Part shown: piece by piece, positions 1 through 64,000 of the stretch | Layout of the letters: every line of letters starts with the position of its first letter | Numbering within the stretch: position 1 is the stretch's first letter | NCBI RefSeq assembly: GCF_044324785.1 | Contig: NZ_CP172127.1 | Length of the DNA stretch: 64,000 nt | Strand: one strand, 5' to 3' | Source of the DNA: Escherichia coli | Lineage (GTDB): Bacteria > Pseudomonadota > Gammaproteobacteria > Enterobacterales > Enterobacteriaceae | Made by a program: the position numbers and the translations under genes | Notes under the pieces: model-generated | Seen by the model: only the letters and a program-made list of their open reading frames with translations | Database searches by the model: none | What the model was told of the DNA's origin: nothing

Positions 1-3000
1 GTCAGGCCGCACGATGCCAGCCAGCGGCGGCTTTCCTCACTCACCCGGTCAGCCAGGATTTCACTTTCCAGCCGGTCGAGCATCTGCACCAGCACCGGCG
101 GGAACACCACACTGCCACCGTCTTCACCGCCGGACTGCTGAAGCGCATCCGCCAGGCTGCGGCGCTGCGTTTTCGCCAGCTCACCGGTGGCGGTTTCGAC
201 CCTGATGAGTGGCGTGAAGCTCCCCGGCTGATAAACCGTCTGGATGCGGGTTCTGTCGTTCTGTATCGTGGTCAGCCGGTCGCCGTCCCAGCCGTACCAG
301 GTCACTTCCGGTTTCCGTGACAGCGACATCCAGCCCGTCAGGTCCCGTTCACGCCGCCACACCCGTTTTGCCACCCTGCGGCCCAGCGGGTCGTAAAGAT
401 AGCGACTTTCGACCAGCGGCTCTGCATATTGTGTCCGCGTGTAGTGCACCAGCCGGTGCCGGCTGTCGTAATGATACCGGTGAGTCCGCTCATCATCCGT
501 GCGGATAACCCCTTCCGGGCTGAGGTCGGTTTTCTCCGTCAGCCTGCCGTGACGGTCATACCGGTAAAGATAGTGCGCGTCACGGGCGATACGGTTATCC
601 GGCCATGCGCTGAGGGGGCTGTCCGGGTGCAGCTCCGGGTCGGGCAGGCGGTTGCCCGCCGGGTCCGTGGCATACGGGATGCGGATATCAAGGTTCGCTG
701 CCGTGGTGTGGACGCCGGTCAGCCTGCCGGTGTCGCTGTAGCTGTAACTCCGGGTCTGGCGCGGGCTGCTGATGCGGATGAGTTCGCCGTTGTCGTTCCA
801 GGTGTAATCGCGGTCATACTGCAGGCTGTTCAGGTGCTGGCTCTGTAACTGCCCGGCAGGGGTGTAAGCGGTGGTGAGTTCATAACGGCCGAAGCTGCGC
901 AGCGTTTCCCGGTGCAGGCGGTCGCGGGTGAAATCCACCAGCGGTGTGTCGCCGAGTTTCATGCCTGACAGCCAGCCGCTGCCGTAGGTCAGCCATTCCA
1001 CGGCGGGCAGGCTGTCCGGTATACAGCGGTTCGCCAGTCCCTGCGCGTTGTAAGCGTGTCTGGTTTCATGCTGCCAGAGCAGTGCTTCCGTCTGCAGGTG
1101 ATGCACCGTCTGGCGCTCACCGGTCAGGCGGCCTTTCTCATCATACCCGTAATGCACCGTCACCCGGTGGCCTTCGCTGAGATGGCTGATGCCTGTCAGC
1201 CAGCCGCGTTCGTCATACTGCCACTGCTCTGCAGGTTCACCCTTCACGGTACGCTGCGTGATGCGGTCTGCTTCGTCATAGTGCCAGTGGGTGACCAGCC
1301 CCTCATCCTCGCTGCGGATAAGTTTGCCGGTCAGGTCGTGGTGATAACGCTGTGTGCGGCCGTCAAAGCCGGTTTCCTGTATCAGACGGTCAAGTACATC
1401 GTAACGGAAGGTGGTGTGGCTGCCGTTTTCACTGGTCAGGCGGATGACCCGTCCGGCAGCATCGTATTCCATACTGCGCGTCAGACCACCCTGCGTGGTA
1501 CGGATGGCCTTTCCCCACGTATCGTACTGTGTCCCGTTTCTGCTGCCGTCCGGGGCAATGACGGCGGTCAGGTCACCGGCGGCGTTGTATTCATACCGCG
1601 TTTCATGGCCCTGCATGTCTTTCACCGCAATTAACTGTCCACGGCTGTCGTATGCGCGGTACTGGCTCAGGCCTTCCTCGCGGTGCACCGCCGTCACCTG
1701 ACCAAAACGGTCATGGTCATAACGGGTTACATAACCGGAACAGTCAGTGACGGTCAGCAACTGACCGTAACGGCTCCATGTCATGGTTTTCCGGCTGCCG
1801 GTGGCATCTTCCGTTGCGCAGGGTAAGTCACTGTGTGGATTATCATAACGGTAGCGGGTGATATCGCCGTTGTGTGCGGTTTCCTGAATCAGACGGCCGG
1901 ATTCATCATATTCCCGGCGCAACTCCAGCCCGTCAGTCCCGGTGGCTGACGTTAACTGGTTGTGGTGGTTATAGTAAAACGCCGATGCCCTGCCATCCGG
2001 TGTGGTGATGCGCGTGATGAGTCCCGTCACCACATCCGGGCTGTACTCAGTCGTCCGGCCTGCGGCATCCGTCTGTGCCTTAAGCCTGCCCACCGCGTCA
2101 AACTGACTCTGCGTGACGCTGCCGTCCGCGTGTTCCTTTTTCACCACCCGCTTCAGCCCGCCTTCGCCCTGCGTGTGCAGGACTTCACGGCGGTCCAGGC
2201 TGTCGGTGATGGTGATGTGGTCTTTCTCATACTGATACGTGTAGCTTAAGCCTGCCGGGTTTAGCTGTTCTGTCACCCGCCCGTCACTGTCGTAACGGTA
2301 ACGGATTTCCGGCCGGCCCGTGTGACGGTGCGCCACCATCCGGCCCCGGTATTTATCATCGTAAGTAAAGCTGCGCACCTGTGTGCCGCTGCGGTCATAC
2401 ACCGCCGCCAGTTCGCCGCGTGGCGTCCAGCCATAGCGTACCAGCGGCGCGGCTGGCAGGTTGTCCGGATATTCCGGGTCGTGCGTCAGCCACACGGCAG
2501 ACAGACGGATGCCGTTGTCCCGGCCATATTCGGTGTAACCCGGCAGGGTATCAGGAAAAGCGGACGGTTCCGCCCCGCCGGAAATGGCCTGCTGCCGGGC
2601 CTCTTCTGCCCGCTGCGCCTGCGTGGTCAGTACCAGCCGGAAGTGACGCCCGGCACCATCCGTCACGCCGGTGATTTCGCCGCTGAATTCGCCGCCAGCC
2701 TCACGGTGGAACGTCTGTGTGCGCCCGAAGCGGTCCACCAGCCCGGTCAGTACCCGGTACGGCGGCAGCGGCGCGGGCAGCACCTCATCCGCCTCCGGCA
2801 CCCGCTCACACCAGCCGAGTACCCACCACGGCCCCTGCGGACTGTTTGTCGCCAGATAACGATGCGGACTCAGGCGAAGCTCTTCCGGCAGCGCCTGCCA
2901 GAGTGCGGCCAGCCGGTGACCTTCATCCAGTTTCGCCATGCCGCCGCGCACCAGCCAGAGTGACTCGCTGCGGCTGTAACCGTCCTCACCGGGAAACAGG

Positions 3001-3374
3001 TGCTCAAAATACAGGCTTCTGCCGCCGTTATCACTGAGTATCAGTGTGTTATCGCGCAGCTGTAAGCGGATATCCGCAGGCATTTTCCAGCCGGGGCCGA
3101 GGCTCCCCACCGGCGCGGGCGTTTTTGTCCGGTAACTGCTGTAGGTGCGGGAGAGGATGAACGGCAGCGGGCCGGGCAGGGCAAGGTCGGTTTCTCCGGG
3201 AAGGACCTTCGCACCGAGCAGCGGATTGACCGGATGGCCGGACGTCACCCCGCCGGGGCACACCGAACAGGCCACACCGGTGGGGGCACCGATGCGCACC
3301 CCGGCAGAACCCTGAACAATGCTACCGCCATACTGCGTCATGTCGCCCTGACGCGCCGCCGGTTTTCCGCTCAT
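1..3374 (-). CDS. rhsB: Rhs-family protein, N-terminus and YD-repeat core; gene runs off the window at position 1, so the C-terminal tip is not present
   Basis: Minus-strand ATG at 3374..3372 translates to [17 protein letters not shown], the conserved Rhs N-terminus. The frame stays open to the window edge, which is why it is absent from the stop-bounded ORF track. Position next to nikR matches the rhsB locus of K-12. Confidence 0.8.
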
Positions 3375-3576
3375 CGTAAAATCCTTTTCTATTATTTTAA
3401 TGACAGTATCTTCATACGAAAAAGCGAAGAAAAACTTGTGGTCACAATGAATTGAAGATTTTTAGGAATATATTTAGAACGTTACAAAAGAGAAGGTTCG
3501 GATAGGGTATTTAGAGAGGAATCAGGTGTGCTAGTGGCCCTTTGTTGATCGTTCACCAAAGGACCCAATAATAGGC

Positions 3577-6380
<2,804 letters not shown>

Positions 6381-6384
<4 letters not shown>

Positions 6385-7325
6385 GCGTGGGCTCCTTCAT
6401 GACGACGAATGCGCGGGTCCAGCGCGGCGTTGAGCAAATCGACAATCAAATTACAGACCACAAAAACCACCACCATCATCAGCGTAAAGCACTGGATCAC
6501 CGGATAGTCACGGTTAAAAATCGCCGACACCGCATAGCGCCCGACGCCCGGCCAGGCAAAGATGTTTTCGATAATCATCGTCCCGCCAATCAGTTCGCCA
6601 ATGTGCATCCCCACGGCGGTGATCATCGGCAGCGAGGCATTGCGCAGAATATGACGACGCTCGGTCTGTTTGTCATTCAGGCCGCGTAGCCGTGCCCAGG
6701 TGACGTGACGCTGACCGGCGACGTCCAGCATACTGGCGCGCAGCAGCCGCGCGTTAATCGCCAGCGACATAAAGGCAATGGAAACCGCAGGCAAAATGAT
6801 GTGCTGCCAGCCGCCGTAGCCCATCGCGGGTAGCCATTGCAGATATACCGAAAACGCCATCACCAGCAAAAACGCCAGCCAGAAGTTGGGCATCGATACG
6901 CCGAGAAACGCGATGAAACGTACGGCGAAATCCGGCAGACGATCGCGATGGCGCGCCGCCCAGATACCGAGCGGTACGGAAGTGAGCAGAATTAACACCA
7001 GCGCGGCACCTGCAAGTTCCAGCGTGGCGGGCAGGAAGTTCAGCATATCGTCCAGCACCGGGCGTTGGCTGGCGAATGAGATACCAAAGTCAAGATGCAG
7101 CGCCTTCCACAACCAGGTGCCGTACTGGACATACAGCGGCTGATCCAGCCCCAGCATGGTGCGTGTAGAGGCCAGCATCTCCGGCGTCGGCGGCAGGTTA
7201 GACAGACGCAGATAATCGAGCGCCGGGTCGCCGGTGCCGAGGCGCAGCATCAGAAAAATGATCACCGAGGCGGCGAGCACCATCGGGATCAGCAGCAGAA
7301 AGCGGCGTAATACGTAACGCAACAT
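6381..7325 (-). CDS. nikB: Nickel ABC transporter permease NikB
   Basis: 314-aa permease; 1-nt overlap with nikA stop. Confidence 0.92.
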
Positions 7326-8899
7326 TAAGGTTTCACCGGTTTAATCTGTTCGAACGGAATTTCGGTGGCGATCGGCGCGTAGGGGATGTTACCCAGCTCC
7401 GGTTTTGATACCACCATCATTGAGATGTAACTGATAGGCAGATAAACCGCCTCGTCATGCAGACGGGTCAGAATGTCGCGATACAGCGCCTGACGTTGCG
7501 TTTCGTCATGGGTTGCCAGCACTTCGCCGATCTCTTTATCAATCAGCGGCTTGTCGGCTAATCCTTGCTGTGCCTGGAAATCAGCGTGCGACGGTACGCG
7601 CATTGAACTCAGGAAGGCGTGTGGATCGTATGGCGCGCCCCAGGTGCGATGGAAAATCATGCCAAAACGACCGTCGCGCTGACGAGCATAGATACTGCTC
7701 TCTTCTTCGCCAATCAGTGAGACATCTGCGCCAATCTGGCGCATATCAGCCTGAATGATTTCCGCCATCGATTTGCTTAACGCATCGGTGCCGATGAACG
7801 ACAGTTCAATGCGCAGCGGCTGACCATTTTTCTCGCGGATGTCTTTGCCCGCAGGCAACGTCCAACCGGCTTTTTCCAGCAACGCTTTCGCTTTCTGCGG
7901 ATCGTACTGGCGCGGTTTCAGGCCGAGGTTGGCATAGGGCACAGAAGGAGCAAACAGGGTGTCGGCGACCTGCTGGGTGCCATACAACGCGTTATCAATC
8001 AGCGATTTTTTGTTTACCGCGTAATTGAGTGCTTCACGTACGGCCAGCTCGTTGGTGGGGGCTTTGGCGGTATTGAGTGCCAGCATCACGGTTTCGATCG
8101 GCTGTGACAGTTGGGTGTGGTAAGCCGGATTCTGGCTAAAGCGAGCGAAGGTATCGAGCGGTAATAACCCTTCGTTTCCGTACAGCAGGTCGATATCGCC
8201 AGTTTCAAACGCCACCGCGCGGGTAGTCGGGTCCGGGATGACGTTAAAAGTGATCTTCTTAATCGCCGGCTTCTCGCCCCAGTAGTTTTCGTTACGGACA
8301 AAGACATCGTACTGATTCAGTTTCGATTCCTGCAAAACCCACGGCCCGGTGCCAATTGGCGCTTTAATCCCGTTCATGGTTTCGTGGTTTTTAAACTGCG
8401 AGGGGGCGATAAAACGGAAAGGACGGGGCAGGGCCAGTTCTTGCAGGAAAGGATAGTAGGCGCTTTTCAGGGTGATTTGCAGCTCTGTTTTACTGAGTGC
8501 TTTGACATCAACAATCTGGTTTGCCAGCTCCAGCCAGGCGTGACGTTGACGGTTATCGAGCACTGCGCGGAAGTTTTCTGCCGCCGCCTCTGCATCAAAC
8601 GGTTCGCCGTTGGAGAATTTCACGTCATCACGCAGGGTGAAGGTCCAGGTTTTACCATCTTCTGAATGAGTCCAGCTTTTTGCCAGCCACGGGATCACCG
8701 AACCGTCTGCCTGATATTTCACCAGCGGTTCATAAACCATGCTCTGGGCGAACATCTGGTTAGGCGTGTAAAGGTGCGGGTTTAGTGGCCCGACATTCAC
8801 CGGCCAGGCGGTGGTGATTTCATCTGGTGCAGCGGCATGGACGATAAAAGACGCACAAGCCAGCAGCGCAAATAGAGTGCGGCGGAGTGTGGAGAGCAT
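7325..8899 (-). CDS. nikA: Periplasmic nickel-binding protein NikA
   Basis: 524 aa with signal peptide ([25 protein letters not shown]); family 5 solute-binding protein; first gene of nikABCDE. Confidence 0.93.
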
Positions 8900-8936
8900 G
8901 GTAACCCCAATGGATTAAAATAGATGGCGGAAATAA

Positions 8937-8964
8937 GTATGACGATTTTAAGTATTCGTCATAC
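8937..8964 (-). promoter_or_regulatory. NikR operator in the nikA promoter (GTATGA-N16-TCATAC)
   Basis: Perfect GTATGA at 8937..8942 and TCATAC at 8959..8964 separated by 16 nt, about 40 bp upstream of the nikA start codon. Confidence 0.8.
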
Positions 8965-8971
8965 TGATAAC

Positions 8972-8985
8972 CTGTTCTGGATCAA
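8972..8985 (-). promoter_or_regulatory. FNR-like site upstream of nikA
   Basis: On the nik-coding strand the site reads TTGAT-CCAG-AACAG: one perfect FNR half-site plus a degenerate partner, upstream of the NikR operator. nik is known to be FNR-activated. Confidence 0.45.
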
Positions 8986-9009
8986 AAGATGGACAGTCGG
9001 GTGGGCGGA

Positions 9010-9597
9010 TCAGTTAACTGAATCGATCCATTGCACACTGTCGGCGGAGAGCGTAAAGGGGGTGGGAGTGCAGATCGCCAGGCTTAAATTATCAAGCTGG
9101 CAATGGCTGACCGACAGTGATGACTGATAGGTGCTGTCTACGCTGACGATTTGCCAGGCGCTGCCGCCACGTTGTTTAACGATGGCTTCTTTGCGTGTCC
9201 AGATGCGCCAGAACATTTCCAGTTGCTGATCAGGATGCACGGCGTCCATCTCAGCGTGTTCCCCGAGGCTGAACACGGCGTTCGCCAGCCAACGCCAGTT
9301 GGCGCGCGGGCGAATCACTTCGATATCGCAGCCGACTTCGCCTTCATCGCTCAACAGCAGGGCGATATCGTCACCGCTATGGCTTAAGTTGAACCATAGC
9401 GGCGTTTCCGGCGCGAATGCCGGTTTGCCTTGTTCGCCATAGATGATCTCCGGTAGCGGGGAAAGCGTGTGCGAAAGCAATGCACGCCCCGCCAGCCAGC
9501 GTTCGCGTCGTGGACCTTGCGGTGCTTGCTCGCGTAAACCCGGTGGCAGTGGAGCTGCGCTTAAGGTCGAAACTTTCCCCAGAACTATCCGATACAT
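9010..9597 (-). CDS. acpT: Holo-ACP synthase 2 (4'-phosphopantetheinyl transferase)
   Basis: 195-aa ORF of the expected length, located between yhhT and nikA as in K-12. Confidence 0.85.
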   Translation of the reverse strand: MYRIVLGKVSTLSAAPLPPGLREQAPQGPRRERWLAGRALLSHTLSPLPEIIYGEQGKPAFAPETPLWFNLSHSGDDIALLLSDEGEVGCDIEVIRPRANWRWLANAVFSLGEHAEMDAVHPDQQLEMFWRIWTRKEAIVKQRGGSAWQIVSVDSTYQSSLSVSHCQLDNLSLAICTPTPFTLSADSVQWIDSVN

Positions 9598-9651
9598 ATC
9601 AGGGCCAACGTTTAATGGAAAATGAAAGTGCGTATCGTATCACTTGTCGCC

Positions 9652-10701
9652 TCATCCCGGTAACCGACTTTTCGGTCTGCCTGGCCCCAGTAAAATCGCC
9701 AGTTTGCTACCGCCTTTCGTAGTTTCCATCCAGATTTTACACACGCTGGTTAATGGCACCGAAAGTAGCATCCCTACCGGGCCGAGCAGCCATCCCCAAA
9801 TTAACAATGAAAGAAATACCACCATGGTGGACATCCCCAGGCGATGGCCCATCATCCGTGGTTCTAAAATATTGCCGATGACCATATGGACAACTAAAAA
9901 CAATGCGCCGACCAGAATACATTCGTAAATACCATTAAACAGCAGCACCTGAATCATTGGCGGTACGGCGGAAATTACCGCGCCGATATTGGGCACGTAG
10001 TTGAGCAAAAACGCCAGTACTGCCCACATCAGCGCAAACTGTACGCCCATTAGCGCCAGCCCCAGCCAGACGATTACGCCTGTCCATAAACTTAGTAGCG
10101 TCTTTAACGCCAGATAATGCGAAACACCTTTTAAGGCGCGGTGTAGTCCGGCGATGTGAATCTGTGGATTATTCAACGCAAAACGCATTTTGTAAGGGAC
10201 GTGGCGCACTTCAAACAGCATGAAAACTACGGTCATCACCAGCAAAAGCACGCTCGCCATTGCCCCGGAAAGCCCGGTCATTAGCGCCGTGGTGAAGGTA
10301 ACCACTTTTTCCGAGTCCATCCGCTGCAGCATTCGCTCCGGTGACATATGCAAATTAAGAAAAGGCAACATCTCCTGCAATTTAAAAAGTTTGCGCGTCA
10401 GCTCCTTATTAAACTTCGGCAGCATAGAGATAAATTCGTTAAACGATGCCGCCAGTACGCCGACCAGCGCAGTTAGTGCGATCAGCATCACCACCACCAC
10501 AATCGTAATGGCAACGGGGCGTTGTACTCCCCGACGAATAAACCAGGTGACGAGCGGGTTGAGGACGATGGCAAAAAACAGCGCCAGTAACAGCTGCACA
10601 ATGATATCTGCCGCTGCGTGAATGCCCGCGAGGATCACTACCAGCGAGGCCAGCTTGAGCAGAATGTGCATGCCCGTTTTATCGGGTTGAGGGGTTTCCA
10701 T
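9652..10701 (-). CDS. yhhT: AI-2E family inner-membrane transporter YhhT
   Basis: Supplied ORF is 376 aa; the internal Met at 10701 (METPQPDKTG) gives the 349-aa product I expect. Multi-pass membrane protein. Confidence 0.85.
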   Translation of the reverse strand: METPQPDKTGMHILLKLASLVVILAGIHAAADIIVQLLLALFFAIVLNPLVTWFIRRGVQRPVAITIVVVVMLIALTALVGVLAASFNEFISMLPKFNKELTRKLFKLQEMLPFLNLHMSPERMLQRMDSEKVVTFTTALMTGLSGAMASVLLLVMTVVFMLFEVRHVPYKMRFALNNPQIHIAGLHRALKGVSHYLALKTLLSLWTGVIVWLGLALMGVQFALMWAVLAFLLNYVPNIGAVISAVPPMIQVLLFNGIYECILVGALFLVVHMVIGNILEPRMMGHRLGMSTMVVFLSLLIWGWLLGPVGMLLSVPLTSVCKIWMETTKGGSKLAILLGPGRPKSRLPG

Positions 10702-10832
10702 TGGGGCTTCCTTGTGACTTTTTGTATTAAGTGTAGCGGGAGTCACGCCAGCAATATTCTGATTCTTACTGCTGATTTTCACGTCAGCACGTGGTAAAAA
10801 TGAAACACTGTTGTAAAAATGTGGTGATCCTC

Positions 10833-12050
10833 ATGCCCGAACCCGTAGCCGAACCCGCGCTAAACGGATTGCGCCTGAATTTGCGCATTGTCTCTATAGT
10901 CATGTTTAACTTCGCCAGCTACCTCACCATCGGGTTGCCGCTCGCTGTATTACCGGGCTATGTCCATGATGTGATGGGCTTTAGCGCTTTTTGGGCAGGA
11001 TTGGTTATCAGCCTGCAATATTTCGCCACCTTGCTGAGCCGCCCTCATGCCGGACGTTACGCCGATTTGCTGGGACCCAAAAAGATTGTCGTCTTCGGTT
11101 TATGCGGCTGCTTTTTGAGCGGTCTGGGATATCTGACGGCAGGATTAACCGCCAGTCTGCCCGTCATCAGCCTGTTATTACTGTGCCTGGGGCGCGTGAT
11201 TCTTGGGATTGGGCAAAGTTTTGCCGGAACGGGATCGACCCTGTGGGGCGTTGGCGTGGTTGGTTCGCTGCATATCGGGCGGGTGATTTCGTGGAACGGC
11301 ATTGTCACTTACGGGGCGATGGCGATGGGTGCGCCGTTAGGTGTCGTGTTTTATCACTGGGGCGGCTTGCAGGCGTTAGCGTTAATCATCATGGGCGTGG
11401 CGCTGGTGGCCATTTTGTTGGCGATCCCGCGTCCGACGGTAAAAGCCAGTAAAGGCAAACCGCTGCCGTTTCGCGCGGTGCTTGGGCGCGTCTGGCTGTA
11501 CGGCATGGCGCTGGCACTGGCTTCCGCCGGATTTGGCGTTATCGCCACTTTTATCACGCTGTTTTATGACGCTAAAGGTTGGGACGGTGCGGCTTTCGCG
11601 TTGACGCTGTTTAGCTGTGCGTTTGTCGGTACCCGTTTGTTATTTCCTAATGGCATTAACCGTATCGGCGGCTTAAACGTGGCGATGATTTGCTTTAGCG
11701 TTGAGACAATCGGCCTGCTACTGGTTGGCGTGGCGACTATGCCGTGGATGGCGAAAATCGGCGTCTTACTCGCGGGGGCGGGGTTTTCGCTGGTGTTCCC
11801 GGCATTGGGCGTAGTGGCGGTAAAAGCGGTTCCGCAGCAAAATCAGGGGGCGGCGCTGGCAACTTACACCGTATTTATGGATTTATCGCTTGGCGTGACC
11901 GGACCACTGGCTGGGCTGGTGATGAGTTGGGCGGGCGTCCCGGTGATTTATCTGGCGGCGGCGGGACTGGTCGCAATCGCGTTATTACTGACGTGGCGAT
12001 TAAAAAAACGGCCTCCGGTGGAAGTACCTGAGGCCATCTCATCATCTTAA
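10833..12050 (+). CDS. yhhS: MFS transporter YhhS
   Basis: Start placed at MPEPVAEPALNG, internal to the 419-aa ORF, giving 405 aa; 12-TM MFS-like hydrophobicity. Confidence 0.85.
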   Translation: MPEPVAEPALNGLRLNLRIVSIVMFNFASYLTIGLPLAVLPGYVHDVMGFSAFWAGLVISLQYFATLLSRPHAGRYADLLGPKKIVVFGLCGCFLSGLGYLTAGLTASLPVISLLLLCLGRVILGIGQSFAGTGSTLWGVGVVGSLHIGRVISWNGIVTYGAMAMGAPLGVVFYHWGGLQALALIIMGVALVAILLAIPRPTVKASKGKPLPFRAVLGRVWLYGMALALASAGFGVIATFITLFYDAKGWDGAAFALTLFSCAFVGTRLLFPNGINRIGGLNVAMICFSVETIGLLLVGVATMPWMAKIGVLLAGAGFSLVFPALGVVAVKAVPQQNQGAALATYTVFMDLSLGVTGPLAGLVMSWAGVPVIYLAAAGLVAIALLLTWRLKKRPPVEVPEAISSS

Positions 12051-12053
12051 AAC

Positions 12054-12611
12054 TTACTGAATAACCAGCGTATTAATGATGTTTTCTGCGGTGGTCTGTG
12101 CTTTTTGCTGATCGTCAGCTGGCAGCGTAATTTGCATGGTCAGCAGTTGGTTACCCACGTTACCCAGAATAACGGAAGAGTACGCCGTCTGGCCTTTCGC
12201 GGAGATAATGCTGTCTAACTGCTGCATTTTGTGACCTTTCAGCTCAATGGCTTTATTGGTTACCACTTGCAGCTGCGGATCGCGGCTACGTTGCTGATCT
12301 TCCAGGCGCTTCGCCAGCACCGCCAGATCTTCTTTCGGATCATCGCCCATGATGACGATGACTGCTTTTTGCCCGGTGGCGTCGGACCAGACATGCATGT
12401 TATTAGCCTGCGTTCCCAGCTTACCGCTCTGGTCGGTCATATCCGCTGGCAGCGAGAAACTTAACTTGCCATCAAGCAGGTTGACGGGATTCCCGGTAGC
12501 GTTACTTTCCGCGACCGAACCCTGCGCCGTAGCGTTAGTGTCTTTATCATCACAGGCCGCAAGCCCCATAACCAGCAGGCCAATTCCGACATATTTAACC
12601 AGATTGCGCAT
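12054..12611 (-). CDS. dcrB: Periplasmic lipoprotein DcrB
   Basis: Start at [20 protein letters not shown] (lipobox LAAC), internal to the 203-aa ORF, giving 185 aa. Confidence 0.85.
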
Positions 12612-12683
12612 TGACTTCTTCCTTTCGATAAACGGCCATAACGGCTCATTCATCCATCTTATCACAACTCTGATAACGAACCT

Positions 12684-13349
12684 TTAACTCGCCTGCAAAG
12701 CGTTGATTTCGGATTTATCTGCCAGTCTTTTCAACAGCATATTGAGTAATACACCATACATTGGTAGGAAGAAAACGATACTGATTAACACTTTGAAACA
12801 GTAATCGACCAGCGCGATTTCCATCCAGTGTTCAGCCATAAAGGCATCCGGGCTACGCCAGAAGGCAATGAAGAAAAAGGCCAGCGTGTCGCTGACGTTA
12901 CCGAACAGTGTGGAAGCCGTCGGTGCCAGCCACCAGCGGCGACTCTGACGCAGGCGGTTAAAAACGTGCACGTCGAGGATTTGCCCCAGCGCGTAGGCCA
13001 TGAAACTGGCGGTGGCGATACGGGCGACAAACAGGTTGAAGTGGGCGAGCGCGCCGAATCCCTGCCAGGAACCCATATAGAACAGCGACGAGATGACGTA
13101 GGAGATCAGTAACGCCGGGATCATCACCGCAAAGATGATACGACGGGCCAGCGGTGCGCCAAAAATACGCACAGTCAGGTCGGTAGCAAGGAAAATAAAC
13201 GGAAAGCTAAACGCGCCCCAGGTGGTATGGAAACCAAAAATGGAGATGGGAAGCTGAACCAGATAGTTACTGGAGGTGATCACCAGAAGATGAAATAACG
13301 ATAACCAGAACAACGCCTTATAGCGTTGAGTTTGCGAGAAAACGTTCAT
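12684..13349 (-). CDS. yhhQ: Queuosine-precursor transporter YhhQ
   Basis: 221-aa polytopic membrane protein between dcrB and tusA. Confidence 0.85.
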   Translation of the reverse strand: MNVFSQTQRYKALFWLSLFHLLVITSSNYLVQLPISIFGFHTTWGAFSFPFIFLATDLTVRIFGAPLARRIIFAVMIPALLISYVISSLFYMGSWQGFGALAHFNLFVARIATASFMAYALGQILDVHVFNRLRQSRRWWLAPTASTLFGNVSDTLAFFFIAFWRSPDAFMAEHWMEIALVDYCFKVLISIVFFLPMYGVLLNMLLKRLADKSEINALQAS

Positions 13350-13569
13350 ATTGTACCTTTTTGATTAACCATTGGGGTGAGGGAACCCAATACGTACGAC
13401 ACGTCTGTTACCTTAACATAATAACGTGCTGACCCTTTTTTCGAGCCGCCGCATGATACTGCTTTACGTTGACAATGCAATGGTTAATTTTCACGCAATC
13501 GTTAACCTGGTTTGCTTACGGACTCACAGGGCGTAAACTAGCGCCGTTTTTTTATGTGATGAGAAGAAA

Positions 13570-13815
13570 ATGACCGATCTCTTTTCCAGCCCTGACCACA
13601 CACTCGACGCACTTGGCCTGCGCTGCCCGGAACCAGTAATGATGGTGCGCAAAACAGTGCGCAATATGCAGCCAGGTGAAACGTTGCTGATTATTGCTGA
13701 CGATCCGGCGACGACCCGCGATATTCCTGGGTTTTGTACCTTTATGGAACACGAACTGGTTGCTAAAGAGACGGATGGACTGCCTTATCGTTATTTGATT
13801 CGTAAAGGCGGTTGA
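13570..13815 (+). CDS. tusA: Sulfur-carrier protein TusA
   Basis: 81 aa containing the conserved CPEP motif ([12 protein letters not shown]). Confidence 0.92.
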
Positions 13816-13844
13816 TGGGGGAAGATTGGCTTCGATGCCGCCTT

Positions 13845-13883
13845 TTCCCCTCACCCTAACCCTCTCCCCAGAGGAGCGAGGGG
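13845..13883. repeat. GC-rich intergenic repeat, partial copy of the family seen at 32405..32551
   Basis: CCCCTCACCCTAACCCTCTCCCC...GAGGGGACCGATCG is shared almost base-for-base with the ugpB-ugpA intergenic element. Confidence 0.5.
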
Positions 13884-13911
13884 ACCGATCGCGCTCAATG
13901 TTGCGATCGGT
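13884..13911. terminator. Hairpin between convergent tusA and zntA
   Basis: ACCGATCGC / GCGATCGGT 9-bp inverted repeat with a 10-nt loop, lying between the two convergent stop codons. Confidence 0.45.
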
Positions 13912-13916
13912 TTGCC

Positions 13917-16115
13917 TTATCTCCTGCGCAACAATCTTAACGCATTCGCTGTCACCAGCACCGTCGCACCCGTATCTGCCAGCACTGCCAGCCACAGTCC
14001 GGTCATCCCTAACAGCGTGGTGACGAGGAAGATCCCTTTCAGTCCCAGCGCAATGGTGATGTTCTGGCGGATATTGGCGTGAGTGGCGCGTGCCAGTTCA
14101 ATCATTTGCACCAGGCCGCGCAGGTGGTTATGGGTTAATGCTGCATCGGCGGTTTCCAGCGCCACGTCTGTGCCACTGCCCATTGCAATCCCGATGGCGG
14201 CGGCTTTCATCGCTGGCGCGTCGTTAATACCGTCACCGACCATCGCCAGCGGCGCATGTTGATTCAGCTCGGTCACCGCTTTGACTTTATCTTCCGGCAA
14301 CAGGCCCGCTTTAAACTCCAGCCCCAACTCTCCGGCAATTGCCGCCGCTGCGCGTGGATTATCGCCGGTGAGGATCACCCCTTTGACGCCCAGCGCGTTC
14401 AGTTCACTGATGGCAGTTGCAGCATCGGCGCGTAGGGTATCCTGCAATGCAATTACGCCAAGCACGTCATCGTTACGCACTACCAGCACTACCGTTTGCC
14501 CGGCGCTTTCCAGTTCATTAATCAAACCAGCAAATGCAACAGCCGGATGTTTTCCGGCAGCGCATATCAACACGCGCTCACCGTTAACCTGCGCTTCAAT
14601 GCCAGACCCGACCAGCGCCCGCTGTGATTCGGCGGCGGGAATGGCGAGTTCAGCAACCTGTGCTTCGCGTACGATGGCTTGCGCCAGTGGATGCGTCGCG
14701 CCTTGCTCGACCGCCGCCGCCAGTGTCAGCAGTTCAGATTCACTAATACCCGTTGCCGGATGAATCGCGGTAACGCGCGGTTTACCGACGGTCAGCGTAC
14801 CGGTTTTATCAAACGCCACCTGGGTAACACGACCCAGTTGTTCCAGCGCCGCACCGCCTTTAATCAACGCCCCACGACGCGCTGCTGCCGCCAGCCCGGA
14901 GGTAATCGCCGCGGGCGTGGAGATAACTAACGCACACGGGCAGCCAATCAGCAGCAGCGTCAGGCCTTTATAAATCCACTCTTGCCAGCTGGCGGCAAAC
15001 AGCAGCGGTGGCACCAGCGTTACCAGCAGGGCGACGGCCATAATCGCTGGCGTGTAAATACGGCTGAAACGATCGATAAACCTCTCAATGGGGGCGCGAC
15101 GCTCTTCGGCTTCTTCGATCAGTTTCAGAATCCGGTCAATGGCGCTGGCACCCGGTTCTGACAGCACTTCCAGCGTTACCAGACGGTCTACGCTGGTGGC
15201 TCCTGCAGGAACTTTTTCGCCCGTCGCGCGCTCCACAGGAATGGATTCTCCGGTCAGGGCGCTTTCATCAAAACTGGCAAACGGTGAGAGCAGTTTACCG
15301 TCGGCAGGCAAACGTCCACCTGCGGCGACTTCAATCACATCGCCAGGGCGCAGGCTGTTAATCGCCACCTCTTCACGCTCACCGTTACGCAGGCGCGTGG
15401 CGGTTTCTGGTTTCAGCGCCATTAACGCGCTAACGCCCTGACGCGCGCGGCTGGCGGCCCAGCCTTCCAGTCGTTCACCAATCAAAAACAGCAGCAACAC
15501 CATCGCAGCTTCAGCCGTTGCGCCAATAAACAGTGCACCAATAGCGGCTACGCTCATTAAGGTTTCAATAGCGAAGTAGCTGCCGGATTTGATCAGCCGT
15601 AATGCCTGACGAGCAATCGGGTACAGCCCAACCAGCGTGGTCGCGATAAACGCCAGTTGCCCGAACGGATGATTAAACTGTTCCAGCCCCCAACTGATTG
15701 CCATCAACACGATTAGCGTAATCAGCGGCAAATTCTCTTTCAGGCGTGATGCTTGCGGTTCGTCGGCGGACTGTTCATCGCGCAGGGAATAGCCCGCTTT
15801 TTGCACCGCAGATTCAACTTGTGCACGAATGTCATTGTCGGCATCGACCACCAGTTTTTCGGTGGCGAACAACACCTGCACCTGATTCACGCCTGCAAGC
15901 TGGCGCACGGCATTTTCTACCTTGCGCGCGCAGGCGGCGCAGTCCATGCCGCTGACTTTCCAGCTATAGCGGGTGCCGGAGACGTTTTCAGAGAGCGTTG
16001 GCGTGCTGGAACATGCGCCGTCGCAGCAACAGTCGTTGGTGTTCTGTACCGTAGTTAGCGGTTTGAACGCAGCAAATTGAGGGGCTTTCTTGCCGTGATT
16101 GTCAGGAGTCGACAT
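13917..16115 (-). CDS. zntA: Zn/Cd/Pb-exporting P1B-type ATPase
   Basis: 732 aa with N-terminal metal-binding GMDCAAC, the CPC transmembrane motif, DKTGTLT phosphorylation site and GDGINDAPA hinge. Confidence 0.95.
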   Translation of the reverse strand: MSTPDNHGKKAPQFAAFKPLTTVQNTNDCCCDGACSSTPTLSENVSGTRYSWKVSGMDCAACARKVENAVRQLAGVNQVQVLFATEKLVVDADNDIRAQVESAVQKAGYSLRDEQSADEPQASRLKENLPLITLIVLMAISWGLEQFNHPFGQLAFIATTLVGLYPIARQALRLIKSGSYFAIETLMSVAAIGALFIGATAEAAMVLLLFLIGERLEGWAASRARQGVSALMALKPETATRLRNGEREEVAINSLRPGDVIEVAAGGRLPADGKLLSPFASFDESALTGESIPVERATGEKVPAGATSVDRLVTLEVLSEPGASAIDRILKLIEEAEERRAPIERFIDRFSRIYTPAIMAVALLVTLVPPLLFAASWQEWIYKGLTLLLIGCPCALVISTPAAITSGLAAAARRGALIKGGAALEQLGRVTQVAFDKTGTLTVGKPRVTAIHPATGISESELLTLAAAVEQGATHPLAQAIVREAQVAELAIPAAESQRALVGSGIEAQVNGERVLICAAGKHPAVAFAGLINELESAGQTVVLVVRNDDVLGVIALQDTLRADAATAISELNALGVKGVILTGDNPRAAAAIAGELGLEFKAGLLPEDKVKAVTELNQHAPLAMVGDGINDAPAMKAAAIGIAMGSGTDVALETADAALTHNHLRGLVQMIELARATHANIRQNITIALGLKGIFLVTTLLGMTGLWLAVLADTGATVLVTANALRLLRRR

Positions 16116-16150
16116 GGCATCCTCCGGTTAAGTTTTTTCTCATTAACCGA

Positions 16151-16182
16151 AGGATACACTCTGGAGTCGACTCCAGAGTCAA
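16151..16182 (-). promoter_or_regulatory. zntA promoter with ZntR (MerR-type) operator
   Basis: On the coding strand: TTGACT, then a 20-nt spacer, then TATCCT. The spacer carries the perfect palindrome ACTCTGGAGTCGACTCCAGAGT (16158..16179), the long-spacer architecture typical of MerR-family promoters. Confidence 0.8.
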
Positions 16183-16188
16183 GTTTTA

Positions 16189-16815
16189 TCAGAGATACAG
16201 CGAGCGGACGATGAGGAAGTGACCGGCAAAGTAGCAGGCCGCAGCAATCGCGTTATCTGCCCGGAAGCGGCGGCGATAGTGGCTACCCAGCCAGACAAAG
16301 TTACTGATAAACAGCAATGAAGCGCCAACAAACGCAGAGAGCGCCGGAGCGGTCGGACGGAAGAACCACAGTTCACCTGCCAGCCACACCATCACCAGCG
16401 TCATGCCGATAAACGTGCAGATAGGCCAACGATACTCTTCCAGCCGCGTCCAGATAATCGCCAGTAACAGAGCACCCAGAACCAGCAACACCAGTGGCAG
16501 AGGCCAGAAGAAAGAGAGCGTCATCTGACTGGCGAAATAGATGGTGTACAGCAGGTGCGAGAGGAAAAACGCGCCGATGGCGTACATCAGACGTTGACGT
16601 GGCAACAGGGTTAGCGCATCGCCCAGCAGTGAGGCGCACAGTCCCGCCAGCACCAGATAGCTAATGGCGTCGAACATTGGCGCTTGCCAGGCCAGTAACA
16701 GCAGGAGAAGAAGGGTTAACGGTTTAAATACCCAGCGTTGCCAGGTTGGCCCACGATACGATGCATCCACAGATAGCCATGCGGAAAGACAGACAGCGAT
16801 AAACGACCAAAGCAT
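16189..16815 (-). CDS. yhhN: YhhN-family membrane protein
   Basis: 208-aa hydrophobic ORF in the K-12 position. Confidence 0.85.
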
Positions 16816-16955
16816 CTTAGTTCCTTGAATTCGTTATTTTTTCGTAAGCGGAATGCCTACGGTCTTGCTTCCAGTTTAGTGGCGAGGGTGGACGGATGAC
16901 AACACCATAACTGGCAGGGTATGCTTAATTCCGCATTTTCCGATGAGGGATAAAG

Positions 16956-17315
16956 ATGAGCAAACCACCTCTTTTCTTTATTGTTATCATTGGCTTAATC
17001 ATCGTCGCCGCATCGTTTCGTTTTATGCAACAGCGACGGGAAAAAGCTGATAATGATATGGCACCGCTCCAGCAAAAGCTGGTGGTGGTGAGCAATAAGC
17101 GGGAAAAACCGATTAACGATCGCCGTTCGCGCCAGCAGGAAGTGACTCCGGCAGGCACCAGTATGCGCTATGAGGCAAGTTTCAAACCGCAAAGCGGAGG
17201 AATTGAGCAGACGTTTCGCCTCGACGCCCAGCAGTACCATGCCCTGACAGTGGGCGATAAAGGTACGCTGAGCTATAAAGGAACGCGCTTTGTCAGCTTT
17301 GTTGGCGAACAATAA
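16956..17315 (+). CDS. yhhM: DUF2500 protein YhhM
   Basis: 119 aa with one N-terminal TM segment; synteny. Confidence 0.8.
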   Translation: MSKPPLFFIVIIGLIIVAASFRFMQQRREKADNDMAPLQQKLVVVSNKREKPINDRRSRQQEVTPAGTSMRYEASFKPQSGGIEQTFRLDAQQYHALTVGDKGTLSYKGTRFVSFVGEQ

Positions 17316-17317
17316 GG

Positions 17318-17587
17318 TTATTTTTTAACTTTAAATTTCTTCTGCCAGACCAGCAGTTCAAACACGCCGAAAAGGAAAATCCGCACCTTTTCGGCGGTGG
17401 TCATCTGCGGGCCATCTTTCGGTAAAGTGGATTTCAACAGCGCCAGCTGCATACCATGCATCAGCACGGTAAAAATCAGCGCCACGTTAACGAAAATATT
17501 CAGCGGACGCGGGAAGGGATGCACCAGGTTGAGGATTAAAAATCCCCAAACGCAGAGCATTAACAAACGTCCAATATTAATCAACAT
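17318..17587 (-). CDS. yhhL: Small membrane protein YhhL (DUF1145)
   Basis: Start at MLINIGRLLMLCVW gives the expected 89 aa. The supplied 130-aa ORF extends upstream into rsmD. Confidence 0.7.
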   Translation of the reverse strand: MLINIGRLLMLCVWGFLILNLVHPFPRPLNIFVNVALIFTVLMHGMQLALLKSTLPKDGPQMTTAEKVRIFLFGVFELLVWQKKFKVKK

Positions 17588-18173
17588 CACTTTCTCCTTG
17601 TGCTTCGCGTTGATACAGCCGATAAGCCACCTGACCCGCCACTTTTTCCCGATGTAATGACCAGTTTGCCGGAACAGTGGGCAGACCGTTTTCGACTTCG
17701 CTTTCGACATAAATCAGGGCTTCGTCAGCCAGCCAGCCGTTATCTTCCAGTAAATTTATCGTCTCTTCTAACAAGCCACGGCGGAACGGTGGATCGACAA
17801 ACACGATATTATGCGGTGTGCCTTTTTGTGCCAGGAATGACATCGCGTTGCTGTTCACCACGCGCGCATTGCCTGCTTTTAGTGTCGCCAGATTCTTAAT
17901 TAACTGCTGAGAAACTGCACGATCCATCTCAATCAACGTGGCCCCCGCAGCGTAGCGCGATAACGCTTCCAGCCCCAGCGCGCCGCTCCCGGCGAAGCAA
18001 TCCAGACATTGGGCGTCAACAATGACCGGAGCCAGCCAGTTAAACAACGTTTCGCGTACGCGGTCGGTGGTGGGGCGCAGACCTGGACTATCAGGAACCG
18101 GGAGTTTACGGCCTCGCCACTGCCCGCCAATAATGCGGATTTGGCCGCTGCCGGAATGATTCGGTTTTTTCAT
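17577..18173 (-). CDS. rsmD: 16S rRNA m2G966 methyltransferase RsmD
   Basis: 198 aa with DxFxGxG SAM-binding motif (LDCFAGSGALG) and DPPF motif (VFVDPPF). Confidence 0.9.
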   Translation of the reverse strand: MKKPNHSGSGQIRIIGGQWRGRKLPVPDSPGLRPTTDRVRETLFNWLAPVIVDAQCLDCFAGSGALGLEALSRYAAGATLIEMDRAVSQQLIKNLATLKAGNARVVNSNAMSFLAQKGTPHNIVFVDPPFRRGLLEETINLLEDNGWLADEALIYVESEVENGLPTVPANWSLHREKVAGQVAYRLYQREAQGESDVD

Positions 18174-18322
18174 GATAAATTGCTCAATCCGCCAGATAAC
18201 ACATACTTGCAGGCGGTGATGTGAATTAAGTTAAGTGATAGACTATTTCATCATTTTTTTAGCTGCTATGTACATAGCGTTAACGCTGTGCCATGAAGCA
18301 ACAGCGAGGAGTGTAGTCGCAA

Positions 18323-19819
18323 ATGGCGAAAGAAAAAAAACGTGGCTTTTTTTCCTGGCTGGGCTTTGGTCAAAAAGAGCAGACCCCGGAAAAAGAGACA
18401 GAAGTTCAGAATGAACAACCGGTTGTAGAAGAAATCGTTCAGGCGCAAGAGCCTGCGAAGGCTTCTGAACAAGCCGTTGAAGAGCAGCCGCAGGCGCATA
18501 CTGAAGCCGAGGCGGAAACTTTTGCTGCCGAAGTTGTGGAAGTCACTGAACAGGTTGCTGAAAGTGAAAAAGCGCAGCCTGAAGCGGAAGTCGTTGCACA
18601 GCCGGAACCGGTCGTAGAAGAAACGCCGGAGCCAGTGGCTATCGAGCGTGAAGAGCTGCCGTTGCCGGAGGACGTCAACGCCGAAGAGGTTTCGCCAGAA
18701 GAGTGGCAGGCCGAAGCGGAAACCGTAGAGATTGTCGAAGCGGCGGAAGAAGAAGCGGCTAAAGAAGAAATCACCGACGAAGAGCTGGAAGCACAGGCGC
18801 TGGCTGCCGAAGCGGCAGAAGAAGCGGTGATAGTGGTTCCTCCGGCAGAAGAAGAGCAGCCGGTGGAAGAAATCGCTCAGGAGCAGGAAAAACCAACCAA
18901 AGAAGGTTTCTTCGCGCGCCTGAAACGCAGCCTGTTAAAAACCAAAGAAAATCTCGGTTCCGGATTTATCAGCCTGTTCCGCGGTAAAAAAATCGACGAT
19001 GATCTGTTTGAAGAGCTGGAAGAACAGCTGTTGATCGCCGATGTGGGCGTGGAAACCACACGTAAAATTATCACCAATCTGACGGAAGGCGCATCCCGCA
19101 AGCAGCTTCGTGATGCCGAGGCGCTTTATGGCCTGCTGAAAGAAGAGATGGGCGAGATTCTGGCGAAAGTCGATGAGCCGCTGAATGTTGAAGGTAAAAC
19201 GCCGTTCGTGATCCTGATGGTGGGCGTCAACGGTGTGGGTAAAACCACGACGATTGGTAAGCTGGCACGTCAGTTTGAGCAGCAGGGTAAATCGGTGATG
19301 CTGGCGGCGGGCGATACTTTCCGTGCAGCAGCGGTTGAACAGCTTCAGGTCTGGGGTCAGCGCAACAATATTCCGGTGATTGCCCAGCATACCGGTGCGG
19401 ATTCCGCCTCTGTTATCTTCGACGCCATTCAGGCAGCTAAAGCGCGTAATATCGACGTCTTGATTGCCGATACCGCCGGACGCCTGCAGAACAAATCGCA
19501 CCTGATGGAAGAGTTGAAGAAAATCGTCCGCGTGATGAAGAAACTCGACGTTGAAGCGCCGCATGAAGTTATGCTGACTATCGATGCCAGCACCGGGCAG
19601 AACGCGGTAAGCCAGGCCAAACTGTTCCACGAAGCCGTTGGCTTAACCGGCATCACGCTAACGAAACTGGACGGCACGGCGAAAGGCGGGGTAATTTTCT
19701 CGGTGGCTGACCAGTTTGGTATCCCTATCCGCTATATTGGTGTCGGCGAACGTATTGAGGATTTGCGTCCGTTTAAGGCGGACGACTTTATAGAGGCACT
19801 TTTTGCCCGAGAGGATTAA
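18323..19819 (+). CDS. ftsY: Signal-recognition-particle receptor FtsY
   Basis: Acidic low-complexity N-terminal domain followed by an SRP-GTPase domain (GVNGVGKTT, DTAGR, TKLD). Confidence 0.95.
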   Translation: MAKEKKRGFFSWLGFGQKEQTPEKETEVQNEQPVVEEIVQAQEPAKASEQAVEEQPQAHTEAEAETFAAEVVEVTEQVAESEKAQPEAEVVAQPEPVVEETPEPVAIEREELPLPEDVNAEEVSPEEWQAEAETVEIVEAAEEEAAKEEITDEELEAQALAAEAAEEAVIVVPPAEEEQPVEEIAQEQEKPTKEGFFARLKRSLLKTKENLGSGFISLFRGKKIDDDLFEELEEQLLIADVGVETTRKIITNLTEGASRKQLRDAEALYGLLKEEMGEILAKVDEPLNVEGKTPFVILMVGVNGVGKTTTIGKLARQFEQQGKSVMLAAGDTFRAAAVEQLQVWGQRNNIPVIAQHTGADSASVIFDAIQAAKARNIDVLIADTAGRLQNKSHLMEELKKIVRVMKKLDVEAPHEVMLTIDASTGQNAVSQAKLFHEAVGLTGITLTKLDGTAKGGVIFSVADQFGIPIRYIGVGERIEDLRPFKADDFIEALFARED

Positions 19820-19821
19820 CA

Positions 19822-20490
19822 ATGATTCGCTTTGAACATGTCAGCAAGGCTTATCTCGGTGGGAGACAGGCGCTGCAGGGCGTTACGTTCCATATGCAGC
19901 CGGGTGAGATGGCGTTTCTGACCGGTCATTCCGGCGCAGGGAAAAGTACCCTCCTGAAGCTGATCTGTGGGATTGAGCGGCCCAGCGCCGGGAAAATCTG
20001 GTTTAGCGGCCATGACATCACGCGTCTGAAAAACCGTGAAGTTCCGTTTCTGCGCCGCCAGATTGGCATGATTTTCCAGGATCACCATCTCCTGATGGAC
20101 CGTACTGTCTACGATAATGTGGCGATCCCGCTGATTATCGCCGGTGCCAGCGGTGACGATATTCGTCGCCGGGTGTCGGCGGCGCTGGATAAAGTCGGGC
20201 TACTGGACAAAGCGAAGAACTTTCCTATTCAGCTTTCCGGCGGTGAACAACAGCGTGTTGGCATTGCCCGCGCGGTGGTGAATAAGCCCGCGGTACTGCT
20301 GGCGGACGAACCGACTGGTAACCTGGACGACGCGTTGTCGGAAGGCATTTTACGTCTGTTTGAAGAGTTTAACCGCGTTGGGGTAACCGTATTGATGGCA
20401 ACGCACGACATCAACCTGATTTCACGGCGTTCCTATCGCATGCTCACCCTGAGCGATGGTCACTTGCATGGAGGCGTGGGCCATGAATAA
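19822..20490 (+). CDS. ftsE: Cell-division ABC ATPase FtsE
   Basis: 222 aa with Walker A (GHSGAGKST) and signature (LSGGEQQR). Confidence 0.95.
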
Positions 20491-21541
20491 GCGCGATGCA
20501 ATCAATCATATTCGGCAGTTTGGCGGGCGTCTTGATCGCTTCCGTAAATCGGTCGGCGGCTCAGGCGACGGCGGTCGTAACGCGCCGAAACGCGCGAAAT
20601 CCTCGCCAAAACCGGTAAATCGCAAAACCAACGTTTTCAACGAACAGGTGCGCTATGCCTTCCACGGCGCATTGCAGGATCTGAAAAGCAAACCGTTCGC
20701 CACGTTTTTAACGGTGATGGTTATCGCCATCTCCCTGACGCTGCCCAGCGTCTGTTATATGGTGTACAAAAACGTTAACCAGGCGGCGACGCAATATTAT
20801 CCGTCACCGCAAATCACTGTTTACTTGCAAAAAACGCTGGACGATGACGCCGCTGCGGGCGTGGTGGCACAGTTGCAGGCCGAGCAAGGCGTGGAGAAAG
20901 TGAACTATCTTTCTCGTGAAGACGCGCTGGGCGAGTTCCGTAACTGGTCTGGTTTTGGTGGTGCGCTGGATATGCTGGAAGAAAACCCACTTCCGGCAGT
21001 GGCGGTGGTGATCCCGAAGCTCGACTTTCAGGGGACGGAGTCTCTGAATACGCTGCGTGATCGTATCACGCAGATCAACGGCATTGACGAAGTGCGGATG
21101 GATGACAGCTGGTTTGCCCGTCTGGCGGCGTTGACCGGGCTGGTCGGGCGCGTTTCGGCGATGATCGGCGTGTTGATGGTGGCGGCAGTGTTTCTCGTCA
21201 TCGGTAACAGTGTACGCCTGAGCATCTTTGCTCGCCGTGACTCCATTAACGTACAAAAACTGATTGGTGCGACGGATGGTTTCATCCTGCGCCCGTTCCT
21301 GTACGGAGGCGCATTGCTGGGATTTTCTGGCGCATTGCTGTCATTAATTTTGTCAGAAATTCTGGTACTGCGTTTGTCATCGGCGGTTGCGGAAGTGGCA
21401 CAGGTTTTCGGAACAAAGTTTGATATCAATGGCTTATCGTTCGATGAATGCCTGCTGTTGCTGCTGGTATGCTCGATGATTGGCTGGGTGGCAGCGTGGC
21501 TTGCCACGGTACAACATTTACGCCACTTTACGCCTGAATAA
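20483..21541 (+). CDS. ftsX: Cell-division ABC permease-like protein FtsX
   Basis: Start at [15 protein letters not shown] gives 352 aa; ATGAATAA overlap with the ftsE stop. Confidence 0.92.
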
Positions 21542-21665
21542 TAAAAGCGTGTTATACTCTTTCCCTGCAATGGGTTCCGTAGCAGGGAAAGAGACCCCGT
21601 TGTCTCTTCCCGGTATTTCATCTCTATGTCACATTTTGTGCGTAATTTATTCACAAGCTTGCATT

Positions 21666-21692
21666 GAACTTGTGGATAAAATCACGGTCTGA
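21666..21692 (+). promoter_or_regulatory. rpoH sigma-E-dependent promoter (P3) with embedded DnaA box
   Basis: GAACTT-N16-TCTGA matches the sigma-E -35/-10 pattern; the spacer contains TGTGGATAA (21672..21680), the reverse complement of the DnaA box TTATCCACA. Confidence 0.7.
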
Positions 21693-21785
21693 TAAAACAG
21701 TGAATGATAATCTCGTTGCTCTTAAGCTCTGGCACAGTTGTTGCTACCACTGAAGCGCCAGAAGATATCGATTGAGAGGATTTGA

Positions 21786-22640
21786 ATGACTGACAAAATG
21801 CAAAGTTTAGCTTTAGCCCCAGTTGGCAACCTGGATTCCTACATCCGGGCAGCTAACGCGTGGCCGATGTTGTCGGCTGACGAGGAGCGGGCGCTGGCTG
21901 AAAAGCTGCATTACCATGGCGATCTGGAAGCAGCTAAAACGCTGATCCTGTCTCACCTGCGGTTTGTTGTTCATATTGCTCGTAATTATGCGGGCTATGG
22001 CCTGCCACAGGCGGATTTGATTCAGGAAGGTAACATCGGCCTGATGAAAGCAGTGCGCCGTTTCAACCCGGAAGTGGGTGTGCGCCTGGTCTCCTTCGCC
22101 GTCCACTGGATCAAAGCAGAGATCCACGAATACGTTCTGCGTAACTGGCGTATCGTCAAAGTTGCGACCACCAAAGCGCAGCGCAAACTGTTCTTCAACC
22201 TGCGTAAAACCAAGCAGCGTCTGGGCTGGTTTAACCAGGATGAAGTCGAAATGGTGGCCCGTGAACTGGGCGTAACCAGCAAAGACGTACGTGAGATGGA
22301 GTCGCGTATGGCGGCACAGGACATGACCTTTGACCTGTCTTCCGACGACGATTCCGACAGCCAGCCGATGGCTCCGGTGCTCTATCTGCAGGATAAATCA
22401 TCTAACTTTGCTGACGGCATTGAAGATGATAACTGGGAAGAGCAGGCGGCAAACCGTCTGACCGACGCGATGCAAGGTCTGGACGAGCGTAGCCAGGATA
22501 TCATCCGCGCGCGCTGGCTGGACGAAGACAACAAGTCCACGTTGCAGGAACTGGCTGACCGTTACGGTGTTTCCGCTGAGCGTGTGCGCCAGCTGGAAAA
22601 GAACGCGATGAAAAAACTTCGCGCTGCCATTGAAGCGTAA
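21786..22640 (+). CDS. rpoH: RNA polymerase sigma-32 heat-shock factor
   Basis: 284 aa beginning [68 protein letters not shown]. Confidence 0.97.
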
Positions 22641-22658
22641 TTTCCGCTACTAAGCAGA

Positions 22659-22692
22659 GAACCCTGGATGAGAATCCGGGGTTTTTGTTTTT
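22659..22692 (+). terminator. rpoH intrinsic terminator
   Basis: AACCCTGG / CCGGGGTT stem (one G-U pair) with an 8-nt loop, followed by TTTTTGTTTTTT. Confidence 0.7.
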
Positions 22693-22911
22693 TGGGCCTC
22701 TGCAATAATCAGTTTCCCCCTCCGGCAAAACGCCAATCCCCACGCAGATTGTTAATAAACTGTCAAAATAGCTATTCCAATATCATAAAAATCGGGTATG
22801 TTTTAGCAGAGTATGCTGCTAAAGCACGGGTAGTCATGCATAAAACGAAATAAAGTGCTGAACAACAACATCACAACACACGTAATAACCAGAAGAATGG
22901 GGAACCTCAGG

Positions 22912-24015
22912 ATGAACATGAAGGGTAAAGCGTTACTGGCAGGATGTATCGCGCTGGCATTCAGCAATATGGCTCTGGCAGAAGATATTAAAGTCGCGGT
23001 CGTGGGCGCAATGTCCGGTCCGGTGGCCCAGTACGGTGACCAGGAGTTTACTGGTGCTGAGCAGGCGGTTGCGGATATCAATGCTAAAGGTGGTATCAAA
23101 GGCAACAAACTGCAAATCGTGAAATATGACGATGCCTGTGACCCGAAACAGGCGGTTGCGGTGGCGAACAAAGTCGTTAACGACGGCATTAAATATGTGA
23201 TTGGTCACCTCTGTTCTTCATCAACGCAGCCAGCGTCAGACATCTATGAAGATGAAGGCATTTTAATGATCACCCCAGCGGCAACCGCGCCAGAGCTGAC
23301 CGCTCGTGGCTATCAGCTGATCCTGCGCACTACCGGCCTGGACTCCGACCAGGGACCGACGGCGGCGAAATATATTCTTGAGAAAGTGAAACCGCAGCGT
23401 ATTGCTATCGTTCACGACAAACAGCAGTACGGCGAAGGTCTGGCGCGTGCGGTGCAGGACGGCCTGAAGAAAGGCAATGCTAACGTGGTGTTCTTTGATG
23501 GCATCACCGCCGGGGAAAAAGATTTCTCTACGCTGGTGGCGCGTCTGAAAAAAGAGAATATCGACTTCGTTTACTACGGCGGTTATCACCCGGAAATGGG
23601 GCAAATCCTGCGTCAGGCACGCGCGGCAGGGTTGAAAACTCAGTTTATGGGGCCGGAAGGTGTGGCTAACGTTTCGCTGTCTAACATTGCGGGCGAATCA
23701 GCGGAAGGGCTGCTGGTGACCAAGCCGAAGAACTACGATCAGGTTCCGGCGAACAAACCCATTGTTGATGCGATCAAAGCGAAAAAACAGGACCCAAGCG
23801 GCGCATTCGTTTGGACCACCTACGCCGCGCTGCAATCTTTGCAGGCGGGCCTGAATCAGTCTGACGATCCGGCAGAAATCGCCAAATACCTGAAAGCGAA
23901 CTCCGTGGATACGGTGATGGGGCCGCTGACCTGGGATGAGAAAGGCGATCTGAAAGGCTTTGAGTTCGGCGTATTTGACTGGCACGCCAACGGCACGGCG
24001 ACCGATGCGAAGTAA
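22912..24015 (+). CDS. livJ: Periplasmic Leu/Ile/Val-binding protein LivJ
   Basis: Start at [23 protein letters not shown] (signal peptide) gives 367 aa; about 80 percent identical to the livK product in this window. Confidence 0.92.
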
Positions 24016-24074
24016 TCATTAATCGGCAACTTGGAGTTGCCGCCAAATTGCTAATATCGAGTACGTTGCTTCAT

Positions 24075-24173
24075 GCCGGATGCGGCGTATACGCCTTATC
24101 CGGCCTACAAGATCCAAAGAAATCAGTAAATTGCAGCACACATTGTAGGCCTGATAAGCGTAGCGCATCAGGC
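24075..24173. repeat. REP/BIME element (two inverted REP units)
   Basis: GCCGGATGCGGCGTATACGCCTTATCCGGCCTACA and the inverted TGTAGGCCTGATAAGCGTAGCGCATCAGGCA match the classic E. coli REP (PU) consensus. Confidence 0.8.
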
Positions 24174-24214
24174 AATTTCTCGTTGGTCGTCACTTTTGAA
24201 ATCAAACTTGACGA

Positions 24215-24598
24215 TTAACGCTTCTCCCAGCCGCCCTGTTGTGCCGTAAACCCCAGTGCCTGCATAAACGCTGTCATCACGCCGCGATCTTCCACGCCAG
24301 CATCCGCCATCCACCAATATGAAACGCCAGGATTGTTACGCAAAACCTCTTCCAGCAGATATTGCCCCACACCGCGACGGCGGGTGACTTCCCTCACACG
24401 CAGGGAATTCAGTGCCCCCTCGGTGCCGCTTAAGGTTACCCGCACGGCCGCGAGAAGGCGCTCGTTAAAACGCGCGGCGTAGATACGGTGGTTATCGTCA
24501 ACCTGTAAAGAGGAAGGGGAATACTCCGGCCAGATCTTTTGCAGGTCAATCCGGTCCTGGTCGCTAAAGTTTTCTAATCGAATGATGGTCAGCTTCAT
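24215..24598 (-). CDS. panM: PanD maturation factor PanM (PanZ), GNAT fold
   Basis: 127-aa ORF between livJ and livK in the yhhK position. Confidence 0.85.
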   Translation of the reverse strand: MKLTIIRLENFSDQDRIDLQKIWPEYSPSSLQVDDNHRIYAARFNERLLAAVRVTLSGTEGALNSLRVREVTRRRGVGQYLLEEVLRNNPGVSYWWMADAGVEDRGVMTAFMQALGFTAQQGGWEKR

Positions 24599-25021
24599 GG
24601 GTAACCCGTGTAAATCACAAAAGTGGAACCAGTGTAGCGAAATAATTTAATCGGAGGCTTTCTCTTTTTTAATTCTTTTGGCAGGTGATTAATTTTTTTT
24701 CAGCAATAATTACAAAGTTAAAACATTAGAGAATGAAAAATACCCAGCATAATCCCCTGAATGGTAGTGAATTATTCCGCCCTTTGTACCGTTATTTTAT
24801 GCTGACAACGGCGCTTTTTTCTGTTTATCTATCAATAAATTCAGAATATTATCTGTTCTTAATCGACTGAAAAATAGGGATTTTAATCGCTATCATCACA
24901 AAATACTGCGCTAAACCCTTAATCAGACAGGCAAAAACAGTGCAGTATAAAAAAAGAACAGTCTGATTTGTTAACACATAAGAACAAAGCAACACAACAT
25001 CACGAATGGGGATTTTTGACT

Positions 25022-26131
25022 ATGAAACGGAATGCGAAACCTATCATCGCAGGGATGATTGCACTGGCAATTTCACACACCGCTATGGCTGACGATATTA
25101 AAGTCGCCGTTGTCGGCGCGATGTCCGGCCCGATTGCCCAGTGGGGCGATATGGAATTTAACGGCGCGCGTCAGGCGATTAAAGACATTAATGCCAAAGG
25201 GGGAATTAAAGGCGATAAGCTGGTTGGCGTGGAATATGACGACGCCTGCGACCCGAAACAAGCCGTTGCGGTCGCCAACAAAATCGTTAACGACGGCATT
25301 AAATACGTTATTGGGCACTTGTGTTCCTCCTCTACCCAACCTGCATCAGATATCTACGAAGACGAAGGTATTCTGATGATCTCGCCGGGAGCGACCAACC
25401 CGGAGCTGACCCAACGCGGTTATCAATACATCATGCGTACTGCCGGGCTGGACTCTTCCCAGGGGCCAACGGCGGCAAAATACATTCTTGAGACGGTGAA
25501 GCCCCAGCGCATCGCCATCATTCACGACAAACAACAGTATGGCGAAGGGCTGGCACGTTCGGTGCAGGACGGGCTGAAAGCGGCTAACGCCAACGTTGTC
25601 TTCTTCGACGGTATTACCGCGGGTGAGAAAGATTTCTCCGCGCTGATCGCCCGCCTGAAAAAAGAAAATATCGACTTCGTTTACTACGGCGGTTACTACC
25701 CGGAAATGGGGCAGATGCTGCGCCAGGCCCGTTCTGTCGGCCTGAAAACCCAATTTATGGGGCCGGAAGGTGTGGGTAATGCGTCGCTGTCGAACATTGC
25801 TGGCGATGCTGCCGAAGGCATGTTGGTCACCATGCCAAAACGCTATGACCAGGACCCGGCAAACAAAGGCATCGTTGATGCGCTGAAAGCAGACAAGAAA
25901 GATCCATCCGGGCCATATGTCTGGATCACCTACGCGGCGGTGCAATCTCTGGCAACTGCCCTTGAGCGTACCGGCAGCGATGAGCCGCTGGCGCTGGTGA
26001 AAGATTTAAAAGCTAACGGTGCAAATACCGTGATTGGGCCGCTGAACTGGGATGAAAAAGGCGATCTTAAGGGATTTGATTTTGGTGTCTTCCAGTGGCA
26101 CGCCGACGGTTCATCCACGGCAGCCAAGTGA
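25022..26131 (+). CDS. livK: Periplasmic leucine-specific binding protein LivK
   Basis: Start at [23 protein letters not shown] gives 369 aa; first gene of livKHMGF. Confidence 0.92.
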
Positions 26132-26178
26132 TCATCCCACCGCCCGTGAAAAACGGGCGGGTTTAGAAAGGTTACCTT

Positions 26179-27105
26179 ATGTCTGAGCAGTTTTTGTATT
26201 TCTTGCAGCAGATGTTTAACGGCGTCACGCTGGGCAGTACCTACGCGCTGATAGCCATCGGCTACACCATGGTTTACGGCATTATCGGCATGATCAACTT
26301 CGCCCACGGTGAGGTTTATATGATCGGCAGCTACGTCTCCTTTATGATCATCGCTGCACTGATGATGCTGGGAATTGATACCGGCTGGCTGCTGGTGGCG
26401 GCGGGATTCGTTGGCGCAATCGTCATTGCCAGCGCCTACGGCTGGAGTATCGAACGGGTGGCTTACCGCCCGGTGCGTAACTCTAAGCGCCTGATTGCGC
26501 TTATTTCCGCAATCGGCATGTCCATCTTCCTGCAAAACTACGTCAGCCTGACCGAAGGTTCGCGCGACGTGGCGCTGCCGAGCCTGTTTAACGGTCAGTG
26601 GGTGGTGGGCCATAGCGAAAACTTCTCTGCCTCTATTACTACCATGCAGGCGGTGATCTGGATTGTCACCTTCCTCGCCATGCTGGCGCTGACGATTTTC
26701 ATTCGTTATTCCCGTATGGGGCGCGCCTGCCGTGCCTGCGCCGAAGATCTGAAAATGGCGAGCCTGCTTGGCATTAACACCGACCGGGTGATTGCGCTGA
26801 CCTTTGTGATTGGCGCGGCGATGGCGGCGGTGGCGGGTGTGCTGCTCGGTCAGTTCTACGGCGTCATTAACCCCTACATCGGCTTTATGGCCGGGATGAA
26901 AGCCTTTACCGCTGCGGTGCTCGGTGGGATTGGCAGCATTCCGGGAGCGATGATTGGCGGCCTGATTCTGGGGATTGCGGAGGCGCTCTCTTCTGCCTAT
27001 CTGAGTACGGAATATAAAGATGTGGTCTCATTCGCCCTGCTGATTCTGGTGTTGCTGGTGATGCCGACCGGTATTCTGGGTCGCCCGGAGGTAGAGAAAG
27101 TATGA
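26179..27105 (+). CDS. livH: Branched-chain amino-acid ABC permease LivH
   Basis: 308-aa permease; 4-bp overlap with livM. Confidence 0.93.
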
Positions 27106-28379
27106 AACCGATGCATATTGCAATGGCGCTGCTTTCTGCCGCGATGTTCTTTGTCCTCGCTGGCGTCTTTATGGGCGTGCAACTGGAGCTGGATGGCACC
27201 AAACTGGTGGTCGATAGCGCTTCGGATGTCCGTTGGCAGTGGGTGTTTATCGGCACGGCGGTGGTCTTTTTCTTCCAGCTTTTGCGACCGGCTTTCCAGA
27301 AAGGGTTGAAAAGCATTTCCGGACCGAAGTTTATTCTGCCCGCCATTGATGGCTCCACGGTGAAGCAAAAGCTGTTTCTCGTGGCGCTGCTGGTGCTTGC
27401 GGTGGCGTGGCCGTTTATGGTCTCACGCGGGACGGTGGATATCGCCACTCTGACCATGATCTACATTATTCTTGGTCTCGGGCTGAACGTGGTGGTAGGG
27501 CTTTCTGGTCTGCTGGTGCTCGGTTACGGCGGCTTTTACGCCATCGGCGCTTACACCTTTGCGCTGCTCAATCACTATTACGGTCTGGGGTTCTGGACCT
27601 GTCTGCCCATTGCCGGGTTAATGGCAGCGGCGGCGGGCTTCCTGCTCGGCTTCCCGGTGTTGCGTTTACGTGGCGACTATCTGGCGATCGTTACCCTCGG
27701 TTTCGGCGAAATTGTGCGCATATTGCTGCTCAATAACACTGAAATCACCGGCGGCCCGAACGGAATCAGTCAGATCCCGAAACCGACGCTCTTCGGACTC
27801 GAGTTCAGCCGTACCGCCCGTGAAGGCGGCTGGGACACGTTCAGTAATTTCTTTGGCCTGAAATACGATCCCTCCGATCGCGTCATCTTCCTCTACCTGG
27901 TGGCGTTGCTGCTGGTGGTGTTAAGCCTGTTTGTCATTAACCGCCTGCTGCGGATGCCGCTGGGGCGTGCGTGGGAAGCGTTGCGTGAAGACGAAATTGC
28001 CTGCCGTTCGCTGGGCTTAAGCCCGCGTCGTATCAAGCTGACTGCCTTTACCATCAGCGCCGCGTTTGCCGGTTTTGCCGGAACGCTGTTTGCTGCGCGT
28101 CAGGGCTTTGTCAGCCCGGAATCCTTCACCTTTGCCGAATCGGCGTTTGTGCTGGCGATAGTGGTGCTCGGCGGTATGGGCTCGCAATTTGCGGTAATTC
28201 TGGCGGCAATTTTGCTGGTGGTGTCGCGCGAATTGATGCGTGATTTCAACGAATACAGCATGTTAATGCTCGGTGGTTTGATGGTGCTGATGATGATCTG
28301 GCGTCCGCAGGGTTTGCTGCCCATGACGCGCCCGCAACTCAAGCTGAAGAACGGCGCAGCGAAAGGAGAGCAGGCATGA
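27102..28379 (+). CDS. livM: Branched-chain amino-acid ABC permease LivM
   Basis: 425-aa permease; 4-bp overlap with livG. Confidence 0.93.
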
Positions 28380-29143
28380 GTCAGCCATTATTATCTGTTA
28401 ACGGTCTGATGATGCGCTTCGGCGGCCTGCTGGCGGTGAACAACGTCAATCTTGAACTGTACCCGCAGGAGATCGTGTCGTTAATCGGCCCTAACGGTGC
28501 CGGAAAAACCACGGTCTTCAACTGCCTGACCGGATTCTATAAACCCACCGGCGGCACCATTTTACTGCGCGATCAGCATCTGGAAGGTTTGCCGGGGCAG
28601 CAAATTGCCCGCATGGGCGTGGTGCGAACCTTCCAGCATGTGCGTCTGTTCCGTGAAATGACGGTGATTGAAAACCTGCTGGTGGCGCAGCATCAGCAAC
28701 TGAAAACCGGGCTGTTCTCTGGCCTGTTGAAAACGCCTTCTTTCCGTCGCGCCCAGAGCGAAGCGCTCGACCGCGCCGCCACCTGGCTTGAGCGCATTGG
28801 TTTGCTGGAACACGCCAACCGTCAGGCGAGTAACCTGGCCTATGGTGACCAACGCCGTCTGGAGATTGCCCGTTGCATGGTGACGCAGCCGGAGATTTTA
28901 ATGCTCGACGAACCGGCGGCAGGTCTTAATCCGAAAGAGACGAAAGAGCTGGATGAGCTGATTGCCGAACTGCGTAACCATCACAACACCACTATCTTGT
29001 TGATTGAACATGATATGAAGCTGGTGATGGGGATTTCAGACAGAATCTACGTGGTCAATCAGGGGACGCCGCTGGCAAACGGTACGCCGGAGCAAATCCG
29101 TAATAACCCGGACGTGATCCGTGCCTATTTAGGTGAGGCATAA
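28376..29143 (+). CDS. livG: Branched-chain amino-acid ABC ATPase LivG
   Basis: 255 aa with Walker A (GPNGAGKTT). Confidence 0.93.
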
Positions 29144-29144
29144 G

Positions 29145-29858
29145 ATGGAAAAAGTCATGTTGTCCTTTAACAAAGTCAGCGCCCACTATGGCAAAATCCA
29201 GGCGCTGCATGAGGTGAGCCTGCATATCAATCAGGGCGAGATTGTCACCCTGATTGGCGCGAACGGCGCGGGGAAAACCACCTTACTCGGCACGCTATGC
29301 GGCGACCCGCGCGCCACCAGCGGGCGAATTGTGTTTGATGATAAAGACATTACCGACTGGCAGACGGCGAAAATCATGCGCGAAGCGGTGGCGATTGTCC
29401 CGGAAGGGCGTCGTGTTTTCTCGCGGATGACGGTGGAAGAGAACCTGGCGATGGGCGGTTTTTTTGCTGAACGTGACCAGTTCCAGGAACGCATAAAGTG
29501 GGTGTATGAACTGTTTCCGCGTCTCCATGAACGCCGTGTTCAGCGGGCGGGCACCATGTCCGGCGGTGAGCAGCAGATGCTGGCGATTGGTCGCGCGCTG
29601 ATGAGCAACCCGCGTTTATTGTTGCTTGATGAGCCATCGCTCGGTCTTGCGCCGATTATCATCCAGCAAATTTTCGACACCATCGAGCAGCTGCGCGAGC
29701 AGGGGATGACCATCTTCCTCGTCGAGCAGAACGCCAACCAGGCGCTAAAACTGGCGGATCGCGGCTACGTGCTGGAAAACGGTCATGTGGTGCTCTCCGA
29801 TACTGGCGATGCGCTGCTGGCAAATGAAGCGGTGAGAAGTGCGTATTTAGGCGGGTAA
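29145..29858 (+). CDS. livF: Branched-chain amino-acid ABC ATPase LivF
   Basis: Start at MEKVMLSF, 2 nt after the livG stop, gives 237 aa; Walker A GANGAGKTT. Confidence 0.92.
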   Translation: MEKVMLSFNKVSAHYGKIQALHEVSLHINQGEIVTLIGANGAGKTTLLGTLCGDPRATSGRIVFDDKDITDWQTAKIMREAVAIVPEGRRVFSRMTVEENLAMGGFFAERDQFQERIKWVYELFPRLHERRVQRAGTMSGGEQQMLAIGRALMSNPRLLLLDEPSLGLAPIIIQQIFDTIEQLREQGMTIFLVEQNANQALKLADRGYVLENGHVVLSDTGDALLANEAVRSAYLGG

Positions 29859-29867
29859 ATTATCGAT

Positions 29868-29906
29868 AACCCGGCAGCCACGTTCTGCCGGGTTATTCGT
29901 CCGTTT
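29868..29906 (+). terminator. livF intrinsic terminator
   Basis: AACCCGGCAG / CTGCCGGGTT 10-bp stem with a 7-nt loop, followed by a moderately T-rich tail. Confidence 0.6.
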
Positions 29907-29976
29907 ACAGACTTGTTTCGACTGACCGGGAGGATTAAAACCAGACCACTTATTTGCCACGGAAAGGTTCCCTCCC

Positions 29977-30723
29977 ATGCATTATGCCGTTGTCGTCATG
30001 CTTGAACTGCTTTGCTGTATTCACGCTTATCGCTCCGGACAAGAGCGATACTGGATTTTTATTATCTTCTGTTTTCCGGTGATTGGCTGCGTGGCGTATT
30101 TCGTCATGGTTATGCTGCCTGAAACGGGCGCTGACCGTCACGGGCGTACTTTGCTGATGCGCCTGCAGGACAAAATCAGCCCGGAACGCCACCTGCACAA
30201 ATTAACCGAAGAGCTGGCGATTGCCGAGACCAATCAAAACCATTATGCGTTAGCTAACGAACTGGCGCGCCTTGGGCGTTATCACGAAGCCGTTCCCCAT
30301 TATCAGCAGGCGTTAAGCGGAATTTTCGCCCATGAAGCGGTAATGATGTTAAGCCTGGCGCAGGCGCAATTTGCTATTCAGGAGTTCGCCGCCTGTCAGC
30401 AGACGCTGGAAGATGTGATGCGTTATAACCCCGATTTTCAGTCGGCAGACGGGCATTTGTTATTTGCCAGAGCGTTAGCCGCACAAGAAGAATACGCTGA
30501 TGCGGAAAGTGAGTTTGAAGTGTTGGTTTCTTATTACCCCGGCCCGCAGGCGCGTATTTACTATGCGGAAATGCTGGCGAAAATGAGTCGGTTACGTGAA
30601 GCCAACGAGCAGTATGTTGCTGTGGTTGATACGGCTAAACGCTCAAGAGCGCATTATAGAAAACACTACCGGGAATGGATTAAGACCGCCAATGAACGGT
30701 TGAAGCAGAGTGTGGTGCAATGA
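29977..30723 (+). CDS. Hypothetical membrane protein: N-terminal two-TM domain resembling the PLD/cardiolipin-synthase N-terminal domain, plus a C-terminal TPR-like helical domain
   Basis: 248-aa ORF with two hydrophobic helices and a W...FP.IG...Y pattern (WIFIIFCFPVIGCVAYFV), followed by alanine-rich repeats with TPR-like periodicity. I do not recall a gene between livF and ugpB in K-12. Confidence 0.6.
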   Translation: MHYAVVVMLELLCCIHAYRSGQERYWIFIIFCFPVIGCVAYFVMVMLPETGADRHGRTLLMRLQDKISPERHLHKLTEELAIAETNQNHYALANELARLGRYHEAVPHYQQALSGIFAHEAVMMLSLAQAQFAIQEFAACQQTLEDVMRYNPDFQSADGHLLFARALAAQEEYADAESEFEVLVSYYPGPQARIYYAEMLAKMSRLREANEQYVAVVDTAKRSRAHYRKHYREWIKTANERLKQSVVQ

Positions 30724-30793
30724 AAATCTTCTTTGCCGTTAGACAAGTGTCGCGGCAATCTTTTGTTAAAATTGAAAAATGTAGCTCTCATCG

Positions 30794-30837
30794 GGCAGCA
30801 AAACTGGACGCAGAATTTGCTGCCATTTTTGCTCTTC
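30794..30837 (+). terminator. Intrinsic terminator after the 248-aa ORF
   Basis: GGCAGCAAA / TTTGCTGCC 9-bp stem with a 13-nt loop, followed by ATTTTTGCTCTTC. Confidence 0.5.
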
Positions 30838-30946
30838 ATGGTAAGGAGTTCTGGCGATTAGCTGGCCGTTAATCGCCTCTTTTCAGTGCATTCTCGGGAT
30901 ATCCGTGCCCCATCTCCCATTTTCCCTCACCCGTACCGTCACCGCC

Positions 30947-30964
30947 TTGTCATCTTTCTGACAC
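30947..30964 (+). promoter_or_regulatory. Pho-box-like element in the ugpB promoter
   Basis: TTGTCAT-CTTT-CTGACAC resembles the PhoB direct-repeat box (CTGTCAT-N4-CTGTCAT), about 120 bp upstream of ugpB. ugp is a known Pho-regulon operon. Confidence 0.5.
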
Positions 30965-31082
30965 CTTACTATCTTACAAATGTAACAAAAAAGTTATTTT
31001 TCTGTAATTCGAGCATGTCATGTTACCCCGCGAGCATAAAACGCGTGAATTCGCGCATTCGGTACAACAAGAGAGATAAACG

Positions 31083-32399
31083 ATGAAACCGTTACATTAT
31101 ACAGCTTCAGCACTGGCGCTCGGACTGGCGTTAATGGGGAATGCACAGGCAGTGACGACCATTCCGTTCTGGCATTCTATGGAAGGGGAACTGGGTAAAG
31201 AGGTGGATTCTCTGGCCCAACGTTTTAACGCCGAAAACCCGGATTACAAAATTGTACCGACCTATAAAGGCAACTACGAACAGAATTTAAGCGCGGGGAT
31301 TGCCGCATTTCGTACCGGCAACGCGCCGGCTATTTTGCAGGTTTATGAAGTTGGCACCGCCACCATGATGGCGTCTAAGGCCATTAAACCGGTATATGAC
31401 GTGTTTAAAGAGGCGGGGATTCAATTCGATGAGTCGCAGTTTGTGCCGACGGTTTCAGGTTACTACTCCGACAGCAAAACCGGCCACTTACTCTCCCAGC
31501 CGTTCAACAGCTCGACTCCCGTTCTCTATTACAACAAAGACGCCTTCAAGAAAGCTGGGCTAGACCCGGAACAGCCGCCGAAAACCTGGCAGGATCTGGC
31601 GGACTATGCCGCAAAACTGAAAGCCTCCGGCATGAAGTGCGGCTACGCCAGCGGCTGGCAGGGCTGGATCCAACTGGAAAACTTTAGCGCCTGGAACGGT
31701 CTGCCGTTTGCCAGCAAAAACAACGGCTTTGACGGCACGGACGCGGTGCTGGAGTTCAACAAGCCGGAGCAGGTGAAACACATCGCCATGCTCGAAGAGA
31801 TGAACAAGAAGGGCGACTTCAGCTACGTCGGTCGTAAGGATGAATCCACCGAGAAGTTCTATAACGGTGATTGCGCGATGACCACCGCCTCTTCCGGTTC
31901 GCTTGCCAACATTCGCGAGTACGCCAAATTTAACTATGGCGTAGGCATGATGCCTTACGACGCCGATGCGAAAGATGCGCCACAAAACGCCATTATCGGC
32001 GGAGCCAGCCTGTGGGTGATGCAGGGTAAAGATAAAGAAACGTATACCGGTGTGGCGAAGTTCCTCGACTTCCTCGCGAAGCCAGAAAACGCTGCCGAGT
32101 GGCATCAGAAAACTGGTTATCTGCCAATCACCAAAGCGGCGTATGACCTGACCCGTGAGCAGGGTTTTTATGAGAAAAACCCAGGGGCGGATACCGCGAC
32201 GCGTCAGATGCTGAATAAGCCGCCGTTACCGTTCACCAAAGGGCTGCGTCTGGGCAACATGCCGCAGATCCGCGTGATTGTGGATGAAGAGCTGGAGAGC
32301 GTGTGGACCGGTAAGAAGACACCACAGCAGGCACTGGATACCGCCGTTGAGCGTGGGAACCAGTTACTGCGCCGCTTTGAGAAATCGACGAAGTCTTAA
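31083..32399 (+). CDS. ugpB: Periplasmic sn-glycerol-3-phosphate-binding protein UgpB
   Basis: 438 aa with signal peptide ([23 protein letters not shown]). Confidence 0.95.
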
Positions 32400-32404
32400 T
32401 TCTC

Positions 32405-32551
32405 TTACCCTCACCCTAACCCTCTCCCAAAGGGAGAGGGGACCGATCGGCGTGGTATCCAGGTGCCGTGTCGGTTTGCAACTTCGCTCGGTGGGAAAGT
32501 ATGCACCGCCTTTCTCCCTCGCCCCTCTGGGGAGAGGGCCGGGGTGAGGGG
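32405..32551. repeat. Long GC-rich palindromic intergenic repeat between ugpB and ugpA
   Basis: Arm CCCTCACCCTAACCCTCTCCC (32408..32428) pairs with inverted GGGAGAGGGCCGGGGTGAGGG near 32530..32550; each arm also holds a local hairpin (CCCTCTCCC-AAA-GGGAGAGGG). A partial copy lies at 13845..13883. Confidence 0.55.
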
Positions 32552-32574
32552 AACACAACACGAAGAGTTTAACT

Positions 32575-33462
32575 ATGTCATCATCCCGTCCGGTGTTCCG
32601 CTCGCGCTGGCTGCCTTACCTGCTGGTCGCGCCGCAGCTCATCATCACCGTTATCTTTTTTATCTGGCCTGCGGGCGAAGCGTTGTGGTACTCGCTACAA
32701 AGCGTCGATCCATTTGGTTTCTCCAGCCAGTTTGTCGGTCTGGATAACTTCGTCGCGCTGTTTCATGACAGCTACTATCTCGACTCCTTCTGGACGACGA
32801 TAAAATTCAGCACCTTTGTCACCGTCAGCGGTTTGCTGGTATCGCTGTTCTTTGCGGCTCTGGTGGAGTACATCGTGCGCGGCAGCCGTTTCTATCAAAC
32901 CTTGATGCTGCTGCCGTATGCCGTGGCTCCCGCCGTTGCCGCCGTATTATGGATCTTCCTGTTTAACCCCGGTCGCGGGTTGATCACCCATTTTCTCGCT
33001 GAGTTCGGCTACGACTGGAACCATGCGCAAAACAGCGGTCAGGCGATGTTCCTGGTGGTGTTTGCCTCGGTGTGGAAGCAAATTAGCTACAACTTCCTGT
33101 TCTTCTATGCCGCGCTGCAATCCATTCCCCGCTCGTTGATCGAAGCCGCAGCCATCGACGGTGCAGGCCCGATTCGCCGCTTCTTTAAGATTGCGCTGCC
33201 GCTTATCGCTCCGGTGAGTTTCTTCCTGCTGGTGGTGAACCTGGTATACGCCTTCTTCGACACCTTCCCGGTGATCGACGCCGCCACGTCCGGCGGGCCG
33301 GTTCAGGCCACCACGACGCTGATTTATAAGATTTACCGCGAAGGCTTTACCGGACTGGATCTGGCTTCGTCTGCCGCGCAGTCGGTGGTGTTGATGTTCC
33401 TCGTCATCGTGCTGACGGTGGTGCAGTTCCGCTATGTTGAAAGCAAGGTGCGTTACCAATGA
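32575..33462 (+). CDS. ugpA: sn-Glycerol-3-phosphate ABC permease UgpA
   Basis: 295-aa permease; 4-bp overlap with ugpE. Confidence 0.93.
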
Positions 33463-34304
33463 TTGAGAACCGTCCGTGGCTGACGATATTCAGCCATACC
33501 ATGCTGATCCTCGGGATCGCGGTGATCCTCTTCCCGCTGTACGTGGCGTTTGTCGCGGCGACGCTGGATAAACAAGCCGTCTACGCCGCGCCGATGACGC
33601 TAATCCCCGGCCCACATCTGCTGGAAAACATCCACAACATCTGGGTGAACGGGGTAGGCACGAATAGCGCGCCGTTCTGGCGGATGTTGCTTAACAGCTT
33701 CGTGATGGCGTTCAGCATTACGCTCGGCAAAATTACCGTCTCGATGCTTTCGGCATTTGCCATTGTCTGGTTTCGTTTTCCGCTGCGTAACCTCTTCTTC
33801 TGGATGATTTTTATCACCCTGATGCTGCCAGTTGAAGTACGTATCTTCCCGACGGTGGAAGTCATCGCCAACCTGAAAATGCTCGACAGCTACGCAGGCC
33901 TGACGCTGCCGCTGATGGCCTCGGCGACCGCTACCTTCCTGTTCCGCCAGTTCTTTATGACGCTGCCGGATGAACTGGTGGAAGCCGCGCGGATCGACGG
34001 CGCGTCACCAATGCGTTTCTTTTGCGACATCGTTTTTCCGCTCTCCAAAACTAATCTGGCGGCGCTGTTTGTGATCACCTTTATTTACGGCTGGAACCAG
34101 TATTTGTGGCCGTTGTTGATTATTACCGACGTTGATCTCGGCACCACCGTGGCAGGGATTAAAGGGATGATCGCCACTGGCGAAGGCACCACGGAATGGA
34201 ACTCAGTGATGGCGGCGATGTTGTTAACCCTGATCCCACCAGTAGTGATTGTTTTAGTGATGCAGCGTGCCTTTGTGCGCGGCCTGGTCGATAGTGAGAA
34301 ATAA
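33459..34304 (+). CDS. ugpE: sn-Glycerol-3-phosphate ABC permease UgpE
   Basis: 281-aa permease with the expected hydrophobic profile. Confidence 0.93.
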
Positions 34305-34305
34305 G

Positions 34306-35376
34306 ATGGCAGGACTGAAATTACAGGCAGTAACCAAAAGCTGGGATGGCAAAACCCAGGTCATTAAACCGCTGACACTTGATGTGGCGGATGGCGAATT
34401 TATCGTGATGGTCGGGCCGTCTGGCTGCGGGAAATCGACGCTGCTGCGCATGGTTGCCGGGCTGGAGCGGGTGACGGAAGGCGATATCTGGATCAACGAC
34501 CAGCGGGTGACCGAAATGGAGCCGAAAGATCGCGGGATTGCGATGGTGTTCCAGAACTACGCTCTCTACCCACATATGAGCGTCGAAGAAAACATGGCGT
34601 GGGGGCTGAAAATTCGCGGCATGGGCAAGCAGCAAATTGCCGAACGTGTTAAAGAAGCGGCGCGCATTCTGGAGCTGGACGGCCTGCTTAAACGTCGCCC
34701 GCGCGAGCTATCTGGCGGTCAGCGTCAGCGTGTGGCGATGGGGCGTGCGATTGTGCGTGAGCCGGCAGTGTTCCTGTTTGATGAGCCGCTCTCTAACCTC
34801 GATGCCAAGCTGCGTGTGCAGATGCGCCTTGAACTGCAACAGCTGCACCGTCGCCTGAAAACGACTTCACTGTACGTTACTCACGATCAGGTTGAGGCGA
34901 TGACCCTCGCCCAGCGAGTGATGGTGATGAACGGCGGCGTTGCCGAACAGATTGGCACGCCAGTTGAAGTCTACGAAAAGCCCGCCAGCCTGTTTGTGGC
35001 GAGTTTTATTGGCAGTCCGGCGATGAACCTGCTGACAGGCCGCGTGAATAACGAAGGCACGCATTTCGAACTGGACGGCGGCATCGCGCTGCCGCTAAAC
35101 GGTGGCTACCGTCAGTATGCCGGGCGTAAAATGACCCTCGGCATTCGCCCGGAACATATAGCGCTAAGCTCGCAGGCAGAAGGTGGTGTGCCGCTGGTGA
35201 TGGACACGCTGGAGATCCTCGGTGCAGATAACCTGGCGCACGGACGCTGGGACGAACAGAAGCTGGTGGTGCGACTGGCGCATCAGGAGCGCCCGACGGC
35301 AGGCAGCACACTGTGGCTGCATCTGCCGGAAAATCAGCTGCATCTTTTTGATGGTGAAACAGGACAACGAGTATGA
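34306..35376 (+). CDS. ugpC: sn-Glycerol-3-phosphate ABC ATPase UgpC
   Basis: Start at MAGLKLQAV, 2 nt after the ugpE stop, gives 356 aa; Walker [10 protein letters not shown] and signature LSGGQRQR. Confidence 0.93.
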
Positions 35377-36116
35377 GTAACTGGCCTTATCCCCGCATCG
35401 TCGCCCATCGTGGCGGCGGTAAACTGGCCCCGGAAAACACCCTGGCGGCAATCGACGTGGGGGCAAAATACGGTCATAAGATGATCGAATTTGACGCGAA
35501 GTTATCGAAAGATGGCGAGATCTTCCTGCTCCATGACGACAATCTCGAACGTACCAGCAACGGCTGGGGCGTCGCGGGTGAACTGAACTGGCAGGATTTA
35601 CTACGCGTGGATGCGGGCAGTTGGTACAGCAAAGCGTTTAAAGGTGAGCCGCTGCCGTTGCTTTCGCAGGTGGCGGAACGCTGTCGCGAACACGGGATGA
35701 TGGCGAATATCGAAATCAAACCCACCACTGGCACCGGGCCATTAACGGGCAAAACGGTGGCGCTGGCGGCACGCGAACTGTGGGCCGATATGACGCCGCC
35801 GCTGCTGTCATCGTTTGAGATTGATGCTTTAGAAGCTGCACAACAGGCGGCACCGGAACTGCCGCGCGGTTTATTGCTTGATGAGTGGCGCGACGACTGG
35901 CGAGAACTGACCGCGCGGCTGGGCTGCGTCTCTATTCATCTCAATCATAAGTTGCTCGATAAAGCGCGAGTGATGCAGTTGAAAGACGCCGGATTACGGA
36001 TTCTGGTTTATACCGTCAATAAACCCCAGCGCGCGGCAGAGTTGCTGCGCTGGGGCGTGGATTGCATCTGTACCGATGCGATTGACGTGATTGGTCCGAA
36101 CTTTACGGCCCAATAG
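35373..36116 (+). CDS. ugpQ: Glycerophosphodiester phosphodiesterase UgpQ
   Basis: 247 aa with the GDPD-family N-terminus ([18 protein letters not shown]). Confidence 0.93.
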
Positions 36117-36543
36117 TTTTCAACGGAATATCAGGCTGCGGCGTGCTGGGCTGATTCAGCATGTCGCCGTTTCTCCTCTCCGGCAGCATATGCTGCTGAT
36201 TCAACGAACTATCCGGATTACGGTTGCTGTTTAACATCCCGCCGTTGGTGTTGGGCAGCATTTGCTGCCGGGCGGGATTTCGCTCCCCCGGCTGTGACTG
36301 CAACACCCGCTGAGAATTATTGTTTATCTGGTTTTCTAAATGCTGTTGTTGCAACTGAGTTTGCGTTTTCAGTTGCTGATTCAGCATCCCTTTTTGCTGG
36401 ATTTGCTGCGTTTGCATTTGAGTCTGCATCCGCTGCTGGCTGGGGATCTGATATCCCGGCTGGTTGGGGTTGTTCAGAGTATTAATGGGCTGTGCAAAGC
36501 CGACAAACGGCAGGAGTGCCGTAAGAATCAGAAGTCGTTTCAT
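36103..36543 (-). CDS. yhhA: Gln-rich secreted protein YhhA (DUF2756)
   Basis: 146 aa with signal peptide and Q-rich low-complexity repeats; converges on ugpQ with a 14-bp overlap. Confidence 0.8.
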
Positions 36544-36662
36544 CGCGTATCCTCCTCTGAAGATATTCTTTAAGTTTACTCCTTTCCTGCAATCATCAGG
36601 ATTAATTCAGAGTTATATACCAGGCTTAGCTGGGGTTGCCCCTTAATCTCTGGAGAATAACG

Positions 36663-38408
36663 ATGATAAAACCGACGTTTTTACGCCGGGTGGCCATTGC
36701 TGCTCTGTTCACAGGAAGTTGTTTTAGTACGGTAGCCGCGCCACCTGCGCCGTCTCCTGTTTCTTACGGCGTGGAGGAAGATGTCTTTCATCCGGTACGC
36801 GCGAAACAGGGGATGGTGGCGTCTGTAGATGCTACTGCCACTCAGGTGGGGGTGGATATCCTCAAGGAGGGCGGGAATGCCGTTGATGCCGCCGTGGCGG
36901 TGGGCTACGCGCTGGCGGTAACGCATCCGCAGGCGGGGAATCTGGGCGGCGGTGGTTTTATGTTAATCCGCTCGAAAAATGGCAACACCACGGCGATTGA
37001 TTTCCGCGAAATGGCACCCGCCAAAGCGACCCGGGATATGTTCCTTGATGATCAGGGCAACCCGGACAGCAAAAAATCACTCACTTCGCATCTGGCCTCC
37101 GGCACGCCCGGTACGGTCGCTGGTTTCTCGCTGGCGTTGGATAAATACGGCACTATGCCGTTGAACAAAGTGGTGCAGCCAGCGTTTAAACTGGCACGCG
37201 ATGGTTTTATCGTTAACGACGCGCTGGCTGACGATCTCAAAACCTACGGGAGCGAAGTGCTGCCGAATCACGAAAATAGCAAAGCTATCTTCTGGAAAGA
37301 GGGCGAGCCGCTGAAAAAGGGCGACAAGCTGGTGCAGGCGAACCTGGCAAAGAGCCTGGAGATGATTGCCGAAAACGGCCCGGACGAATTCTACAAAGGC
37401 ACGATAGCGGAACAGATTGCCCAGGAGATGCAGAAAAACGGTGGCTTGATCACGAAAGAAGATTTAGCGGCGTATAAAGCGGTCGAACGTACACCGATTA
37501 GCGGCGATTATCGCGGGTATCAGGTTTACTCGATGCCACCGCCATCTTCCGGCGGGATCCATATCGTACAAATCCTCAATATTCTGGAAAACTTCGATAT
37601 GAAGAAATACGGCTTTGGCAGCGCCGACGCGATGCAAATCATGGCAGAAGCTGAGAAATACGCCTACGCCGACCGCTCGGAATATCTTGGCGACCCGGAT
37701 TTTGTCAAAGTCCCGTGGCAGGCGCTGACCAATAAAGCCTATGCCAAATCTATTGCCGATCAAATCGATATCAATAAAGCGAAGCCGTCCAGTGAGATTC
37801 GCCCTGGCAAGCTTGCGCCTTATGAGAGTAATCAAACTACCCATTACTCTGTAGTGGATAAAGACGGTAACGCGGTGGCGGTGACCTATACGCTGAATAC
37901 CACCTTCGGTACGGGCATTGTCGCGGGCGAGAGCGGTATTTTGCTCAATAACCAGATGGATGATTTCTCCGCCAAACCGGGCGTGCCGAACGTTTACGGG
38001 CTGGTGGGCGGTGATGCCAACGCCGTCGGGCCGAACAAACGTCCGCTGTCATCGATGTCACCAACCATTGTTGTGAAAGACGGTAAAACCTGGCTGGTGA
38101 CTGGTAGCCCTGGCGGTAGCCGGATTATCACCACCGTGCTGCAAATGGTAGTGAACAGCATCGATTATGGCATGAATGTCGCCGAAGCGACCAATGCACC
38201 GCGTTTCCACCATCAGTGGTTGCCGGACGAGCTGCGCGTCGAGAAAGGATTTAGCCCGGATACGCTCAAACTGCTGGAAGCAAAAGGTCAGAAAGTGGCG
38301 CTGAAAGAGGCGATGGGCAGCACACAAAGCATTATGGTTGGGCCGGACGGCGAGTTGTACGGCGCATCCGATCCGCGCTCGGTGGATGATTTAACGGCGG
38401 GGTATTAA
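36663..38408 (+). CDS. ggt: Gamma-glutamyltranspeptidase
   Basis: Start at MIKPTFLRRVAIAALFTGS gives 580 aa; catalytic threonine context (QTTHYSV) present. Confidence 0.95.
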   Translation: MIKPTFLRRVAIAALFTGSCFSTVAAPPAPSPVSYGVEEDVFHPVRAKQGMVASVDATATQVGVDILKEGGNAVDAAVAVGYALAVTHPQAGNLGGGGFMLIRSKNGNTTAIDFREMAPAKATRDMFLDDQGNPDSKKSLTSHLASGTPGTVAGFSLALDKYGTMPLNKVVQPAFKLARDGFIVNDALADDLKTYGSEVLPNHENSKAIFWKEGEPLKKGDKLVQANLAKSLEMIAENGPDEFYKGTIAEQIAQEMQKNGGLITKEDLAAYKAVERTPISGDYRGYQVYSMPPPSSGGIHIVQILNILENFDMKKYGFGSADAMQIMAEAEKYAYADRSEYLGDPDFVKVPWQALTNKAYAKSIADQIDINKAKPSSEIRPGKLAPYESNQTTHYSVVDKDGNAVAVTYTLNTTFGTGIVAGESGILLNNQMDDFSAKPGVPNVYGLVGGDANAVGPNKRPLSSMSPTIVVKDGKTWLVTGSPGGSRIITTVLQMVVNSIDYGMNVAEATNAPRFHHQWLPDELRVEKGFSPDTLKLLEAKGQKVALKEAMGSTQSIMVGPDGELYGASDPRSVDDLTAGY

Positions 38409-38445
38409 GGTTAGCGGCTCTCTTCGTGGGAAGAGGGCCGTATTG

Positions 38446-38730
38446 TCAGGGCAAGCCGAAGGTAGCCTTTTTTATTTCATAATCCTGTAGATATTCTTCC
38501 AGCGGCTTTGCCGTTCCAAGGGAATGAATTTCACCACTGTCTTTATCAATAATAAAAGGTGCGTTACCGGCTAAACGCGCGGCCTCATCTCCAGATTCAA
38601 GAAATTCTTGTGATTCGAAACAGAAATACCAGCCCTGGCTAAAACGTCCATGCAGAGTGATGACGACAGGGAGATCTGCATCATCAAGGTAATGGTTCGC
38701 TTTCGCGAATGCGTCGTGATAAGTAATCAT
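38446..38730 (-). CDS. yrhB: Small stress protein YrhB
   Basis: 94-aa ORF (MITYHDAFAKANHYLDDADLPVV) in the expected position. Confidence 0.75.
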   Translation of the reverse strand: MITYHDAFAKANHYLDDADLPVVITLHGRFSQGWYFCFESQEFLESGDEAARLAGNAPFIIDKDSGEIHSLGTAKPLEEYLQDYEIKKATFGLP

Positions 38731-39188
38731 AATTATAATAAATATTATTGTTGATCGTTATATTATTATTCTTGCGTTATACTTTGAGAAAAGACGCGTT
38801 CATCTTCGTCAAAGATATTATAAAATGCTGGTTTTGAAAAAAGTTCATCGGATAATATACAGTCACGAAATAAGTATCTGCTAATATTTTGTGATTTCTT
38901 TTTCAGAACGTCGAACGGGATTTTCTTATTTAAGATATCAGAATCTTATGATTCGGGTGAAATTCTAACTAAATCAACATGTCACTAAAATCATCATAGC
39001 CATTAGCTATTTCGGCTAAAATGGCTAAAATAGAGATTACATGTCTTCGGTCCATCTCACTTAAGGAGTGTAGTTCCGTTGTAAGTTTTTCCATAGCTTG
39101 CATTGCTAAGTTTCGAACAAGGAATTTTCTGCTGGTAATCTCTAAAAAGATGGCATGGTTTACAATGATTTTTGTTACCTTTTGATTA

Positions 39189-39683
39189 TTATGAACAACT
39201 GTCCATGATTTCGTTTAAGAATGAAGAGAAATCACTAAACGAACTGAATATATTTTCGGTGCCAATATTATCTCTAATTTCAAAAAAGTTACTTTTAATG
39301 TCATAAGTAAATATTGAAATGCTATCATCACCGATCACTAACCGTTCTTGTAGATCAGGGTTTATGAAATCATCATTATTTCTATAAAATTCATTTACGG
39401 CAAAAAGGTTTTTAACTGAAGGTTCTGGAATCGAGAGGCTAAATAATCGTAATCCATTAGCTTCGAATCCATCCATTGCTCTTAAAAAAGTAAGATAATC
39501 AGGTTGATTCTTAAAAAGAATACTAACTTCATTACATAACTTCTCCAGGCAATTAGTTGAATTAGAATTAAATTCTATTTGGATTATACTTTCAATAAAT
39601 GATTCCTTGAGCGGTGCTTCAAATGGATGGTCTAAATCATTCATCATTTTTTTTAATTTATTTATTTGGGTTTTAGTCATCAT
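39189..39683 (-). CDS. yrhA: YrhA, uninterrupted; candidate immunity protein for the upstream Hcp-nuclease
   Basis: 164-aa ORF, low GC, immediately downstream of yhhZ with an ATGA stop/start overlap. In K-12 I recall this gene as a pseudogene disrupted by IS1; no IS1 sequence is present here. Confidence 0.6.
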   Translation of the reverse strand: MMTKTQINKLKKMMNDLDHPFEAPLKESFIESIIQIEFNSNSTNCLEKLCNEVSILFKNQPDYLTFLRAMDGFEANGLRLFSLSIPEPSVKNLFAVNEFYRNNDDFINPDLQERLVIGDDSISIFTYDIKSNFFEIRDNIGTENIFSSFSDFSSFLNEIMDSCS

Positions 39684-40858
39684 TTTGTGGGTTCCATAAT
39701 ATTTTTCATGAGAGGATAAATTGAGCCAGATGGAATGGCCCAGGGAGTGATTTTGCTTTCACCTACTAATATTCCCTTAGCTATTCGTGATTGCATGTTA
39801 GTAAAAACTTTATGATATGGTTCGTTTTCGATTAATACTAAATTTTCGAAATCATTAGTACCACCATCATCTAGAGATAGTTTATGGTGAACATTATAAT
39901 TTAGAGGAACATTGCCCTTTCTCATTCTTAAAAGGTCTTCGGCGTTGAATCTTCCAGATGCTTCGGAGGTTTTTGCAAGTTTGATAAGAAAATTTTTTCT
40001 TACAGTTTTATTAAACTCCTTTCGTAAGTTAGCTAAGTCTTTTGAAGGTCTCTTAATGTATATTATTTCTATTATGTCTATACCATCAAGAAGTTTTTGT
40101 TGACCTCTAAGTTTGCCTAAGTAACTATTTATTTCTGTATATGTATCAACATTAGAACGCTTTGTTAAAAGAATAGATGCTGTTGCTATCGCTATGCCCG
40201 CTGTTTTTTCATTTAGTATTTGATCATAGCCTTTGATTGCATCTCCACCCAGTTTTTCCGCAGTATCTCTGAATCCTTCAATGTTCCCATTGTATACGCC
40301 ACCAGCAGCAAGTAGCCTGCCAACAGCTTCGCTGTTTAACGTTTTTAAACCATTATTTGTTTTGTTTTTTGAATTTGGTAAAAACAAGCGGTTATAATTT
40401 TCAGGGAGTGCCAAATAGCTGAACTCGGTGTTAGTGATAAGATGTTGGCAGAGGATAAATTCATAACTAACAGTTATTGTTTCTGTATCCAGCTGGTTTT
40501 CAATGATCTGGTGATGAATAGCCGATAAAAAAGCGCCTCTTAGTTGTATATAATAATACTTTTCCCATCTACCAAATCTATTTATTCGATAGAAGTCAAA
40601 TCCCATAAATAATTGTTCATTATTGTTAATGGAATTAATAAATAATGGAGTGCTTTTATCAATTAATTTACAAAATGTTATACCATGGAACTGTGAACCA
40701 AGCCCCGTATTAGAAATACTATTTAAGAGTGAGAATGTAAATATTTCATTCTCATGCCCGCTCTGCCAGCGATTACCTATAGATTCAGTAGTCCCACAAC
40801 CTGCGGAGATGCTTCCTTGTTGTTCTCCCGTTACTGTCAGATAAATAATATTACTCAT
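39680..40858 (-). CDS. yhhZ: Hcp (T6SS tube protein) fused to a C-terminal HNH / colicin-DNase-like nuclease domain
   Basis: 392 aa. The N-terminal 120 aa is Hcp-like; the C-terminus carries an HNH pattern, NVHHKLSLDDGGTNDFENLVLIENEPYH (His-His codons at 39884..39889 on the minus strand). Low-GC gene. Confidence 0.75.
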   Translation of the reverse strand: MSNIIYLTVTGEQQGSISAGCGTTESIGNRWQSGHENEIFTFSLLNSISNTGLGSQFHGITFCKLIDKSTPLFINSINNNEQLFMGFDFYRINRFGRWEKYYYIQLRGAFLSAIHHQIIENQLDTETITVSYEFILCQHLITNTEFSYLALPENYNRLFLPNSKNKTNNGLKTLNSEAVGRLLAAGGVYNGNIEGFRDTAEKLGGDAIKGYDQILNEKTAGIAIATASILLTKRSNVDTYTEINSYLGKLRGQQKLLDGIDIIEIIYIKRPSKDLANLRKEFNKTVRKNFLIKLAKTSEASGRFNAEDLLRMRKGNVPLNYNVHHKLSLDDGGTNDFENLVLIENEPYHKVFTNMQSRIAKGILVGESKITPWAIPSGSIYPLMKNIMEPTK

Positions 40859-41093
40859 CCCTGAAAAGTCCTTTTATAGCATGCTATTTTATCAATGGCA
40901 CTATTATGCTTGTTAATTGTTATTTATTTACTCCAGGAAATTGTAGGCGTATATATTAAAAAATAAAATATTACACTTTAGGAAGTAATTATGAGGTAAA
41001 TCTCATATATTTATTGGGAAAATAAATACATTAAAGGAAGGTATGCCGATTTTGAATGACACCCTTTTTCCATCTCAGAAAAAGGGCACTATC

Positions 41094-41582
41094 TTACTTC
41101 ACCCGCGCCATATAATACGCATCGACATATTCACCATTACGTAATGCGTACTTTTTGCCAGTCCCTTCAATCTCAAAGCCGAATTTTTTATAGACCTTAA
41201 TTGCTGGCGCGTTATCGACGAACACCGTTAGTTCAATACGATCTACCCGCAACCAGTTATCGCACATTTCAATCATCTCTCGCATCAGGGCACTGGCGAC
41301 ACCGCGATTCTTCCAGCGGGCGTCGACACAGATACCAAAATCGGCAACATGACTGCGGCGCGGGCGTTGTTGCACGTCAATGGTGAGATGGCCTACGACG
41401 ATTCCATCAATACAGGCGACTAACTGCTTGATGCCGGGACGATCGGCGAGTCGCTCCTGCCACATATGATCGGAAGGATGAGGCACCTGTAGTGTGTTGC
41501 AATACACCTCCGGCTGGGCGTGAATCTGCCTGATGGCCTCGTAATCCCGTGTTTCTGCGTGGCGTATTACTATCTCACTCAT
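41094..41582 (-). CDS. yhhY: GNAT-family N-acetyltransferase YhhY
   Basis: Start at MSEIVIRHAETRDYEAI gives 162 aa; acetyl-CoA-binding region around RWKNRGVASALMREM. Confidence 0.85.
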   Translation of the reverse strand: MSEIVIRHAETRDYEAIRQIHAQPEVYCNTLQVPHPSDHMWQERLADRPGIKQLVACIDGIVVGHLTIDVQQRPRRSHVADFGICVDARWKNRGVASALMREMIEMCDNWLRVDRIELTVFVDNAPAIKVYKKFGFEIEGTGKKYALRNGEYVDAYYMARVK

Positions 41583-41914
41583 TCCTTTGTCCTCTTTGGG
41601 GTAAATGTCCCTTTCAACATCATTGACTTTCACATACGAGTCAAATGCATTTTTTTGCAAAAAGTGTTGGACAAGTGCGAATGAGAATGATTATTATTGT
41701 CTCGCGATCAGGAAGACCCTCGCGGAGAACCTGAAAGCACGACATTGCTCACATTGCTTCCAGTATTACTTAGCCAGCCGGGTGCTGGCTTTTTTTTTGA
41801 TCTTTCGTTCTCAATTTATCCACGGGAGTGCTTGTGTTCGTTATGCGCACTCCAGTAGGAACCACGTCCGCTTTGCGCTAAGGTGTAAATAACCACCTTA
41901 AAAAGGACGAAATC

Positions 41915-42952
41915 ATGGTCATCAACTGCGCCTTTATTGGCTTCGGCAAAAGCACCACCCGTTACCATCTGCCGTATGTACTTAACCGCAAGGATAGCTG
42001 GCATGTCGCGCATATTTTTCGCCGCCATGCGAAGCCGGAAGAACAGGCCCCCATTTACTCTCATATCCATTTCACCAGCGATCTCGACGAAGTACTAAAC
42101 GATCCCGATGTTAAGCTGGTTGTGGTCTGCACCCATGCGGACAGCCATTTCGAGTACGCGAAACGCGCGCTGGAAGCCGGGAAAAATGTGCTGGTCGAAA
42201 AACCGTTCACTCCGACGCTTGCGCAGGCGAAAGAGCTGTTTGCTCTGGCGAAAAGTAAAGGGCTGACCGTCACGCCATATCAGAATCGTCGCTTTGATTC
42301 CTGCTTCCTGACAGCGAAAAAAGCGATTGAAAGCGGCAAGCTGGGAGAGATTGTCGAAGTGGAAAGCCATTTTGACTATTACCGCCCGGTGGCAGAAACC
42401 AAACCTGGACTGCCGCAGGATGGCGCGTTTTATGGCCTTGGTGTGCATACGATGGACCAGATTATTTCTCTGTTCGGTCGCCCGGATCACGTCGCTTATG
42501 ACATCCGCAGCCTGCGTAATAAAGCCAATCCTGACGACACCTTTGAAGCGCAGCTGTTTTATGGCGACCTGAAAGCCATCGTCAAAACCAGCCATCTGGT
42601 GAAAATCGATTATCCGAAATTTATCGTTCACGGTAAGAAAGGTTCGTTTATTAAATACGGTATCGACCAGCAGGAAACCAGCCTCAAGGCTAATATTATG
42701 CCGGGCGAACCGGGATTCGCGGCGGATGATTCGGTCGGTGTGCTGGAGTATGTCAATGACGAGGGCGTGACGGTCAGAGAAGAGATAAAGCCGGAGATGG
42801 GCGATTACGGGCGCGTTTATGATGCGTTGTATCAAACCATCACTAACGGTGCGCCAAATTACGTCAAGGAATCTGAAGTTCTTACCAATCTGGAAATCCT
42901 TGAACGAGGATTTGAGCAAGCCTCTCCCTCCACAGTGACTCTCGCGAAGTAA
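41915..42952 (+). CDS. yhhX: Gfo/Idh/MocA-family oxidoreductase YhhX
   Basis: 345 aa with an N-terminal Rossmann motif (AFIGFGKS). Confidence 0.85.
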   Translation: MVINCAFIGFGKSTTRYHLPYVLNRKDSWHVAHIFRRHAKPEEQAPIYSHIHFTSDLDEVLNDPDVKLVVVCTHADSHFEYAKRALEAGKNVLVEKPFTPTLAQAKELFALAKSKGLTVTPYQNRRFDSCFLTAKKAIESGKLGEIVEVESHFDYYRPVAETKPGLPQDGAFYGLGVHTMDQIISLFGRPDHVAYDIRSLRNKANPDDTFEAQLFYGDLKAIVKTSHLVKIDYPKFIVHGKKGSFIKYGIDQQETSLKANIMPGEPGFAADDSVGVLEYVNDEGVTVREEIKPEMGDYGRVYDALYQTITNGAPNYVKESEVLTNLEILERGFEQASPSTVTLAK

Positions 42953-43074
42953 GTTTGATGGCCCCTCGAATAGTTCAATTTTTTTGAACAGAGGGGTCAA
43001 TTTTCACCCTCTATCATCCCAGGCAGATCGGGTCCACACTAAGCCCATCGAAATCATTCAGGGGGCGAATACAA

Positions 43075-43770
43075 ATGATCTACTTACGCAAAGCAAATGA
43101 ACGTGGTCATGCAAATCATGGCTGGCTGGACTCCTGGCATACTTTCTCTTTTGCCAACTATTACGATCCGAACTTTATGGGCTTCTCCGCGCTGCGCGTG
43201 ATTAACGACGACGTGATTGAAGCAGGGCAGGGCTTCGGCACTCACCCGCATAAAGATATGGAAATTTTGACCTACGTGCTGGAAGGTACTGTTGAGCATC
43301 AGGACAGCATGGGCAATAAAGAGCAGGTTCCGGCGGGTGAGTTCCAGATTATGAGTGCGGGTACGGGTATTCGTCACTCAGAGTACAACCCAAGCAGCAC
43401 CGAGCGTCTGCATCTGTATCAAATCTGGATCATGCCGGAAGAAAACGGTATTACGCCGCGTTATGAACAGCGTCGCTTCGATGCCGTACAGGGCAAACAG
43501 CTGGTGCTCTCGCCGGATGCGCGAGATGGTTCGCTGAAAGTGCACCAGGATATGGAACTGTATCGTTGGGCATTGCTGAAAGATGAGCAGTCGGTGCATC
43601 AGATTGCCGCTGAACGCCGCGTCTGGATCCAGGTGGTGAAAGGCAATGTCACCATTAACGGCGTGAAAGCCTCGACCAGCGATGGTCTGGCAATCTGGGA
43701 TGAGCAGGCAATCTCCATTCATGCGGATAGCGACAGCGAAGTGTTACTGTTCGATCTGCCGCCGGTTTAA
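43075..43770 (+). CDS. yhhW: Pirin-like quercetin 2,3-dioxygenase YhhW
   Basis: 231 aa with cupin His residues (GFGTHPHKDMEI). Confidence 0.88.
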   Translation: MIYLRKANERGHANHGWLDSWHTFSFANYYDPNFMGFSALRVINDDVIEAGQGFGTHPHKDMEILTYVLEGTVEHQDSMGNKEQVPAGEFQIMSAGTGIRHSEYNPSSTERLHLYQIWIMPEENGITPRYEQRRFDAVQGKQLVLSPDARDGSLKVHQDMELYRWALLKDEQSVHQIAAERRVWIQVVKGNVTINGVKASTSDGLAIWDEQAISIHADSDSEVLLFDLPPV

Positions 43771-43993
43771 AACTCAACGGCATCTTTGAAGCCTGCCTTT
43801 TTGCAGGCTTCCTCGCTCGCTCCGGTCGCGTGCTGATGTACGCTTCCGGGGTTTTGCCGCGTCGTTAGCACAATGCGATGCAATTGATTTAGTGTATATC
43901 TAATAATTGTAAACAAGCACTGTTTTCCCCGGGAAGGTTCTGAGGCGTCCGTGTTAAACTAAGAGAATCTATCTCTTTTGTACCTTCAGGACG

Positions 43994-44989
43994 ATGAAAA
44001 AGAAAAGACCCGTACTTCAGGATGTGGCTGACCGTGTAGGCGTGACCAAAATGACGGTCAGCCGCTTTTTGCGTAACCCGGAGCAGGTTTCCGTCGCTCT
44101 ACGCGGCAAGATTGCCGCCGCTCTTGATGAACTGGGTTATATTCCCAATCGCGCGCCCGATATCCTCTCTAACGCCACCAGCCGGGCGATTGGCGTCCTG
44201 TTACCTTCTCTCACCAACCAGGTTTTCGCGGAAGTATTACGCGGAATCGAAAGCGTCACCGACGCGCACGGTTATCAGACCATGCTGGCCCACTACGGTT
44301 ATAAACCGGAAATGGAGCAAGAACGCCTCGAATCAATGCTCTCATGGAATATCGACGGACTGATCCTCACCGAACGTACCCACACGCCGCGCACCTTAAA
44401 GATGATTGAAGTGGCGGGGATTCCGGTGGTGGAACTGATGGACAGCAAGTCGCCGTGCCTCGATATTGCCGTCGGTTTTGATAACTTTGAAGCGGCACGC
44501 CAGATGACCACCGCCATTATTGCTCGCGGGCATCGCCACATTGCCTATCTCGGCGCACGTCTCGACGAACGTACTATCATCAAACAGAAGGGATACGAAC
44601 AGGCGATGCTGGATGCAGGCCTGGTGCCATATAGCGTGATGGTTGAGCAATCTTCTTCTTACTCTTCCGGTATTGAACTGATTCGCCAGGCGCGGCGGGA
44701 ATATCCGCAGCTGGATGGCGTGTTCTGTACTAATGATGACCTGGCGGTCGGCGCGGCGTTTGAATGCCAGCGTCTGGGGTTGAAAGTTCCTGACGATATG
44801 GCGATTGCCGGTTTCCATGGTCATGACATTGGTCAGGTGATGGAACCACGGTTGGCGAGCGTACTGACGCCGCGTGAGCGGATGGGCAGTATTGGCGCTG
44901 AACGCCTGCTGGCGCGTATTCGTGGCGAATCTGTGACACCGAAAATGTTAGATTTAGGTTTCACCTTGTCACCGGGCGGATCTATTTAA
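43994..44989 (+). CDS. gntR: Gluconate repressor GntR (LacI family)
   Basis: 331 aa with an N-terminal HTH (LQDVADRVGVTKMTVSRFL). Confidence 0.93.
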   Translation: MKKKRPVLQDVADRVGVTKMTVSRFLRNPEQVSVALRGKIAAALDELGYIPNRAPDILSNATSRAIGVLLPSLTNQVFAEVLRGIESVTDAHGYQTMLAHYGYKPEMEQERLESMLSWNIDGLILTERTHTPRTLKMIEVAGIPVVELMDSKSPCLDIAVGFDNFEAARQMTTAIIARGHRHIAYLGARLDERTIIKQKGYEQAMLDAGLVPYSVMVEQSSSYSSGIELIRQARREYPQLDGVFCTNDDLAVGAAFECQRLGLKVPDDMAIAGFHGHDIGQVMEPRLASVLTPRERMGSIGAERLLARIRGESVTPKMLDLGFTLSPGGSI

Positions 44990-45068
44990 GCCCACAAATT
45001 TGAAGTAGCTCACACTTATACACTTAAGGCACGGATGGATATTGCTTCTGATATTGTCCGGCCGGACA

Positions 45069-45098
45069 ATGTTACCGATAACAGTTACCCGTAACATT
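45069..45098 (+). promoter_or_regulatory. Two overlapping GntR operator sites upstream of gntK
   Basis: ATGTTACCGATAACAG and AGTTACCCGTAACATT are near-palindromes of the GntR box, 30 to 60 bp upstream of the gntK start. Confidence 0.65.
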
Positions 45099-45128
45099 TT
45101 TTATTTCTTGTATTGTGGGGGCACCACT

Positions 45129-45656
45129 TTGAGCACGACTAACCATGATCACCACATTTACGTCTTGATGGGCGTATCGGGCAGCGGCAAATCTGCGGTC
45201 GCCAGTGAAGTGGCGCACCAACTTCATGCCGCGTTTCTTGATGGCGATTTCCTCCATCCACGGCGCAATATCGAAAAAATGGCCTCTGGTGAACCGCTGA
45301 ATGACGACGATCGTAAACCGTGGTTGCAGGCGCTGAACGACGCCGCGTTTGCCATGCAGCGTACCAATAAAGTGTCGCTGATCGTCTGTTCTGCACTGAA
45401 AAAACACTATCGCGACCTGCTGCGTGAAGGTAATCCGAATCTTTCTTTCATCTACCTGAAAGGCGATTTTGATGTGATTGAAAGCCGCCTGAAAGCGCGC
45501 AAAGGCCATTTCTTTAAAACCCAAATGTTGGTGACGCAGTTTGAAACGCTGCAGGAGCCGGGTGCGGACGAAACCGATGTACTGGTGGTGGATATCGATC
45601 AACCGCTGGAAGGTGTTGTGGCAAGCACCATTGAGGTTATTAAAAAAGGCAAATAA
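45129..45656 (+). CDS. gntK: Gluconokinase GntK, probable TTG start
   Basis: The mature N-terminus (M)STTNHDHHIYVLMGVSGSGKS aligns from TTG at 45129, with a GGGGG Shine-Dalgarno 8 nt upstream; no in-frame ATG gives the expected 175 aa. Confidence 0.85.
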   Translation: MSTTNHDHHIYVLMGVSGSGKSAVASEVAHQLHAAFLDGDFLHPRRNIEKMASGEPLNDDDRKPWLQALNDAAFAMQRTNKVSLIVCSALKKHYRDLLREGNPNLSFIYLKGDFDVIESRLKARKGHFFKTQMLVTQFETLQEPGADETDVLVVDIDQPLEGVVASTIEVIKKGK

Positions 45657-45659
45657 GTA

Positions 45660-47000
45660 GTGACTACATTAACGCTTGTTTTAACAGCAGTAGGGTCTGT
45701 TTTACTGCTGCTGTTTTTAGTCATGAAGGCGCGTATGCACGCTTTCCTGGCTTTGATGGTGGTGTCCATGGGGGCTGGCCTTTTTTCCGGTATGCCGCTC
45801 GATAAAATCGCAGCGACGATGGAAAAAGGGATGGGAGGCACCCTCGGCTTTCTGGCGGTGGTTGTCGCCCTGGGAGCCATGTTTGGCAAGATCTTACATG
45901 AAACCGGCGCAGTCGATCAGATTGCCGTCAAAATGCTCAAATCCTTCGGTCACAGCCGCGCGCATTATGCCATCGGCCTTGCGGGGCTGGTCTGTGCGCT
46001 GCCGTTGTTCTTTGAAGTGGCGATTGTTCTGCTGATTAGCGTTGCTTTCTCAATGGCGCGCCACACCGGTACGAACCTGGTGAAGCTGGTAATCCCATTA
46101 TTCGCAGGCGTGGCGGCAGCGGCTGCGTTCCTGGTGCCGGGGCCTGCGCCAATGCTGCTGGCATCGCAGATGAACGCCGACTTTGGCTGGATGATCCTGA
46201 TTGGCCTGTGTGCGGCAATTCCGGGAATGATTATTGCCGGGCCGCTGTGGGGTAATTTCATCAGCCGCTACGTGGAGTTGCATATTCCTGACGACATCAG
46301 CGAACCACATCTCGGTGAAGGCAAAATGCCGTCCTTCGGATTCAGCCTGTCGCTGATCCTGTTGCCACTGGTGCTGGTGGGGCTGAAAACCATTGCCGCG
46401 CGCTTTGTGCCGGAAGGCTCTACCGCTTACGAATGGTTCGAGTTTATTGGTCATCCGTTTACCGCGATTCTGGTTGCTTGTCTGGTAGCAATTTATGGCC
46501 TGGCAATGCGTCAGGGTATGCCAAAAGACAAAGTGATGGAAATTTGTGGTCACGCGCTGCAACCGGCGGGGATCATTCTGCTGGTGATTGGTGCAGGCGG
46601 CGTGTTCAAACAGGTGCTGGTTGACTCTGGCGTAGGTCCGGCACTGGGCGAAGCGTTAACCGGCATGGGCCTGCCGATTGCCATCACCTGCTTCGTGCTG
46701 GCAGCTGCAGTGCGCATCATTCAGGGTTCTGCCACCGTTGCCTGTTTAACGGCGGTGGGACTGGTGATGCCGGTTATTGAACAACTGAACTATTCCGGAG
46801 CGCAAATGGCGGCGCTGTCGATTTGTATCGCCGGTGGTTCGATTGTTGTCAGCCACGTTAACGACGCCGGTTTCTGGTTGTTCGGTAAATTTACCGGCGC
46901 GACTGAAGCCGAAACACTGAAAACCTGGACCATGATGGAAACCATCCTCGGCACTGTCGGTGCTATCGTTGGGATGATTGCGTTCCAACTGTTGAGTTAA
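45660..47000 (+). CDS. gntU: Low-affinity gluconate permease GntU (GntP family)
   Basis: 446-aa polytopic transporter with GTG start, 4 nt after the gntK stop. Confidence 0.9.
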   Translation: MTTLTLVLTAVGSVLLLLFLVMKARMHAFLALMVVSMGAGLFSGMPLDKIAATMEKGMGGTLGFLAVVVALGAMFGKILHETGAVDQIAVKMLKSFGHSRAHYAIGLAGLVCALPLFFEVAIVLLISVAFSMARHTGTNLVKLVIPLFAGVAAAAAFLVPGPAPMLLASQMNADFGWMILIGLCAAIPGMIIAGPLWGNFISRYVELHIPDDISEPHLGEGKMPSFGFSLSLILLPLVLVGLKTIAARFVPEGSTAYEWFEFIGHPFTAILVACLVAIYGLAMRQGMPKDKVMEICGHALQPAGIILLVIGAGGVFKQVLVDSGVGPALGEALTGMGLPIAITCFVLAAAVRIIQGSATVACLTAVGLVMPVIEQLNYSGAQMAALSICIAGGSIVVSHVNDAGFWLFGKFTGATEAETLKTWTMMETILGTVGAIVGMIAFQLLS

Positions 47001-47011
47001 TTACTGCGACA

Positions 47012-47055
47012 AATTACTGCGAGCTTGCTCGCAGTAATTCATTTCTCTTTTCTCC
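47012..47055 (+). terminator. gntU intrinsic terminator
   Basis: AATTACTGCGAGC / GCTCGCAGTAATT near-perfect palindrome followed by CATTTCTCTTTTCTCC. Confidence 0.7.
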
Positions 47056-47139
47056 TGTCTTCATCTTTTTGATCTCTCTCGCAAATTTACCTGCTAATAA
47101 TCCGTTCTAATCACTGCCTAAAGATCGCAGGAGATAAAG

Positions 47140-49236
47140 ATGGAAAAGCACGGAGCTGAATTGCTTTTACAGCGGATGTTAGGAAATACCACCGCTACTT
47201 TCAGGGAAGGGCAATGGGAAGCCATAGATGCAGTGGTTAATCAGCGGCGAAAACTGCTGGTTGTACAGCGCACCGGCTGGGGGAAAAGTGCCGTGTACTT
47301 CATCGCCAGTAAAATCTTCCGAGATCGCGGCGCTGGCCCGACAATTATCATCTCTCCTTTGCTTGCCCTGATGCGTAACCAGGTTGCCGCCGCTGAACGG
47401 TTAGGTATTACGGCTGAAACGTTGAATTCTACAAACAGGGAAGAATGGCAGCGCATTAGCGATAAGTTGCTGCAAGGTGAGGTCGATTGCTTGCTGGTTT
47501 CCCCGGAACGATTGGCAAACCAGGACTTTATCGAAACGGTTTTATATCCTATAGCCGATCGTATTGGCTTGCTTGTGGTCGACGAGGCGCACTGCATCTC
47601 TGATTGGGGCCACGATTTTCGCCCGGATTACCGACGTATATTAGATATTTTGCGCCAACTGCCTGCGAATACCCCTGTTCTGGGTACAACCGCGACAGCG
47701 AATAACCGTGTTGTTGAGGATATCCGTCAGCAATTGGGTGACATTGTGATTCAGCGTGGAACGCTGGCTCGCGAAAGTTTGGCGCTTGATGCCTTAGTCT
47801 TAGGAGAACAGTCATCCCGTCTGGCATGGTTAGCAACGGTTATCCCTCAGTTTTCCAAATCGGGAATTGTTTATACCCTGACGACTCGCGATGCTGAACT
47901 TGTCGCCGAGTGGTTAAGGAAAAATGGTATCAGTGCATTTGCTTACTACAGCGGCGTGACTTGTGAAGGCGCGGAAGATTCTAATACTGCCAGGGAATAT
48001 CTGGAGCAGGCACTGCTGGCAAATAAAATCAAAGTGCTGGTCGCGACGACGGCATTAGGTATGGGGTTTGATAAACCTGATTTAGGTTTCGTCATTCATT
48101 ATCAGATGCCGGGGTCTATTGTCGGTTACTACCAACAGGTGGGGCGTGCCGGTCGTGCTATAGATTCCGCAGTTGGCATATTGCTTTGTGGTGGTGAAGA
48201 CCGCGCTATTCATCAATTCTTCCGTGAAAGCGCCTTTCCTGCGGAGGCGCAAATTCATGAAATACTCAACGTACTTAGCGAGAATGACGGTCTTACCCTA
48301 CGAGGCATTGAACAACGGACGAATCTTCGTTATGGGCAAATAGAAAAAGCACTGAAATTATTGGTAGCGGAAAATCCATCGCCTGTGGTGTATACCGAGA
48401 AATTATGGCGCAGAACTATCGTCAGTTTTTCTCCTGATCATGAACGAATTAACCATTTGATGAATCAGAGAAAAAGTGAGCTGGCAGACGTTGAAAGCTA
48501 TATCACGACCAAGGAGTGCAAAATGCAATTTCTGCGCCGTGCACTCGATGAGCCAAGTGCCGAACGTTGTGGTAAATGTAGCAGTTGTCTTCAGCATCCG
48601 TTATTGTCGCCCGACATTGATAGCGGCTTACTCCATGCGGCAAATTTATTTATTAAACACGCTGACCTGCCGTTAAATCTCAATAAACAGGTGGCAGCTG
48701 GGGCTTTTACGCAATACGGATTTAAAGGGAACTTGCCTGCGGGTTTACAAGGATCTACGGGGCGAATCCTTTCTCGTTGGGGAGATTCCGGGTGGGGAAA
48801 GCAGGTAGCACAGGAGAAAAAAACGGGGCGCTTCAGTGATGAGCTGGTAGAAGCATGTGCGGAAATGGTTCGCCAACGCTGGAATCCGCATCCTGAACCA
48901 ACCTGGGTATGCTGCGTTCCTTCATTAAGGCACCTCGACCTGGTTCCTGATTTTGCCCGGCGACTGGCGGCGAAACTTGGCTTACCTTTTATTGATGCCA
49001 TTGAAAAAGTCGTGGACAATCCACCGCAGAAAATGCAGCAAAACCGTTTTCACCAGTGTCAAAATCTCGACGGGGCGTTTGTGATTACCCCTCCTTTGAT
49101 GCCAGGTCCGGCGTTGCTGGTTGACGATATCGTGGATTCTGCATGGACGCTGACAGTTCTGACAGCACTGTTACGCCAGGCAGGTTGCCCGACGGTTTAT
49201 CCTCTTGCCCTTGCTTCTACCTCGGTAAAAAATTGA
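47140..49236 (+). CDS. RecQ-like SF2 DNA helicase fused to a C-terminal ComF/GntX-type phosphoribosyltransferase-fold domain
   Basis: 698 aa. Walker A TGWGKS (47272..47289); DEAH box with RecQ signature VVDEAHCISDWGHDFRPDY (DEAH at 47581..47592); GTTATA; YYQQVGRAGR; Cys cluster CKMQ...CGKCSSC. The C-terminal 180 aa carry the PRTase motif LLVDDIVDSAWTLT (Asp-Asp codons from 49123). AGGAG Shine-Dalgarno 8 nt upstream. Confidence 0.85.
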   Translation: MEKHGAELLLQRMLGNTTATFREGQWEAIDAVVNQRRKLLVVQRTGWGKSAVYFIASKIFRDRGAGPTIIISPLLALMRNQVAAAERLGITAETLNSTNREEWQRISDKLLQGEVDCLLVSPERLANQDFIETVLYPIADRIGLLVVDEAHCISDWGHDFRPDYRRILDILRQLPANTPVLGTTATANNRVVEDIRQQLGDIVIQRGTLARESLALDALVLGEQSSRLAWLATVIPQFSKSGIVYTLTTRDAELVAEWLRKNGISAFAYYSGVTCEGAEDSNTAREYLEQALLANKIKVLVATTALGMGFDKPDLGFVIHYQMPGSIVGYYQQVGRAGRAIDSAVGILLCGGEDRAIHQFFRESAFPAEAQIHEILNVLSENDGLTLRGIEQRTNLRYGQIEKALKLLVAENPSPVVYTEKLWRRTIVSFSPDHERINHLMNQRKSELADVESYITTKECKMQFLRRALDEPSAERCGKCSSCLQHPLLSPDIDSGLLHAANLFIKHADLPLNLNKQVAAGAFTQYGFKGNLPAGLQGSTGRILSRWGDSGWGKQVAQEKKTGRFSDELVEACAEMVRQRWNPHPEPTWVCCVPSLRHLDLVPDFARRLAAKLGLPFIDAIEKVVDNPPQKMQQNRFHQCQNLDGAFVITPPLMPGPALLVDDIVDSAWTLTVLTALLRQAGCPTVYPLALASTSVKN

Positions 49237-50438
49237 TGAATCTTTCAGCCAATGCACAAGCGACTCTCCTGCTAACCAGCGATTTTTCTCGCGCGGCGGC
49301 GAGTGAGTATAAACCTCTTAGTAATAGTGAATGGGGGAAGTTTGCATTATGGCTGAAGCACCAACGTATCAGTCCCGCCGATCTTCTGGTACCGCAACCG
49401 CAAGAGAAACTTACAGGCTGGAGCGATCCGCGTATTTCTCAGGAGCGTATTCTTGGCTTGCTGGCGCGTGGTCATAGTCTGGCGTTGGCGGTAGATAAGT
49501 GGCAACGCGCCGGATTATGGATCTTAACCCGCGGAGATGCCGATTATCCCGTTCGCTTGAAAAACCGATTGCGAACGGATGCTCCTCCCGTTTTATTTGG
49601 CTGCGGGAATAAAGCATTATTGCAAGCGGAAGGTATGGCGATTGTTGGCTCGCGAGATGCTCCGACTGACGATTTGCGCTATACCCAACAACTGGCAGCG
49701 AAACTGGCCCAACAGGGGATTTGCGTTATCTCTGGTGGTGCGCGAGGTATTGATGAATGTGCAATGGCGTCGGCACTGGAGGCCGGGGGAACTGCCGTTG
49801 GCGTATTAGCTGATAGCTTGTTAAAAACGAGCACGTTAGTGAAATGGCGTGAAGGGCTTATAGCAGGCAACCTGGTGTTGATTTCACCGTTTTACCCAGA
49901 GGTACGTTTCACTGTCGGCAATGCGATGGCGCGGAATAAATATATTTATTGCCTTGCTGAAAGCGCAATGGTTGTACGTGCGGGAATGACCGGTGGAACG
50001 ATAACCGGAGCGATGGAGGCGTTAAAACATCAGTGGCTGCCTGTTCTGGTTAAACCAAATCAGGATGTGCAATCAGCCAATTCACGATTAGTAGAAAATG
50101 GGGCGTCATGGAGTGCTGAACAGGCTGAGAATGTGACGATCAGACTGCCAGATGTTCCTGGGCTGATGTATGACAGAGCACTCCGTAACGCTCAACCAGA
50201 ATTGTTTTCGCTGCTCGAAGATGACGCAAATTACGCAGTAATGCCCGCGCATACCCCTGTCGATTTTTATCAACTCTTTGTGGCGGAACTGGCGATCCTT
50301 GCAAAGGAATCGATAAGTATTGAAAGGCTGGCGTCTTGTACTGGTTTAACCATCGAACAAATTAGTGTGTGGCTGAACCGCGCAGAAGAAGAGGGAAGGG
50401 TTATCCGATTGGGCGAAGGTCATTATCAGTTCAGGTAA
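49236..50438 (+). CDS. DprA/Smf-like (SLOG Rossmann) protein with a C-terminal winged-helix-like region
   Basis: DprA core motifs AIVGSRDAPTDDL, ISGGARGIDECAM, NAMARNKYIYCLAE and VVRAGMTGGT. Start chosen at the ATG sharing one base with the upstream TGA stop (400 aa); an in-frame ATG at 49143 would give 431 aa. Confidence 0.8.
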   Translation: MNLSANAQATLLLTSDFSRAAASEYKPLSNSEWGKFALWLKHQRISPADLLVPQPQEKLTGWSDPRISQERILGLLARGHSLALAVDKWQRAGLWILTRGDADYPVRLKNRLRTDAPPVLFGCGNKALLQAEGMAIVGSRDAPTDDLRYTQQLAAKLAQQGICVISGGARGIDECAMASALEAGGTAVGVLADSLLKTSTLVKWREGLIAGNLVLISPFYPEVRFTVGNAMARNKYIYCLAESAMVVRAGMTGGTITGAMEALKHQWLPVLVKPNQDVQSANSRLVENGASWSAEQAENVTIRLPDVPGLMYDRALRNAQPELFSLLEDDANYAVMPAHTPVDFYQLFVAELAILAKESISIERLASCTGLTIEQISVWLNRAEEEGRVIRLGEGHYQFR

Positions 50439-50440
50439 TA

Positions 50441-50478
50441 AAACAGGTGCCGCGTCTGGTTGTGTGCAGCACCTGTTT
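50441..50478. terminator. Hairpin between the DprA-like gene and convergent yhgN
   Basis: AAACAGGTGC / GCACCTGTTT 10-bp inverted repeat with an 18-nt loop, between two convergent stop codons. Confidence 0.45.
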
Positions 50479-50483
50479 GAACC

Positions 50484-51077
50484 TTACCCCTTCATCCACA
50501 TTCGAATCCCGTCGAGGAACATCTGGGTTGCCATCATCACCAGAATCAATCCCATCAGGCGTTCAAGTGCATTCACCCCTTTCTCGCCGAGCAGACGTAA
50601 AAATAGCGAAGACTGTAGCAGGATGACAAAGGTGCCACCCCAGGCCAGCAGCAGAGCAATTACCAGATGTCCCATCTGATTCGGGTACTGATGAGACAAC
50701 AACATCAGCGTGGCGAGAATAGTCGGCCCGGCGACTAACGGAATTGCCAACGGCACGATAAACGGCTCTTCACCTGCCGGAAGCCCGCTGCTATTTCCTG
50801 AAGCACTGGGGAAAATCATCTTAATGGCGATCAGAAACAGAATGATGCCGCCAGAAATGGAGACGGTTTCTGCCCGCAGGCTAAGAAATGCCAGAATTTT
50901 CTCACCCGCAAACAGGAACACCAGCATCACCAGGAGAGCAATAAGCAACTCTCGCACCATGATTGCCCGCCGTCTTTTCGGTTCAGTATGTTTCAGTACG
51001 GACATGAAAATAGGTAGGTTTCCGAGCGGATCCATAATCAGGATCAATAAAACTGCTGCAGAAATGATTTCATTCAT
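50484..51077 (-). CDS. yhgN: MarC-family inner-membrane protein YhgN
   Basis: 197-aa hydrophobic ORF adjacent to asd. Confidence 0.85.
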   Translation of the reverse strand: MNEIISAAVLLILIMDPLGNLPIFMSVLKHTEPKRRRAIMVRELLIALLVMLVFLFAGEKILAFLSLRAETVSISGGIILFLIAIKMIFPSASGNSSGLPAGEEPFIVPLAIPLVAGPTILATLMLLSHQYPNQMGHLVIALLLAWGGTFVILLQSSLFLRLLGEKGVNALERLMGLILVMMATQMFLDGIRMWMKG

Positions 51078-51268
51078 AACTCAAATTCCCTGATAATTGC
51101 CGCGGACTTTCTGCGTGCTAACAAAGCAGGATAAGTCGCATTACTGATGGCTTCGCTATCATTGATTAATTTCACTTGCGACTTTGGCTGCTTTTTGTAT
51201 GGTGAAAGATGTGCCAAGAGGAGACCGGCACATTTATACAGCACACATCTTTGCAGGAAAAAACGCTT

Positions 51269-52372
51269 ATGAAAAATGTTGGTTTTATCGGCTGGCGCGG
51301 TATGGTCGGCTCCGTTCTCATGCAACGCATGGTTGAAGAGCGCGACTTCGACGCCATTCGCCCTGTCTTCTTTTCTACTTCACAGCTTGGTCAGGCTGCG
51401 CCGTCTTTTGGCGGAACCACTGGCACACTTCAGGATGCCTTTGATCTGGAGGCGCTAAAGGCCCTCGATATCATTGTGACCTGTCAGGGCGGCGATTATA
51501 CCAACGAAATCTATCCAAAGCTTCGTGAAAGCGGATGGCAAGGTTACTGGATTGACGCAGCATCGTCTCTGCGCATGAAAGATGACGCCATCATCATTCT
51601 TGACCCCGTCAATCAGGACGTCATTACCGACGGATTAAATAATGGCATCAGGACTTTTGTTGGCGGTAACTGTACCGTAAGCCTGATGTTGATGTCGTTG
51701 GGTGGTTTATTCGCCAACGATCTTGTTGATTGGGTGTCCGTTGCAACCTACCAGGCCGCTTCCGGCGGTGGTGCGCGACATATGCGTGAGTTATTAACCC
51801 AGATGGGCCATCTGTATGGCCATGTGGCAGATGAACTCGCGACCCCGTCCTCTGCTATTCTCGATATCGAACGCAAAGTCACAACCTTAACCCGTAGCGG
51901 TGAGCTGCCGGTGGATAACTTTGGCGTGCCGCTGGCGGGTAGCCTGATTCCGTGGATCGACAAACAGCTCGATAACGGTCAGAGCCGCGAAGAGTGGAAA
52001 GGGCAGGCGGAAACCAACAAGATCCTCAACACATCTTCCGTAATTCCGGTAGATGGTTTATGTGTGCGTGTCGGGGCATTGCGCTGCCATAGCCAGGCAT
52101 TCACTATTAAATTGAAAAAAGATGTGTCTATTCCGACCGTGGAAGAACTGCTGGCTGCGCACAATCCGTGGGCGAAAGTCGTTCCGAACGATCGGGAAAT
52201 CACTATGCGTGAGCTAACCCCAGCTGCCGTTACCGGCACGCTGACCACGCCGGTAGGCCGTCTGCGTAAGCTGAATATGGGACCGGAGTTCCTGTCAGCC
52301 TTTACCGTGGGCGACCAGCTGCTGTGGGGGGCCGCGGAGCCGCTACGTCGGATGCTTCGTCAACTGGCGTAA
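51269..52372 (+). CDS. asd: Aspartate-semialdehyde dehydrogenase
   Basis: Start at [21 protein letters not shown] gives 367 aa; active-site cysteine context GGNCTVS. Confidence 0.95.
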
Positions 52373-52644
52373 TCTTTATTCATTAAATCTGGGGCGCGAT
52401 GCCGCCCCTGTTAGTGCGTAATACAGGAGTAAGCGCAGATGTTTCATGATTTACCGGGAGTTAAATAGAGCATTGGCTATTCTTTAAGGGTGGCTGAATA
52501 CATGAGTATTCACAGCCTTACCTGAAGTGAGGACGACGCAGAGAGGATGCACAGAGTGCTGCGCCGTTCAGGTCAAAAAAATGTCACAACCAGAAGTCAA
52601 AAATCCAGTTGGATGGGGTGACACAATAAAACAGGAAGACAAGC

Positions 52645-54831
52645 ATGTCCGATCGTATCGATAGAGACGTGATTAACGCGCTAATTGCAGGCCATTTTGC
52701 GGATCCTTTTTCCGTACTGGGGATGCATAAAACCACCGCGGGACTGGAAGTCCGTGCCCTTTTACCCGACGCTACCGATGTGTGGGTGATTGAACCGAAA
52801 ACCGGGCGCAAACTCGCAAAACTGGAGTGTCTCGACTCCCGTGGATTCTTTAGCGGTGTCATTCCGCGACGTAAGAATTTTTTCCGCTATCAGTTGGCTG
52901 TTGTCTGGCATGGTCAGCAAAACCTGATAGATGATCCTTACCGTTTTGGTCCGCTAATCCAGGAAATGGATGCCTGGCTATTATCTGAAGGTACTCACCT
53001 GCGCCCGTATGAAACCTTAGGCGCGCATGCAGATACTATGGATGGCGTCACAGGTACGCGTTTTTCTGTCTGGGCTCCAAACGCCCGTCGGGTCTCGGTG
53101 GTTGGGCAATTCAACTACTGGGACGGTCGCCGTCATCCGATGCGCCTGCGTAAAGAGAGCGGCATCTGGGAACTGTTTATCCCTGGGGCGCATAACGGTC
53201 AGCTCTATAAATATGAGATGATTGATGCCAATGGCAACTTGCGTCTGAAGTCCGACCCTTATGCCTTCGAAGCGCAAATGCGCCCGGAAACCGCGTCTCT
53301 TATTTGCGGGCTGCCGGAAAAGGTTGTGCAGACTGAAGAGCGCAAAAAAGCGAATCAGTTTGATGCGCCAATCTCTATTTATGAAGTTCACCTGGGCTCC
53401 TGGCGTCGCCACACCGACAACAATTTCTGGTTAAGCTACCGCGAGCTGGCCGATCAACTGGTGCCTTATGCTAAATGGATGGGCTTTACCCACCTCGAAC
53501 TGCTGCCCATTAACGAGCATCCGTTCGATGGCAGTTGGGGTTATCAGCCAACCGGCCTGTATGCACCGACCCGCCGTTTTGGTACCCGCGACGACTTCCG
53601 TTATTTCATTGATGCCGCACACGCAGCTGGTCTGAACGTGATTCTCGACTGGGTGCCAGGCCACTTCCCGACCGATGACTTTGCGCTTGCCAAATTTGAT
53701 GGCACGAACTTGTATGAACACAGCGATCCGCGCGAAGGCTATCATCAGGACTGGAATACGCTGATCTACAACTATGGTCGCCGTGAAGTCAGTAACTTCC
53801 TTGTCGGTAACGCGCTTTACTGGATCGAACGTTTTGGTATTGATGCGCTGCGCGTCGATGCGGTGGCGTCAATGATTTATCGTGACTACAGCCGTAAAGA
53901 GGGGGAGTGGATCCCGAACGAATTTGGCGGGCGCGAGAATCTTGAAGCGATTGAATTCTTGCGTAATACCAACCGTATTCTTGGTGAGCAGGTTTCCGGT
54001 GCGGTGACAATGGCGGAGGAGTCTACCGATTTCCCTGGCGTTTCTCGTCCGCAGGACATGGGCGGTCTGGGCTTCTGGTACAAGTGGAACCTAGGCTGGA
54101 TGCATGACACCCTGGACTACATGAAGCTCGACCCGGTTTATCGTCAGTATCATCACGATAAACTGACCTTCGGGATGCTCTACAACTACACTGAAAACTT
54201 CGTCCTGCCGTTGTCGCATGATGAAGTGGTCCACGGTAAAAAATCGATTCTCGACCGGATGCCGGGCGACGCATGGCAGAAATTCGCTAACCTGCGCGCC
54301 TACTACGGCTGGATGTGGGCATTCCCGGGCAAGAAACTGCTGTTCATGGGGAACGAATTTGCCCAGGGCCGCGAGTGGAACCATGACGCCAGCCTCGACT
54401 GGCATCTGTTGGAAGGCGGCGATAACTGGCACCACGGTGTCCAGCGTCTGGTGCGCGATCTGAACCTCACCTACCGCCACCATAAAGCGATGCATGAACT
54501 GGATTTTGACCCGTACGGTTTTGAATGGCTGGTGGTGGATGACAAAGAACGCTCGGTGCTGATCTTTGTGCGTCGCGATAAAGAGGGTAACGAAATCATC
54601 GTTGCCAGTAACTTTACTCCGGTGCCGCGTCATGATTATCGCTTCGGCATTAACCAGCCGGGCAAATGGCGTGAAATCCTCAATACCGATTCCATGCACT
54701 ATCACGGCAGTAATGTCGGCAATGGCGGCACGGTACACAGCGATGAGATTGCCAGCCACGGTCGTCAGCATTCATTAAGCCTGACACTACCACCGCTGGC
54801 CACTATCTGGCTGGTTCGGGAGGCAGAATGA
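52645..54831 (+). CDS. glgB: 1,4-alpha-glucan branching enzyme
   Basis: 728-aa GH13 ORF ([28 protein letters not shown]). Confidence 0.95.
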
Positions 54832-56801
54832 CACAACTCGCCATTGGCAAACCCGCACCCCTCGGCGCGCATTACGACGGTCAGGGCGTCAACTTCACAC
54901 TTTTCTCCGCTCATGCCGAGCGGGTAGAACTGTGTGTCTTTGACGCCAATGGCCAGGAACATCGCTATGACTTGCCAGGGCACAGTGGCGACATTTGGCA
55001 CGGTTATCTGCCGGATGCGCGCCCGGGTTTGCGTTATGGTTATCGCGTTCATGGCCCCTGGCAACCCGCCGAGGGGCATCGCTTTAACCCGGCGAAGTTG
55101 TTGATTGATCCTTGCGCGCGGCAAATTGACGGGGAATTTAAAGATAACCCGCTGCTGCACGCCGGTCATAATGAACCTGACTATCGCGACAACGCCGCCA
55201 TTGCGCCGAAATGCGTAGTGGTGGTTGATCACTATGACTGGGAGGATGATGCTCCGCCGCGCACGCCGTGGGGCAGTACCATCATTTATGAAGCCCATGT
55301 CAAAGGATTAACGTACCTGCACCCGGAGATCCCGGTCGAGATCCGTGGCACTTATAAAGCCCTGGGGCATCCGGTGATGATCAACTATTTGAAACAGTTG
55401 GGCATTACCGCGCTGGAACTGCTGCCGGTGGCGCAGTTTGCCAGCGAACCACGCCTGCAACGTATGGGTCTAAGTAACTACTGGGGTTATAACCCGGTGG
55501 CGATGTTTGCGCTGCATCCGGCGTATGCCTGCTCCCCAGAAACGGCGCTTGATGAGTTTCGCGATGCAATCAAAGCACTGCATAAAGCGGGTATCGAAGT
55601 CATTCTTGATATCGTGCTCAACCATAGTGCGGAACTGGACCTCGACGGCCCGTTATTCTCTCTGCGTGGGATCGACAACCGTAGCTATTATTGGATAAGA
55701 GAAGACGGCGATTATCACAACTGGACCGGTTGTGGCAACACGCTCAATTTGAGTCATCCGGCGGTGGTGGATTATGCCAGCGCCTGCCTGCGTTATTGGG
55801 TAGAAACCTGCCACGTCGATGGTTTCCGCTTTGATCTGGCGGCAGTCATGGGCCGTACGCCAGAGTTTCGTCAGGATGCGCCGTTGTTTACCGCTATCCA
55901 GAACTGCCCGGTGCTCTCGCAGGTGAAGTTAATTGCTGAACCGTGGGATATTGCTCCTGGTGGTTATCAGGTGGGAAATTTCCCACCGCTGTTTGCCGAG
56001 TGGAACGATCATTTCCGCGATGCTGCCCGTCGTTTCTGGCTTCATTATGATTTGCCTCTGGGGGCGTTTGCCGGGCGTTTTGCTGCCTCCAGCGATGTTT
56101 TTAAACGTAATGGTCGTCTGCCGAGTGCCGCGATTAATCTCGTCACCGCGCATGACGGTTTTACGCTTCGCGACTGCGTTTGCTTCAACCATAAACATAA
56201 TGAAGCAAACGGAGAAGAAAATCGCGACGGGACCAACAACAATTACAGTAACAATCATGGTAAAGAAGGGTTAGGCGGTACTCTTGACCTGGTTGAACGG
56301 CGTCGCGACAGCATTCACGCCCTGTTAACAACGTTGTTGCTCTCCCAGGGTACGCCGATGTTACTGGCCGGTGACGAACATGGTCACAGCCAGCATGGCA
56401 ATAACAATGCCTACTGTCAGGATAACCAATTAACCTGGTTGGACTGGTCGCAGGCAAGCAGTGGTTTAACCGCATTTACCGCCGCGTTAATCCATCTGCG
56501 CAAGCGCATTCCCGCTTTGGTGGAGAATCGCTGGTGGGAAGAAGGCGACGGCAATGTCCGTTGGCTAAATCGATATGCTCAACCTTTAAGCACGGATGAG
56601 TGGCAAAACGGGCCGAAACAGCTGCAAATTCTGCTCTCGGATCGCTTTTTGATCGCAATTAACGCCACGCTTGAGGTAACAGAGATTGTTTTACCTGCTG
56701 GGGAGTGGCACGCCATTCCCCCATTCGCTGGAGAGGATAACCCAGTGATTACGGCTGTCTGGCAGGGACCTGCACACGGATTGTGTGTGTTCCAGAGATG
56801 A
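54828..56801 (+). CDS. glgX: Glycogen debranching enzyme
   Basis: 657-aa GH13 ORF; 4-bp overlap with glgB. Confidence 0.95.
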
Positions 56802-56818
56802 TAAAAAAGGAGTTAGTC

Positions 56819-58114
56819 ATGGTTAGTTTAGAGAAGAACGATCACTTAATGTTGGCGCGCCAGCTGCCATTGAAATCTGTTGCCCTGATACTGGCGGGAG
56901 GACGTGGTACCCGCCTGAAGGATTTAACCAATAAGCGAGCAAAACCGGCCGTACACTTCGGCGGTAAGTTCCGCATTATCGACTTTGCGCTGTCTAACTG
57001 CATCAACTCCGGGATCCGTCGTATGGGCGTGATCACCCAGTACCAGTCCCACACTCTGGTGCAGCACATTCAGCGCGGCTGGTCATTCTTCAATGAAGAA
57101 ATGAACGAGTTTGTCGATCTGCTGCCAGCACAGCAGAGAATGAAAGGGGAAAACTGGTATCGCGGCACCGCAGATGCAGTTACCCAAAACCTCGACATTA
57201 TCCGCCGTTATAAAGCGGAATACGTGGTGATCCTGGCGGGCGACCATATCTACAAGCAAGACTACTCGCGTATGCTTATCGACCACGTCGAAAAAGGCGC
57301 ACGTTGCACCGTTGCTTGTATGCCAGTACCGATTGAAGAAGCCTCCGCATTTGGCGTTATGGCGGTTGATGAGAACGATAAAATTATCGAATTCGTTGAA
57401 AAACCAGCTAACCCGCCGTCAATGCCGAACGATCCGAGCAAATCTCTGGCGAGTATGGGTATCTACGTCTTTGACGCCGACTATCTGTATGAACTGCTGG
57501 AAGAAGACGATCGCGATGAGAACTCCAGCCACGACTTTGGCAAAGATTTGATTCCCAAGATCACCGAAGCCGGTCTGGCCTATGCGCACCCGTTCCCGCT
57601 CTCTTGCGTACAATCCGACCCGGATGCCGAGCCGTACTGGCGCGATGTGGGTACGCTGGAAGCTTACTGGAAAGCGAACCTCGATCTGGCCTCTGTGGTG
57701 CCGGAACTGGATATGTACGATCGCAATTGGCCAATTCGCACCTACAATGAATCATTACCGCCAGCGAAATTCGTGCAGGATCGCTCCGGTAGCCACGGGA
57801 TGACCCTTAACTCACTGGTATCCGGCGGTTGTGTGATCTCCGGTTCGGTGGTGGTGCAGTCCGTTCTGTTCTCGCGCGTTCGCGTGAATTCATTCTGCAA
57901 CATTGATTCCGCCGTATTGTTACCGGAAGTATGGGTAGGTCGCTCGTGCCGTCTGCGCCGCTGCGTCATCGATCGTGCTTGTGTTATTCCGGAAGGCATG
58001 GTGATTGGTGAAAACGCAGAGGAAGATGCACGTCGTTTCTATCGTTCAGAAGAAGGCATCGTGCTGGTAACGCGCGAAATGCTACGGAAGTTAGGGCATA
58101 AACAGGAGCGATAA
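56819..58114 (+). CDS. glgC: Glucose-1-phosphate adenylyltransferase
   Basis: Start at [33 protein letters not shown] gives 431 aa. Confidence 0.95.
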
Positions 58115-59547
58115 TGCAGGTTTTACATGTATGTTCAGAGATGTTCCCGCTGCTTAAAACCGGCGGTCTGGCTGATGTTATTGGGGCATTACCCGCAGCA
58201 CAAATCGCAGATGGCGTTGACGCTCGCGTACTGTTGCCTGCATTTCCCGATATTCGCCGTGGCGTGACCGATGCGCAGGTAGTATCCCGTCGTGATACCT
58301 TCGCCGGACATATCACGCTGTTGTTCGGTCATTACAACGGGGTTGGCATTTACCTGATTGACGCGCCGCATCTCTATGATCGTCCGGGAAGCCCGTATCA
58401 CGATACCAACTTATTTGCCTATACCGACAACGTATTGCGTTTTGCGCTGCTGGGGTGGGTTGGGGCAGAAATGGCCAGCGGGCTTGACCCATTCTGGCGT
58501 CCTGATGTGGTGCATGCGCACGACTGGCATGCAGGCCTTGCGCCTGCGTATCTGGCGGCGCGCGGGCGTCCGGCGAAGTCGGTGTTTACTGTGCACAACC
58601 TGGCCTATCAAGGCATGTTTTATGCACATCACATGAATGACATCCAATTGCCATGGTCATTCTTTAATATTCATGGGCTGGAATTCAACGGACAAATCTC
58701 TTTTCTGAAGGCCGGTCTGTACTATGCCGATCACATTACGGCAGTCAGTCCAACCTACGCTCGCGAGATCACCGAACCGCAGTTTGCCTACGGTATGGAA
58801 GGTCTGTTGCAACAGCGTCACCGTGAAGGGCGTCTTTCCGGCGTACTGAACGGCGTGGACGAGAAAATCTGGAGTCCAGAGACGGACTTACTGTTGGCCT
58901 CGCGTTACACCCGCGATACGTTGGAAGATAAAGCGGAAAATAAGCGCCAGTTACAAATCGCAATGGGGCTTAAGGTTGACGATAAAGTGCCGCTTTTTGC
59001 AGTGGTGAGCCGTCTGAGCAGCCAGAAAGGTCTCGACCTGGTGCTGGAGGCCTTACCGGGTCTTCTGGAGCAGGGCGGGCAACTGGCGCTACTCGGCGCG
59101 GGCGATCCTGTGCTGCAGGAAGGTTTCCTTGCGGCGGCAGCGGAATACCCCGGCCAGGTGGGCGTTCAGATTGGCTATCACGAAGCATTTTCGCATCGCA
59201 TTATGGGCGGCGCGGACGTCATTCTGGTGCCCAGCCGTTTTGAACCGTGCGGCTTAACGCAACTTTATGGATTGAAGTACGGTACGCTGCCGTTAGTGCG
59301 GCGCACCGGTGGGCTTGCTGATACGGTTTCTGACTGTTCTCTTGAGAACCTTGCAGATGGCGTCGCCAGTGGGTTTGTCTTTGAAGATAGTAATGCCTGG
59401 TCGCTGTTACGGGCTATTCGACGTGCTTTTGTACTGTGGTCCCGTCCTTCACTGTGGCGGTTTGTGCAACGTCAGGCTATGGCAATGGATTTTAGCTGGC
59501 AGGTCGCGGCGAAGTCGTACCGTGAGCTTTACTATCGCTTGAAATAG
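58114..59547 (+). CDS. glgA: Glycogen synthase
   Basis: 477 aa ([22 protein letters not shown]); start shares one nucleotide with the glgC stop. Confidence 0.95.
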
Positions 59548-62013
<2,466 letters not shown>

Positions 62014-62029
62014 TTTCACTAATAAATAG

Positions 62030-62057
62030 AACGGGGCCAAAGGGTCCCGTTTTTTTC
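62030..62057 (+). terminator. glgP intrinsic terminator
   Basis: AACGGGGCC-AAAG-GGTCCCGTT hairpin (9-bp stem, one G-U pair) followed by TTTTTTT. Confidence 0.75.
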
Positions 62058-62140
62058 GCCATCATTTCGGAAAAGTGTCCAGAAGGGGCAAGGGGACTCG
62101 GGGAGTATAATTTTGCCATTCAGAAAGAATGGAAAGAATA

Positions 62141-63646
62141 ATGCAAAACAGAAAATGGATTTTGACCTCGCTGGTAATGACTTTTTTCGGCATCCCCATT
62201 CTGGCGCAGTTTTTGGCGGCGGTTATTGCCATGCTGGGGGCCGGGCTTGCCGCTATTCTTGAGTTTTGCAATTTACTCTTTACGCCAACAATTTATCTTC
62301 TACTCAACGTCTTTATGCTGACGCTGGGCGCATTACTGCTATTTTTCTCTGGGCGAGTGTGGGCGGGCGATAACGCACCAGAAAACAGAGAAATAGCCGC
62401 CTGGCGACAATGTCTTTTTTTAGTTCCCGCTTTATTAACCCTGGTTGGCTGGATAATCACGCTACATCTGGCAGATTATCAATTTCGCCAGATGGTTTCA
62501 GGTTGGTTGGCAGATCTTATGCTTCCCTGGCTGGGTGTTTTGTTAGTCTCATTAGTCGGTGGTGAGTACTGGTGGATAGTCATTATTCCCGTTGGAACGC
62601 ATATCATTTTTTCGCTGGGATACGGCTGGCCGACAAGGCATCCTTTAACCGGCACGTCCGGGCTACGTTGCCGTAACTTACTCCTGTTTCTACTTCTCTT
62701 ACTTGGTATTGTCGCTGGGTATCAGGCCCATTTATATAAGCAGCATAACCCTGGTGTTGGTGTACGCGAAAATATTGATATCTGGGCCTGGCGACCCGAT
62801 AAACTCAATAATCGACTGACGCCGCTGCGTGGCAAACCGCAAATTCAGTTTACGCAAAACTGGCCGCGAATCGATGGTGCCACGGCGGCGTACCCAATTT
62901 ATGCTTCTGCCTTTTATGCGTTAAGCATAATACCAGAGGATTTTCACGTTTGGGATTATCTGGATAACTCTCGTACGCCAGAAGCATATAACAAAATCGT
63001 TAAGGGCGATGCTGATATTATTTTCGTGGCGCAACCTTCCGGTGGGCAGAAAAAACGTGCAAAGGAATCTGGTGTCACTTTGCTGTACACCCCCTTTGCT
63101 CGTGAAGCATTTGTTTTTATCGTCAATGCTGATAATCCAGTCAATTCCCTGACTGAACAACAAGTGCGAGACATTTTTAGTGGCGCAATTACCAACTGGC
63201 GTACTGTGGGCGGTAACGATCAGGAGATCCAGACCTGGCAACGCCCGGAAGACTCTGGCAGTCAGACGGTGATGCAATTACAGGTCATGAAAAATGTCCG
63301 TATGATCTCGCCGCAGGAAACCGAAGTGGCAAGTGTGATGGAGGGAATGATTAAAGTCGTTGCCGAATACCGTAATACAAACAACGCAATAGGTTATACC
63401 TTCCGCTATTACGCAACACAAATGAATGCCGATAAGAATATCAAATTGTTAGCGATTAACGGTATTGCACCGACTGCGGAAAACATTCGCAATGGCAAAT
63501 ATCCCTATATCGTCGATGCCTTTATGGTAACGCGGGAAAATATGACGTCAGAAACACAAAAACTGGTTGAATGGTTTTTAACGCCGCAGGGGCAGAGTTT
63601 GGTAGAAGACGTGGGTTATGTGCCGATGTATAAAACGTTGCATTAA
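62141..63646 (+). CDS. yzgL: Membrane protein with a C-terminal PstS-like periplasmic phosphate-binding domain (intact counterpart of the K-12 yzgL pseudogene)
   Basis: About 200 aa of hydrophobic helices followed by a substrate-binding-protein-like domain. Start set at MQNRKW (62141), which has better Shine-Dalgarno spacing than the ATG at 62129. Confidence 0.6.
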   Translation: MQNRKWILTSLVMTFFGIPILAQFLAAVIAMLGAGLAAILEFCNLLFTPTIYLLLNVFMLTLGALLLFFSGRVWAGDNAPENREIAAWRQCLFLVPALLTLVGWIITLHLADYQFRQMVSGWLADLMLPWLGVLLVSLVGGEYWWIVIIPVGTHIIFSLGYGWPTRHPLTGTSGLRCRNLLLFLLLLLGIVAGYQAHLYKQHNPGVGVRENIDIWAWRPDKLNNRLTPLRGKPQIQFTQNWPRIDGATAAYPIYASAFYALSIIPEDFHVWDYLDNSRTPEAYNKIVKGDADIIFVAQPSGGQKKRAKESGVTLLYTPFAREAFVFIVNADNPVNSLTEQQVRDIFSGAITNWRTVGGNDQEIQTWQRPEDSGSQTVMQLQVMKNVRMISPQETEVASVMEGMIKVVAEYRNTNNAIGYTFRYYATQMNADKNIKLLAINGIAPTAENIRNGKYPYIVDAFMVTRENMTSETQKLVEWFLTPQGQSLVEDVGYVPMYKTLH

Positions 63647-63659
63647 GCAGGATTACAAT

Positions 63660-63746
63660 ATGGATATCATTAATATTTTCCTGAACGCGGCGAATGCCCT
63701 TTTTATCTATCAGCCGTTTATGCACGATCAGCGGGCGAGGGGGTAA
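63660..63746 (+). CDS. Possible 28-aa small ORF or leader peptide (MDIINIFLNAANALFIYQPFMHDQRARG)
   Basis: ATG with AGGA 7 nt upstream; its stop lies 2 nt before the next ATG. Short and unsupported by homology. Confidence 0.25.
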   Translation: MDIINIFLNAANALFIYQPFMHDQRARG

Positions 63747-63748
63747 TT

Positions 63749-64000
63749 ATGCAACCCAGCCCCGCCATGCAGGCATTAATTGAGCAGGTTTATCATATTT
63801 TTCGTCGTTATCCGGTGCCGCAGCAATTTGTTGTTTGTTGTGAATATTGCCTGAGTCAACAGGAACAAAAAGCATTACGGAATACATCGTTGCGAGCGAT
63901 TCCTTATTCCTTAATCAATGCCTGGAATAGTAGTCCAGGACCTGATCCGCAAAACAGCGATGAGGTTCGTTATTTTCTGCCGCGTTTACTGGAATTTGTT
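63749..64000 (+). CDS. Hypothetical protein, N-terminal 84 aa; gene runs off the window end
   Basis: Open frame from ATG 63749 to the window end (MQPSPAMQALIEQVYHIFRRYPVPQQFVVCCEYC); GAGGGGG Shine-Dalgarno upstream. Not recognised. Confidence 0.4.
   Translation, partial: MQPSPAMQALIEQVYHIFRRYPVPQQFVVCCEYCLSQQEQKALRNTSLRAIPYSLINAWNSSPGPDPQNSDEVRYFLPRLLEFV

Follow-up and report, generated by a model that had tools for sequence, protein, structure and literature searches.

The promoter-proximal part of a clade-I Rhs gene at the nikR-yhhJ site of an Escherichia coli chromosome, probably followed by an RhsA-type tip

Introduction

Rhs elements at the nikR-yhhJ site of E. coli have been described since the 1980s-1990s, and tip-swapping was described in 2009. 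The nikR-yhhJ site is E. coli rhs position 9 in Jackson et al. (PMC2935791). Growth is inhibited by the C-terminus of RhsA, an effect that yibA neutralises (Vlazny & Hill 1995, as cited in PMC3150448), and Zhang et al. 2012 (PMC3482391) pair Ntox34 with Imm-HEAT. In the Pseudomonas aeruginosa protein Tse5, a 5-kDa PAAR-like N-terminal fragment and a DUF6531 plug accompany a C-terminal toxin that is released by an aspartyl protease (PMC10684867). Here the analysis concerns an Rhs gene at the start of a 64-kb stretch of E. coli DNA (hereafter the window).

Results

An Rhs gene leaves the window on the minus strand

The ORF scan found a minus-strand frame that is open from position 3461 to 3 (1153 codons), with no comparable ORF over the same stretch in the other two minus-strand frames. 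The first start codon in this frame is an ATG at 3374-3372, preceded by a Shine-Dalgarno motif (Table 1), from which 1124 codons follow inside the window with no stop before position 1; the visible coding sequence comprises codons 1-1124 and 2 nt of codon 1125, its 3' end being cut by the window edge. Despite this truncation, the protein scored 2346.4 bits against the NCBIfam model NF041261 (equivalog cutoff, 2000 bits) over profile positions 1-1138 of 1261, and it matched Pfam RHS_repeat (PF05593; 5.9e-68), TIGR01643 (4.9e-37) and Pfam DUF6531 (PF20148; 9e-19). The open frame, the Pfam matches and NF041261 thus bear out the first-pass annotation in its reading of an Rhs gene that runs off the window at position 1, although the extent of 1-3576 given there has to be shortened, the part upstream of the ATG being intergenic spacer.

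In pairwise comparison, the 1124-aa fragment aligned without gaps to the intact full-length Rhs protein of E. coli N3 (98.2%) and, over aa 1-1124, to K-12 RhsA (95.9%) and K-12 RhsB (95.8%), so that the part in the window is free of frameshifts and stops; the premature stop or frameshift that had been raised as the sign of a pseudogene is absent from the visible minus-strand frame. Over these codons, 79 synonymous and 47 non-synonymous codon differences from K-12 were counted, a synonymous excess that is consistent with purifying selection.

Table 1. Positions of the Rhs gene, its visible parts and other features in the window
Feature	Position	Strand	Basis or remark
Rhs gene ("RHS element core protein"), 5' 82%	1..3374	-	Open frame, translation, NF041261, TIGR01643, Pfam, gapless alignments
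PAAR-like N-terminal segment, aa 1-47	3234..3374	-	Sub-cutoff PAAR_motif, PDB PAAR proteins, Tse5-NT layout
DUF6531 domain, aa 46-123, N-terminal plug of the Rhs cage	3006..3239	-	Pfam PF20148; aligned with Tse5 plug residues 48-124
YD/RHS-repeat shell, aa 124-1124, C-terminally incomplete	3..3005	-	11 RHS_repeat stretches; TIGR01643; T6SS Rhs structures
nikR-rhs intergenic spacer with Shine-Dalgarno AAGGA at 3386-3382	3375..3576	-	Sequence, motif scan, K-12 comparison
nikR, flanking gene fixing the chromosomal site	3577..3978	-	ORF, sequence, annotation of collinear genomes
Plus-strand ORFs, 95-213 aa	429-848, 1056-1634, 1411-1701, 1962-2249, 2322-2963, 2717-3037	+	Antisense open frames of GC-rich coding DNA
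Hcp-extended toxin and YrhA-family partner	39189-40858		~36 kb from the Rhs gene

Three parts of the protein lie in the window. The N-terminal segment covers just the final third of a complete PAAR domain, with one PAAR repeat: Pfam PAAR_motif (PF05488) aligned aa 2-20 with profile positions 51-69 of 70 (E=0.0078; 16.9 bits, below the cutoff of 27), and the C-terminal ~28 residues of the PDB PAAR proteins 9rce_c (E=0.019) and 4jiv_D (E=0.31) matched aa 2-29. It is followed by the DUF6531 domain and the YD-repeat shell. The visible portion is therefore N-terminus and YD shell, as had been annotated, but the core is not complete in the window, its last ~113-123 residues also being missing.

The plus-strand ORFs over the same stretch were rejected as genes, each of them showing 1-4 synonymous against 8-24 non-synonymous differences from K-12 and two being interrupted by stops in K-12. 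No significant Pfam match was obtained in these ORFs, apart from one listing at chance level (E=0.097; 13.4 bits, cutoff 21). The GC content was 0.57-0.67 over positions 1-3250, compared with ~0.50-0.55 in the nikR region, the Rhs core being GC-rich, and the GC3 of the minus-strand frame was 0.73. In the minus frame, 26, 24 and 88 substitutions relative to K-12 affect the first, second and third codon positions, respectively. This third-position excess, the mostly non-synonymous differences in the plus-strand ORFs and their lack of a Pfam family agree with the earlier view of these ORFs as antisense artefacts.

The gene occupies the nikR-yhhJ site

The nikABCDE-nikR genes lie directly upstream of the Rhs gene, and the intervening spacer is collinear with the K-12 nikR-rhsB spacer (96%). 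The window itself shows the nikR side of the site; yhhJ was found on the far side in every collinear comparator. A promoter and terminator scan of positions 3250-3750 detected neither a minus-strand promoter of the sigma-70 consensus type nor an intrinsic terminator, and an Rfam search of positions 1-4200 returned no family. The first 3.37 kb of the window are best explained as the promoter-proximal portion of a clade-I Rhs gene occupying the nikR-yhhJ site of E. coli.

Proposed function and secretion context

Relatives and Rhs proteins of solved structure suggest that the ~253 residues lacking from the window comprise a C-terminal plug and aspartyl-protease core domain, a ...DPLGL motif and a toxin tip of ~140 aa. 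The shell would enclose the toxin, which the core domain would cut free; the N-terminal piece would attach the cage to a VgrG spike, to be delivered into neighbouring bacteria by type VI secretion (T6SS), and a downstream immunity gene would protect the producer. The gene could also be a silent relic as in K-12, delivering no toxin because a T6SS or a matching VgrG is lacking or because it is not transcribed, a reading that we regard as possible but doubtful. It fits the collinear-genome map, in which the Rhs gene has nikR as its upstream neighbour and no linkage to vgrG, an Eag chaperone or a T6SS cluster, and the annotation of the collinear genomes, from which no vgrG, eagR or other T6SS structural gene (tss) was recognised in the 64-kb window; the result of the promoter scan points the same way. 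K-12, despite carrying rhsA-E, is said to lack known competition systems (PMC10761095), and the literature leaves open whether, and by which VgrG, the orphan rhsA-C of EHEC are carried (PMC7216683). On the other hand, all 1124 visible codons are intact, with the synonymous excess reported above, and ETEC strains with a complete T6SS carry 3-9 such Rhs genes (PMC10761095).

The first-pass annotation had also counted the Rhs gene, together with an Hcp-nuclease islet, among contact-dependent toxin loci. The term holds in the sense of T6SS-type loci and not in that of CdiA/CdiB: Pfam gave only RHS_repeat and DUF6531, and nik genes lie next to the Rhs gene. A TcC/ABC-toxin or CdiA reading was rejected because no partner genes are present and because of the equivalog match to the E. 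coli RHS core. The Hcp locus is present (Table 1), its nuclease assignment resting on weak matches to HNH (E=0.0027) and colicin-DNase (E=0.062).

Content of the region beyond position 1

The conserved-core residues beyond the window include the RHS-associated core domain (PF03527/TIGR03696) and the DPxGL cleavage motif, and the tip in relatives therefore starts ~340 nt beyond position 1; the immunity gene follows at ~780 nt. A strain-variable tip and an immunity gene had been placed immediately outside the window. Their presence there is supported by the relatives, every complete comparator having a variable tip with a small downstream ORF that is taken as the immunity gene, and only the word "immediately" has to be given up.

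A long-read relative (L006/L014), whose assembly has homopolymer errors, is near-clonal: it is 99.85% identical over window positions 1-14788, and the ~11.4 kb of this stretch that lie outside the Rhs gene contain only 2 SNPs. Short-read contigs with 100% identity, found via exact NikE/NikD proteins, end inside the Rhs gene at window position ~2615. Among 5,426 complete E. coli genomes, megablast gave no exact match to window positions 1-12000 or 1-700, the best match being N3 (98.6% and 99.1%, respectively). In N3, L006 and a further relative (L003), the core domain PF03527/TIGR03696 covers aa 1143-1247 and ends in ...PVTNTDPLGL (motif form PxxxxDPxGL), and the tip that follows is that of K-12 RhsA (140/140), with YibA identical at 279/280 positions. 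Pfam identified PF03527 RHS and PF15606 Ntox34 (1.8e-42) in the tail of these relatives and HEAT repeats in YibA. The L006 tail is 99.87% identical in DNA to that of L003, both encoding the same 253 aa, and in all three relatives YibA, a HEAT-repeat protein, is encoded next, before an orphan Rhs fragment and a TPR/Sel1 protein, an order that resembles rhsA-yibA-yibJ-yibG of K-12. An RhsA-type tip (Ntox34) with YibA is thus the likely content just outside position 1; directly beyond position 1, an RhsA-type layout would continue as ...DPLGLEVFPRPFPLPIPW... and then yibA. The tip is likely and not proven because other strains show at least four types of tip at the nikR site, namely DUF4329 with yhhH in K-12 RhsB, Ntox34 in N3, L003 and L006, the SCU-109 tip, and a Peptidase_M91-like tip in a metagenome contig (L016).

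This diversity leaves some room for the same Rhs gene with a tip/immunity pair other than RhsA/Ntox34-YibA, the RhsA-type module perhaps surviving as a displaced orphan further downstream. At the nikR site of SCU-109, the Rhs form is unclassified and 1399 aa long, with yibA kept further downstream, and only over positions 1-191 does its core agree with the window; these 191 nt, the last of the gene in the window, are identical in Ntox34-type and SCU-109-type genes. Compared with L006 and N3, the core in the window is a mosaic, SNPs being clustered at 192-267 and 1233-1262, and recombination has therefore taken place close to the window edge. The 90-mer at 120-209 had no match in the genome contigs searched and was exact in two metagenome contigs; both of these carry other Rhs genes (96.6% and 97.6%) with different tips, the Peptidase_M91-like one in the nikR-linked L016 and an unclassified one in L017. 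No exact protein record was found for the bare 1124-aa fragment or for a composite 1377-aa protein made of the window and the L003 tail. Tip exchange between positions 3 and 9-11, with C-terminal displacement, was reported by Jackson et al. (PMC2935791), who also found displacement to be slow relative to strain divergence. Given this slow pace and the RhsA-type tip of near-clonal L006, a different tip is considered unlikely.

That the gene is a pseudogene, broken outside the window by an IS, a stop or a frameshift, is improbable. Such damage has precedents, since the L003 orthologue is split into products of 110 aa and 1280 aa, L017 has an insertion of ~1.4 kb inside its Rhs gene, and orphan and degraded Rhs fragments are common at the nikR site; however, no defect occurs across the 3372 nt in the window, and in L003, L006 and N3 the reading frame of the tail stays open as far as its stop codon. 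An unseen 3' end with an uncatalogued tip/immunity pair, or T6SS-independent export or use of this vgrG-unlinked clade with one PAAR repeat, is given very little weight.

Discussion

The reading preferred here, a clade-I Rhs gene at nikR-yhhJ of which three parts are seen in the window, with putative cage and toxin roles and a predicted Ntox34/YibA tip, is held as a whole with high confidence. A gene of this well-known kind offers nothing new.

Among solved structures, the best relative of the fragment is P. aeruginosa Tse5 (PA2684; PDB 8cp6_B; 5.8e-107), followed by other T6SS Rhs cages. Both proteins have a PAAR-like N-terminal piece of ~47 aa, a DUF6531 plug and a YD shell. In the alignment, the shell chain 8cp6_B of Tse5 begins, with its Pro48, opposite Pro48 of the fragment. 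The two are nevertheless distant homologues, Tse5 standing outside the E. coli clade, and the pore-forming tip and the secretion with VgrG1c/VgrG4 (PMC10684867) are described for Tse5.

Within E. coli, the closest complete-genome orthologue at the nikR site is that of N3 (WP_116836236.1; 1377 aa), which shares 100% DNA identity with window positions 3001-5000 and differs over the core in a mosaic fashion (96.6-99.4% per 500 nt), the flanks differing by small islets. K-12 RhsA (b3593) is also close in its protein sequence (95.9% over aa 1-1124), but its gene lies at yibF-yibH and not at nikR, and homology of the window to the K-12 rhsA locus begins only at the ATG. K-12 RhsB (b3482), in contrast, shares the nikR-yhhJ site, the collinear nikR-rhs spacer and the start codon, but its tip is of the DUF4329 type (3.9e-40) with yhhH downstream, whereas the closest relatives of the window carry the RhsA-type tip. 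With an RhsA-type (Ntox34/YibA) module most likely present at the site of K-12 rhsB, the locus would be another example of tips moving between rhs loci.

The Rhs gene at the start of the window

Within window 1-3700 there is a single long open frame on the minus strand, from 3461 down to 3 (1153 codons). The first in-frame ATG (3374-3372), preceded by AAGGA at 3386-3382, was taken as the start codon, from which the ORF comprises 1124 complete codons before running off position 1. Together with the position of nikR, this start sets the Rhs CDS at 1-3374; the first-pass annotation, made from the sequence alone, had placed the element at 1-3576, which is right except that 3375-3576 is intergenic spacer.

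Features of the window discussed in the text
Feature	Position	Strand	Remarks
Rhs CDS	1-3374	-	open frame from ATG, cut at window edge
nikR-rhs intergenic spacer	3375-3576		202 nt
nikR	3577-3978	-	ORF just upstream of Rhs, same strand; then nikE, D, C, B, A
248-aa ORF, livF-ugpB islet	29977-30723	+	TPR repeats; hydrophobic N-terminus
yrhB	38446-38730
YrhA-family protein, 164 aa	39189-39683	-	after Hcp toxin
Hcp-extended toxin, 392 aa	39680-40858	-	intact; N-terminal Hcp domain (TIGR03344 2.5e-34; PF05638 1.1e-10)
RecQ-family helicase (698 aa) and DprA/SLOG-domain protein (431 aa)	47140-50438	+	two overlapping genes, gntU-yhgN interval
505-aa protein downstream of glgP	62129-63646	+	PstS-like periplasmic binding domain (PBP_like_2), long N-terminal extension

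Pfam searches of the Rhs fragment gave RHS_repeat (5.9e-68, 11 stretches) and DUF6531 (aa 46-123), and the NCBIfam equivalog NF041261 (“RHS element core protein”) scored 2346 bits (cutoff 2000), covering profile positions 1-1138 of 1261. Aligned end to end, the fragment showed no gap relative to the Rhs protein of E. coli N3 (intact, 1377 aa; 98.2%), K-12 RhsA (95.9%) or K-12 RhsB (95.8%). Given these alignments and family matches, no stop or frameshift, the sign by which a pseudogene was to be recognized, interrupts the minus frame inside the window. The open frame and the above-cutoff profile match, with RHS_repeat and DUF6531, bear out a minus-strand Rhs element; it is a textbook case of an already known kind, and its initial interpretation holds with minor corrections.

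GC content was 0.57-0.67 across the Rhs core vs ~0.50-0.55 in the adjacent nikR region upstream, with a GC3 of 0.73 in the Rhs frame. The plus-strand ORFs over this stretch had been correctly regarded as antisense artefacts. Of the 138 substitutions relative to K-12 rhsB, 26, 24 and 88 occupy codon positions 1, 2 and 3 of the minus frame, so that 79 codons change synonymously and 47 non-synonymously. When these substitutions are read instead in the frames of the six largest plus-strand ORFs, each ORF shows 0-4 synonymous vs 8-24 non-synonymous changes. Stops in the K-12 sequence interrupt two of these six, and Pfam gave no significant match for any of them, the sole one listed (E=0.097) being at chance level and below cutoff.

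Chromosomal site

Over all 64 kb the gene order is collinear with that of the E. coli chromosome: rhs, nikR-nikA, acpT, yhhT/S, dcrB, zntA, ftsYEX, rpoH, liv, ugp, ggt, yrhB/A, Hcp-toxin gene, gnt, asd and glg. None of 5,426 complete E. coli genomes matched exactly; N3 came closest (98.4-99.3% identity), other E. coli being ~97.5% identical. By sequence alignment, the Rhs gene is placed at the site where K-12 carries rhsB, because its spacer to nikR aligns with the K-12 nikR-rhsB spacer, while homology to the rhsA locus starts only at the ATG. The nikR-yhhJ interval is E. coli rhs position 9 in the list of Jackson et al. 2009 (PMC2935791).

Core mosaicism and the likely C-terminal tip

About 123 NF041261 profile positions are absent from the window part of the protein, the part beyond including the PF03527/TIGR03696 core domain and the ...PVTNTDPLGL motif (aa 1143-1247 in N3). 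The variable C-terminal toxin, or tip, was thus correctly predicted to lie outside the window, but the core, thought to be visible, is itself incomplete, so that in relatives the tip starts ~340 nt, and the next gene ~780 nt, past position 1. Contigs 100% identical to the window break off within the Rhs gene, at about window 2615, and no exact record of the bare fragment or of a composite protein was found. The best proxy is the near-clonal assembly L006 (GCA_028598205.1), with 99.85% identity over window 1-14788 and, outside the Rhs gene, just 2 SNPs and homopolymer indels typical of long-read errors. Past the window edge, L006 shares 99.87% DNA identity with L003, a relative's contig with a nikR-linked Rhs orthologue, and both encode the same 253-aa tail, consisting of the remaining core and a tip of 140 aa that matches the K-12 RhsA tip at every residue (140/140), followed by YibA (279/280 identical to K-12 YibA). 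Pfam assigned the tip to Ntox34 (1.8e-42) and the next protein to HEAT repeats, a pairing described as Ntox34 with Imm-HEAT by Zhang et al. 2012 (PMC3482391). According to Vlazny & Hill 1995 (cited in PMC3150448), the RhsA C-terminus keeps stationary-phase cells from recovering, an effect that yibA neutralises. Beyond YibA, the relative carries an orphan Rhs fragment, the gene for a TPR/Sel1-like protein, an ISAs1 remnant and yhhJ. On this sequence evidence, the window strain quite probably carries an RhsA-type tip beyond position 1.

Some doubt attaches to this assignment because the core is a mosaic and the same local core is joined to different tips elsewhere. Window 1-191 is identical to L003, L006 and E. 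coli SCU-109, and 127-519 to N3. SNPs relative to L006 are clustered in core patches 192-267 and 1233-1262 with identical flanks, the window agreeing with N3 in one patch and with L003/L006 next to it. The pattern suggests gene conversion between Rhs paralogues, although one of the genomes may instead have a collapsed assembly. Regarding tips, an exact 90-mer (window 120-209), absent from GTDB representative genomes, occurs in two metagenome contigs, the nikR-linked L016 with a Peptidase_M91-like tip (2.6e-07) and L017 with an unclassified one. At the nikR site, SCU-109 has an unclassified 1399-aa Rhs form, and K-12 RhsB a DUF4329 tip. Such different tips on a shared local core represent the C-terminal displacement and inter-locus tip exchange reported by Jackson et al. 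(PMC2935791). Separately, close relatives of this Rhs gene are disrupted in other samples: the L017 Rhs gene has a ~1.4 kb insertion (L017 2893-4324) at the equivalent of window ~2328, and the L003 orthologue is split by an N-terminal frameshift (L003 11417-11749; products of 110 aa and 1280 aa).

Other loci of the window

The Hcp-toxin/YrhA pair (39189-40858) corresponds to the K-12 yhhZ-yrhA site and is the “Hcp-nuclease islet” of the first-pass annotation. Domain matches in the C-terminal extension of the toxin were weak, to HNH (E=0.0027) and to colicin-DNase (E=0.062); an HH...N...H motif was seen in it by eye. The proposal of two toxin-type loci in the region is acceptable in the sense of T6SS-type loci, the Rhs gene and the Hcp toxin with its YrhA-family partner lying ~36 kb apart.

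Elsewhere, the livJ-panM islet (24017-24209) varies between close relatives, with 193 nt in the window vs 753 nt in N3, where the gap holds a DUF1778 protein and a truncated GNAT, a toxin-antitoxin remnant. The livF-ugpB islet (29859-30899) differs from that of N3, which has a Phd/Doc toxin-antitoxin pair; the N-terminus of its 248-aa ORF gave a weak PLDc_N match (23.0 bits, below the cutoff of 23.3). The RecQ-family helicase and DprA/SLOG gene pair is also present in N3 and is not known from K-12. The 505-aa protein is annotated as PstS-family in N3.

Comparison with characterized Rhs effectors

The best solved relative of the Rhs fragment is the P. aeruginosa T6SS effector Tse5 (8cp6_B, 5.8e-107), followed by other T6SS Rhs cages (RhsA 7q97, Tse15, Salmonella bongori Rhs and RhsP). 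Similarity to PAAR proteins is limited to Rhs residues 2-29 and to the C-terminal third of those proteins (PDB 9rce_c, E=0.019; PDB 4jiv_D, E=0.31; Pfam PAAR_motif, where E=0.0078 is below cutoff). In the gene map of the window, drawn from annotated collinear genomes, no vgrG or eagR was recognized, nor any other T6SS structural gene. For rhsA-C, the equivalent orphan genes of EHEC, the VgrG carrier, if any, is described as unclear (PMC7216683). A Tse5-like mechanism is proposed with the qualifications of an equivocal PAAR match, nikR as the upstream neighbour and no T6SS structural gene recognized in the window.

In Tse5, secretion with VgrG1c/VgrG4 requires an N-terminal fragment of 5 kDa that is PAAR-like. 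The N-terminal plug of Tse5 is made by DUF6531, and its toxin lies within the YD shell, to be freed by an aspartyl-protease domain of the C-terminal plug (PMC10684867). The Tse5 shell chain starts at the residue aligned with Pro48 of the window Rhs. By homology, the window protein would likewise use a PAAR-like N-terminal piece for secretion with a VgrG, DUF6531 may serve as the N-terminal plug of a YD shell around the toxin, and toxin release would depend on the aspartyl-protease domain of the C-terminal plug.

Follow-up and report, generated by a model that had tools for sequence, protein, structure and literature searches.

At the locus between livF and ugpB, Escherichia coli genomes differ in a way that raises a simple question. 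In a K-12-like genome the two genes are separated by a spacer of 398 bp without an annotated gene, versus 1,224 bp in the window (the whole stretch of 64,000 nucleotides of E. coli DNA that was analysed), where an ORF of 248 codons is located. Is this ORF a functional gene, how did it come to differ between strains, and what may its product do? A preliminary description of the window had proposed an additional gene that is absent from K-12, and the alignment of the two spacers bears this out. We read the ORF, with a probability of about 0.6, as an ancestral and intact accessory gene for a small inner-membrane scaffold composed of tetratricopeptide repeats (TPR).

The gene is ordinary in kind and not surprising. 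Nothing known about liv or ugp is altered by it, no long-standing question is opened, and the practical value is small. It provides, however, a clean presence/absence polymorphism with three alleles at a well-studied E. coli locus, at which K-12 carries the derived, gene-less state, and it represents a widely conserved, uncharacterized membrane-TPR family for which O157:H7 and K-12 form a natural plus/minus pair for functional studies. The RefSeq annotation, the occurrence in about 12% of the complete E. coli genomes including O157:H7, and an ancestral rather than inserted origin are additions to the preliminary description.

The gene and its distribution in E. coli

The ORF starts with the first ATG downstream of an in-frame stop codon (Table 1), and RefSeq places the start at the same codon. 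The annotation reads 'tetratricopeptide repeat protein', occasionally 'hypothetical protein', and for E. coli a protein identical to that of the window is recorded on 262 contigs. A megablast search with the segment located the gene in 659 of the 5,426 complete E. coli genomes (~12%), always as a single chromosomal copy; plasmid copies were not found in these genomes. Sampled O157:H7, O55:H7 and O145 strains are among the carriers, and the remaining ~88%, K-12 included, are without the gene. The ORF is thus a real, intact accessory gene on the chromosome that has already been annotated and catalogued. Its function is uncharacterized, as the preliminary description had stated: literature searches by locus tags, PLDc_N and the combination livF/ugpB/TPR retrieved nothing on this gene. 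Since ECs4299 is ugpB in the literature on O157:H7 Sakai, the TPR gene is presumably ECs4300 in that strain.

The lineage of the window is poorly represented among complete E. coli genomes, since the best match to an 11.9-kb core stretch (positions 18000-29858, ftsYEX-rpoH-liv) among the 5,426 genomes reached just 98.4%.

Table 1 Features of the livF-ugpB region, with positions in the window
Feature	Position	Strand	Description
livG	28376..29143		
livF	29145-29858		Upstream neighbour of the ORF
Variable segment	29859..30900		1,042 bp; left edge at the livF stop codon, right edge at 30900/30901
Hairpin directly past the livF stop codon	29866..29896	+	12-bp perfect stem, 7-nt loop, weak T-run; inside the variable segment
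Conserved upstream block	29907..29941	+	ACAGACTTGTTTC (29907-29919), GGAGGATTAAA (29929-29939)
Shine-Dalgarno-like GGAAAGG	29961..29967	+	9 nt 5' of the ATG
TPR protein CDS	29977..30723	+	248 aa; RefSeq 'tetratricopeptide repeat protein'
Predicted membrane hairpin, two helices	29977..30120	+	Codons 1-48; model helices 2-20 and 25-52; PLDc_N motif W26-x7-P34-x2-G37-x3-Y41, conserved H16 and P48
Four predicted TPR helix pairs	30232..30642	+	Codons 86-222 (86-112, 121-150, 157-186, 191-222)
Hairpin 1 past the stop codon	30734..30768	+	GCCG..CGGC stem (30734-30757), then AATCTTTTGTT; from RNA folding
Hairpin 2	30794..30831	+	GGCAGCAAA/TTTGCTGCC, 9-bp perfect stem (30794-30824), then ATTTTTG
Hairpin 3	30853..30885	+	GGCGATTAGC/GTTAATCGCC, 10 pairs (30853-30877), then TCTTTTC; terminator-like
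ugpB	31083..32399		Same strand as the ORF; begins 360 bp downstream of it

Architecture and family of the predicted protein

For the product, a pair of N-terminal membrane helices resembling PLDc_N, with TPR repeats after them, had been proposed, and both Pfam and an AlphaFold model agree with this proposal. The Pfam family PLDc_N matched residues 26-43 (E 1.1e-4, 22.5 bits), a borderline and partial match that covers model positions 22-39 of 42 and leaves helix 1 outside. The affiliation of the C-terminal part with TPR proteins is indicated by matches to TPR_19 (E 7.9e-6) and to TPR_1 and TPR_2 (~1.3e-4 to 1.4e-4), by four modelled helix pairs, and by Foldseek hits to MamA and consensus TPR. 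The AlphaFold (AF2) model is all-helical with a mean pLDDT of 88 and a pTM of 0.70. In this model, a lower-confidence linker follows the membrane hairpin, helices 54-82 precede the TPR pairs and capping helices (225-247) close the structure. The model hence predicts a small inner-membrane protein in which a PLDc_N-type hairpin tethers a helical domain of ~180 residues with about four TPR repeats.

Neither by fold nor by sequence profile did searches of the PDB go beyond generic TPR proteins, which in the fold search were MamA, consensus TPR and YrrB. The top-scoring structures for the C-terminal domain had TM scores of ~0.55 (query) and 0.75-0.79 (target) and correspond to generic arrays of 4-5 repeats. 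At 15-20% identity they are an indication of the fold only; in contrast to the protein studied here, these proteins are soluble and lack a membrane hairpin.

The family is large. An exhaustive HMMER search recovered 793 clusters at E <= 1e-10 from Gamma-, Alpha- and Betaproteobacteria, nearly all with a length of 240-260 aa and an end-to-end alignment; among Enterobacteriaceae, members were recovered only from Escherichia, Citrobacter and Pseudocitrobacter. TPR_19 was matched by 23 of 25 family members, and PLDc_N by seven of them at E <= 1e-3 and by 13 at E <= 0.1. A fold search of the AlphaFold database (AFDB) revealed full-length look-alikes in Citrobacter, Xenorhabdus, Pseudomonas, Xanthomonas, Lysobacter, Gilliamella, Maricaulis and others, which carry names such as 'TPR protein', 'membrane protein' and, for several of them in UniProt, 'Cardiolipin synthase N-terminal domain-containing protein'. 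In an alignment with 146 relatives, the highest conservation was located in the hairpin, with H16, W26, P34, G37, Y41 and P48 retained in 91-99%. The TPR part retains mainly structural alanines and the motif (S)xxGHLLYAR. This concentration of conservation in the membrane hairpin, and not on the TPR surface, suggests that the hairpin is more than a passive anchor.

The gene neighbourhood was analysed in eight annotated contexts and by an all-against-all clustering of the ORFs from 85 loci. Neighbours were shared within genera only, and none was conserved across the 85 loci. The gene lies between livF and ugpB in Escherichia and Citrobacter, between accA and tilS in Xanthomonadales (accA-X-tilS), with LOG-like and MscS genes in Pseudomonas, and with mnmE and a gene of the metallo-beta-lactamase fold on a metagenomic contig. 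One apparent neighbour 'cluster' of 54 loci was discarded as an antisense shadow ORF of the TPR gene itself. Among the anti-phage defence models of PADLOC-DB, no family was matched at E <= 1.

Proposed role and membrane topology

With neither conserved neighbours nor a match to a defence model, the best-supported reading rests on the architecture. The protein would most likely act as a membrane-bound scaffold or adaptor for protein-protein interactions, recruiting a partner to the cytoplasmic membrane or holding it there. By analogy with the hairpin of cardiolipin synthases, the TPR domain would probably face the cytoplasm, an orientation that we consider nearly twice as probable as a periplasmic one.

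The opposite topology, with helix 2 as the signal anchor and with a periplasmic TPR domain whose envelope role would resemble that of YfgM or CpoB, is unlikely and nevertheless the strongest competitor. The charge distribution speaks in both directions. With an average of 2.15 K+R in the inter-helix loop and none at the N-terminus, an arrangement with the loop inside and both ends outside is allowed; the 20 residues after helix 2, however, carry more positive charge, with 3.99 K+R on average. The best NCBIfam match is the periplasmic TPR protein YbgF/CpoB (TIGR02795), although its score of 29.4 bits is far below the cut-off of 90.1. CpoB itself differs in combining a coiled-coil N-domain with a cleaved signal peptide. 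A second envelope TPR protein, HemY, gave another weak profile match to the TPR part (17.5 bits versus a cut-off of 142) and differs by its HemY_N domain. In cardiolipin synthases, the catalytic domain that follows the hairpin is generally placed in the cytoplasm, and the homology of the two hairpins argues against a periplasmic TPR domain.

Beyond the cytoplasmic scaffold that we favour, the conserved hairpin invites a speculative extension, to which we give little weight. Proteins of the PLDc_N-TPR type might be an unrecognized, widespread class of inner-membrane adaptors, whose hairpin (H16, W26, G37, Y41) would sense or bind a membrane lipid, e.g. an anionic phospholipid, and whose TPR arm would recruit a cytoplasmic client. 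If this holds, the presence or absence of the gene in O157:H7 and K-12 should lead to a measurable envelope or stress phenotype.

Selection on the gene

Six E. coli alleles were compared, which are separated by a dS of 0.06-0.34. All six are intact, and their pairwise dN/dS ranges between 0.08 and 0.17. The corresponding value for livF and ugpB is ~0.01. The TPR gene is hence under clear purifying selection, about ten times weaker than that on its flanking genes. K-12 has no copy of the gene at this position, and a coding signal well above chance as well as conservation in related genomes, which the preliminary description had left to be checked, are evident from these dN/dS values and the 793 family clusters.

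The relaxed selection could also be read as that on a decaying ORF without function, en route to loss in E. coli. Such a reading accommodates the absence of the gene from 88% of the complete genomes and the existence of truncated versions (P0013 and P0014). It also accommodates a frameshift at codon 185/186 in the type strain of E. albertii, NBRC 107761 (L020:6001-6743), which marks this copy as a probable pseudogene. We regard decay as doubtful, however, because the dN/dS is well below 1 among uniformly intact alleles, and because length and motifs have been held across hundreds of divergent family clusters. What the loss from most E. coli and the frameshift in E. albertii do indicate is a function that is easily dispensable.

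Signals flanking the gene and the ugp regulatory region

The variable segment begins with a hairpin directly past the livF stop codon, a candidate for an allele-specific livF terminator; it is absent from the K-12 allele, where a different hairpin follows livF. Further downstream, ACAGACTTGTTTC and GGAGGATTAAA are invariant in E. coli, cryptic Escherichia, E. whittamii, E. albertii and C. freundii, and their surroundings diverge. This block includes a putative weak sigma-70 promoter composed of TTGTTT (29913-29918), a 17-nt spacer and TAAAAC (29936-29941), a combination that a consensus promoter scan did not list. Readings of the block as a sigma-E, sigma-32 or sigma-54 promoter were set aside as poor fits by eye. 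Transcription would probably start from the weak conserved promoter ~40-65 bp upstream of the gene, possibly supplemented by read-through from the liv operon. A Shine-Dalgarno sequence of the gene's own had been proposed as well; we located it as GGAAAGG, and its equivalent is retained in Citrobacter.

Downstream of the gene, both hairpins of the preliminary description were recovered, together with a third one closer to the stop codon (hairpin 1 in Table 1). The 180-nt tail past the stop codon folds more stably than shuffled sequences (z = -2.46), and the terminator scan, which is not statistically strong by itself, found four candidates versus 1.8 +/- 1.2 expected. An Rfam search of positions 29700-31200 at E <= 1 matched no family, and the hairpin-rich tail thus does not correspond to any known RNA. 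The three hairpins with their T-runs would act as terminators that insulate the TPR gene from the ugp promoter.

It had been suggested that the gene may affect the regulation of ugp, and this suggestion fares poorly. The 182 bp from position 30901 to ugpB are nearly identical across all three E. coli alleles of the locus. They contain CTGTCAT-like repeats with an 11-bp period, which we take to be Pho boxes. The location of this array inside the shared segment, downstream of the allele boundary at 30900/30901, makes an effect of the gene on ugp regulation unlikely. A role of the gene in modifying ugp (Pho regulon) expression, in cis or in trans, would fit its position, 360 bp ahead of ugpB in the same orientation, and the short distance of ~35 bp between the allele boundary and the first Pho-box-like repeat. 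We nevertheless rate it as improbable, given the shared regulatory DNA, the three intervening terminator-like hairpins and the occurrence of relatives in unrelated contexts, e.g. accA-X-tilS in Xanthomonadales. Matches to the CRP-site pattern were at chance level (20 versus 20.7 expected).

The spacer between ugpB and ugpA (32400-32560) is also variable. In the window it contains a GC-rich element of ~160 bp between two imperfect palindromes (ccctctcccaaagggagagg... and ...cccctctggggagagggccggggtgagggg), which presumably resembles the boxC-type dispersed repeats. The element lengthens this spacer relative to K-12-like genomes (97 bp); one carrier of the TPR gene has a spacer of 181 bp.

Alleles and ancestry of the locus

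In a three-way alignment, the collinearity of the window and the K-12 type extends to the livF stop codon and resumes at position 30901. In between, the K-12 type has ~215 unrelated bp in place of the 1,042 bp of the window, and the right junction is identical in all three E. coli alleles. The K-12-type spacer contains the inverted pair CTTATCAGGCCTAC/GTAGGCCTGATAAG. Counted per E. coli genome, its 121-bp core has a median of 10 sites, and the spacer thus carries a dispersed repeat, presumably of the REP/BIME kind. All sampled genomes without the gene gave an identical two-piece match with a span of 763-775 bp, which indicates a single replacement allele that has since spread.

Carriers fall into two alleles. 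In allele A (the window and O157) the stop codon is followed by a tail of 177 bp, in allele B (WL297 and R32_14_1F) by just ~50 bp. The C-terminal end reads ...SVVQ in the window (30701-30723), O157 and E. whittamii, versus ...SIVR in WL297, R32, E. fergusonii and Citrobacter proteins, with ...STVR in the TPR protein of C. freundii. The 3' end of allele B may be the older one, and the hairpin-rich tail of 177 bp may be a later gain of allele A.

To examine synteny, the fetched loci were searched by tblastn with the ORF and with livG, livF and ugpB as queries. The order livF-ORF-ugpB was found in seven taxa: Escherichia sp. E1V33, Escherichia sp. MOD1-EC7003, E. whittamii, E. albertii, Citrobacter sp. 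NCU1, a Pseudocitrobacter MAG and C. freundii. An identical slot across Escherichia and Citrobacter points to an ancestral gene. Judged from this gene order, the gene is ancestral to both genera and the gene-less state of K-12 is derived. Strains of the K-12 type have exchanged the segment of 1,042 bp for a spacer of 215 bp with a dispersed repeat, with the gene being dispensable.

The patchy occurrence in 12% of E. coli and in few genera of Enterobacteriaceae (Escherichia, Citrobacter and Pseudocitrobacter) is also what one would expect of an islet that was horizontally acquired and inserted between livF and ugpB in the lineage of the window. Yet the slot is identical in the seven taxa, the GC content (0.50-0.52) is typical of the region, integrases, IS elements and direct repeats were not found around the ORF, and the gene is never plasmid-borne. 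The dispersed repeat, a mobile-type element, sits in the gene-less allele instead. Insertion by horizontal transfer was therefore rejected on synteny, as largely refuted, and has a slightly lower standing than an influence on ugp.

The same interval is variable beyond E. coli. livF and the TPR gene are ~530 bp apart in E. whittamii and E. albertii versus 118 bp in the window, and in E. whittamii (L019:5597-5887) this spacer contains a hydrophobic ORF of 96 aa (MDFLTVVLKLFCC...). In C. freundii (L003:6850-8324), four additional genes lie downstream of the TPR gene in the livF-ugpB slot. Two encode hypothetical proteins of 93 and 135 aa, and the other two form a toxin-antitoxin pair of the Phd/YefM-Fic (Doc-like) type. 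The livF-ugpB spacer gives the impression of a hot spot at which small accessory genes accumulate.

The flanking genes have a high dS among E. coli strains (livF 0.13-0.34, ugpB 0.06-0.22), with values of 0.16 for livF and 0.11 for ugpB between O157 and K-12. These values are above those typical of E. coli core genes and could stem from old haplotypes that recombine around the presence/absence polymorphism.

Comparison with cardiolipin synthases and LapB

PLDc_N (PF13396) is the two-helix N-terminal hairpin of cardiolipin synthases (ClsA) and also occurs in small stand-alone proteins. Like the TPR protein, these proteins have the motif W-x7-P-x2-G-x3-Y in helix 2. In the TPR protein, in contrast to ClsA, the hairpin is followed by a TPR solenoid and not by PLD/HKD catalytic domains. 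The ClsA profile TIGR04265 matched with 12.5 bits versus a cut-off of 290 and aligned residues 22-82 only, with profile positions 31-91. The match being confined to this region and below the cut-off, it is the anchor module that is shared and not the enzyme. A phospholipid enzyme related to cardiolipin synthase, which the common N-terminal hairpin might bring to mind, is refuted at the sequence level by this score, by the Pfam result without a PLD domain and by the TPR nature of the remainder.

For the scaffold that we prefer, LapB (YciM), a cytoplasmic TPR adaptor at the inner membrane of E. coli, offers a parallel in design, as it combines an N-terminal anchor with a TPR array at a similar size. 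A single transmembrane helix and, at the C-terminus, a rubredoxin-type zinc finger characterize LapB, whereas the TPR protein has two predicted helices and no zinc finger. C-terminal CxxC pairs were absent, and no LapB family was matched in NCBIfam at E <= 1. The likeness is thus an analogy for how the protein may work, and does not imply membership in the LapB family. One AFDB relative is automatically named 'Lipopolysaccharide assembly protein B'.

Follow-up and report, generated by a model that had tools for sequence, protein, structure and literature searches.

An inverted pair of BoxC repeats in the ugpB-ugpA spacer of Escherichia coli and its alternation with a REP palindrome

The ugpB-ugpA locus

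We have analyzed the junction between the ugpB and ugpA genes in a 64,000-nucleotide stretch of Escherichia coli DNA, the whole of which is referred to here as the window. In the open reading frame listing, the gene for the periplasmic sn-glycerol-3-phosphate binding protein, ugpB, occupies positions 31083..32399 on the plus strand and ends with a stop codon at 32397-32399. The permease gene ugpA follows on the same strand (32575..33462), with its ATG at 32575. Both names were assigned by colinearity with the annotated locus of E. coli CFSAN018748, which is 97% identical. The intercistronic spacer between these genes (32400..32574, plus strand) is 175 bp long and will be called the BoxC allele. 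Most of this spacer is taken up by a nested GC-rich palindrome at 32405-32551, which had been described in the original prediction, and the sequence is as described there. Its inverted arms (32400-32441 and 32517-32558) are 42 nt long and 71% complementary. The smaller hairpin that had been claimed within each arm is present as well, in the left arm as a perfect 9-bp stem (CCCTCTCCC aaa GGGAGAGGG, 32420-32440) and in the right arm in an imperfect form.

Between the arms lies a locus-specific core of 75 nt (32441..32515, plus strand), with a local hairpin of its own, CCGATCGGCG...CGTGTCGG, at 32443-32474. The first ~20 nt of the core (GACCGATCGGCG..GTAT) are a conserved extension of the BoxC repeat that is also found in the lldD-trmL pair of E. 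coli K-12 and in the tusA-zntA copy described below. On the ugpA side, a putative ribosome-binding region (32562..32577, plus strand) was read from the sequence as GAAGAG at 32562-32567 followed by the ATG at 32575; it lies outside the main predicted hairpin, about 10 nt 3' of the hairpin base. The tail of the spacer, AGAGTTTAACT, is also kept in the BoxC-type spacer of Kluyvera.

The surroundings of the locus were compared with other E. coli genomes. Of 5,426 complete E. coli genomes, none exceeds 98.0% identity to the window over its first 25 kb (1-25000), and the lineage of the window is therefore not represented among the complete RefSeq genomes of this species. In the segment 29400-35600 identity is about 97% in the ugp genes and the synteny is E. 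coli-like. The livF-ugpB interval of the window contains about 830 bp of extra sequence (29859-30900) absent from E. coli CFSAN018748. An ORF within it (29977-30723, plus strand) encodes a predicted TPR-repeat protein of 248 amino acids (Pfam TPR_19, E = 7e-9; TPR_2, E = 1e-6), the N-terminus of which bears a weak PLDc_N-like match at 23.0 bits, just under the cut-off of 23.3. This accessory gene is located directly upstream of the ugp promoter region.

Two BoxC units around a unique core

The name BoxC reportedly goes back to Bergler (1992) and Bachellier (1996), and that of the PIT elements to Hoyne & Maher (2000). The repeats were later published again under two further names, PIT ('potential intrastrand triplex') elements and, subsequently, TMECO motifs (Holder et al. 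2015, PMC4666352). Two types are set by the second loop, which is TTA in type A and CCG in type B (PMC4666352). K-12 carries 23 units at 18 loci, and inverted pairs are found at five loci, invariably a type A with a type B (Holder et al., PMC4666352).

Both arms of the ugp palindrome match the consensus CCCTCNCCC-N3-6-GGGNGAGGG-N3-GGGNGAGGG exactly in a regex scan. The left arm contains a type A unit (32408..32440, minus strand; second loop TTA) that is an exact match to the published TMECO regex and reads CCCTCTCCC TTT GGGAGAGGG TTA GGGTGAGGG on the minus strand; in the mRNA this unit forms the C-rich left arm and contains the perfect 9-bp hairpin at 32420-32440. The right arm contains a type B unit with one mismatch (32516..32550, plus strand; second loop CCG), again an exact regex match, which reads CCCTCGCCCC TCT GGGGAGAGGG CCG GGGTGAGGG; this arm is identical to K-12 TMECO #3 and #18 at 35 of 36 positions. 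The ugp element thus obeys the A + B rule, with TTA on the left and CCG on the right, on opposite strands. From these sequence matches we regard it as near certain that the ugp palindrome consists of two inverted BoxC units, one of type A and one of type B, around the 75-nt locus-specific core. The original prediction had placed the element in a known family of enterobacterial intergenic repeats and had proposed four families for checking. BoxC is one of these four; the family is known, and ugp is a new locus for it.

The repeated nature of the arms is evident within the window and in complete genomes. A 21-mer of the left arm, CCCTCACCCTAACCCTCTCCC, for which zero chance matches are expected in the window, occurs exactly at 32408 and at 13848, and with 3 mismatches on the minus strand at 32530-32550. 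The window contains three BoxC units, all of them intergenic. By blastn, 5400 of 5426 complete E. coli genomes have BoxC matches, and the genome-wide copy count that had been suggested gives a median of 18 places per genome. The core, taken here as 83 nt, was on the other hand located nowhere but at ugp, as a single copy in each of 317 genomes. Therefore the element is a BoxC pair around a locus-specific sequence, and neither a repeated 147-bp unit nor a MITE; the earlier view of the 147 bp as one repeated element must be given up, as only the arms are repeated and the core is confined to ugp. About 56 nt (the unit plus GACCGnTCGGnG..GT) are common to the left unit of ugp, K-12 lldD-trmL and the tusA-zntA copy. 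This stretch was compared with BoxC by length only, and in length it agrees with the BoxC size of 56 bp given by Petrillo et al. (PMC2267715).

K-12 has a REP at the ugp position, and the locus is therefore absent from its list of 23 units. In the parts of the supplements of Holder et al. that were consulted, ugp was not found among the 63 loci, and the zntA-tusA and lldD-trmL entries were confirmed.

Other repeat families were rejected. The REP-stem pattern of REP/BIME elements (an imperfect palindrome of the GCCGGATG...CATCCGGC type, about 35-40 nt) is unmatched anywhere in the window; the REP motif is present in the ugp spacers of K-12, NCTC86 and E. albertii. For ERIC/IRU, the ERIC2 primer sequence AAGTAAGTGACTGGGGTGAGCG, which we take to be the conserved central inverted repeat of ERIC, is unmatched in the whole window at up to 3 mismatches. 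A MITE is suggested by the terminal inverted repeats, but the core is single-copy and no direct repeat or target-site duplication flanks the arms.

BoxC units were also found on plasmids, at 11 places by megablast and 59 by blastn. The E. coli plasmid NZ_OW848983.1 carries a single type A unit (28817-28851), 35 nt of which are identical to the ugp left arm, between ISApu2 and ISApu1 and inside Tn3-family remnants. By contrast, the motif has been stated to have no association with plasmids or transposons (PMC4666352).

The copy between tusA and zntA

A partial copy had been noted at 13845..13883, between the convergent genes tusA (stop codon at 13813-13815) and zntA (stop codon at 13917-13919, minus strand). 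The copy is real, but the extent given for it was too short: homology to the left half of the ugp element covers about 72 nt (13845-13916), with 61 identical positions. It contains a single BoxC unit (13848..13882, minus strand) that is identical to K-12 TMECO #16 at 35 of 36 positions. According to the K-12 annotation and Holder's supplementary table, this unit is the orthologue of TMECO #16. The strict regex misses it because of one substitution, GGAGCGAGGG for GGGGCGAGGG. The copy has a second hairpin, ACCGATCG...CGATCGGT with TTGC after it, and includes the motif CGGTTTGC. The extension beyond the unit (13884..13916, plus strand), read as the hairpin ACCGATCGCG...GCGATCGGT and then TTGC, is homologous to ugp 32442-32479, and its stem stops at 13911, 5 nt from the zntA stop codon.

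Predicted structure of the spacer

The BoxC spacer element is predicted to fold into a very stable RNA structure. Its minimum free energy (MFE) is -83.8 kcal/mol, compared to a mean of -62.5 for shuffled sequences (z = -4.84), and 0 of 200 shuffles folded as stably. Further copies and a stable structure, the two points on which the original prediction had offered itself for disproof, were thus both found. RNA from the opposite (minus) strand has an MFE of -82.9 (z -6.5), and the element as single-stranded DNA one of -41.3 (z -4.7). The predicted hairpin begins 8 nt past the ugpB stop codon and ends about 23 nt ahead of the ugpA ATG.

No terminator-like sites were found on either strand in 32200-32750 or in 13650-14100. 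The 3' flank of the hairpin is GAACACAACACG. Because it has no U-tract, an intrinsic terminator is unsupported, and the suggested 'attenuator' fails if it is understood in this sense. Likewise, no sigma-70 promoter pattern was found at the BoxC sites of ugp or tusA-zntA. An Rfam scan of the 64-kb window gave nothing at the BoxC element at or above the gathering threshold. The sole hit in the window was the RyhB small RNA (RF00057; 41733-41797, plus strand; 83 bits).

REP and BoxC alleles in E. coli

The 175-bp BoxC spacer is present in 317 of 5423 complete E. coli genomes, or about 6%. The other E. coli sampled have a 97-bp spacer that contains a REP palindrome and differs from the BoxC allele from the stop codon through the start codon, including the ribosome-binding tail (TTCAGGAAnnAAC versus AGAGTTTAACT in the BoxC type). 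The BoxC pair is a minority allele, and the REP/BIME palindrome the majority allele, of the same ugpB-ugpA site. For annotation, this means that about 6% of E. coli have a ugpB-ugpA spacer wholly unlike that of K-12, the ugpA ribosome-binding region included. The geometry of the two alleles is the same. In the K-12 REP allele the distance from the stop codon to the hairpin is 9 nt and that from the hairpin to the ATG 20 nt (MFE -49.4 kcal/mol, z -6.7), and in the BoxC pair allele of the window the corresponding distances are 8 nt and 23 nt (MFE -83.8 kcal/mol, z -4.8). This allelic alternation of REP and BoxC with conserved geometry is the one noteworthy addition of the present analysis. A literature search for the function of the ugpB-ugpA REP, or for later work on TMECO motifs, returned nothing relevant.

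Two E. coli records depart from this division. Strain N3 (NZ_CP031609.1) has a diverged BoxC spacer of 172 bp, with a core that is 88% identical and a different 5' end; a 5-nt deletion in the hairpin of the right arm makes the long palindrome more perfect (MFE -95.6). The existence of such a diverged version suggests a long history of the BoxC allele in E. coli. In SCPM-O-B-8794, a record that serves as a GTDB species representative, the spacer is of a third type, a 100-bp BIME that is like that of Citrobacter youngae and not like the 97-bp spacer of K-12. As identity to the window is only about 94.5% in the flanks, this record may belong to another Escherichia species.

Sequence constraint and history of the BoxC allele

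Sequence constraint was assessed in six hand-picked strains with the 175-bp allele. Segregating sites are about 6-fold rarer in the spacer (4/175) than at flanking third-codon positions (78/593; Fisher p = 6e-6), although the difference from all flanking coding sites (86/1780) is not significant (p = 0.18). Synonymous divergence (pS) in the flanks averages 0.093 among these strains, and the pairwise divergence of the spacer is 0.76%. The four spacer substitutions agree, or nearly agree, with the predicted fold: two keep G-U pairs, another falls within a loop and the last opens the closing pair of a loop. The spacer of the window is 100% identical to that of 240 genomes, with ugp genes about 3% diverged from those of the carrier strains, and the flanks of the carriers differ among themselves as much as they do from K-12.

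Several histories that could produce such a pattern were considered. The unique core is conserved too, and therefore concerted evolution of the repeats cannot explain the conservation; for the core, which has no other copies, this cause was rejected. A recent sweep or import with a hitch-hiking tract is unlikely, as carriers differ from one another again within the first 60 nt of either flank. A recent import of the spacer from another genus was also rejected, with E. coli-like coding flanks that are 96-98% identical to K-12 and whose identity to Kluyvera or Enterobacter (84-87%) is not above expectation. Overall, the evidence for constraint is supportive and not decisive, because the sample is small and intergenic DNA of E. 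coli is generally constrained.

Spacers across the Enterobacterales

A cross-species scan with one genome per species with UgpA yielded 80 loci. Both spacer types recur across genera of the Enterobacteriaceae. An A(-)/B(+) BoxC pair with a AGAGTTTAACT-like tail is found in Kluyvera, Pluralibacter, a Pseudocitrobacter MAG, Superficieibacter and E. cloacae, and Enterobacter BIGb0383 has a collapsed version of the BoxC pair. A REP pair with a TTCAGGAA tail is found in E. albertii, Citrobacter species, P. faecalis, P. vulneris and others. The more distant genera have plain hairpins at this junction, often with a T-run. The spacer types are scattered on the tree of the coding flanks, with both represented in E. 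coli and in Pseudocitrobacter, the latter with flanks that are 94.9% identical. Significant structure (z < -2 relative to shuffles) was predicted for the ugpB-ugpA spacers of 38 of 48 Enterobacterales species, with a median z of about -4; the remaining 10 spacers have no significant structure.

Two spacers are hybrids. In Leclercia adecarboxylata a BoxC-like unit is nested in the loop between two REPs, and in Enterobacteriaceae RIT691 a BoxC pair is followed by a REP-type ribosome-binding tail (TCAGGAAA). Judged by their arrangement, both look like intermediates of insertion or recombination between the spacer types. Polypurine/polypyrimidine units were also seen in genera beyond these. The junction of Rahnella inusitata has several copies of a unit of the CCCCTTC..GAAGGGGG-TTGGGGTGGG type, and that of Serratia silvae has a degenerate TMECO-like unit, CCCTCTCCC TGTA GGCGAGGG TTG GGATGAGGG. 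Triplex-capable hairpins at ugpB-ugpA may thus extend beyond the BoxC family proper.

A candidate compensatory change in the long outer stem was seen in Pluralibacter and RIT691, with CCCTCtCCC on the left and GGGaGAGGG on the right. It was set aside as proof of the stem and judged ambiguous, because a species-specific family consensus or triplex matching is equally possible, and because it may represent one event.

Possible roles of the BoxC pair

In the reading that we favour, the arms would pair on the Pho-induced ugpBAECQ transcript to form a very stable stem-loop with no U-tract, which would act as a barrier to the 3'-5' exonucleases PNPase and RNase II rather than as a terminator. These enzymes would attack after downstream Rho-dependent termination or endonucleolytic cleavage, so that the ugpB segment would outlive the permease segment and the binding protein would be made in excess. 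The REP and the BoxC pair would be interchangeable suppliers of this hairpin. There are precedents for the components of such a mechanism. Stable U-less stem-loops define the 3' ends of Rho-dependent E. coli mRNAs and protect them from PNPase and RNase II (PMC6061677), and a REP in the 3'UTR makes mRNA more stable and leads to higher expression of MalE (PMC4942690). By analogy with REPs, protection of the ugpB message is most likely what the BoxC stem-loop provides. The original proposal of an mRNA stabiliser or attenuator that sets the excess of UgpB is plausible on the same grounds, because a REP occupies the same place in most E. coli, because the spacer is structured in 38 of 48 species and because its sequence appears constrained. 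A role in RNA is also consistent with the retention of a hairpin at this junction through complete turnover of its sequence. The mechanism is weakened by published work, as single units were inactive in the tests reported and BoxC positions have no functional bias. According to Holder et al., who cite Hoyne & Maher, tests of single PIT/BoxC units revealed neither promoter nor terminator activity, and RNA polymerase was unaffected in vivo (PMC4666352); BoxC positions are uncorrelated with gene function, operon position or distance to ORFs (PMC4666352). Taking the identity as a BoxC A + B pair together with a U-less hairpin that shields the ugpB message from 3'-5' exonucleases, we assign this joint reading a probability of roughly 0.55.

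The rival that survives best, although we consider it unlikely, is that the pair is inert repeat DNA, made of selfish or recombination-prone BoxC units that persist in tolerant spacers. The alternation of REP and BoxC would then be an instance of 'intergenic change' instability, and the apparent constraint would reflect generic needs of a spacer, such as the ribosome-binding site and spacing, or sampling. Holder et al. found no functional correlates of BoxC, and observed 'intergenic changes' between E. coli strains at 39% of BoxC loci compared to <1% in controls (PMC4666352). The scatter of spacer types on the flank tree, including within E. coli and Pseudocitrobacter, fits this explanation, as do the nested unit of Leclercia and the REP-tailed pair of RIT691, which look like products of insertion or recombination. 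The lack of a significant deficit in spacer diversity relative to the flanking sites as a whole (p = 0.18) points the same way, and structured repeats may just pile up in tolerant spacers. Inert DNA is harder to reconcile with a non-repeated core that is conserved as much as the arms, with the roughly 6-fold deficit of diversity relative to third-codon positions, and with the shared geometry of REP and BoxC hairpins relative to the stop codon and ATG. It also accounts poorly for a structured spacer that is retained in 38 of 48 species despite complete sequence turnover.

Control at the level of translation is improbable. In one version the hairpin, which starts 8 nt past the ugpB stop codon and so within the footprint of the terminating ribosome, would slow termination or trigger rescue and lead to less UgpB; in another, the 3' base of the hairpin, about 10 nt from the ugpA Shine-Dalgarno sequence, would tune initiation at ugpA or block translational coupling. 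The positions of the stop codon end (32399), the stem start (32408) and the SD-like GAAGAG (32562-32567) allow for both, and BoxC-type and REP-type spacers each have their own conserved ribosome-binding tail. Liang, Rudd & Deutscher (2015) are said to have found that REPs within about 15 nt of a stop codon down-regulate the upstream gene, which would also count in favour. The ribosome-binding site, however, is not sequestered in the predicted fold, and translational control would be compatible with protection of the mRNA rather than exclusive of it.

A role at the level of DNA, in which the G-rich strand forms a purine-motif intrastrand triplex or the pair extrudes as a cruciform, with polymerase stalling, nucleoid-protein binding or local rearrangement as consequences, is the least probable of these explanations: in vivo DMS footprinting detected no triplex, the duplex form gave no triplex signal (PMC4666352), and such a role leaves unexplained both the REP, which has no triplex potential, at the same position with the same geometry and the plain hairpins of other genera. 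In its favour, CD and NMR show that oligonucleotides of type A, type B and their mismatch variants fold into stable intrastrand triplexes in vitro, and these oligonucleotides stop polymerase in primer extension (PMC4666352), and the units in the window differ from the tested types only in loop 1 (the right arm being compared with type B-mm). The folding of single-stranded DNA is significant as well (z -4.7), and the internal deletion in N3 yields a more perfect palindrome, resembling the published 'palindrome effect' (PMC4666352).

Returning to protection of the ugpB message, a more far-reaching form of this idea is that REP and BoxC are functionally interchangeable hairpin cassettes, maintained as a long-lived and possibly trans-species polymorphism, with selection acting on a strong stem-loop 8-9 nt past the stop codon and not on its sequence. 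We regard this as doubtful. If true, it would be the first RNA-level function for BoxC, despite the negative tests of single units, and the two natural alleles would be a ready-made experiment on how repeat families tune the stoichiometry of binding protein and permease. BoxC has been known since 1992, and in the published view it is a mere marker of unstable intergenic DNA. The alternation of REP and BoxC with matching geometry, both types being found again in other genera, offers a clean natural comparison of the two kinds of hairpin, one that would bear on the protection of upstream messages and on subunit stoichiometry in ABC importers.

Comparison with known systems

The ugp element resembles other members of the BoxC/TMECO family in the exact consensus of both arms, the inverted pairing of A with B, the intergenic location and its dispersed, multi-copy units. 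It differs from the K-12 BoxC pairs in its greater length (147 bp compared to 85-129 bp), its unique 75-nt core and its position within an operon, immediately after the binding-protein gene. The closest K-12 analogue is the lldD-trmL pair (TMECO #17 + #18). It has the same 'divergent' layout, with a type A unit on the minus strand, then a type B-mm unit on the plus strand, and the GGGTGAGGG blocks outermost. The two loci have in common the ~56-nt left unit, which includes GGGGACCGnTCGGCG..GTAT, and a right unit with a GGGGAA end. The lldD-trmL pair begins 11 nt past the upstream stop codon and, in Holder's supplement, is annotated 3' of the lldPRD operon. Its core is unrelated in sequence to that of ugp, and it measures 129 bp versus 147 bp.

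With MITEs such as ERIC/IRU the element shares a size of <200 bp, terminal inverted repeats, an intergenic site and a long RNA hairpin; it differs in that the full-length ugp unit is single-copy and has no known transposase. The likeness to the U-less stem-loops of Rho-dependent 3' ends lies in a stable, GC-rich structure with no U-tract immediately 3' of a coding region. Those stem-loops, however, are mapped 3' ends, whereas the ugp hairpin is predicted, much larger (147 nt) and internal to an operon.

A further parallel is the REP/BIME of the ugp spacer in K-12 and most E. coli. The two sequences are unrelated, REP being of the GCCGGATG type and BoxC polypurine/polypyrimidine, and stabilisation of mRNA is experimentally established for REP, whereas for BoxC we infer it. 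Both occupy the same site with the same geometry and provide a strong U-less hairpin, and REP, for example at malE-malF, is likewise placed after the periplasmic binding-protein gene of an ABC importer.

Follow-up and report, generated by a model that had tools for sequence, protein, structure and literature searches.

The DNA between yrhA and yrhB in Escherichia coli raises a simple question: is this AT-rich gap blank sequence, an empty insertion site, or the remains of something that once had a function? We examined it in a window of 64,000 nt (the whole stretch of contig NZ_CP172127.1 that was analysed), which contains the E. coli ugp-ggt-yrhB-yrhA-yhhZ-yhhY region, its plus strand corresponding to the MG1655 minus strand around ggt. 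The genes follow each other in the order ugpC, ugpQ, yhhA, ggt and then, on the minus strand, yrhB, the spacer (38731..39188), yrhA, yhhZ and yhhY, with RyhB and yhhX next. A first-pass annotation had described the spacer as 458 bp of AT-rich DNA containing neither IS1 nor any ORF of 60 aa or more, and this description holds. Its GC content is 31.0% as compared with 52.7% for the whole window, the longest ORFs touching it encode 54 aa (plus strand) and 44 aa (minus strand), and comparison of IS1E with the whole window by blastn yielded only chance matches of at most 20 nt, IS1 being absent. The implied picture of blank DNA has to be abandoned, since the spacer holds an allele of the annotated gene yrhD (b4612) and a pseudogene of a family that we call geneX (Table 1).

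Table 1. Positions of the features of the spacer and its surroundings in the window
Feature	Position	Strand	Description	Basis
yrhB	38446..38730	-	94 aa, intact; orphan gene of immunity type	Pfam Imm35
Leader	38731..38765	-	35 nt, from the fossil stop codon to the yrhB ATG	
geneX fossil (pseudogene)	38766..38929	-	85-aa geneX family, probable orphan immunity gene; stop TAA at 38766..38768	
yrhD segment	38930..39188	-	259 bp, found only in E. coli, between yrhA and the geneX fossil	
yrhD allele	38969..39094	-	41 codons + TAG (44 when counted from the ATG further upstream, at 39103); 51 aa in K-12	
Perfect 9-bp tandem duplication	39014..39031		GGCTAAAAT x2; adds Ile-Leu-Ala to the yrhD frame	TRF and alignment
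yrhA	39189..39683	-	Intact, 164 aa, predicted immunity partner of the HNH toxin	
Second IS1 target, empty here	39238..39246		CAGTTCGTT; in strain 200088 (L014), 768-bp IS1 with 9-bp duplication	
Promoter-like site TAGAGA-18-TATATT	39247..39276	-	Within the yrhA 3' end, oriented towards yrhD	Consensus scan
K-12 IS1E target, empty here	39294..39302		9-bp GACATTAAA on the gene strand, single copy in the window; yrhA codons 128-130	
yhhZ	39680..40858	-	392 aa, Hcp-HNH nuclease fusion of the Hcp-ET1 toxin type	
AT-rich islet	38744..41095		2.35 kb, 32% GC, variably present within E. coli, with the spacer as its tail	

The low GC content is a property of the whole islet and is not peculiar to the spacer. 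Three classes of locus occur in E. coli: those with the full islet, those in which ggt and yrhB are followed by 98 bp and yhhY, and those in which ggt and yhhY are directly adjacent. Strain FXCREC180 exemplifies the second class, with about 98 bp in place of the islet segment and a junction common to 233 genomes, and strain WP3-S18-ESBL-08 lacks the entire interval 38409..41091. Islet-less genomes that keep yrhB have this 98-bp filler between yrhB and yhhY (L005, 6345..6442). The spacer is present in 3804 of the 5426 complete genomes surveyed, with 94-96% identity between the window and K-12 and a match of at least 99% in a single genome, N3. This strain is the nearest complete genome to the window (99.9% identity over 1301 bp, 100% over the spacer). 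A search for the species range of the spacer with exact 21-mers in genome contigs returned a single chance match, in a Flavihumibacter MAG. Elsewhere in the region, the small RNA RyhB is encoded between yhhY and yhhX (41733..41797, plus strand; Rfam RF00057, 83 bits), and yhhA (36103..36543, minus strand), whose 146-aa ORF is intact here, is annotated as frameshifted in the near-identical N3 (L001, 205..644).

The first-pass annotation had considered yrhA to be an uninterrupted 164-codon frame, noted that it is disrupted by IS1 in K-12, and placed the corresponding unoccupied site at the spacer. The gene is indeed intact in the window, and published work locates IS1E inside yrhA of MG1655 (PMC12428005), where this 768-bp element splits the gene into pieces of 390 and 105 bp that, once joined, give the 495 bp found here. 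The truncated K-12 product has 138 aa, 130 from YrhA and 8 encoded by IS1. Alignment with K-12, which had been suggested as a check, maps the insertion to codons 128-130: IS1E is flanked in MG1655 by duplicated GACATTAAA, and the K-12 flanks join at window positions 39291..39302. The gene and the target sequence are the same in both strains and the site is empty here, as supposed, but it lies inside yrhA, 106 bp beyond the edge of the spacer, and not in the interval to which it had been assigned. The proposed value of the locus as a strain marker is substantiated. The IS1E junction, found in 1020 of 5426 complete genomes (all K-12 laboratory strains among the matches listed), marks the K-12 lineage; an N3-like lineage is marked by the 9-bp duplication, for which N3 is the sole other carrier among the same 5426 genomes.

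Adjacent to yrhA, the spacer consists of a segment that had no counterpart outside E. coli in DNA or protein comparisons, including at the locus of Citrobacter youngae and at the YrhA loci of other genera. MG1655 carries there, between yrhA and yrhB, the annotated gene yrhD (b4612, 51 aa), and the window holds an allele at the same position. A known functional element in the spacer had been named in advance as a contrary finding; yrhD, an annotated gene that had been overlooked, answers to the letter of this condition, but it is one without known function. The first 38 codons of the window allele correspond to b4612 with 2 substitutions and the 3-codon duplication. Codon 39 of K-12 (TAT) corresponds to TAG here, which cuts the product to 41 aa, and the full 51-codon frame is lost. 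In N3, RefSeq annotates at this position a 126-bp CDS whose product is called hypothetical, and other genomes have there either yrhD or a pseudogene of it; for this haplotype and related ones, the PGAP label is hypothetical protein or pseudogene. We determined the state of the gene in an evenly spaced sample of spacer-bearing genomes, which gave 59 full-length records. The frame is intact in 44 of them, all representing one nearly invariant haplotype with 93.5-94.1% identity to the window. It is disrupted in the other 15: eight records, N3 included, have the TAG allele (96.9-100% identity), and seven have a dead B2-type version (90.6-90.8% identity) that combines an ATG>ATA change with an internal TAA and bears the PGAP pseudogene label. 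The yrhD-segment frame ends in a TAA that abuts the start of the geneX fossil, as the toxin stop codons do in intact geneX loci. The idea that the segment is the 3' end of a displaced toxin was nonetheless rejected, profile comparisons giving E values above 0.7 and DNA comparisons z scores below 1.6.

The remainder of the spacer contains a 58-codon stop-free frame that begins just past the yrhD stop codon and ends 35 nt short of the yrhB ATG. This frame is homologous to geneX, an intact 85-aa gene that in C. youngae comes after those for Hcp-HNH and YrhA, at a distance of 20 nt. Comparison of the fossil with C. youngae geneX gave a Smith-Waterman z of 16 and a tblastx E value of 5e-11, with 45% identity over 53 aa. 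Over positions 2-54 of its 86, an HMM of the geneX family recognised the fossil in the window (35.5 bits, E 1e-11), and in each of the four E. coli haplotypes examined it matched one frame only, with 33-41 bits and E values from 1e-11 to 1e-13. Alignment with hhalign assigned a probability of 97.4% and 46% identity, and the match was also found with a DNA profile (nhmmer). The lesions, read from the alignment with geneX of Citrobacter and Budvicia, are severe. At the start-codon position (38929..38927), ATA is present in the window and in K-12, and ATG in B2-type genomes. The A-run that follows the start has a 1-nt deletion common to all E. coli haplotypes aligned, a further nonsense codon is present in K-12, and in all E. 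coli the last ~30 codons are missing, including the most conserved motif of the family, R-x-R-M-N...E-Y-x-G-L-E-R. Loss of the start, frameshift and absence of the C-terminus imply that this is a pseudogene and not a functional member of the geneX family. Intact geneX of Citrobacter has pN/pS values of 0.22-0.33, and the E. coli fossil has values of 0.29-0.85, on few changes; the comparison of the window with K-12 (0.29) involves very few of them and, alone, is no proof of relaxed constraint.

The homologue was reached only by going through the YrhA homologues of other genera and reading their neighbours. Translations of the spacer, searched against immunity families as had been proposed, matched nothing in Pfam, NCBIfam or PADLOC, and scans of YrhD and of all long stop-free frames of the spacer with the same three collections gave nothing above noise. 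A conceptual 108-aa fusion of the two frames retrieved only E. coli self-hits in word-indexed and in exhaustive HMMER searches. The exhaustive search probably missed geneX because a match of ~40 bits, by our estimate, fails an E threshold of 0.001 among 1.84 billion proteins. The spacer was also examined as a possible decayed duplicate of yrhA, yrhB or yhhZ, and this was rejected (Smith-Waterman z below 1, blastn at noise level).

The geneX family comprises proteins of 85-88 aa, with 33 members at E <=0.001 from Citrobacter species and Budvicia, all of them annotated as hypothetical. We found no Pfam domain in the family and no PDB relative by sequence, and an AlphaFold model based on 18 sequences was unusable (pLDDT 47). 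The gene starts 1 nt after the stop codon of a toxin, which in Budvicia is an Rhs C-terminal fragment and in C. freundii and C. rodentium an Hcp carrying a C-terminal extension; in loci L021, L023 and L024, the toxin ends at 4999 and the co-oriented geneX starts at 5001. The toxin C-terminal domains of the Hcp and Rhs carriers are 65% identical over 153 aa (E 3e-64), and in the Budvicia Rhs copy the domain begins directly after the DPLGL motif. When a small gene accompanies a toxin tip from one delivery scaffold to another, this is accepted as the mark of a cognate immunity gene (PMC3482391). The position of geneX directly after the same toxin domain on both Hcp and Rhs suggests that it is most likely an immunity gene. 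The surmise that the spacer, like others that follow toxin/immunity pairs, might hold a decayed orphan immunity gene is thereby supported, as far as gene context can indicate such a function. The toxin domain itself, of about 150 aa, has the form QNYRAIAAGVEDLS...GWRWSSHVHPDG...ISPEWRP (L024, 3746..4999; L023, 3791..4999; L021, 3977..4999) and matched no Pfam family and no PDB relative by sequence; geneX always comes next after it. This domain and its partner 85-aa protein, neither of them in Pfam and both found with Hcp and Rhs carriers, are open to direct test.

Upstream of the spacer, yhhZ and yrhA form the HNH/yrhA module. YhhZ matches TIGR03344 (2.5e-34) and PF05638, its HNH score being under the Pfam threshold, and YrhA matches family NF038335 with E 1e-36 over profile positions 2-149 of 150. 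At the yhhY...ggt site of Citrobacter there is likewise an Hcp toxin with a YrhA homologue. Across Citrobacter, Leclercia, Dryocola and Klebsiella, YrhA homologues follow HNH toxins borne on Hcp or on DUF8093 carriers, and this association with two carriers fits a role of YrhA as the HNH immunity protein. Residues 172-383 of YhhZ are 62-68% identical to the DUF8093 toxins, indicating that the HNH toxin tip also occurs on a non-Hcp carrier. In Leclercia, Dryocola and Klebsiella (L026, L028 and L029), the genes preceding the YrhA homologues encode DUF8093 proteins of 379-381 aa, and the match lies in their C-terminal 210 residues. Hcp-ET1 and ETI1 of E. coli O104:H4 have been described as an HNH DNase on Hcp with its immunity protein (Ma et al. 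2017, via PMC6730261 and bioRxiv 10.1101/2024.03.05.583533). In the window, yhhZ likewise encodes an Hcp with an HNH-type C-terminal extension and is directly followed by a gene of 164 aa; the locus is arranged alike, with 95.8% identity, in O104:H4, from which Hcp-ET1 comes. YhhZ/YrhA may be equated with Hcp-ET1/ETI1 on the basis of synteny. The present finding differs in concerning the DNA downstream of the pair, which is not discussed in PMC6730261 or bioRxiv 10.1101/2024.03.05.583533.

On the other side of the fossil, YrhB is a clear member of the Imm35 family (PF15567, E 1.2e-22, 80.2 bits against a gathering cut-off of 27.5), and its pN/pS between E. coli haplotypes is 0.07-0.37. It is a second orphan immunity-type gene beside the fossil, and still intact. 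YrhB is 70% identical to the Imm35 protein that follows geneX in C. freundii, where the order is Hcp-toxin, geneX, Imm35, a 78-aa ORF and ggt. The same order and this identity make the fossil-yrhB pair of E. coli the counterpart of the intact geneX-Imm35 pair. The yrhB gene ends in CCC TGA (38446..38451, minus strand), a context reported for yrhB as prone to +1 ribosomal frameshifting (PMC2790909).

Divergence along the locus was most cleanly compared between K-12 and the B2-type haplotype (phylogroup B2, ATCC 25922). The spacer differs by 7.3% between them, and the synonymous divergence is 5.4% for yrhA and 4.8% for yrhB. As judged from this pair, the spacer appears today to be under no detectable constraint. 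Between the window and K-12, divergence within 38100..40000 is ~1% for yhhZ and yrhA but 5-6% for yrhB and the ggt 3' end (yrhB pS 0.18), a step that points to a recombination boundary in or near the spacer. The gradient from 1% to 5% across the spacer in this pair may therefore reflect, in part, such a boundary instead of neutrality.

We consider it quite probable that the spacer is debris left by the turnover of toxin cassettes at a yhhY-ggt site common to Escherichia and Citrobacter. On the minus strand, one reads successively the yhhZ toxin, its putative immunity gene yrhA, the 259-bp yrhD segment with its unstable small ORF, the geneX fossil and the intact yrhB. The HNH/yrhA module would have arrived upstream of an older geneX-Imm35 pair; geneX, deprived of a resident toxin to guard against, would have decayed, and yrhB would have stayed intact.

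Might the spacer instead be the locus of a genuine small-protein gene, yrhD, of which the window carries a shortened (41 aa) or null allele? The annotation of b4612 in MG1655, the PGAP gene name in about three quarters of the sampled spacer-bearing genomes and the identical ORF in all sampled carriers of the K-12-type haplotype would agree with this, as would an RpoD SELEX site upstream of yrhD that overlaps H-NS binding and has the same TAGAGA-18-TATATT hexamers as our consensus scan detected (PMC3946193). Moreover, the K-12 frame is open for 92 codons, which we estimate to be unusual at 31% GC. Against such a gene, the frame is intact in one haplotype only, the two other haplotype families having a nonsense codon or both start loss and an internal stop; the frames of the three haplotypes are separated by 0-1 synonymous and 4-9 non-synonymous differences (pN/pS above 2), no homologue outside E. 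coli was found among 1.84 billion representative proteins and no family matched, no Shine-Dalgarno sequence is obvious, and the searched literature contained no functional report on yrhD/b4612. The 68 YrhD copies with zero variation reported in a pan-genome survey (PMC3575317) reflect ascertainment, the ORF being counted only where it is intact, in a single haplotype. We regard this explanation of the spacer as unlikely, and yrhD is probably not a conserved protein-coding gene. Yet the RpoD site and the 92-codon open frame leave room for a lineage-specific function that yrhD may have in K-12. A different history for the same segment would make yrhD a young ORF born de novo in the debris of the displaced cassette, fixed in the K-12-type haplotype and driven there by the sigma-70 site that yrhA carries at its 3' end, the broken versions then representing the ancestral non-coding state; this scenario seems very doubtful. 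A regulatory reading, in which the sequence would be maintained as promoter or leader of yrhB, as an H-NS nucleation site for silencing of the islet, or as a small RNA, draws on several observations. A sigma-S SELEX peak at 3582734, in the K-12 spacer between yrhD and yrhB (PMC5493296), falls, according to our own conversion of coordinates, ~48 nt upstream of yrhB, and promoter-like hexamers occur near yrhB at 38790..38762. The RpoD site with its H-NS overlap lies upstream of yrhD, and a published report places promoter islands with H-NS binding in yhhZ and yrhA. In islet-less genomes, the sequence departs only 13 nt upstream of the yrhB ATG, which implies that yrhB expression in islet strains needs spacer sequence or read-through. 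However, the SELEX signal is weak (intensity 4.3), the consensus scan found no excess of promoter-like sites (5, with 4.9 expected in shuffled sequence), and the spacer diverges no less than the synonymous sites of the genes on either side. As for an RNA element, this was rejected, given an RNA fold z-score of -1.5 and no credible Rfam match in 38300..39800, where only a eukaryotic snoRNA model appeared with 25.7 bits (gathering cut-off 45). Maintenance of the spacer for a regulatory role is thus improbable, and whatever role remains to it is probably limited to yrhB promoter activity and H-NS binding.

The first-pass annotation also saw in the spacer a possible insertion hotspot, and one could go as far as to regard it as a preferred landing pad of IS1, chiefly significant for that reason. 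At least five independent IS1 events have indeed hit the islet or its immediate vicinity, in K-12, 200088, SF10, AR_0369 and Ec-U3, two of them with breakpoints in the spacer (38801 in SF10 and 38855 in AR_0369) and that of Ec-U3 with breakpoints at 38458 and 40426. In addition, strain 980-2 carries ISKpn26 within yhhZ, and IS1 directly follows the yrhA homologue at the Klebsiella locus. But both simple insertions (K-12 and 200088) are in yrhA, outside the spacer, and the two spacer breakpoints are the ends of IS1-linked deletions. The counts are un-normalised for an element that matches at a median of 10 places per genome in the 5426 genomes, and any preference of IS1 for AT-rich DNA would extend to the whole 2.4-kb islet. 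The events give anecdotal support to a hotspot in the islet as a whole, but a landing pad is an extremely improbable account of the spacer.

If the spacer is the debris of cassette turnover, as we favour, the locus resembles the polyimmunity arrays described by Zhang et al. (2012; PMC3482391). Here too, unrelated immunity-type genes (yrhA, the geneX fossil and yrhB/Imm35) are co-oriented after a toxin, gene content varies by strain and by species, and one toxin C-terminal domain moves between Hcp and Rhs together with an adjacent small gene. The locus differs from such arrays in being short, with two intact genes and one pseudogene, in having a 259-bp segment that parts yrhA from the fossil, and in that the geneX family stands outside the Pfam Imm families. 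The spacer would then be an ordinary relic of polymorphic-toxin cassette turnover, which leaves the understanding of these systems unchanged. Its interest is more local. The annotation of E. coli can be amended, the gap between yrhA and yrhB containing a doubtful small gene, yrhD, and a previously unannotated pseudogene. The apparent invariance of yrhD in pan-genome surveys would be accounted for by the counting of intact copies from a single haplotype. The yhhY-ggt interval would constitute a site at which both Escherichia and Citrobacter exchange cassettes of Hcp-borne toxins, yrhB and the fossil being immunity genes left behind. At or beside the position that yrhB occupies in E. coli, Citrobacter genomes have ORFs of 78-87 aa next to ggt (L017, 4807..5070; L016, 2581..2826; L024, 5600..5836), which show weak, sub-threshold Pfam hits of winged-helix-like type.

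Follow-up and report, generated by a model that had tools for sequence, protein, structure and literature searches.

The window analysed here, a stretch of 64,000 nucleotides (64 kb) of Escherichia coli DNA, contains between the core genes ggt and yhhY a 2.7-kb islet in which the GC profile falls to 29-36%, and both yhhZ and yrhA lie inside it. The features of the islet, with the evidence used to place them in brackets, are the following.

38409..41094, no strand: AT-rich variable islet, from the ggt stop to the yhhY stop (GC profile; junctions compared with other versions of the site)
38446..38730, minus strand: yrhB, orphan CdiI-type immunity gene of the Imm35 family (Pfam Imm35; CdiA-linked homologues)
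38969..39103, minus strand: yrhD-like small ORF, truncated variant (ORF; in other strains annotated as yrhD or as a hypothetical protein)
39189..39683, minus strand: yrhA, ORF of 164 aa, SUKH-fold protein with a predicted immunity function, very probable ETI1 orthologue
39680..40858, minus strand: yhhZ (tssD in RefSeq), ORF of 392 aa, predicted Hcp-linker-HNH toxin, very probable Hcp-ET1 orthologue (ORF, identity, domains)
40409..40858, minus strand: Hcp/TssD tube-protein domain, YhhZ residues 1-150 (TIGR03344, Pfam T6SS_HCP, PDB Hcp3 3he1)
40130..40408, minus strand: conserved segment at residues 151-243, a linker or pre-toxin region (common to other carrier-toxin proteins)
39683..40129, minus strand: predicted His-Me finger/HNH nuclease toxin domain, residues 244-392, with a folded core at 244-386
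39812..39889, minus strand: predicted catalytic beta-beta-alpha-metal motif (35-sequence alignment; Cas8f-HNH motif alignment)
40859..41093, minus strand: intergenic region upstream of yhhZ, where the yhhZ-yrhA promoter would be expected (position only)

The first-pass annotation had placed the two genes in an AT-rich islet consistent with horizontal acquisition, with the start of yrhA overlapping the stop of yhhZ by ATGA and with no T6SS structural genes in the window. The overlap is as described, the windowed GC content agrees with the proposed AT-rich islet, and the pair is an orphan in the sense that no T6SS genes are found within the 64-kb window. The proposed acquisition stands in part: the islet is AT-rich and variable, the junction comparison revealing in other strains an empty site, a site with yrhB only and a site carrying DUF4225, but the islet matches other E. 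coli at about 97%, a divergence equal to that of the flanking core genes. The acquisition is therefore old and the islet vertically inherited, and a recent horizontal transfer is ruled out. When the islet was scanned for promoter and terminator consensus sequences, promoter-like sites were no more frequent than in shuffled sequence, so no promoter is claimed; a K-12 paper reports that the yhhZ-yrhA operon is driven from yhhZp5 and yhhZp7. The Rfam scan returned nothing within the islet, RyhB falling outside it, and a single sub-threshold snoRNA match was dismissed as chance. The yrhD-like ORF encodes 44 aa here as opposed to 51 aa in K-12, C227-11 and 55989, and has no family match in the family-model searches or in PADLOC. 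At 47.1-50.4 kb, 6 kb from the islet described here, the window also contains a defence islet of the PsyrTA type.

The remaining gene of the islet, yrhB, encodes a protein which matches Pfam Imm35 (PF15567) at 1.4e-22 and whose homologues (64-69% identity) in Pectobacterium, Pantoea and Yersinia are the immediate downstream neighbours of CdiA toxins with a Gln_amidase/Tox-PL1 C-terminus; the literature also pairs Imm35 with Tox-PL1. A tblastn search of the islet with four CdiA C-terminal regions produced chance matches only (E of at least 0.7), and a comparison with yrhD likewise disclosed no remnant of the toxin cognate to yrhB. Since the islet holds no CdiA toxin remnant, yrhB is an orphan immunity gene here.

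YhhZ itself begins with an Hcp domain which is complete and lies above the curated threshold of its family. TIGR03344, for which the cutoff is 58.9, scores 118.6 bits over residues 1-147 and profile positions 1-161 of 167; Pfam T6SS_HCP (PF05638) matches at 1.7e-10; and solved Hcp structures in the PDB match with E-values from 4e-11 (Hcp3, 3he1) to 3e-6. It has been argued in the literature that a tube ring contains at most one toxin-bearing Hcp. The segment that follows, at residues 151-243, has no Pfam match and a low pLDDT in the structure model, and its core motif, TLNSKAVGRLLAAGGVYNGNIEGFRxTAEKLGGDA, is succeeded by a short hydrophobic helix. This linker is common to Hcp-Colicin_D, a PAAR-Tox-HNH-EHHH protein, DUF8093 proteins and a Salmonella Hcp with a different C-terminus, and Citrobacter and Salmonella proteins match the Hcp domain and linker of YhhZ up to residues 229-234; Firmicute homologues are devoid of it, as are the homologues delivered by the Gram-positive type VII route. 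The linker may represent an undescribed portable module that connects Gram-negative carriers (Hcp, PAAR, DUF8093) to nucleic-acid toxins acting in the cytoplasm (HNH, Tox-HNH-EHHH, Colicin_D), perhaps as an inner-membrane entry domain by analogy with the cytoplasm-entry domain of CdiA-CT, a suggestion that we put forward as doubtful.

The C-terminal domain of YhhZ has the beta-beta-alpha-metal fold. Its predicted catalytic motif, VHHKLSLDDGGTNDFENLVLIENEPYH, comprises H324, H325, N335, N339 and H349, each with a conservation of 90% or more across 35 homologues drawn from Proteobacteria and Firmicutes, and it lines up with the motif of Cas8f-HNH. CRISPR Cas8-HNH is also the top structural match of the domain, and the other best structural matches are the DNA nucleases colicin E7/E9, Rhs2-CT, NucB and GVE2 HNH. 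The Pfam HNH model (PF01844) matches YhhZ below threshold (E=0.013) and reaches an E-value of 0.001 or less in two of 20 relatives, and a classification of His-Me enzymes assigns YhhZ to group 32. A 2009 paper called this HNH domain degenerate; as judged from the alignment, the predicted catalytic residues are intact. The earlier description of yhhZ as a complete Hcp fused to an HNH or colicin-DNase-type domain is upheld.

YrhA is a SUKH-fold protein, a member of an immunity class for nuclease toxins. It has no direct Pfam match, and its link to SUKH at the level of sequence is transitive, passing through 67 relatives detected by profile, among which SMI1_KNR4 is matched by 25, SUKH_6 by 18 and SUKH_5 by 14. 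The protein has the alpha+beta fold of SUKH, and a deeper, 67-sequence profile of the family matches PDB 2icg at 1.7e-5; a shallow profile of 21 sequences had matched only antibodies in the PDB, and these matches were spurious. The gene order of the window, with a SUKH-type gene immediately 3' of the nuclease toxin, recurs in Enterobacter cloacae, in which a DUF8093-toxin with the same toxin domain precedes a YrhA-family gene (120.6 bits), and in an LXG locus of Bacillus carboniphilus, in which the toxin cassette precedes another (138.4 bits). To judge by these loci, the YrhA family consistently adjoins the predicted toxin domain on its downstream side, whatever the carrier domain.

Both proteins have close counterparts that have already been studied. 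YhhZ of the window is 95.4% and YrhA 97.6% identical to the proteins of E. coli C227-11/55989 at the same locus, ggt|yhhY, where C227-11 and 55989 have an identical 392-aa protein. According to a preprint (10.1101/2024.03.05.583533), an orphan Hcp-HNH and its downstream gene are 99% identical to Hcp-ET1/ETI1 of C227-11/55989. Two reviews (PMC6730261, PMC6099711) state that Hcp-ET1 of STEC004 degrades the DNA of target cells and is delivered by T6SS2, a cluster located elsewhere on the genome, and these reviews and the preprint identify ETI1 as the gene directly downstream, whose product neutralises Hcp-ET1. The original work on Hcp-ET1/ETI1 is that of Ma et al. (2017, Virulence 8:1189), and its account of function is taken here from the reviews and the preprint. 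Hcp-ET1 is listed in a review (PMC6730261/PMC6099711) under the locus tag AAF13_24945, and the RefSeq annotation of C227-11 has yrhA as AAF13_RS24945 and tssD as RS24950 at ggt|yhhY, so that the tag corresponds to Hcp-ET1 one gene off and on the assumption that RefSeq RS numbers mirror GenBank tags. YhhZ has the arrangement of the Hcp-ET1 subtype, an Hcp domain and then an HNH-DNase domain in one polypeptide, and locus, gene sizes (392/164 aa) and architecture are the same in the window as in Hcp-ET1/ETI1 (STEC004, O104:H4 C227-11, 55989), a case of orthology and not of analogy. The 18 substitutions that distinguish the window YhhZ from the C227-11 protein fall within the Hcp domain or the first part of the linker (14), at residue 300 (one) and at the extreme C-terminus (three), and they leave the catalytic motif untouched. 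The pair is therefore very probably a chromosomal orphan T6SS effector-immunity module orthologous to E. coli Hcp-ET1/ETI1, and the first-pass proposal of a T6SS effector and its immunity protein is borne out by the SUKH fold of YrhA, the synteny in Enterobacter and Bacillus and this orthology. Since the pair has been described before, it is not a discovery.

The module would be expected to operate as follows. A ring of the tube would be made up of one YhhZ and five Hcp subunits of the ordinary kind, and contraction of the sheath would drive YhhZ into an adjacent bacterial cell, where its toxin domain would reach the cytoplasm and cut DNA non-specifically, with H325 as the likely general base and with H324, H349 and the asparagines holding the metal and the fold. 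In the producing cell and its sisters, YrhA would bind the nuclease and block it. Should the present strain have no compatible T6SS, as is the case for K-12 and B, the toxin would be undeliverable and the immunity function alone would be useful.

Of 5426 complete E. coli genomes, 3789 contain toxin-domain DNA, at 3810 places in all, so that it is essentially single-copy; in 3029 genomes the identity of the domain is 99% or higher. The immunity gene is carried by about 70% of E. coli, and yrhA is less than 80% present in about 380 genomes (3783 vs 3404). With toxin and immunity both this common, the module can be of limited use against other E. coli, and as a weapon it would chiefly discriminate against other species and against islet-free lineages, of which ST131 is one. 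K-12 has the same genes at the same position (b3442 region), with a YhhZ 95.7% identical to that of the window, but its yrhA, which is intact in the window, is broken by IS1E, the last 35 or so residues being replaced. Because K-12 yhhZ is intact beside this broken yrhA, the toxin must be either silent there or, at its native level, without harm to the cell that makes it.

These observations bear on the readings that compete with an orphan effector-immunity module. One is that the pair is an inert relic, whose ancestor had a matching T6SS and which is now silent and undelivered and is kept only through slow loss or because its immunity gene still guards against neighbours firing the toxin. The presence of the islet in K-12 and B strains, which according to a review have no T6SS genes, is consistent with this, as are the non-lethal interruption of yrhA in K-12, the promoter scan that did no better than shuffled sequence, and the empty, yrhB-only and DUF4225 versions of the site, which indicate repeated loss or replacement. 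Both ORFs are nevertheless intact in DNA of 30% GC, where stop codons arise easily; the near-identity and single-copy state of the toxin domain across the genomes counted above indicate purifying selection; and activity of the orthologue has been reported in STEC004. The relic reading is unlikely, if of appreciable probability, and it bears on the condition of the module in the present strain, not on what kind of system the module is. That the C-terminal domain should instead attack RNA (tRNA or rRNA), or do no more than nick DNA, is quite improbable in view of its HH...N...N...H motif, its best structural matches, which are DNA nucleases, and the statement of the reviews that target DNA is degraded.

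Two further readings would alter the role of the partner protein. The overlapping genes resemble a toxin-antitoxin layout, many defence systems contain HNH nucleases, the Cas8-HNH match heads the structural list, and the PsyrTA islet is close by, so that an own-cell toxin-antitoxin or anti-phage abortive-infection system could be envisaged in which YrhA checks the nuclease and the Hcp part is vestigial. This is very improbable, because the Hcp domain is complete and above its curated cutoff, the toxin domain is found elsewhere on PAAR, Hcp and LXG secretion modules, PADLOC matches none of the four islet proteins to a defence-system model, and K-12 survives the loss of the YrhA C-terminus, which would be unexpected for a toxin-antitoxin pair. 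It is extremely improbable that the cognate immunity protein is the product of yrhB or yrhD and that YrhA has another role, even though YrhB is a bona fide Imm35 protein from the same islet and YrhA is the one with no direct Pfam match. The relatives of YrhB counter CdiA Gln_amidase/Tox-PL1 toxins and not nucleases, yrhB occurs at the site without yhhZ, and in two distant taxa the gene after the toxin domain belongs to the YrhA family and not to Imm35; YrhA moreover has the SUKH fold, and the literature puts ETI1 directly downstream of the toxin.

Read as an orphan effector-immunity module, the pair can be set beside several known systems. Like YhhZ, the colicin E7/E9 and pyocin S2/AP41 DNases with their Im proteins have a His-Me finger with an HH...N...H metal site, act against bacteria and are accompanied by a small downstream immunity protein. 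Usp/Hcp-ET3-4 of uropathogenic E. coli and the Citrobacter Hcp-Colicin_D also join an Hcp N-terminus to a nuclease toxin, but their toxins (pyocin S3, colicin DNase and Colicin_D) and immunity genes are different. Serratia marcescens Rhs2-CT/RhsI2 and RhsP(WHH)/RhsPI use a PAAR/Rhs cage carrier in place of the Hcp fusion and show an identity of about 22%, whereas YobL-YobK of Bacillus subtilis and other LXG (type VII) toxin-SUKH pairs have another secretion system and another N-terminal domain and do not possess the Gram-negative linker.

For T6SS biology the pair offers little that is new, its Hcp-HNH architecture having been noted in 2009, 2012 and 2017 and its orthologue having reportedly been tested as Hcp-ET1/ETI1. 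The value of the result lies in annotation: RefSeq calls the toxin tssD or a Hcp1-family effector, K-12 papers of 2024-2025 still list the function of yhhZ and yrhA as unknown, and the K-12 names are now tied to Hcp-ET1/ETI1. K-12 would accordingly carry an intact gene for a predicted DNase toxin next to an immunity gene broken by IS1, a configuration of possible relevance to events that have lacked an explanation, for example the delta(yhhZ-yrhA) that arose spontaneously in a topA mutant.

The module formed by yhhZ and yrhA is not new: it is the already described YhhZ/YrhA, or Hcp-ET1/ETI1, pair, which about 70% of E. coli carry. What the first-pass annotation observed and how it read the pair both prove right. 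The stretch in question corresponds to the ggt / yrhB-yrhD-yrhA-yhhZ / yhhY locus of the species, with the following features.

38409-41094: limits of the islet, from the alignment of site versions
38446-38730, minus strand: yrhB, matching Pfam Imm35 (1.4e-22)
38969-39103, minus strand: yrhD-like small ORF, 44 aa, a truncated variant
39189-39683, minus strand: yrhA, ORF of 164 aa
39680-40858, minus strand: yhhZ, ORF of 392 aa
40130-40408, minus strand: linker (YhhZ residues 151-243), a separate conserved segment

According to the passages on Ma et al. (2017) in two reviews (PMC6730261, PMC6099711) and a preprint (10.1101/2024.03.05.583533), Hcp-ET1, present in STEC004, O104:H4 C227-11 and 55989, is an orphan Hcp extended by an HNH-DNase; it degrades target DNA and requires T6SS2 to be delivered, and ETI1, encoded downstream, neutralises it. 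A passage in one review gives the Hcp-ET1 locus tag as AAF13_24945; in RefSeq C227-11, AAF13_RS24945 is yrhA and AAF13_RS24950 is tssD, both between ggt and yhhY, and the review's tag is thus offset by one gene from the RefSeq tssD tag. A protein identical to the C227-11 Hcp-HNH occupies the same place in 55989, and genomes that have the toxin-domain DNA have essentially one copy each (3810 places, 3789 genomes). Compared with C227-11 and 55989, the window's YhhZ is 95.4% and its YrhA 97.6% identical; of the 18 YhhZ substitutions, the Hcp domain together with the beginning of the linker accounts for 14 and the extreme C-terminus for three; the remaining one is at residue 300, and the catalytic motif has none. 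K-12 papers of 2024-2025 still list yhhZ/yrhA as being of "unknown function", and the value of the present analysis is first that it ties these K-12 names to a characterised system, and further that it shows yrhB to be an orphan and the linker to be shared with other proteins.

Both ORFs have exactly the coordinates given by the first-pass annotation, which had also described an ATGA overlap between them; the minus-strand junction, ...ACA AAA TGA TGA CTA..., bears this out, since the yrhA start overlaps the yhhZ stop in just this way. The claim that YhhZ combines a complete Hcp domain with an HNH/colicin-DNase-type motif holds as well, on the evidence of domain scores, alignment and family profile. 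The Hcp domain is complete, spans residues 1-150 (TIGR03344, 118.6 bits, cutoff 58.9; Pfam T6SS_HCP, 1.7e-10) and matches solved Hcp structures at E values down to 4e-11. Pfam gives the C-terminal domain only weak matches (HNH, E=0.013; Col-Pyo_DNase, E=1.9). With residues 182-392 as the query, 154 relatives were retrieved, and when 35 of these are aligned, H324, H325, N335, N339 and H349 prove nearly invariant, lying within VHHKLPLDDGGTNDFxNLxLIxNEPYH. The profile of this family matches Cas8f-HNH, in its HNH domain (E=5.6e-4), and the colicin E7/E9 and pyocin DNases (E 0.04-0.3). A published classification had already placed YhhZ in His-Me group 32, and earlier papers had pointed out its Hcp-HNH architecture. 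The divergence of yhhZ from K-12 W3110 is uneven, with a dS of 0.081 and 10 non-synonymous changes in the Hcp-coding part and zero synonymous changes in the toxin-coding part; these counts, which are small, suggest intragenic recombination or separate histories of the two halves.

Pairwise comparisons delimit three parts of YhhZ: the Hcp domain, the linker and the toxin domain proper, which starts at residues 244-246, where homology to proteins of Bacillus, Listeria and other Firmicutes sets in. The linker, whose invariant core is NSKxxGRLLAAGGxYNGNxxGF...A..LGG, recurs in Hcp proteins of Salmonella and Citrobacter whose C-termini differ from that of YhhZ (one is Colicin_D), in a PAAR-Tox-HNH-EHHH protein, and in proteins of Enterobacter, Serratia and Erwinia that begin with DUF8093, and it is missing from the toxin's Firmicute homologues. 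No Pfam family covers the linker, and the predicted structure models it poorly. To judge from the sequences compared, this swapping of parts is the behaviour of a polymorphic toxin, and the linker may be an undescribed pre-toxin or cell-entry module.

The assignment of yrhA as the immunity gene of the yhhZ toxin gains support from its SUKH fold and from synteny in two other taxa. By NCBIfam, YrhA falls in the YrhA/YPO0640 family (126.1 bits, cutoff 55), and its sequence gave no direct match to a Pfam family. Searched with a profile, 1.84 billion representative proteins yielded 113 relatives; a profile of 67 sequences matches PDB 2icg (1.7e-5), and individual Pfam matches among the same 67 are to SMI1_KNR4 (25/67), SUKH_6 (18/67) and SUKH_5 (14/67). 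Structure matches include the T6SS immunity protein Tdi1 (8.3) and the SUKH immunity protein RhsPI (5.0), and 2icg, 2prv, 2pag and 3d5p, all of them matched by YrhA, are reference structures of the SUKH superfamily, which has been proposed in the literature as the immunity system against nuclease toxins, those of the HNH type among them. A DUF8093-linker-toxin protein of Enterobacter cloacae, which lacks Hcp, is followed after 18 bp by a 164-aa YrhA-family gene (120.6 bits, 56% identity to the window's YrhA). In Bacillus carboniphilus a cassette with the YhhZ toxin domain lies inside an LXG (type VII) toxin locus, and after it comes a 142-aa gene of the YrhA family (138.4 bits). Toxin domain and YrhA family thus stay together irrespective of the domain used for delivery, which is what one expects of a cognate toxin-immunity pair.

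The domain composition, intact catalytic residues, SUKH fold of YrhA, translational overlap and conserved synteny are demonstrated in this analysis. In the mechanism that we infer, one YhhZ would join five canonical Hcp subunits in each ring, since on a literature argument the lumen has room for a single toxin; the ring would be fired into a neighbouring cell, where the nuclease would enter the cytoplasm, possibly with the linker's help, and cut DNA, and YrhA would block it in the producer and its kin. Several observations weigh against this scheme. The islet is carried by K-12 and B strains, which according to a passage in a review have no T6SS genes. The window's yrhA is intact, whereas in K-12 it is truncated by an IS1 next to an intact yhhZ (W3110 locus, 3010-4152), and yrhA is incomplete in about 380 genomes; the tolerance of such arrangements points to silencing or low self-toxicity. 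In 3029 genomes the toxin domain has an identity of 99% or more, and the immunity gene is present in about 70% of genomes, which would limit intraspecies use to islet-free lineages. A spontaneous delta(yhhZ-yrhA) in a clone of a topA mutant is described in a 2024 preprint, which calls the genes "of unknown function"; hypothetically, a derepressed DNase toxin without its immunity protein could be the cause.

The first-pass annotation had seen an AT-rich stretch between GC-normal genes, and windowed GC agrees (0.29-0.36 at ~38.6-41.2 kb vs 0.50-0.59 on both sides). By megablast, at least 80% of a 2.9-kb query is present in 3757 of 5426 complete E. coli genomes; the closest is strain N3 (99.8%), and most others are ~96.7% identical. 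The ggt/yhhY site has at least four states: the full islet, empty (~60 bp separate the two genes in ST131), yrhB alone, and an unrelated DUF4225 gene. The islet is ~97% identical to that of 55989 and has diverged no further than the core genes on either side, which rules out recent transfer; the proposed horizontal acquisition therefore stands as an old one, vertically inherited and lost by some lineages. The DUF4225 gene stands alone at the site in some E. coli (strain 150, NZ_CP028592.1, locus positions 2343-3254), and by replacing the islet it makes the site behave as a small integration/replacement hotspot.

In Pectobacterium, Pantoea and Yersinia, the gene immediately upstream of the yrhB relative (64-69% identical) encodes a CdiA protein ending in PT-VENN, DUF6862 and Gln_amidase (Tox-PL1) domains, in agreement with the published Imm35/Tox-PL1 association. 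A search of the islet found no remnant of a CdiA Gln_amidase-type toxin, which makes yrhB an orphan among immunity genes of contact-dependent inhibition. It is the sole occupant of the site in some E. coli. The yrhD-like ORF, which differs from the 51-aa YrhD of K-12, C227-11 and 55989 by a 3-residue insertion and an early stop, has no family match, and the islet proteins have none in PADLOC.

Just beyond the islet, between yhhY and yhhX, lies the RyhB small RNA (41733-41797, plus strand; Rfam RF00057, 83.1 bits, E=2e-15). The 146-aa yhhA (36103-36543, minus strand) is intact, and is annotated as frameshifted in the otherwise near-identical N3 (N3 locus, 3805-4244). A ~3.5-kb insertion between gntU and yhgN (47140-50438, plus strand), missing from 55989, encodes a PsyrTA (RqlHI-type) defence or toxin-antitoxin pair, in which PsyrT, a RecQ-like helicase of 698 aa (PADLOC, 1067.8 bits), and the DprA-like PsyrA of 431 aa (665.3 bits) have ORFs that overlap by 94 bp.

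Follow-up and report, generated by a model that had tools for sequence, protein, structure and literature searches.

The TTG start codon of the gluconokinase gene gntK in a rare lineage of Escherichia coli

The closest described counterpart of the gene considered here is gntK of Escherichia coli K-12 (b3437, NP_417894.2; WP_000108330.1; PDB 1KNQ), which encodes the thermoresistant gluconokinase of the GntI system. Purified GntK was reportedly sequenced from its N-terminus by Izu et al. in 1996. A thermosensitive gluconokinase paralog, encoded by idnK (gntV) and described by the model NF007336, shares the GntK/IdnK-type family TIGR01313 with GntK. In E. coli, UUG initiates approximately 3% of the genes; relative to AUG, the output from the three canonical start codons is 10–100% (bioRxiv 10.1101/063800). 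An engineering study from 2025 gives UUG as the native start codon of gntK and describes a change from UUG to AUG in MG1655 that cut residual gluconate from 0.42 g/L to less than 0.05 g/L (PMC12523793), an indirect sign that the codon affects expression. The TTG start of gntK is correct and ordinary, and it is already known, because the curated annotation agrees with it and published work states it.

In this study, we analyzed a stretch of 64,000 nucleotides from E. coli contig NZ_CP172127.1 (hereafter, the window), in which gntK lies between gntR and gntU. The gntK locus was found in 5424 of 5426 complete E. coli genomes. Over the 781-nt stretch 44940–45720, only two to three of the 5424 genomes have at least 99% identity to the window, which places the window in a rare lineage of the species. 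The best match is the genome designated N3 (99.9%), whereas the identity of K-12 over the same stretch is 97.8%. The same protein accessions are annotated for GntK, GntR, and GntU in N3 and K-12 despite the nucleotide divergence. A further genome, EC38, was included in the alignments. The features discussed below are as follows.

43994–44989, plus strand: gntR, the repressor gene directly upstream of gntK (open reading frame; annotated in K-12, N3, and EC38).
45042–45044, plus strand: upstream in-frame TTG, the start of the mechanical 204-aa open reading frame and not the real start (weak Shine–Dalgarno spacing; frame lost in K-12-type sequences).
45069–45097, plus strand: two adjacent GntR-operator-like boxes, ATGTTACCGATAACA then GTTACCCGTAACAT (conserved motifs; the first box contains ATG 45069).
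45097–45102, plus strand: run of six T, five in most E. coli (alignment with K-12, N3, and EC38).
45117–45121, plus strand: Shine–Dalgarno sequence GGGGG (anti-Shine–Dalgarno duplex energy; conserved purine block).
45129–45131, plus strand: gntK start codon TTG (sequence, annotations, and orthologs).
45129–45656, plus strand: gntK coding sequence for a GntK/IdnK-type gluconokinase (175 codons plus TAA).
45168–45170, plus strand: internal ATG (Met14), an alternative start in some database entries and not the start.
45660–47000, plus strand: gntU, the gluconate transporter gene (open reading frame with a GTG start; annotated in K-12, N3, and EC38 at the same relative coordinates).

The frame read from 45129 encodes LSTTNHDHHIYVLMGVSGSGKS... 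and ends at the TAA at 45654–45656; its product is the 175-aa GntK, MSTTNHDHHIYVLMGVSGSGKS... The protein scored 241 bits with the GntK/IdnK-type subfamily model TIGR01313 (cutoff 113.75), the profile of which begins at GntK residue 11. The IdnK model NF007336 gave 183.4 bits, which is under its cutoff of 304, indicating that the window protein is GntK and not IdnK. The Walker A P-loop GVSGSGKS (GxxxxGKS/T) occupies residues 15–22 and is invariant in 81 sequences. From the identity with the characterized K-12 enzyme, ATP-dependent phosphorylation of d-gluconate is the predicted activity. The GTG start of gntU (45660) lies 3 nt past the gntK TAA; therefore, both genes of gntKU have non-ATG starts. 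At least 12 arrangements of the junction between the gntK stop and the gntU start were seen among species.

Two adjacent matters of gene content may be recorded here. On the plus strand at 47140–50438, between gntU and yhgN, the window carries two overlapping genes that make up a toxin-antitoxin/anti-phage pair of the PsyrTA type: a protein of 698 aa matches PADLOC PsyrT over its full length with 1067.8 bits, and one of 431 aa matches PsyrA with 665.3 bits. PGAP names their counterparts in N3 RecQ-family helicase and DprA; a RecQ-family gene is present at this place in N3 and EC38, whereas K-12 is without the pair and has yhgN directly after gntU. For the segment 62129–63646 (plus strand), after glgP, the N3 annotation gives a PstS-family phosphate-binding protein and, next to it downstream, a hypothetical protein.

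Several lines place the start of gntK at TTG 45129, as the preliminary description of this DNA had proposed on the grounds that the known GntK N-terminus fits the TTG frame. In the curated K-12 annotation, the comparison that the description itself had suggested, MG1655 gntK (NC_000913.3; b3437, NP_417894.2) is a 528-nt coding sequence that opens with TTG AGC ACG ACT, the same TTG. The annotated start of gntK in N3 maps to window position 45129. Three further matches agree and are annotation-derived, hence not independent of the original gntK annotation: PGAP calls the same start (protein WP_000108330.1) in a K-12 derivative, N3, and EC38; the NCBIfam gluconokinase equivalog model NF008583 scores 371.7 bits against a cutoff of 265, with profile position 1 on the TTG codon (residue 30 of the 204-aa open reading frame); and residues 30–204 of that open reading frame correspond to residues 1–175 of PDB 1KNQ chain A (E = 6e-115). 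The sole difference shown is at the start codon, where the mechanical translation has L and the 1KNQ chain, which begins MSTTNHDHH, has M1. The supplementary tables of three initiation-site and N-terminomics studies (TetRP, TRAINSPOTTER, and INRI-seq) do not contain gntK.

The ribosome-binding site points to the same codon. The in-frame candidates are TTG 45042, TTG 45054, ATG 45069, TTG 45108, TTG 45129, TTG 45165, and ATG 45168. The duplex with the anti-Shine–Dalgarno sequence at TTG 45129 has an energy of -8.4 kcal/mol, the best of nine candidate starts. The background positions of the window average -2.6 kcal/mol, with the 5th percentile at -6.5 and the 1st at -9.3 kcal/mol, and the energy at TTG 45129 is beyond the 5th percentile. 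The GGGGG at 45117–45121 is separated from TTG by a spacer of 6–7 nt (8 positions from the last G to the first base of TTG), which bears out the G-rich Shine–Dalgarno sequence noted earlier at 8 nt upstream.

Comparison across species was based on an ortholog scan of representative genomes, which yielded 80 Enterobacteriaceae loci with 90–99% protein identity. The homologous start codon is TTG in 77 of the 80 species and ATG in three (Yokenella, Trabulsiella, and Buttiauxella). At this codon, five of five more distant orthologs, which were obtained through protein hits (Cronobacter, three Erwinia types, and Pantoea; 76–84% identity), carry ATG, and they are flanked by a LacI-family gene and a GntP permease, as in the window. 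Either TTG or ATG is thus found at this codon in all 85 orthologous loci. Downstream of it, codons 2–13 differ at their third positions but encode conserved amino acids; among the 81 sequences, S2, T3, N5, and H9 never change, and T3 is encoded by four different codons. Upstream of it, the only conserved positions in these sequences are a purine G/A block from -8 to -12, with an invariant G at -10, and a C at -2. Start codons are typically recognized in comparisons by just such an alternation of TTG and ATG at a fixed position, with constraint setting in right after it. The nearest in-frame stop upstream of the gntK start is 7–40 codons off in the 80 species, and in 36 of them the gntK start is the first ATG, GTG, or TTG after that stop. 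The comparison across species is decisive; together with sequence and annotation, it shows that gntK very probably starts at TTG 45129 and that the upstream extension is spurious.

We propose a course of initiation for this gene. The GGGGG Shine–Dalgarno sequence, 7 nt upstream, would position the 30S subunit at TTG 45129, which the initiator tRNA would read as fMet, and the product of initiation at 45129 would be the 175-aa thermoresistant gluconokinase GntK. The stretch from gntR to the TTG would serve as a non-coding regulatory leader or promoter region with its GntR-operator-like boxes. Because initiation is weaker at TTG than at ATG, GntK synthesis is probably held down. Ribosome initiation at 45129 in this strain and a tuning role of the weak gntK start codon are both what we infer.

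The leader contains an ATG of its own. ATG 45069 is the first three bases of the conserved motif ATGTTACCGATAACA. Of 87 sequences, 86 have the heptamer ATGTTAC in the 140 nt before the start, and each of the 81 Enterobacteriaceae sequences searched has the second box, GTTACCYGTAAC, in the 120 nt before it. The second box is 18–87 nt away from the start, and these distances divide among all three mod-3 classes (40/24/17). Judged by the gnt regulon literature, the boxes at 45069–45097 are putative GntR operators. A scan for sigma-70 consensus promoters found no plus-strand site. By eye, a CRP-like TTTGA-N6-TCACA is seen at 44999–45014, just past the gntR stop, and GATATT hexamers, possible -10 elements, at 45038–45043 and 45050–45055.

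In every case, the open reading frame that starts at the operator ATG opens with MLPITVTRN, the motif in translation; what follows diverges. Its fate among the 87 sequences varies: in 30 it stops upstream of gntK, in 26 it ends on a TGA overlapping the start, in 15 it is in frame with gntK, in 15 it stops inside gntK, and one sequence is without the ATG. The window is one of the 15 with the operator ATG in frame. These divergent fates exclude a conserved N-terminal extension as well as a conserved coupled uORF.

In K-12, the operator ATG (locus L001, 1630–1692, equivalent to window 45069–45132) opens a 20-codon open reading frame, MLPITVTRNIFNSCIVGAPL*, the TGA of which overlaps the gntK TTG (cTTTGA). 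A uORF of this type might drive gntK by translational coupling, and the same overlap in 26 of the 87 sequences speaks for such an arrangement. However, the overlap is missing in the other 61, the spread of outcomes reveals no conserved frame and is roughly that of chance frame placement, the operator ATG is without a Shine–Dalgarno sequence, and the window is without the overlap yet encodes an identical GntK. Coupling from the operator ATG is therefore a very unlikely explanation of gntK translation, and the overlap of the uORF TGA with the gntK TTG is probably incidental. The candidate of a conserved coupled uORF with a TTGA overlap was rejected, since the overlap occurs in only 26 of 87 sequences and all other outcomes are seen as well. 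A translational switch via mRNA structure at the Shine–Dalgarno sequence and start was likewise considered and rejected. RNAalifold on 70 sequences from -45 to +48 gave no conserved RNA structure over the Shine–Dalgarno sequence and start; the six pairs predicted lie only inside the coding sequence and are without compensatory changes.

An upstream in-frame start, either ATG 45069 (195 aa) or TTG 45042 (204 aa), would give an extended GntK. The frame is open from 45009 in the window and N3, 15 of the 87 sequences have the operator ATG in frame, and gene callers chose such starts in other lineages (e.g., the 196-aa entry P0003). The initiation signals nevertheless argue against both codons. ATG 45069 has an anti-Shine–Dalgarno energy of -3.2 kcal/mol with a 1-nt spacer and an unfolding cost of 16.2 kcal/mol, the highest of the candidates, and TTG 45042 has -5.7 kcal/mol with a 2-nt spacer. 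Beyond the operator-encoded MLPITVTRN, conservation of the extension is nil, and PGAP does not choose an upstream start in N3, which has the same sequence. Moreover, neither ATG 45069 nor TTG 45042 can be read through into gntK in K-12, EC38, approximately 97% of the sampled E. coli, and most species, where the frame differs or a stop intervenes.

The origin of the long frame can be read from the alignment. In the window, as in N3, the upstream frame is open from 45009; a TAG at 45006 bounds it in the window. These two sequences differ from K-12 and EC38 by one extra T in 45097–45102 and by a T for A at 45104, and because of these two changes the TAA of K-12 is lost and the frame is opened to 45009. 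K-12 and EC38 have this in-frame TAA nine codons upstream of the gntK TTG. ATG 45069, TTG 45042, and TTG 45054 are out of frame in K-12 and EC38 because their T-run is one T shorter. Of 60 E. coli genomes sampled evenly, 58 have the T-run shorter by 1 nt, and the long upstream frame is therefore a lineage-specific accident. A start of GntK at ATG 45069 or TTG 45042 is therefore extremely unlikely, and a minor extended GntK product from ATG 45069, which is in frame in this lineage, is formally possible.

These results also modify the preliminary description, which had stated that no suitable in-frame ATG is available. An in-frame ATG does exist at 45069, although it has no usable Shine–Dalgarno sequence, and the word "suitable" can be defended on that ground. 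The 204-aa open reading frame had been said to begin with an ATG at 45042; this codon is TTG. The extension that an ATG-only call would add is spurious, as had been claimed; however, such a call would start at 45069 and give a protein of 195 aa with 20 extra residues, not 29.

A start at the internal ATG 45168 (Met14) would give a 162-aa protein and turn the TTG into a leucine codon in the leader. ATG is the commonest start codon, and 162-aa database entries beginning MGVSGSGKS exist (P0017). In P-loop kinases, this start would delete the strand leading into the Walker A loop, which counts against Met14. The sequence comparisons likewise oppose it: ATG 45168 is without a Shine–Dalgarno sequence (+1.2 kcal/mol), codons 2–13 are under protein-level constraint with the four invariant residues noted above, the TIGR01313 profile begins ahead of Met14, and Cronobacter, Erwinia, and Pantoea carry ATG exactly where E. 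coli has TTG. We regard initiation at Met14 as exceedingly improbable. A start seven codons upstream of the annotated one at TTG 45108 (182 aa), the sole alternative that K-12, too, has in frame, past the K-12 TAA, and that is present in a subset of species, has next to no probability, given that it is without a Shine–Dalgarno sequence (+0.6 kcal/mol), would put the real Shine–Dalgarno sequence inside the coding sequence, and would add residues between the two TTG codons that are not conserved, while 36 of the 80 species have no upstream alternative start of any kind and only approximately 15 of the 80 have TTG at this position.

With TTG 45129 as the start of gntK, the main importance of the question lies in annotation. 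Gene callers that prefer the longest open reading frame or ATG over-extend gntK from the operator-box ATG where it is in frame, as in the window. The 196-aa entry P0003 (MLPITVTRNNLQLVEWGPALSTTNHDHH..., 226 member sequences) begins MLPITVTRN and is over-extended, as are P0004 and P0005. Callers that accept ATG alone but refuse the extension end up at Met14, and the N-terminus is lost; the entry P0017 (162 aa from Met14, 28 members), named gluconokinase [Escherichia coli], is truncated in this manner. The over-extended public entries show that the earlier warning about spurious extensions was realistic, and the opposite error occurs too.

Other entries and genes show further length differences. 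P0001, P0002, and P0087 (215–225 aa) have normal N-termini and frameshifted C-terminal extensions into gntU; a frameshift introduced by assembly or sequencing close to the gntK stop is the probable cause. Within the window, the mechanical open reading frame of asd (51209–52372, 387 aa) is longer than the N3 PGAP coding sequence (1104 nt), and that of glgC (56783–58114, 443 aa, GTG) is longer than its N3 counterpart (1296 nt). Both are longest-frame over-extensions of the same kind as in gntK.

The conservation of the weak codon was compared with that of silent positions. Of 81 phylogenetically non-independent sequences, 78 (0.963) have the T of TTG as the first base of the start codon. The four-fold silent sites of gntK (n = 48) have a median major-allele frequency of 0.66, and only one of the 48 reaches 0.96; when phylogenetic structure is ignored, the T is more conserved than approximately 98% of the gntK silent sites. 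This excess over silent sites is a hint that, at least within the core Enterobacteriaceae, the weak start is maintained and not drifting. Clades neighboring the core Enterobacteriaceae use ATG for gntK, and putting AUG in place of UUG increases flux through the pathway (PMC12523793). That selection actively maintains the weak TTG across the core Enterobacteriaceae (Escherichia, Salmonella, Citrobacter, Klebsiella, Enterobacter, Kosakonia, and relatives) is a tentative reading of these alignments, and we lean against it. The weak TTG perhaps caps GntK relative to the co-transcribed GntU or confers sensitivity to initiation-factor status. With a weak start conserved in its first gene, gntKU would show a small and known type of expression tuning. 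Its relevance to metabolic engineering is apparent from the UUG-to-AUG swap of gntK, which has already been exploited (PMC12523793).

The gntK locus of the window can thus be set beside the known systems. Like the approximately 3% of E. coli genes that start with UUG, gntK has a canonical weaker start codon and a normal Shine–Dalgarno sequence, and no mechanistic difference from other UUG-start genes was found with respect to conserved RNA structure at the ribosome-binding site or a conserved coupled uORF. The K-12 locus shares with the window the TTG start, the Shine–Dalgarno sequence, and the gene order gntR-gntK-gntU, and its GntK is the same protein as that annotated in N3. It differs by approximately 2% nucleotide divergence over the locus, and the window has the PsyrTA pair after gntU. 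In Cronobacter, Erwinia, Pantoea, Yokenella, Trabulsiella, and Buttiauxella, gntK keeps the same start position, the same N-terminal length before the P-loop, a GGAG-type Shine–Dalgarno sequence, and the gntR-gntK-gntU context, whereas ATG replaces TTG.
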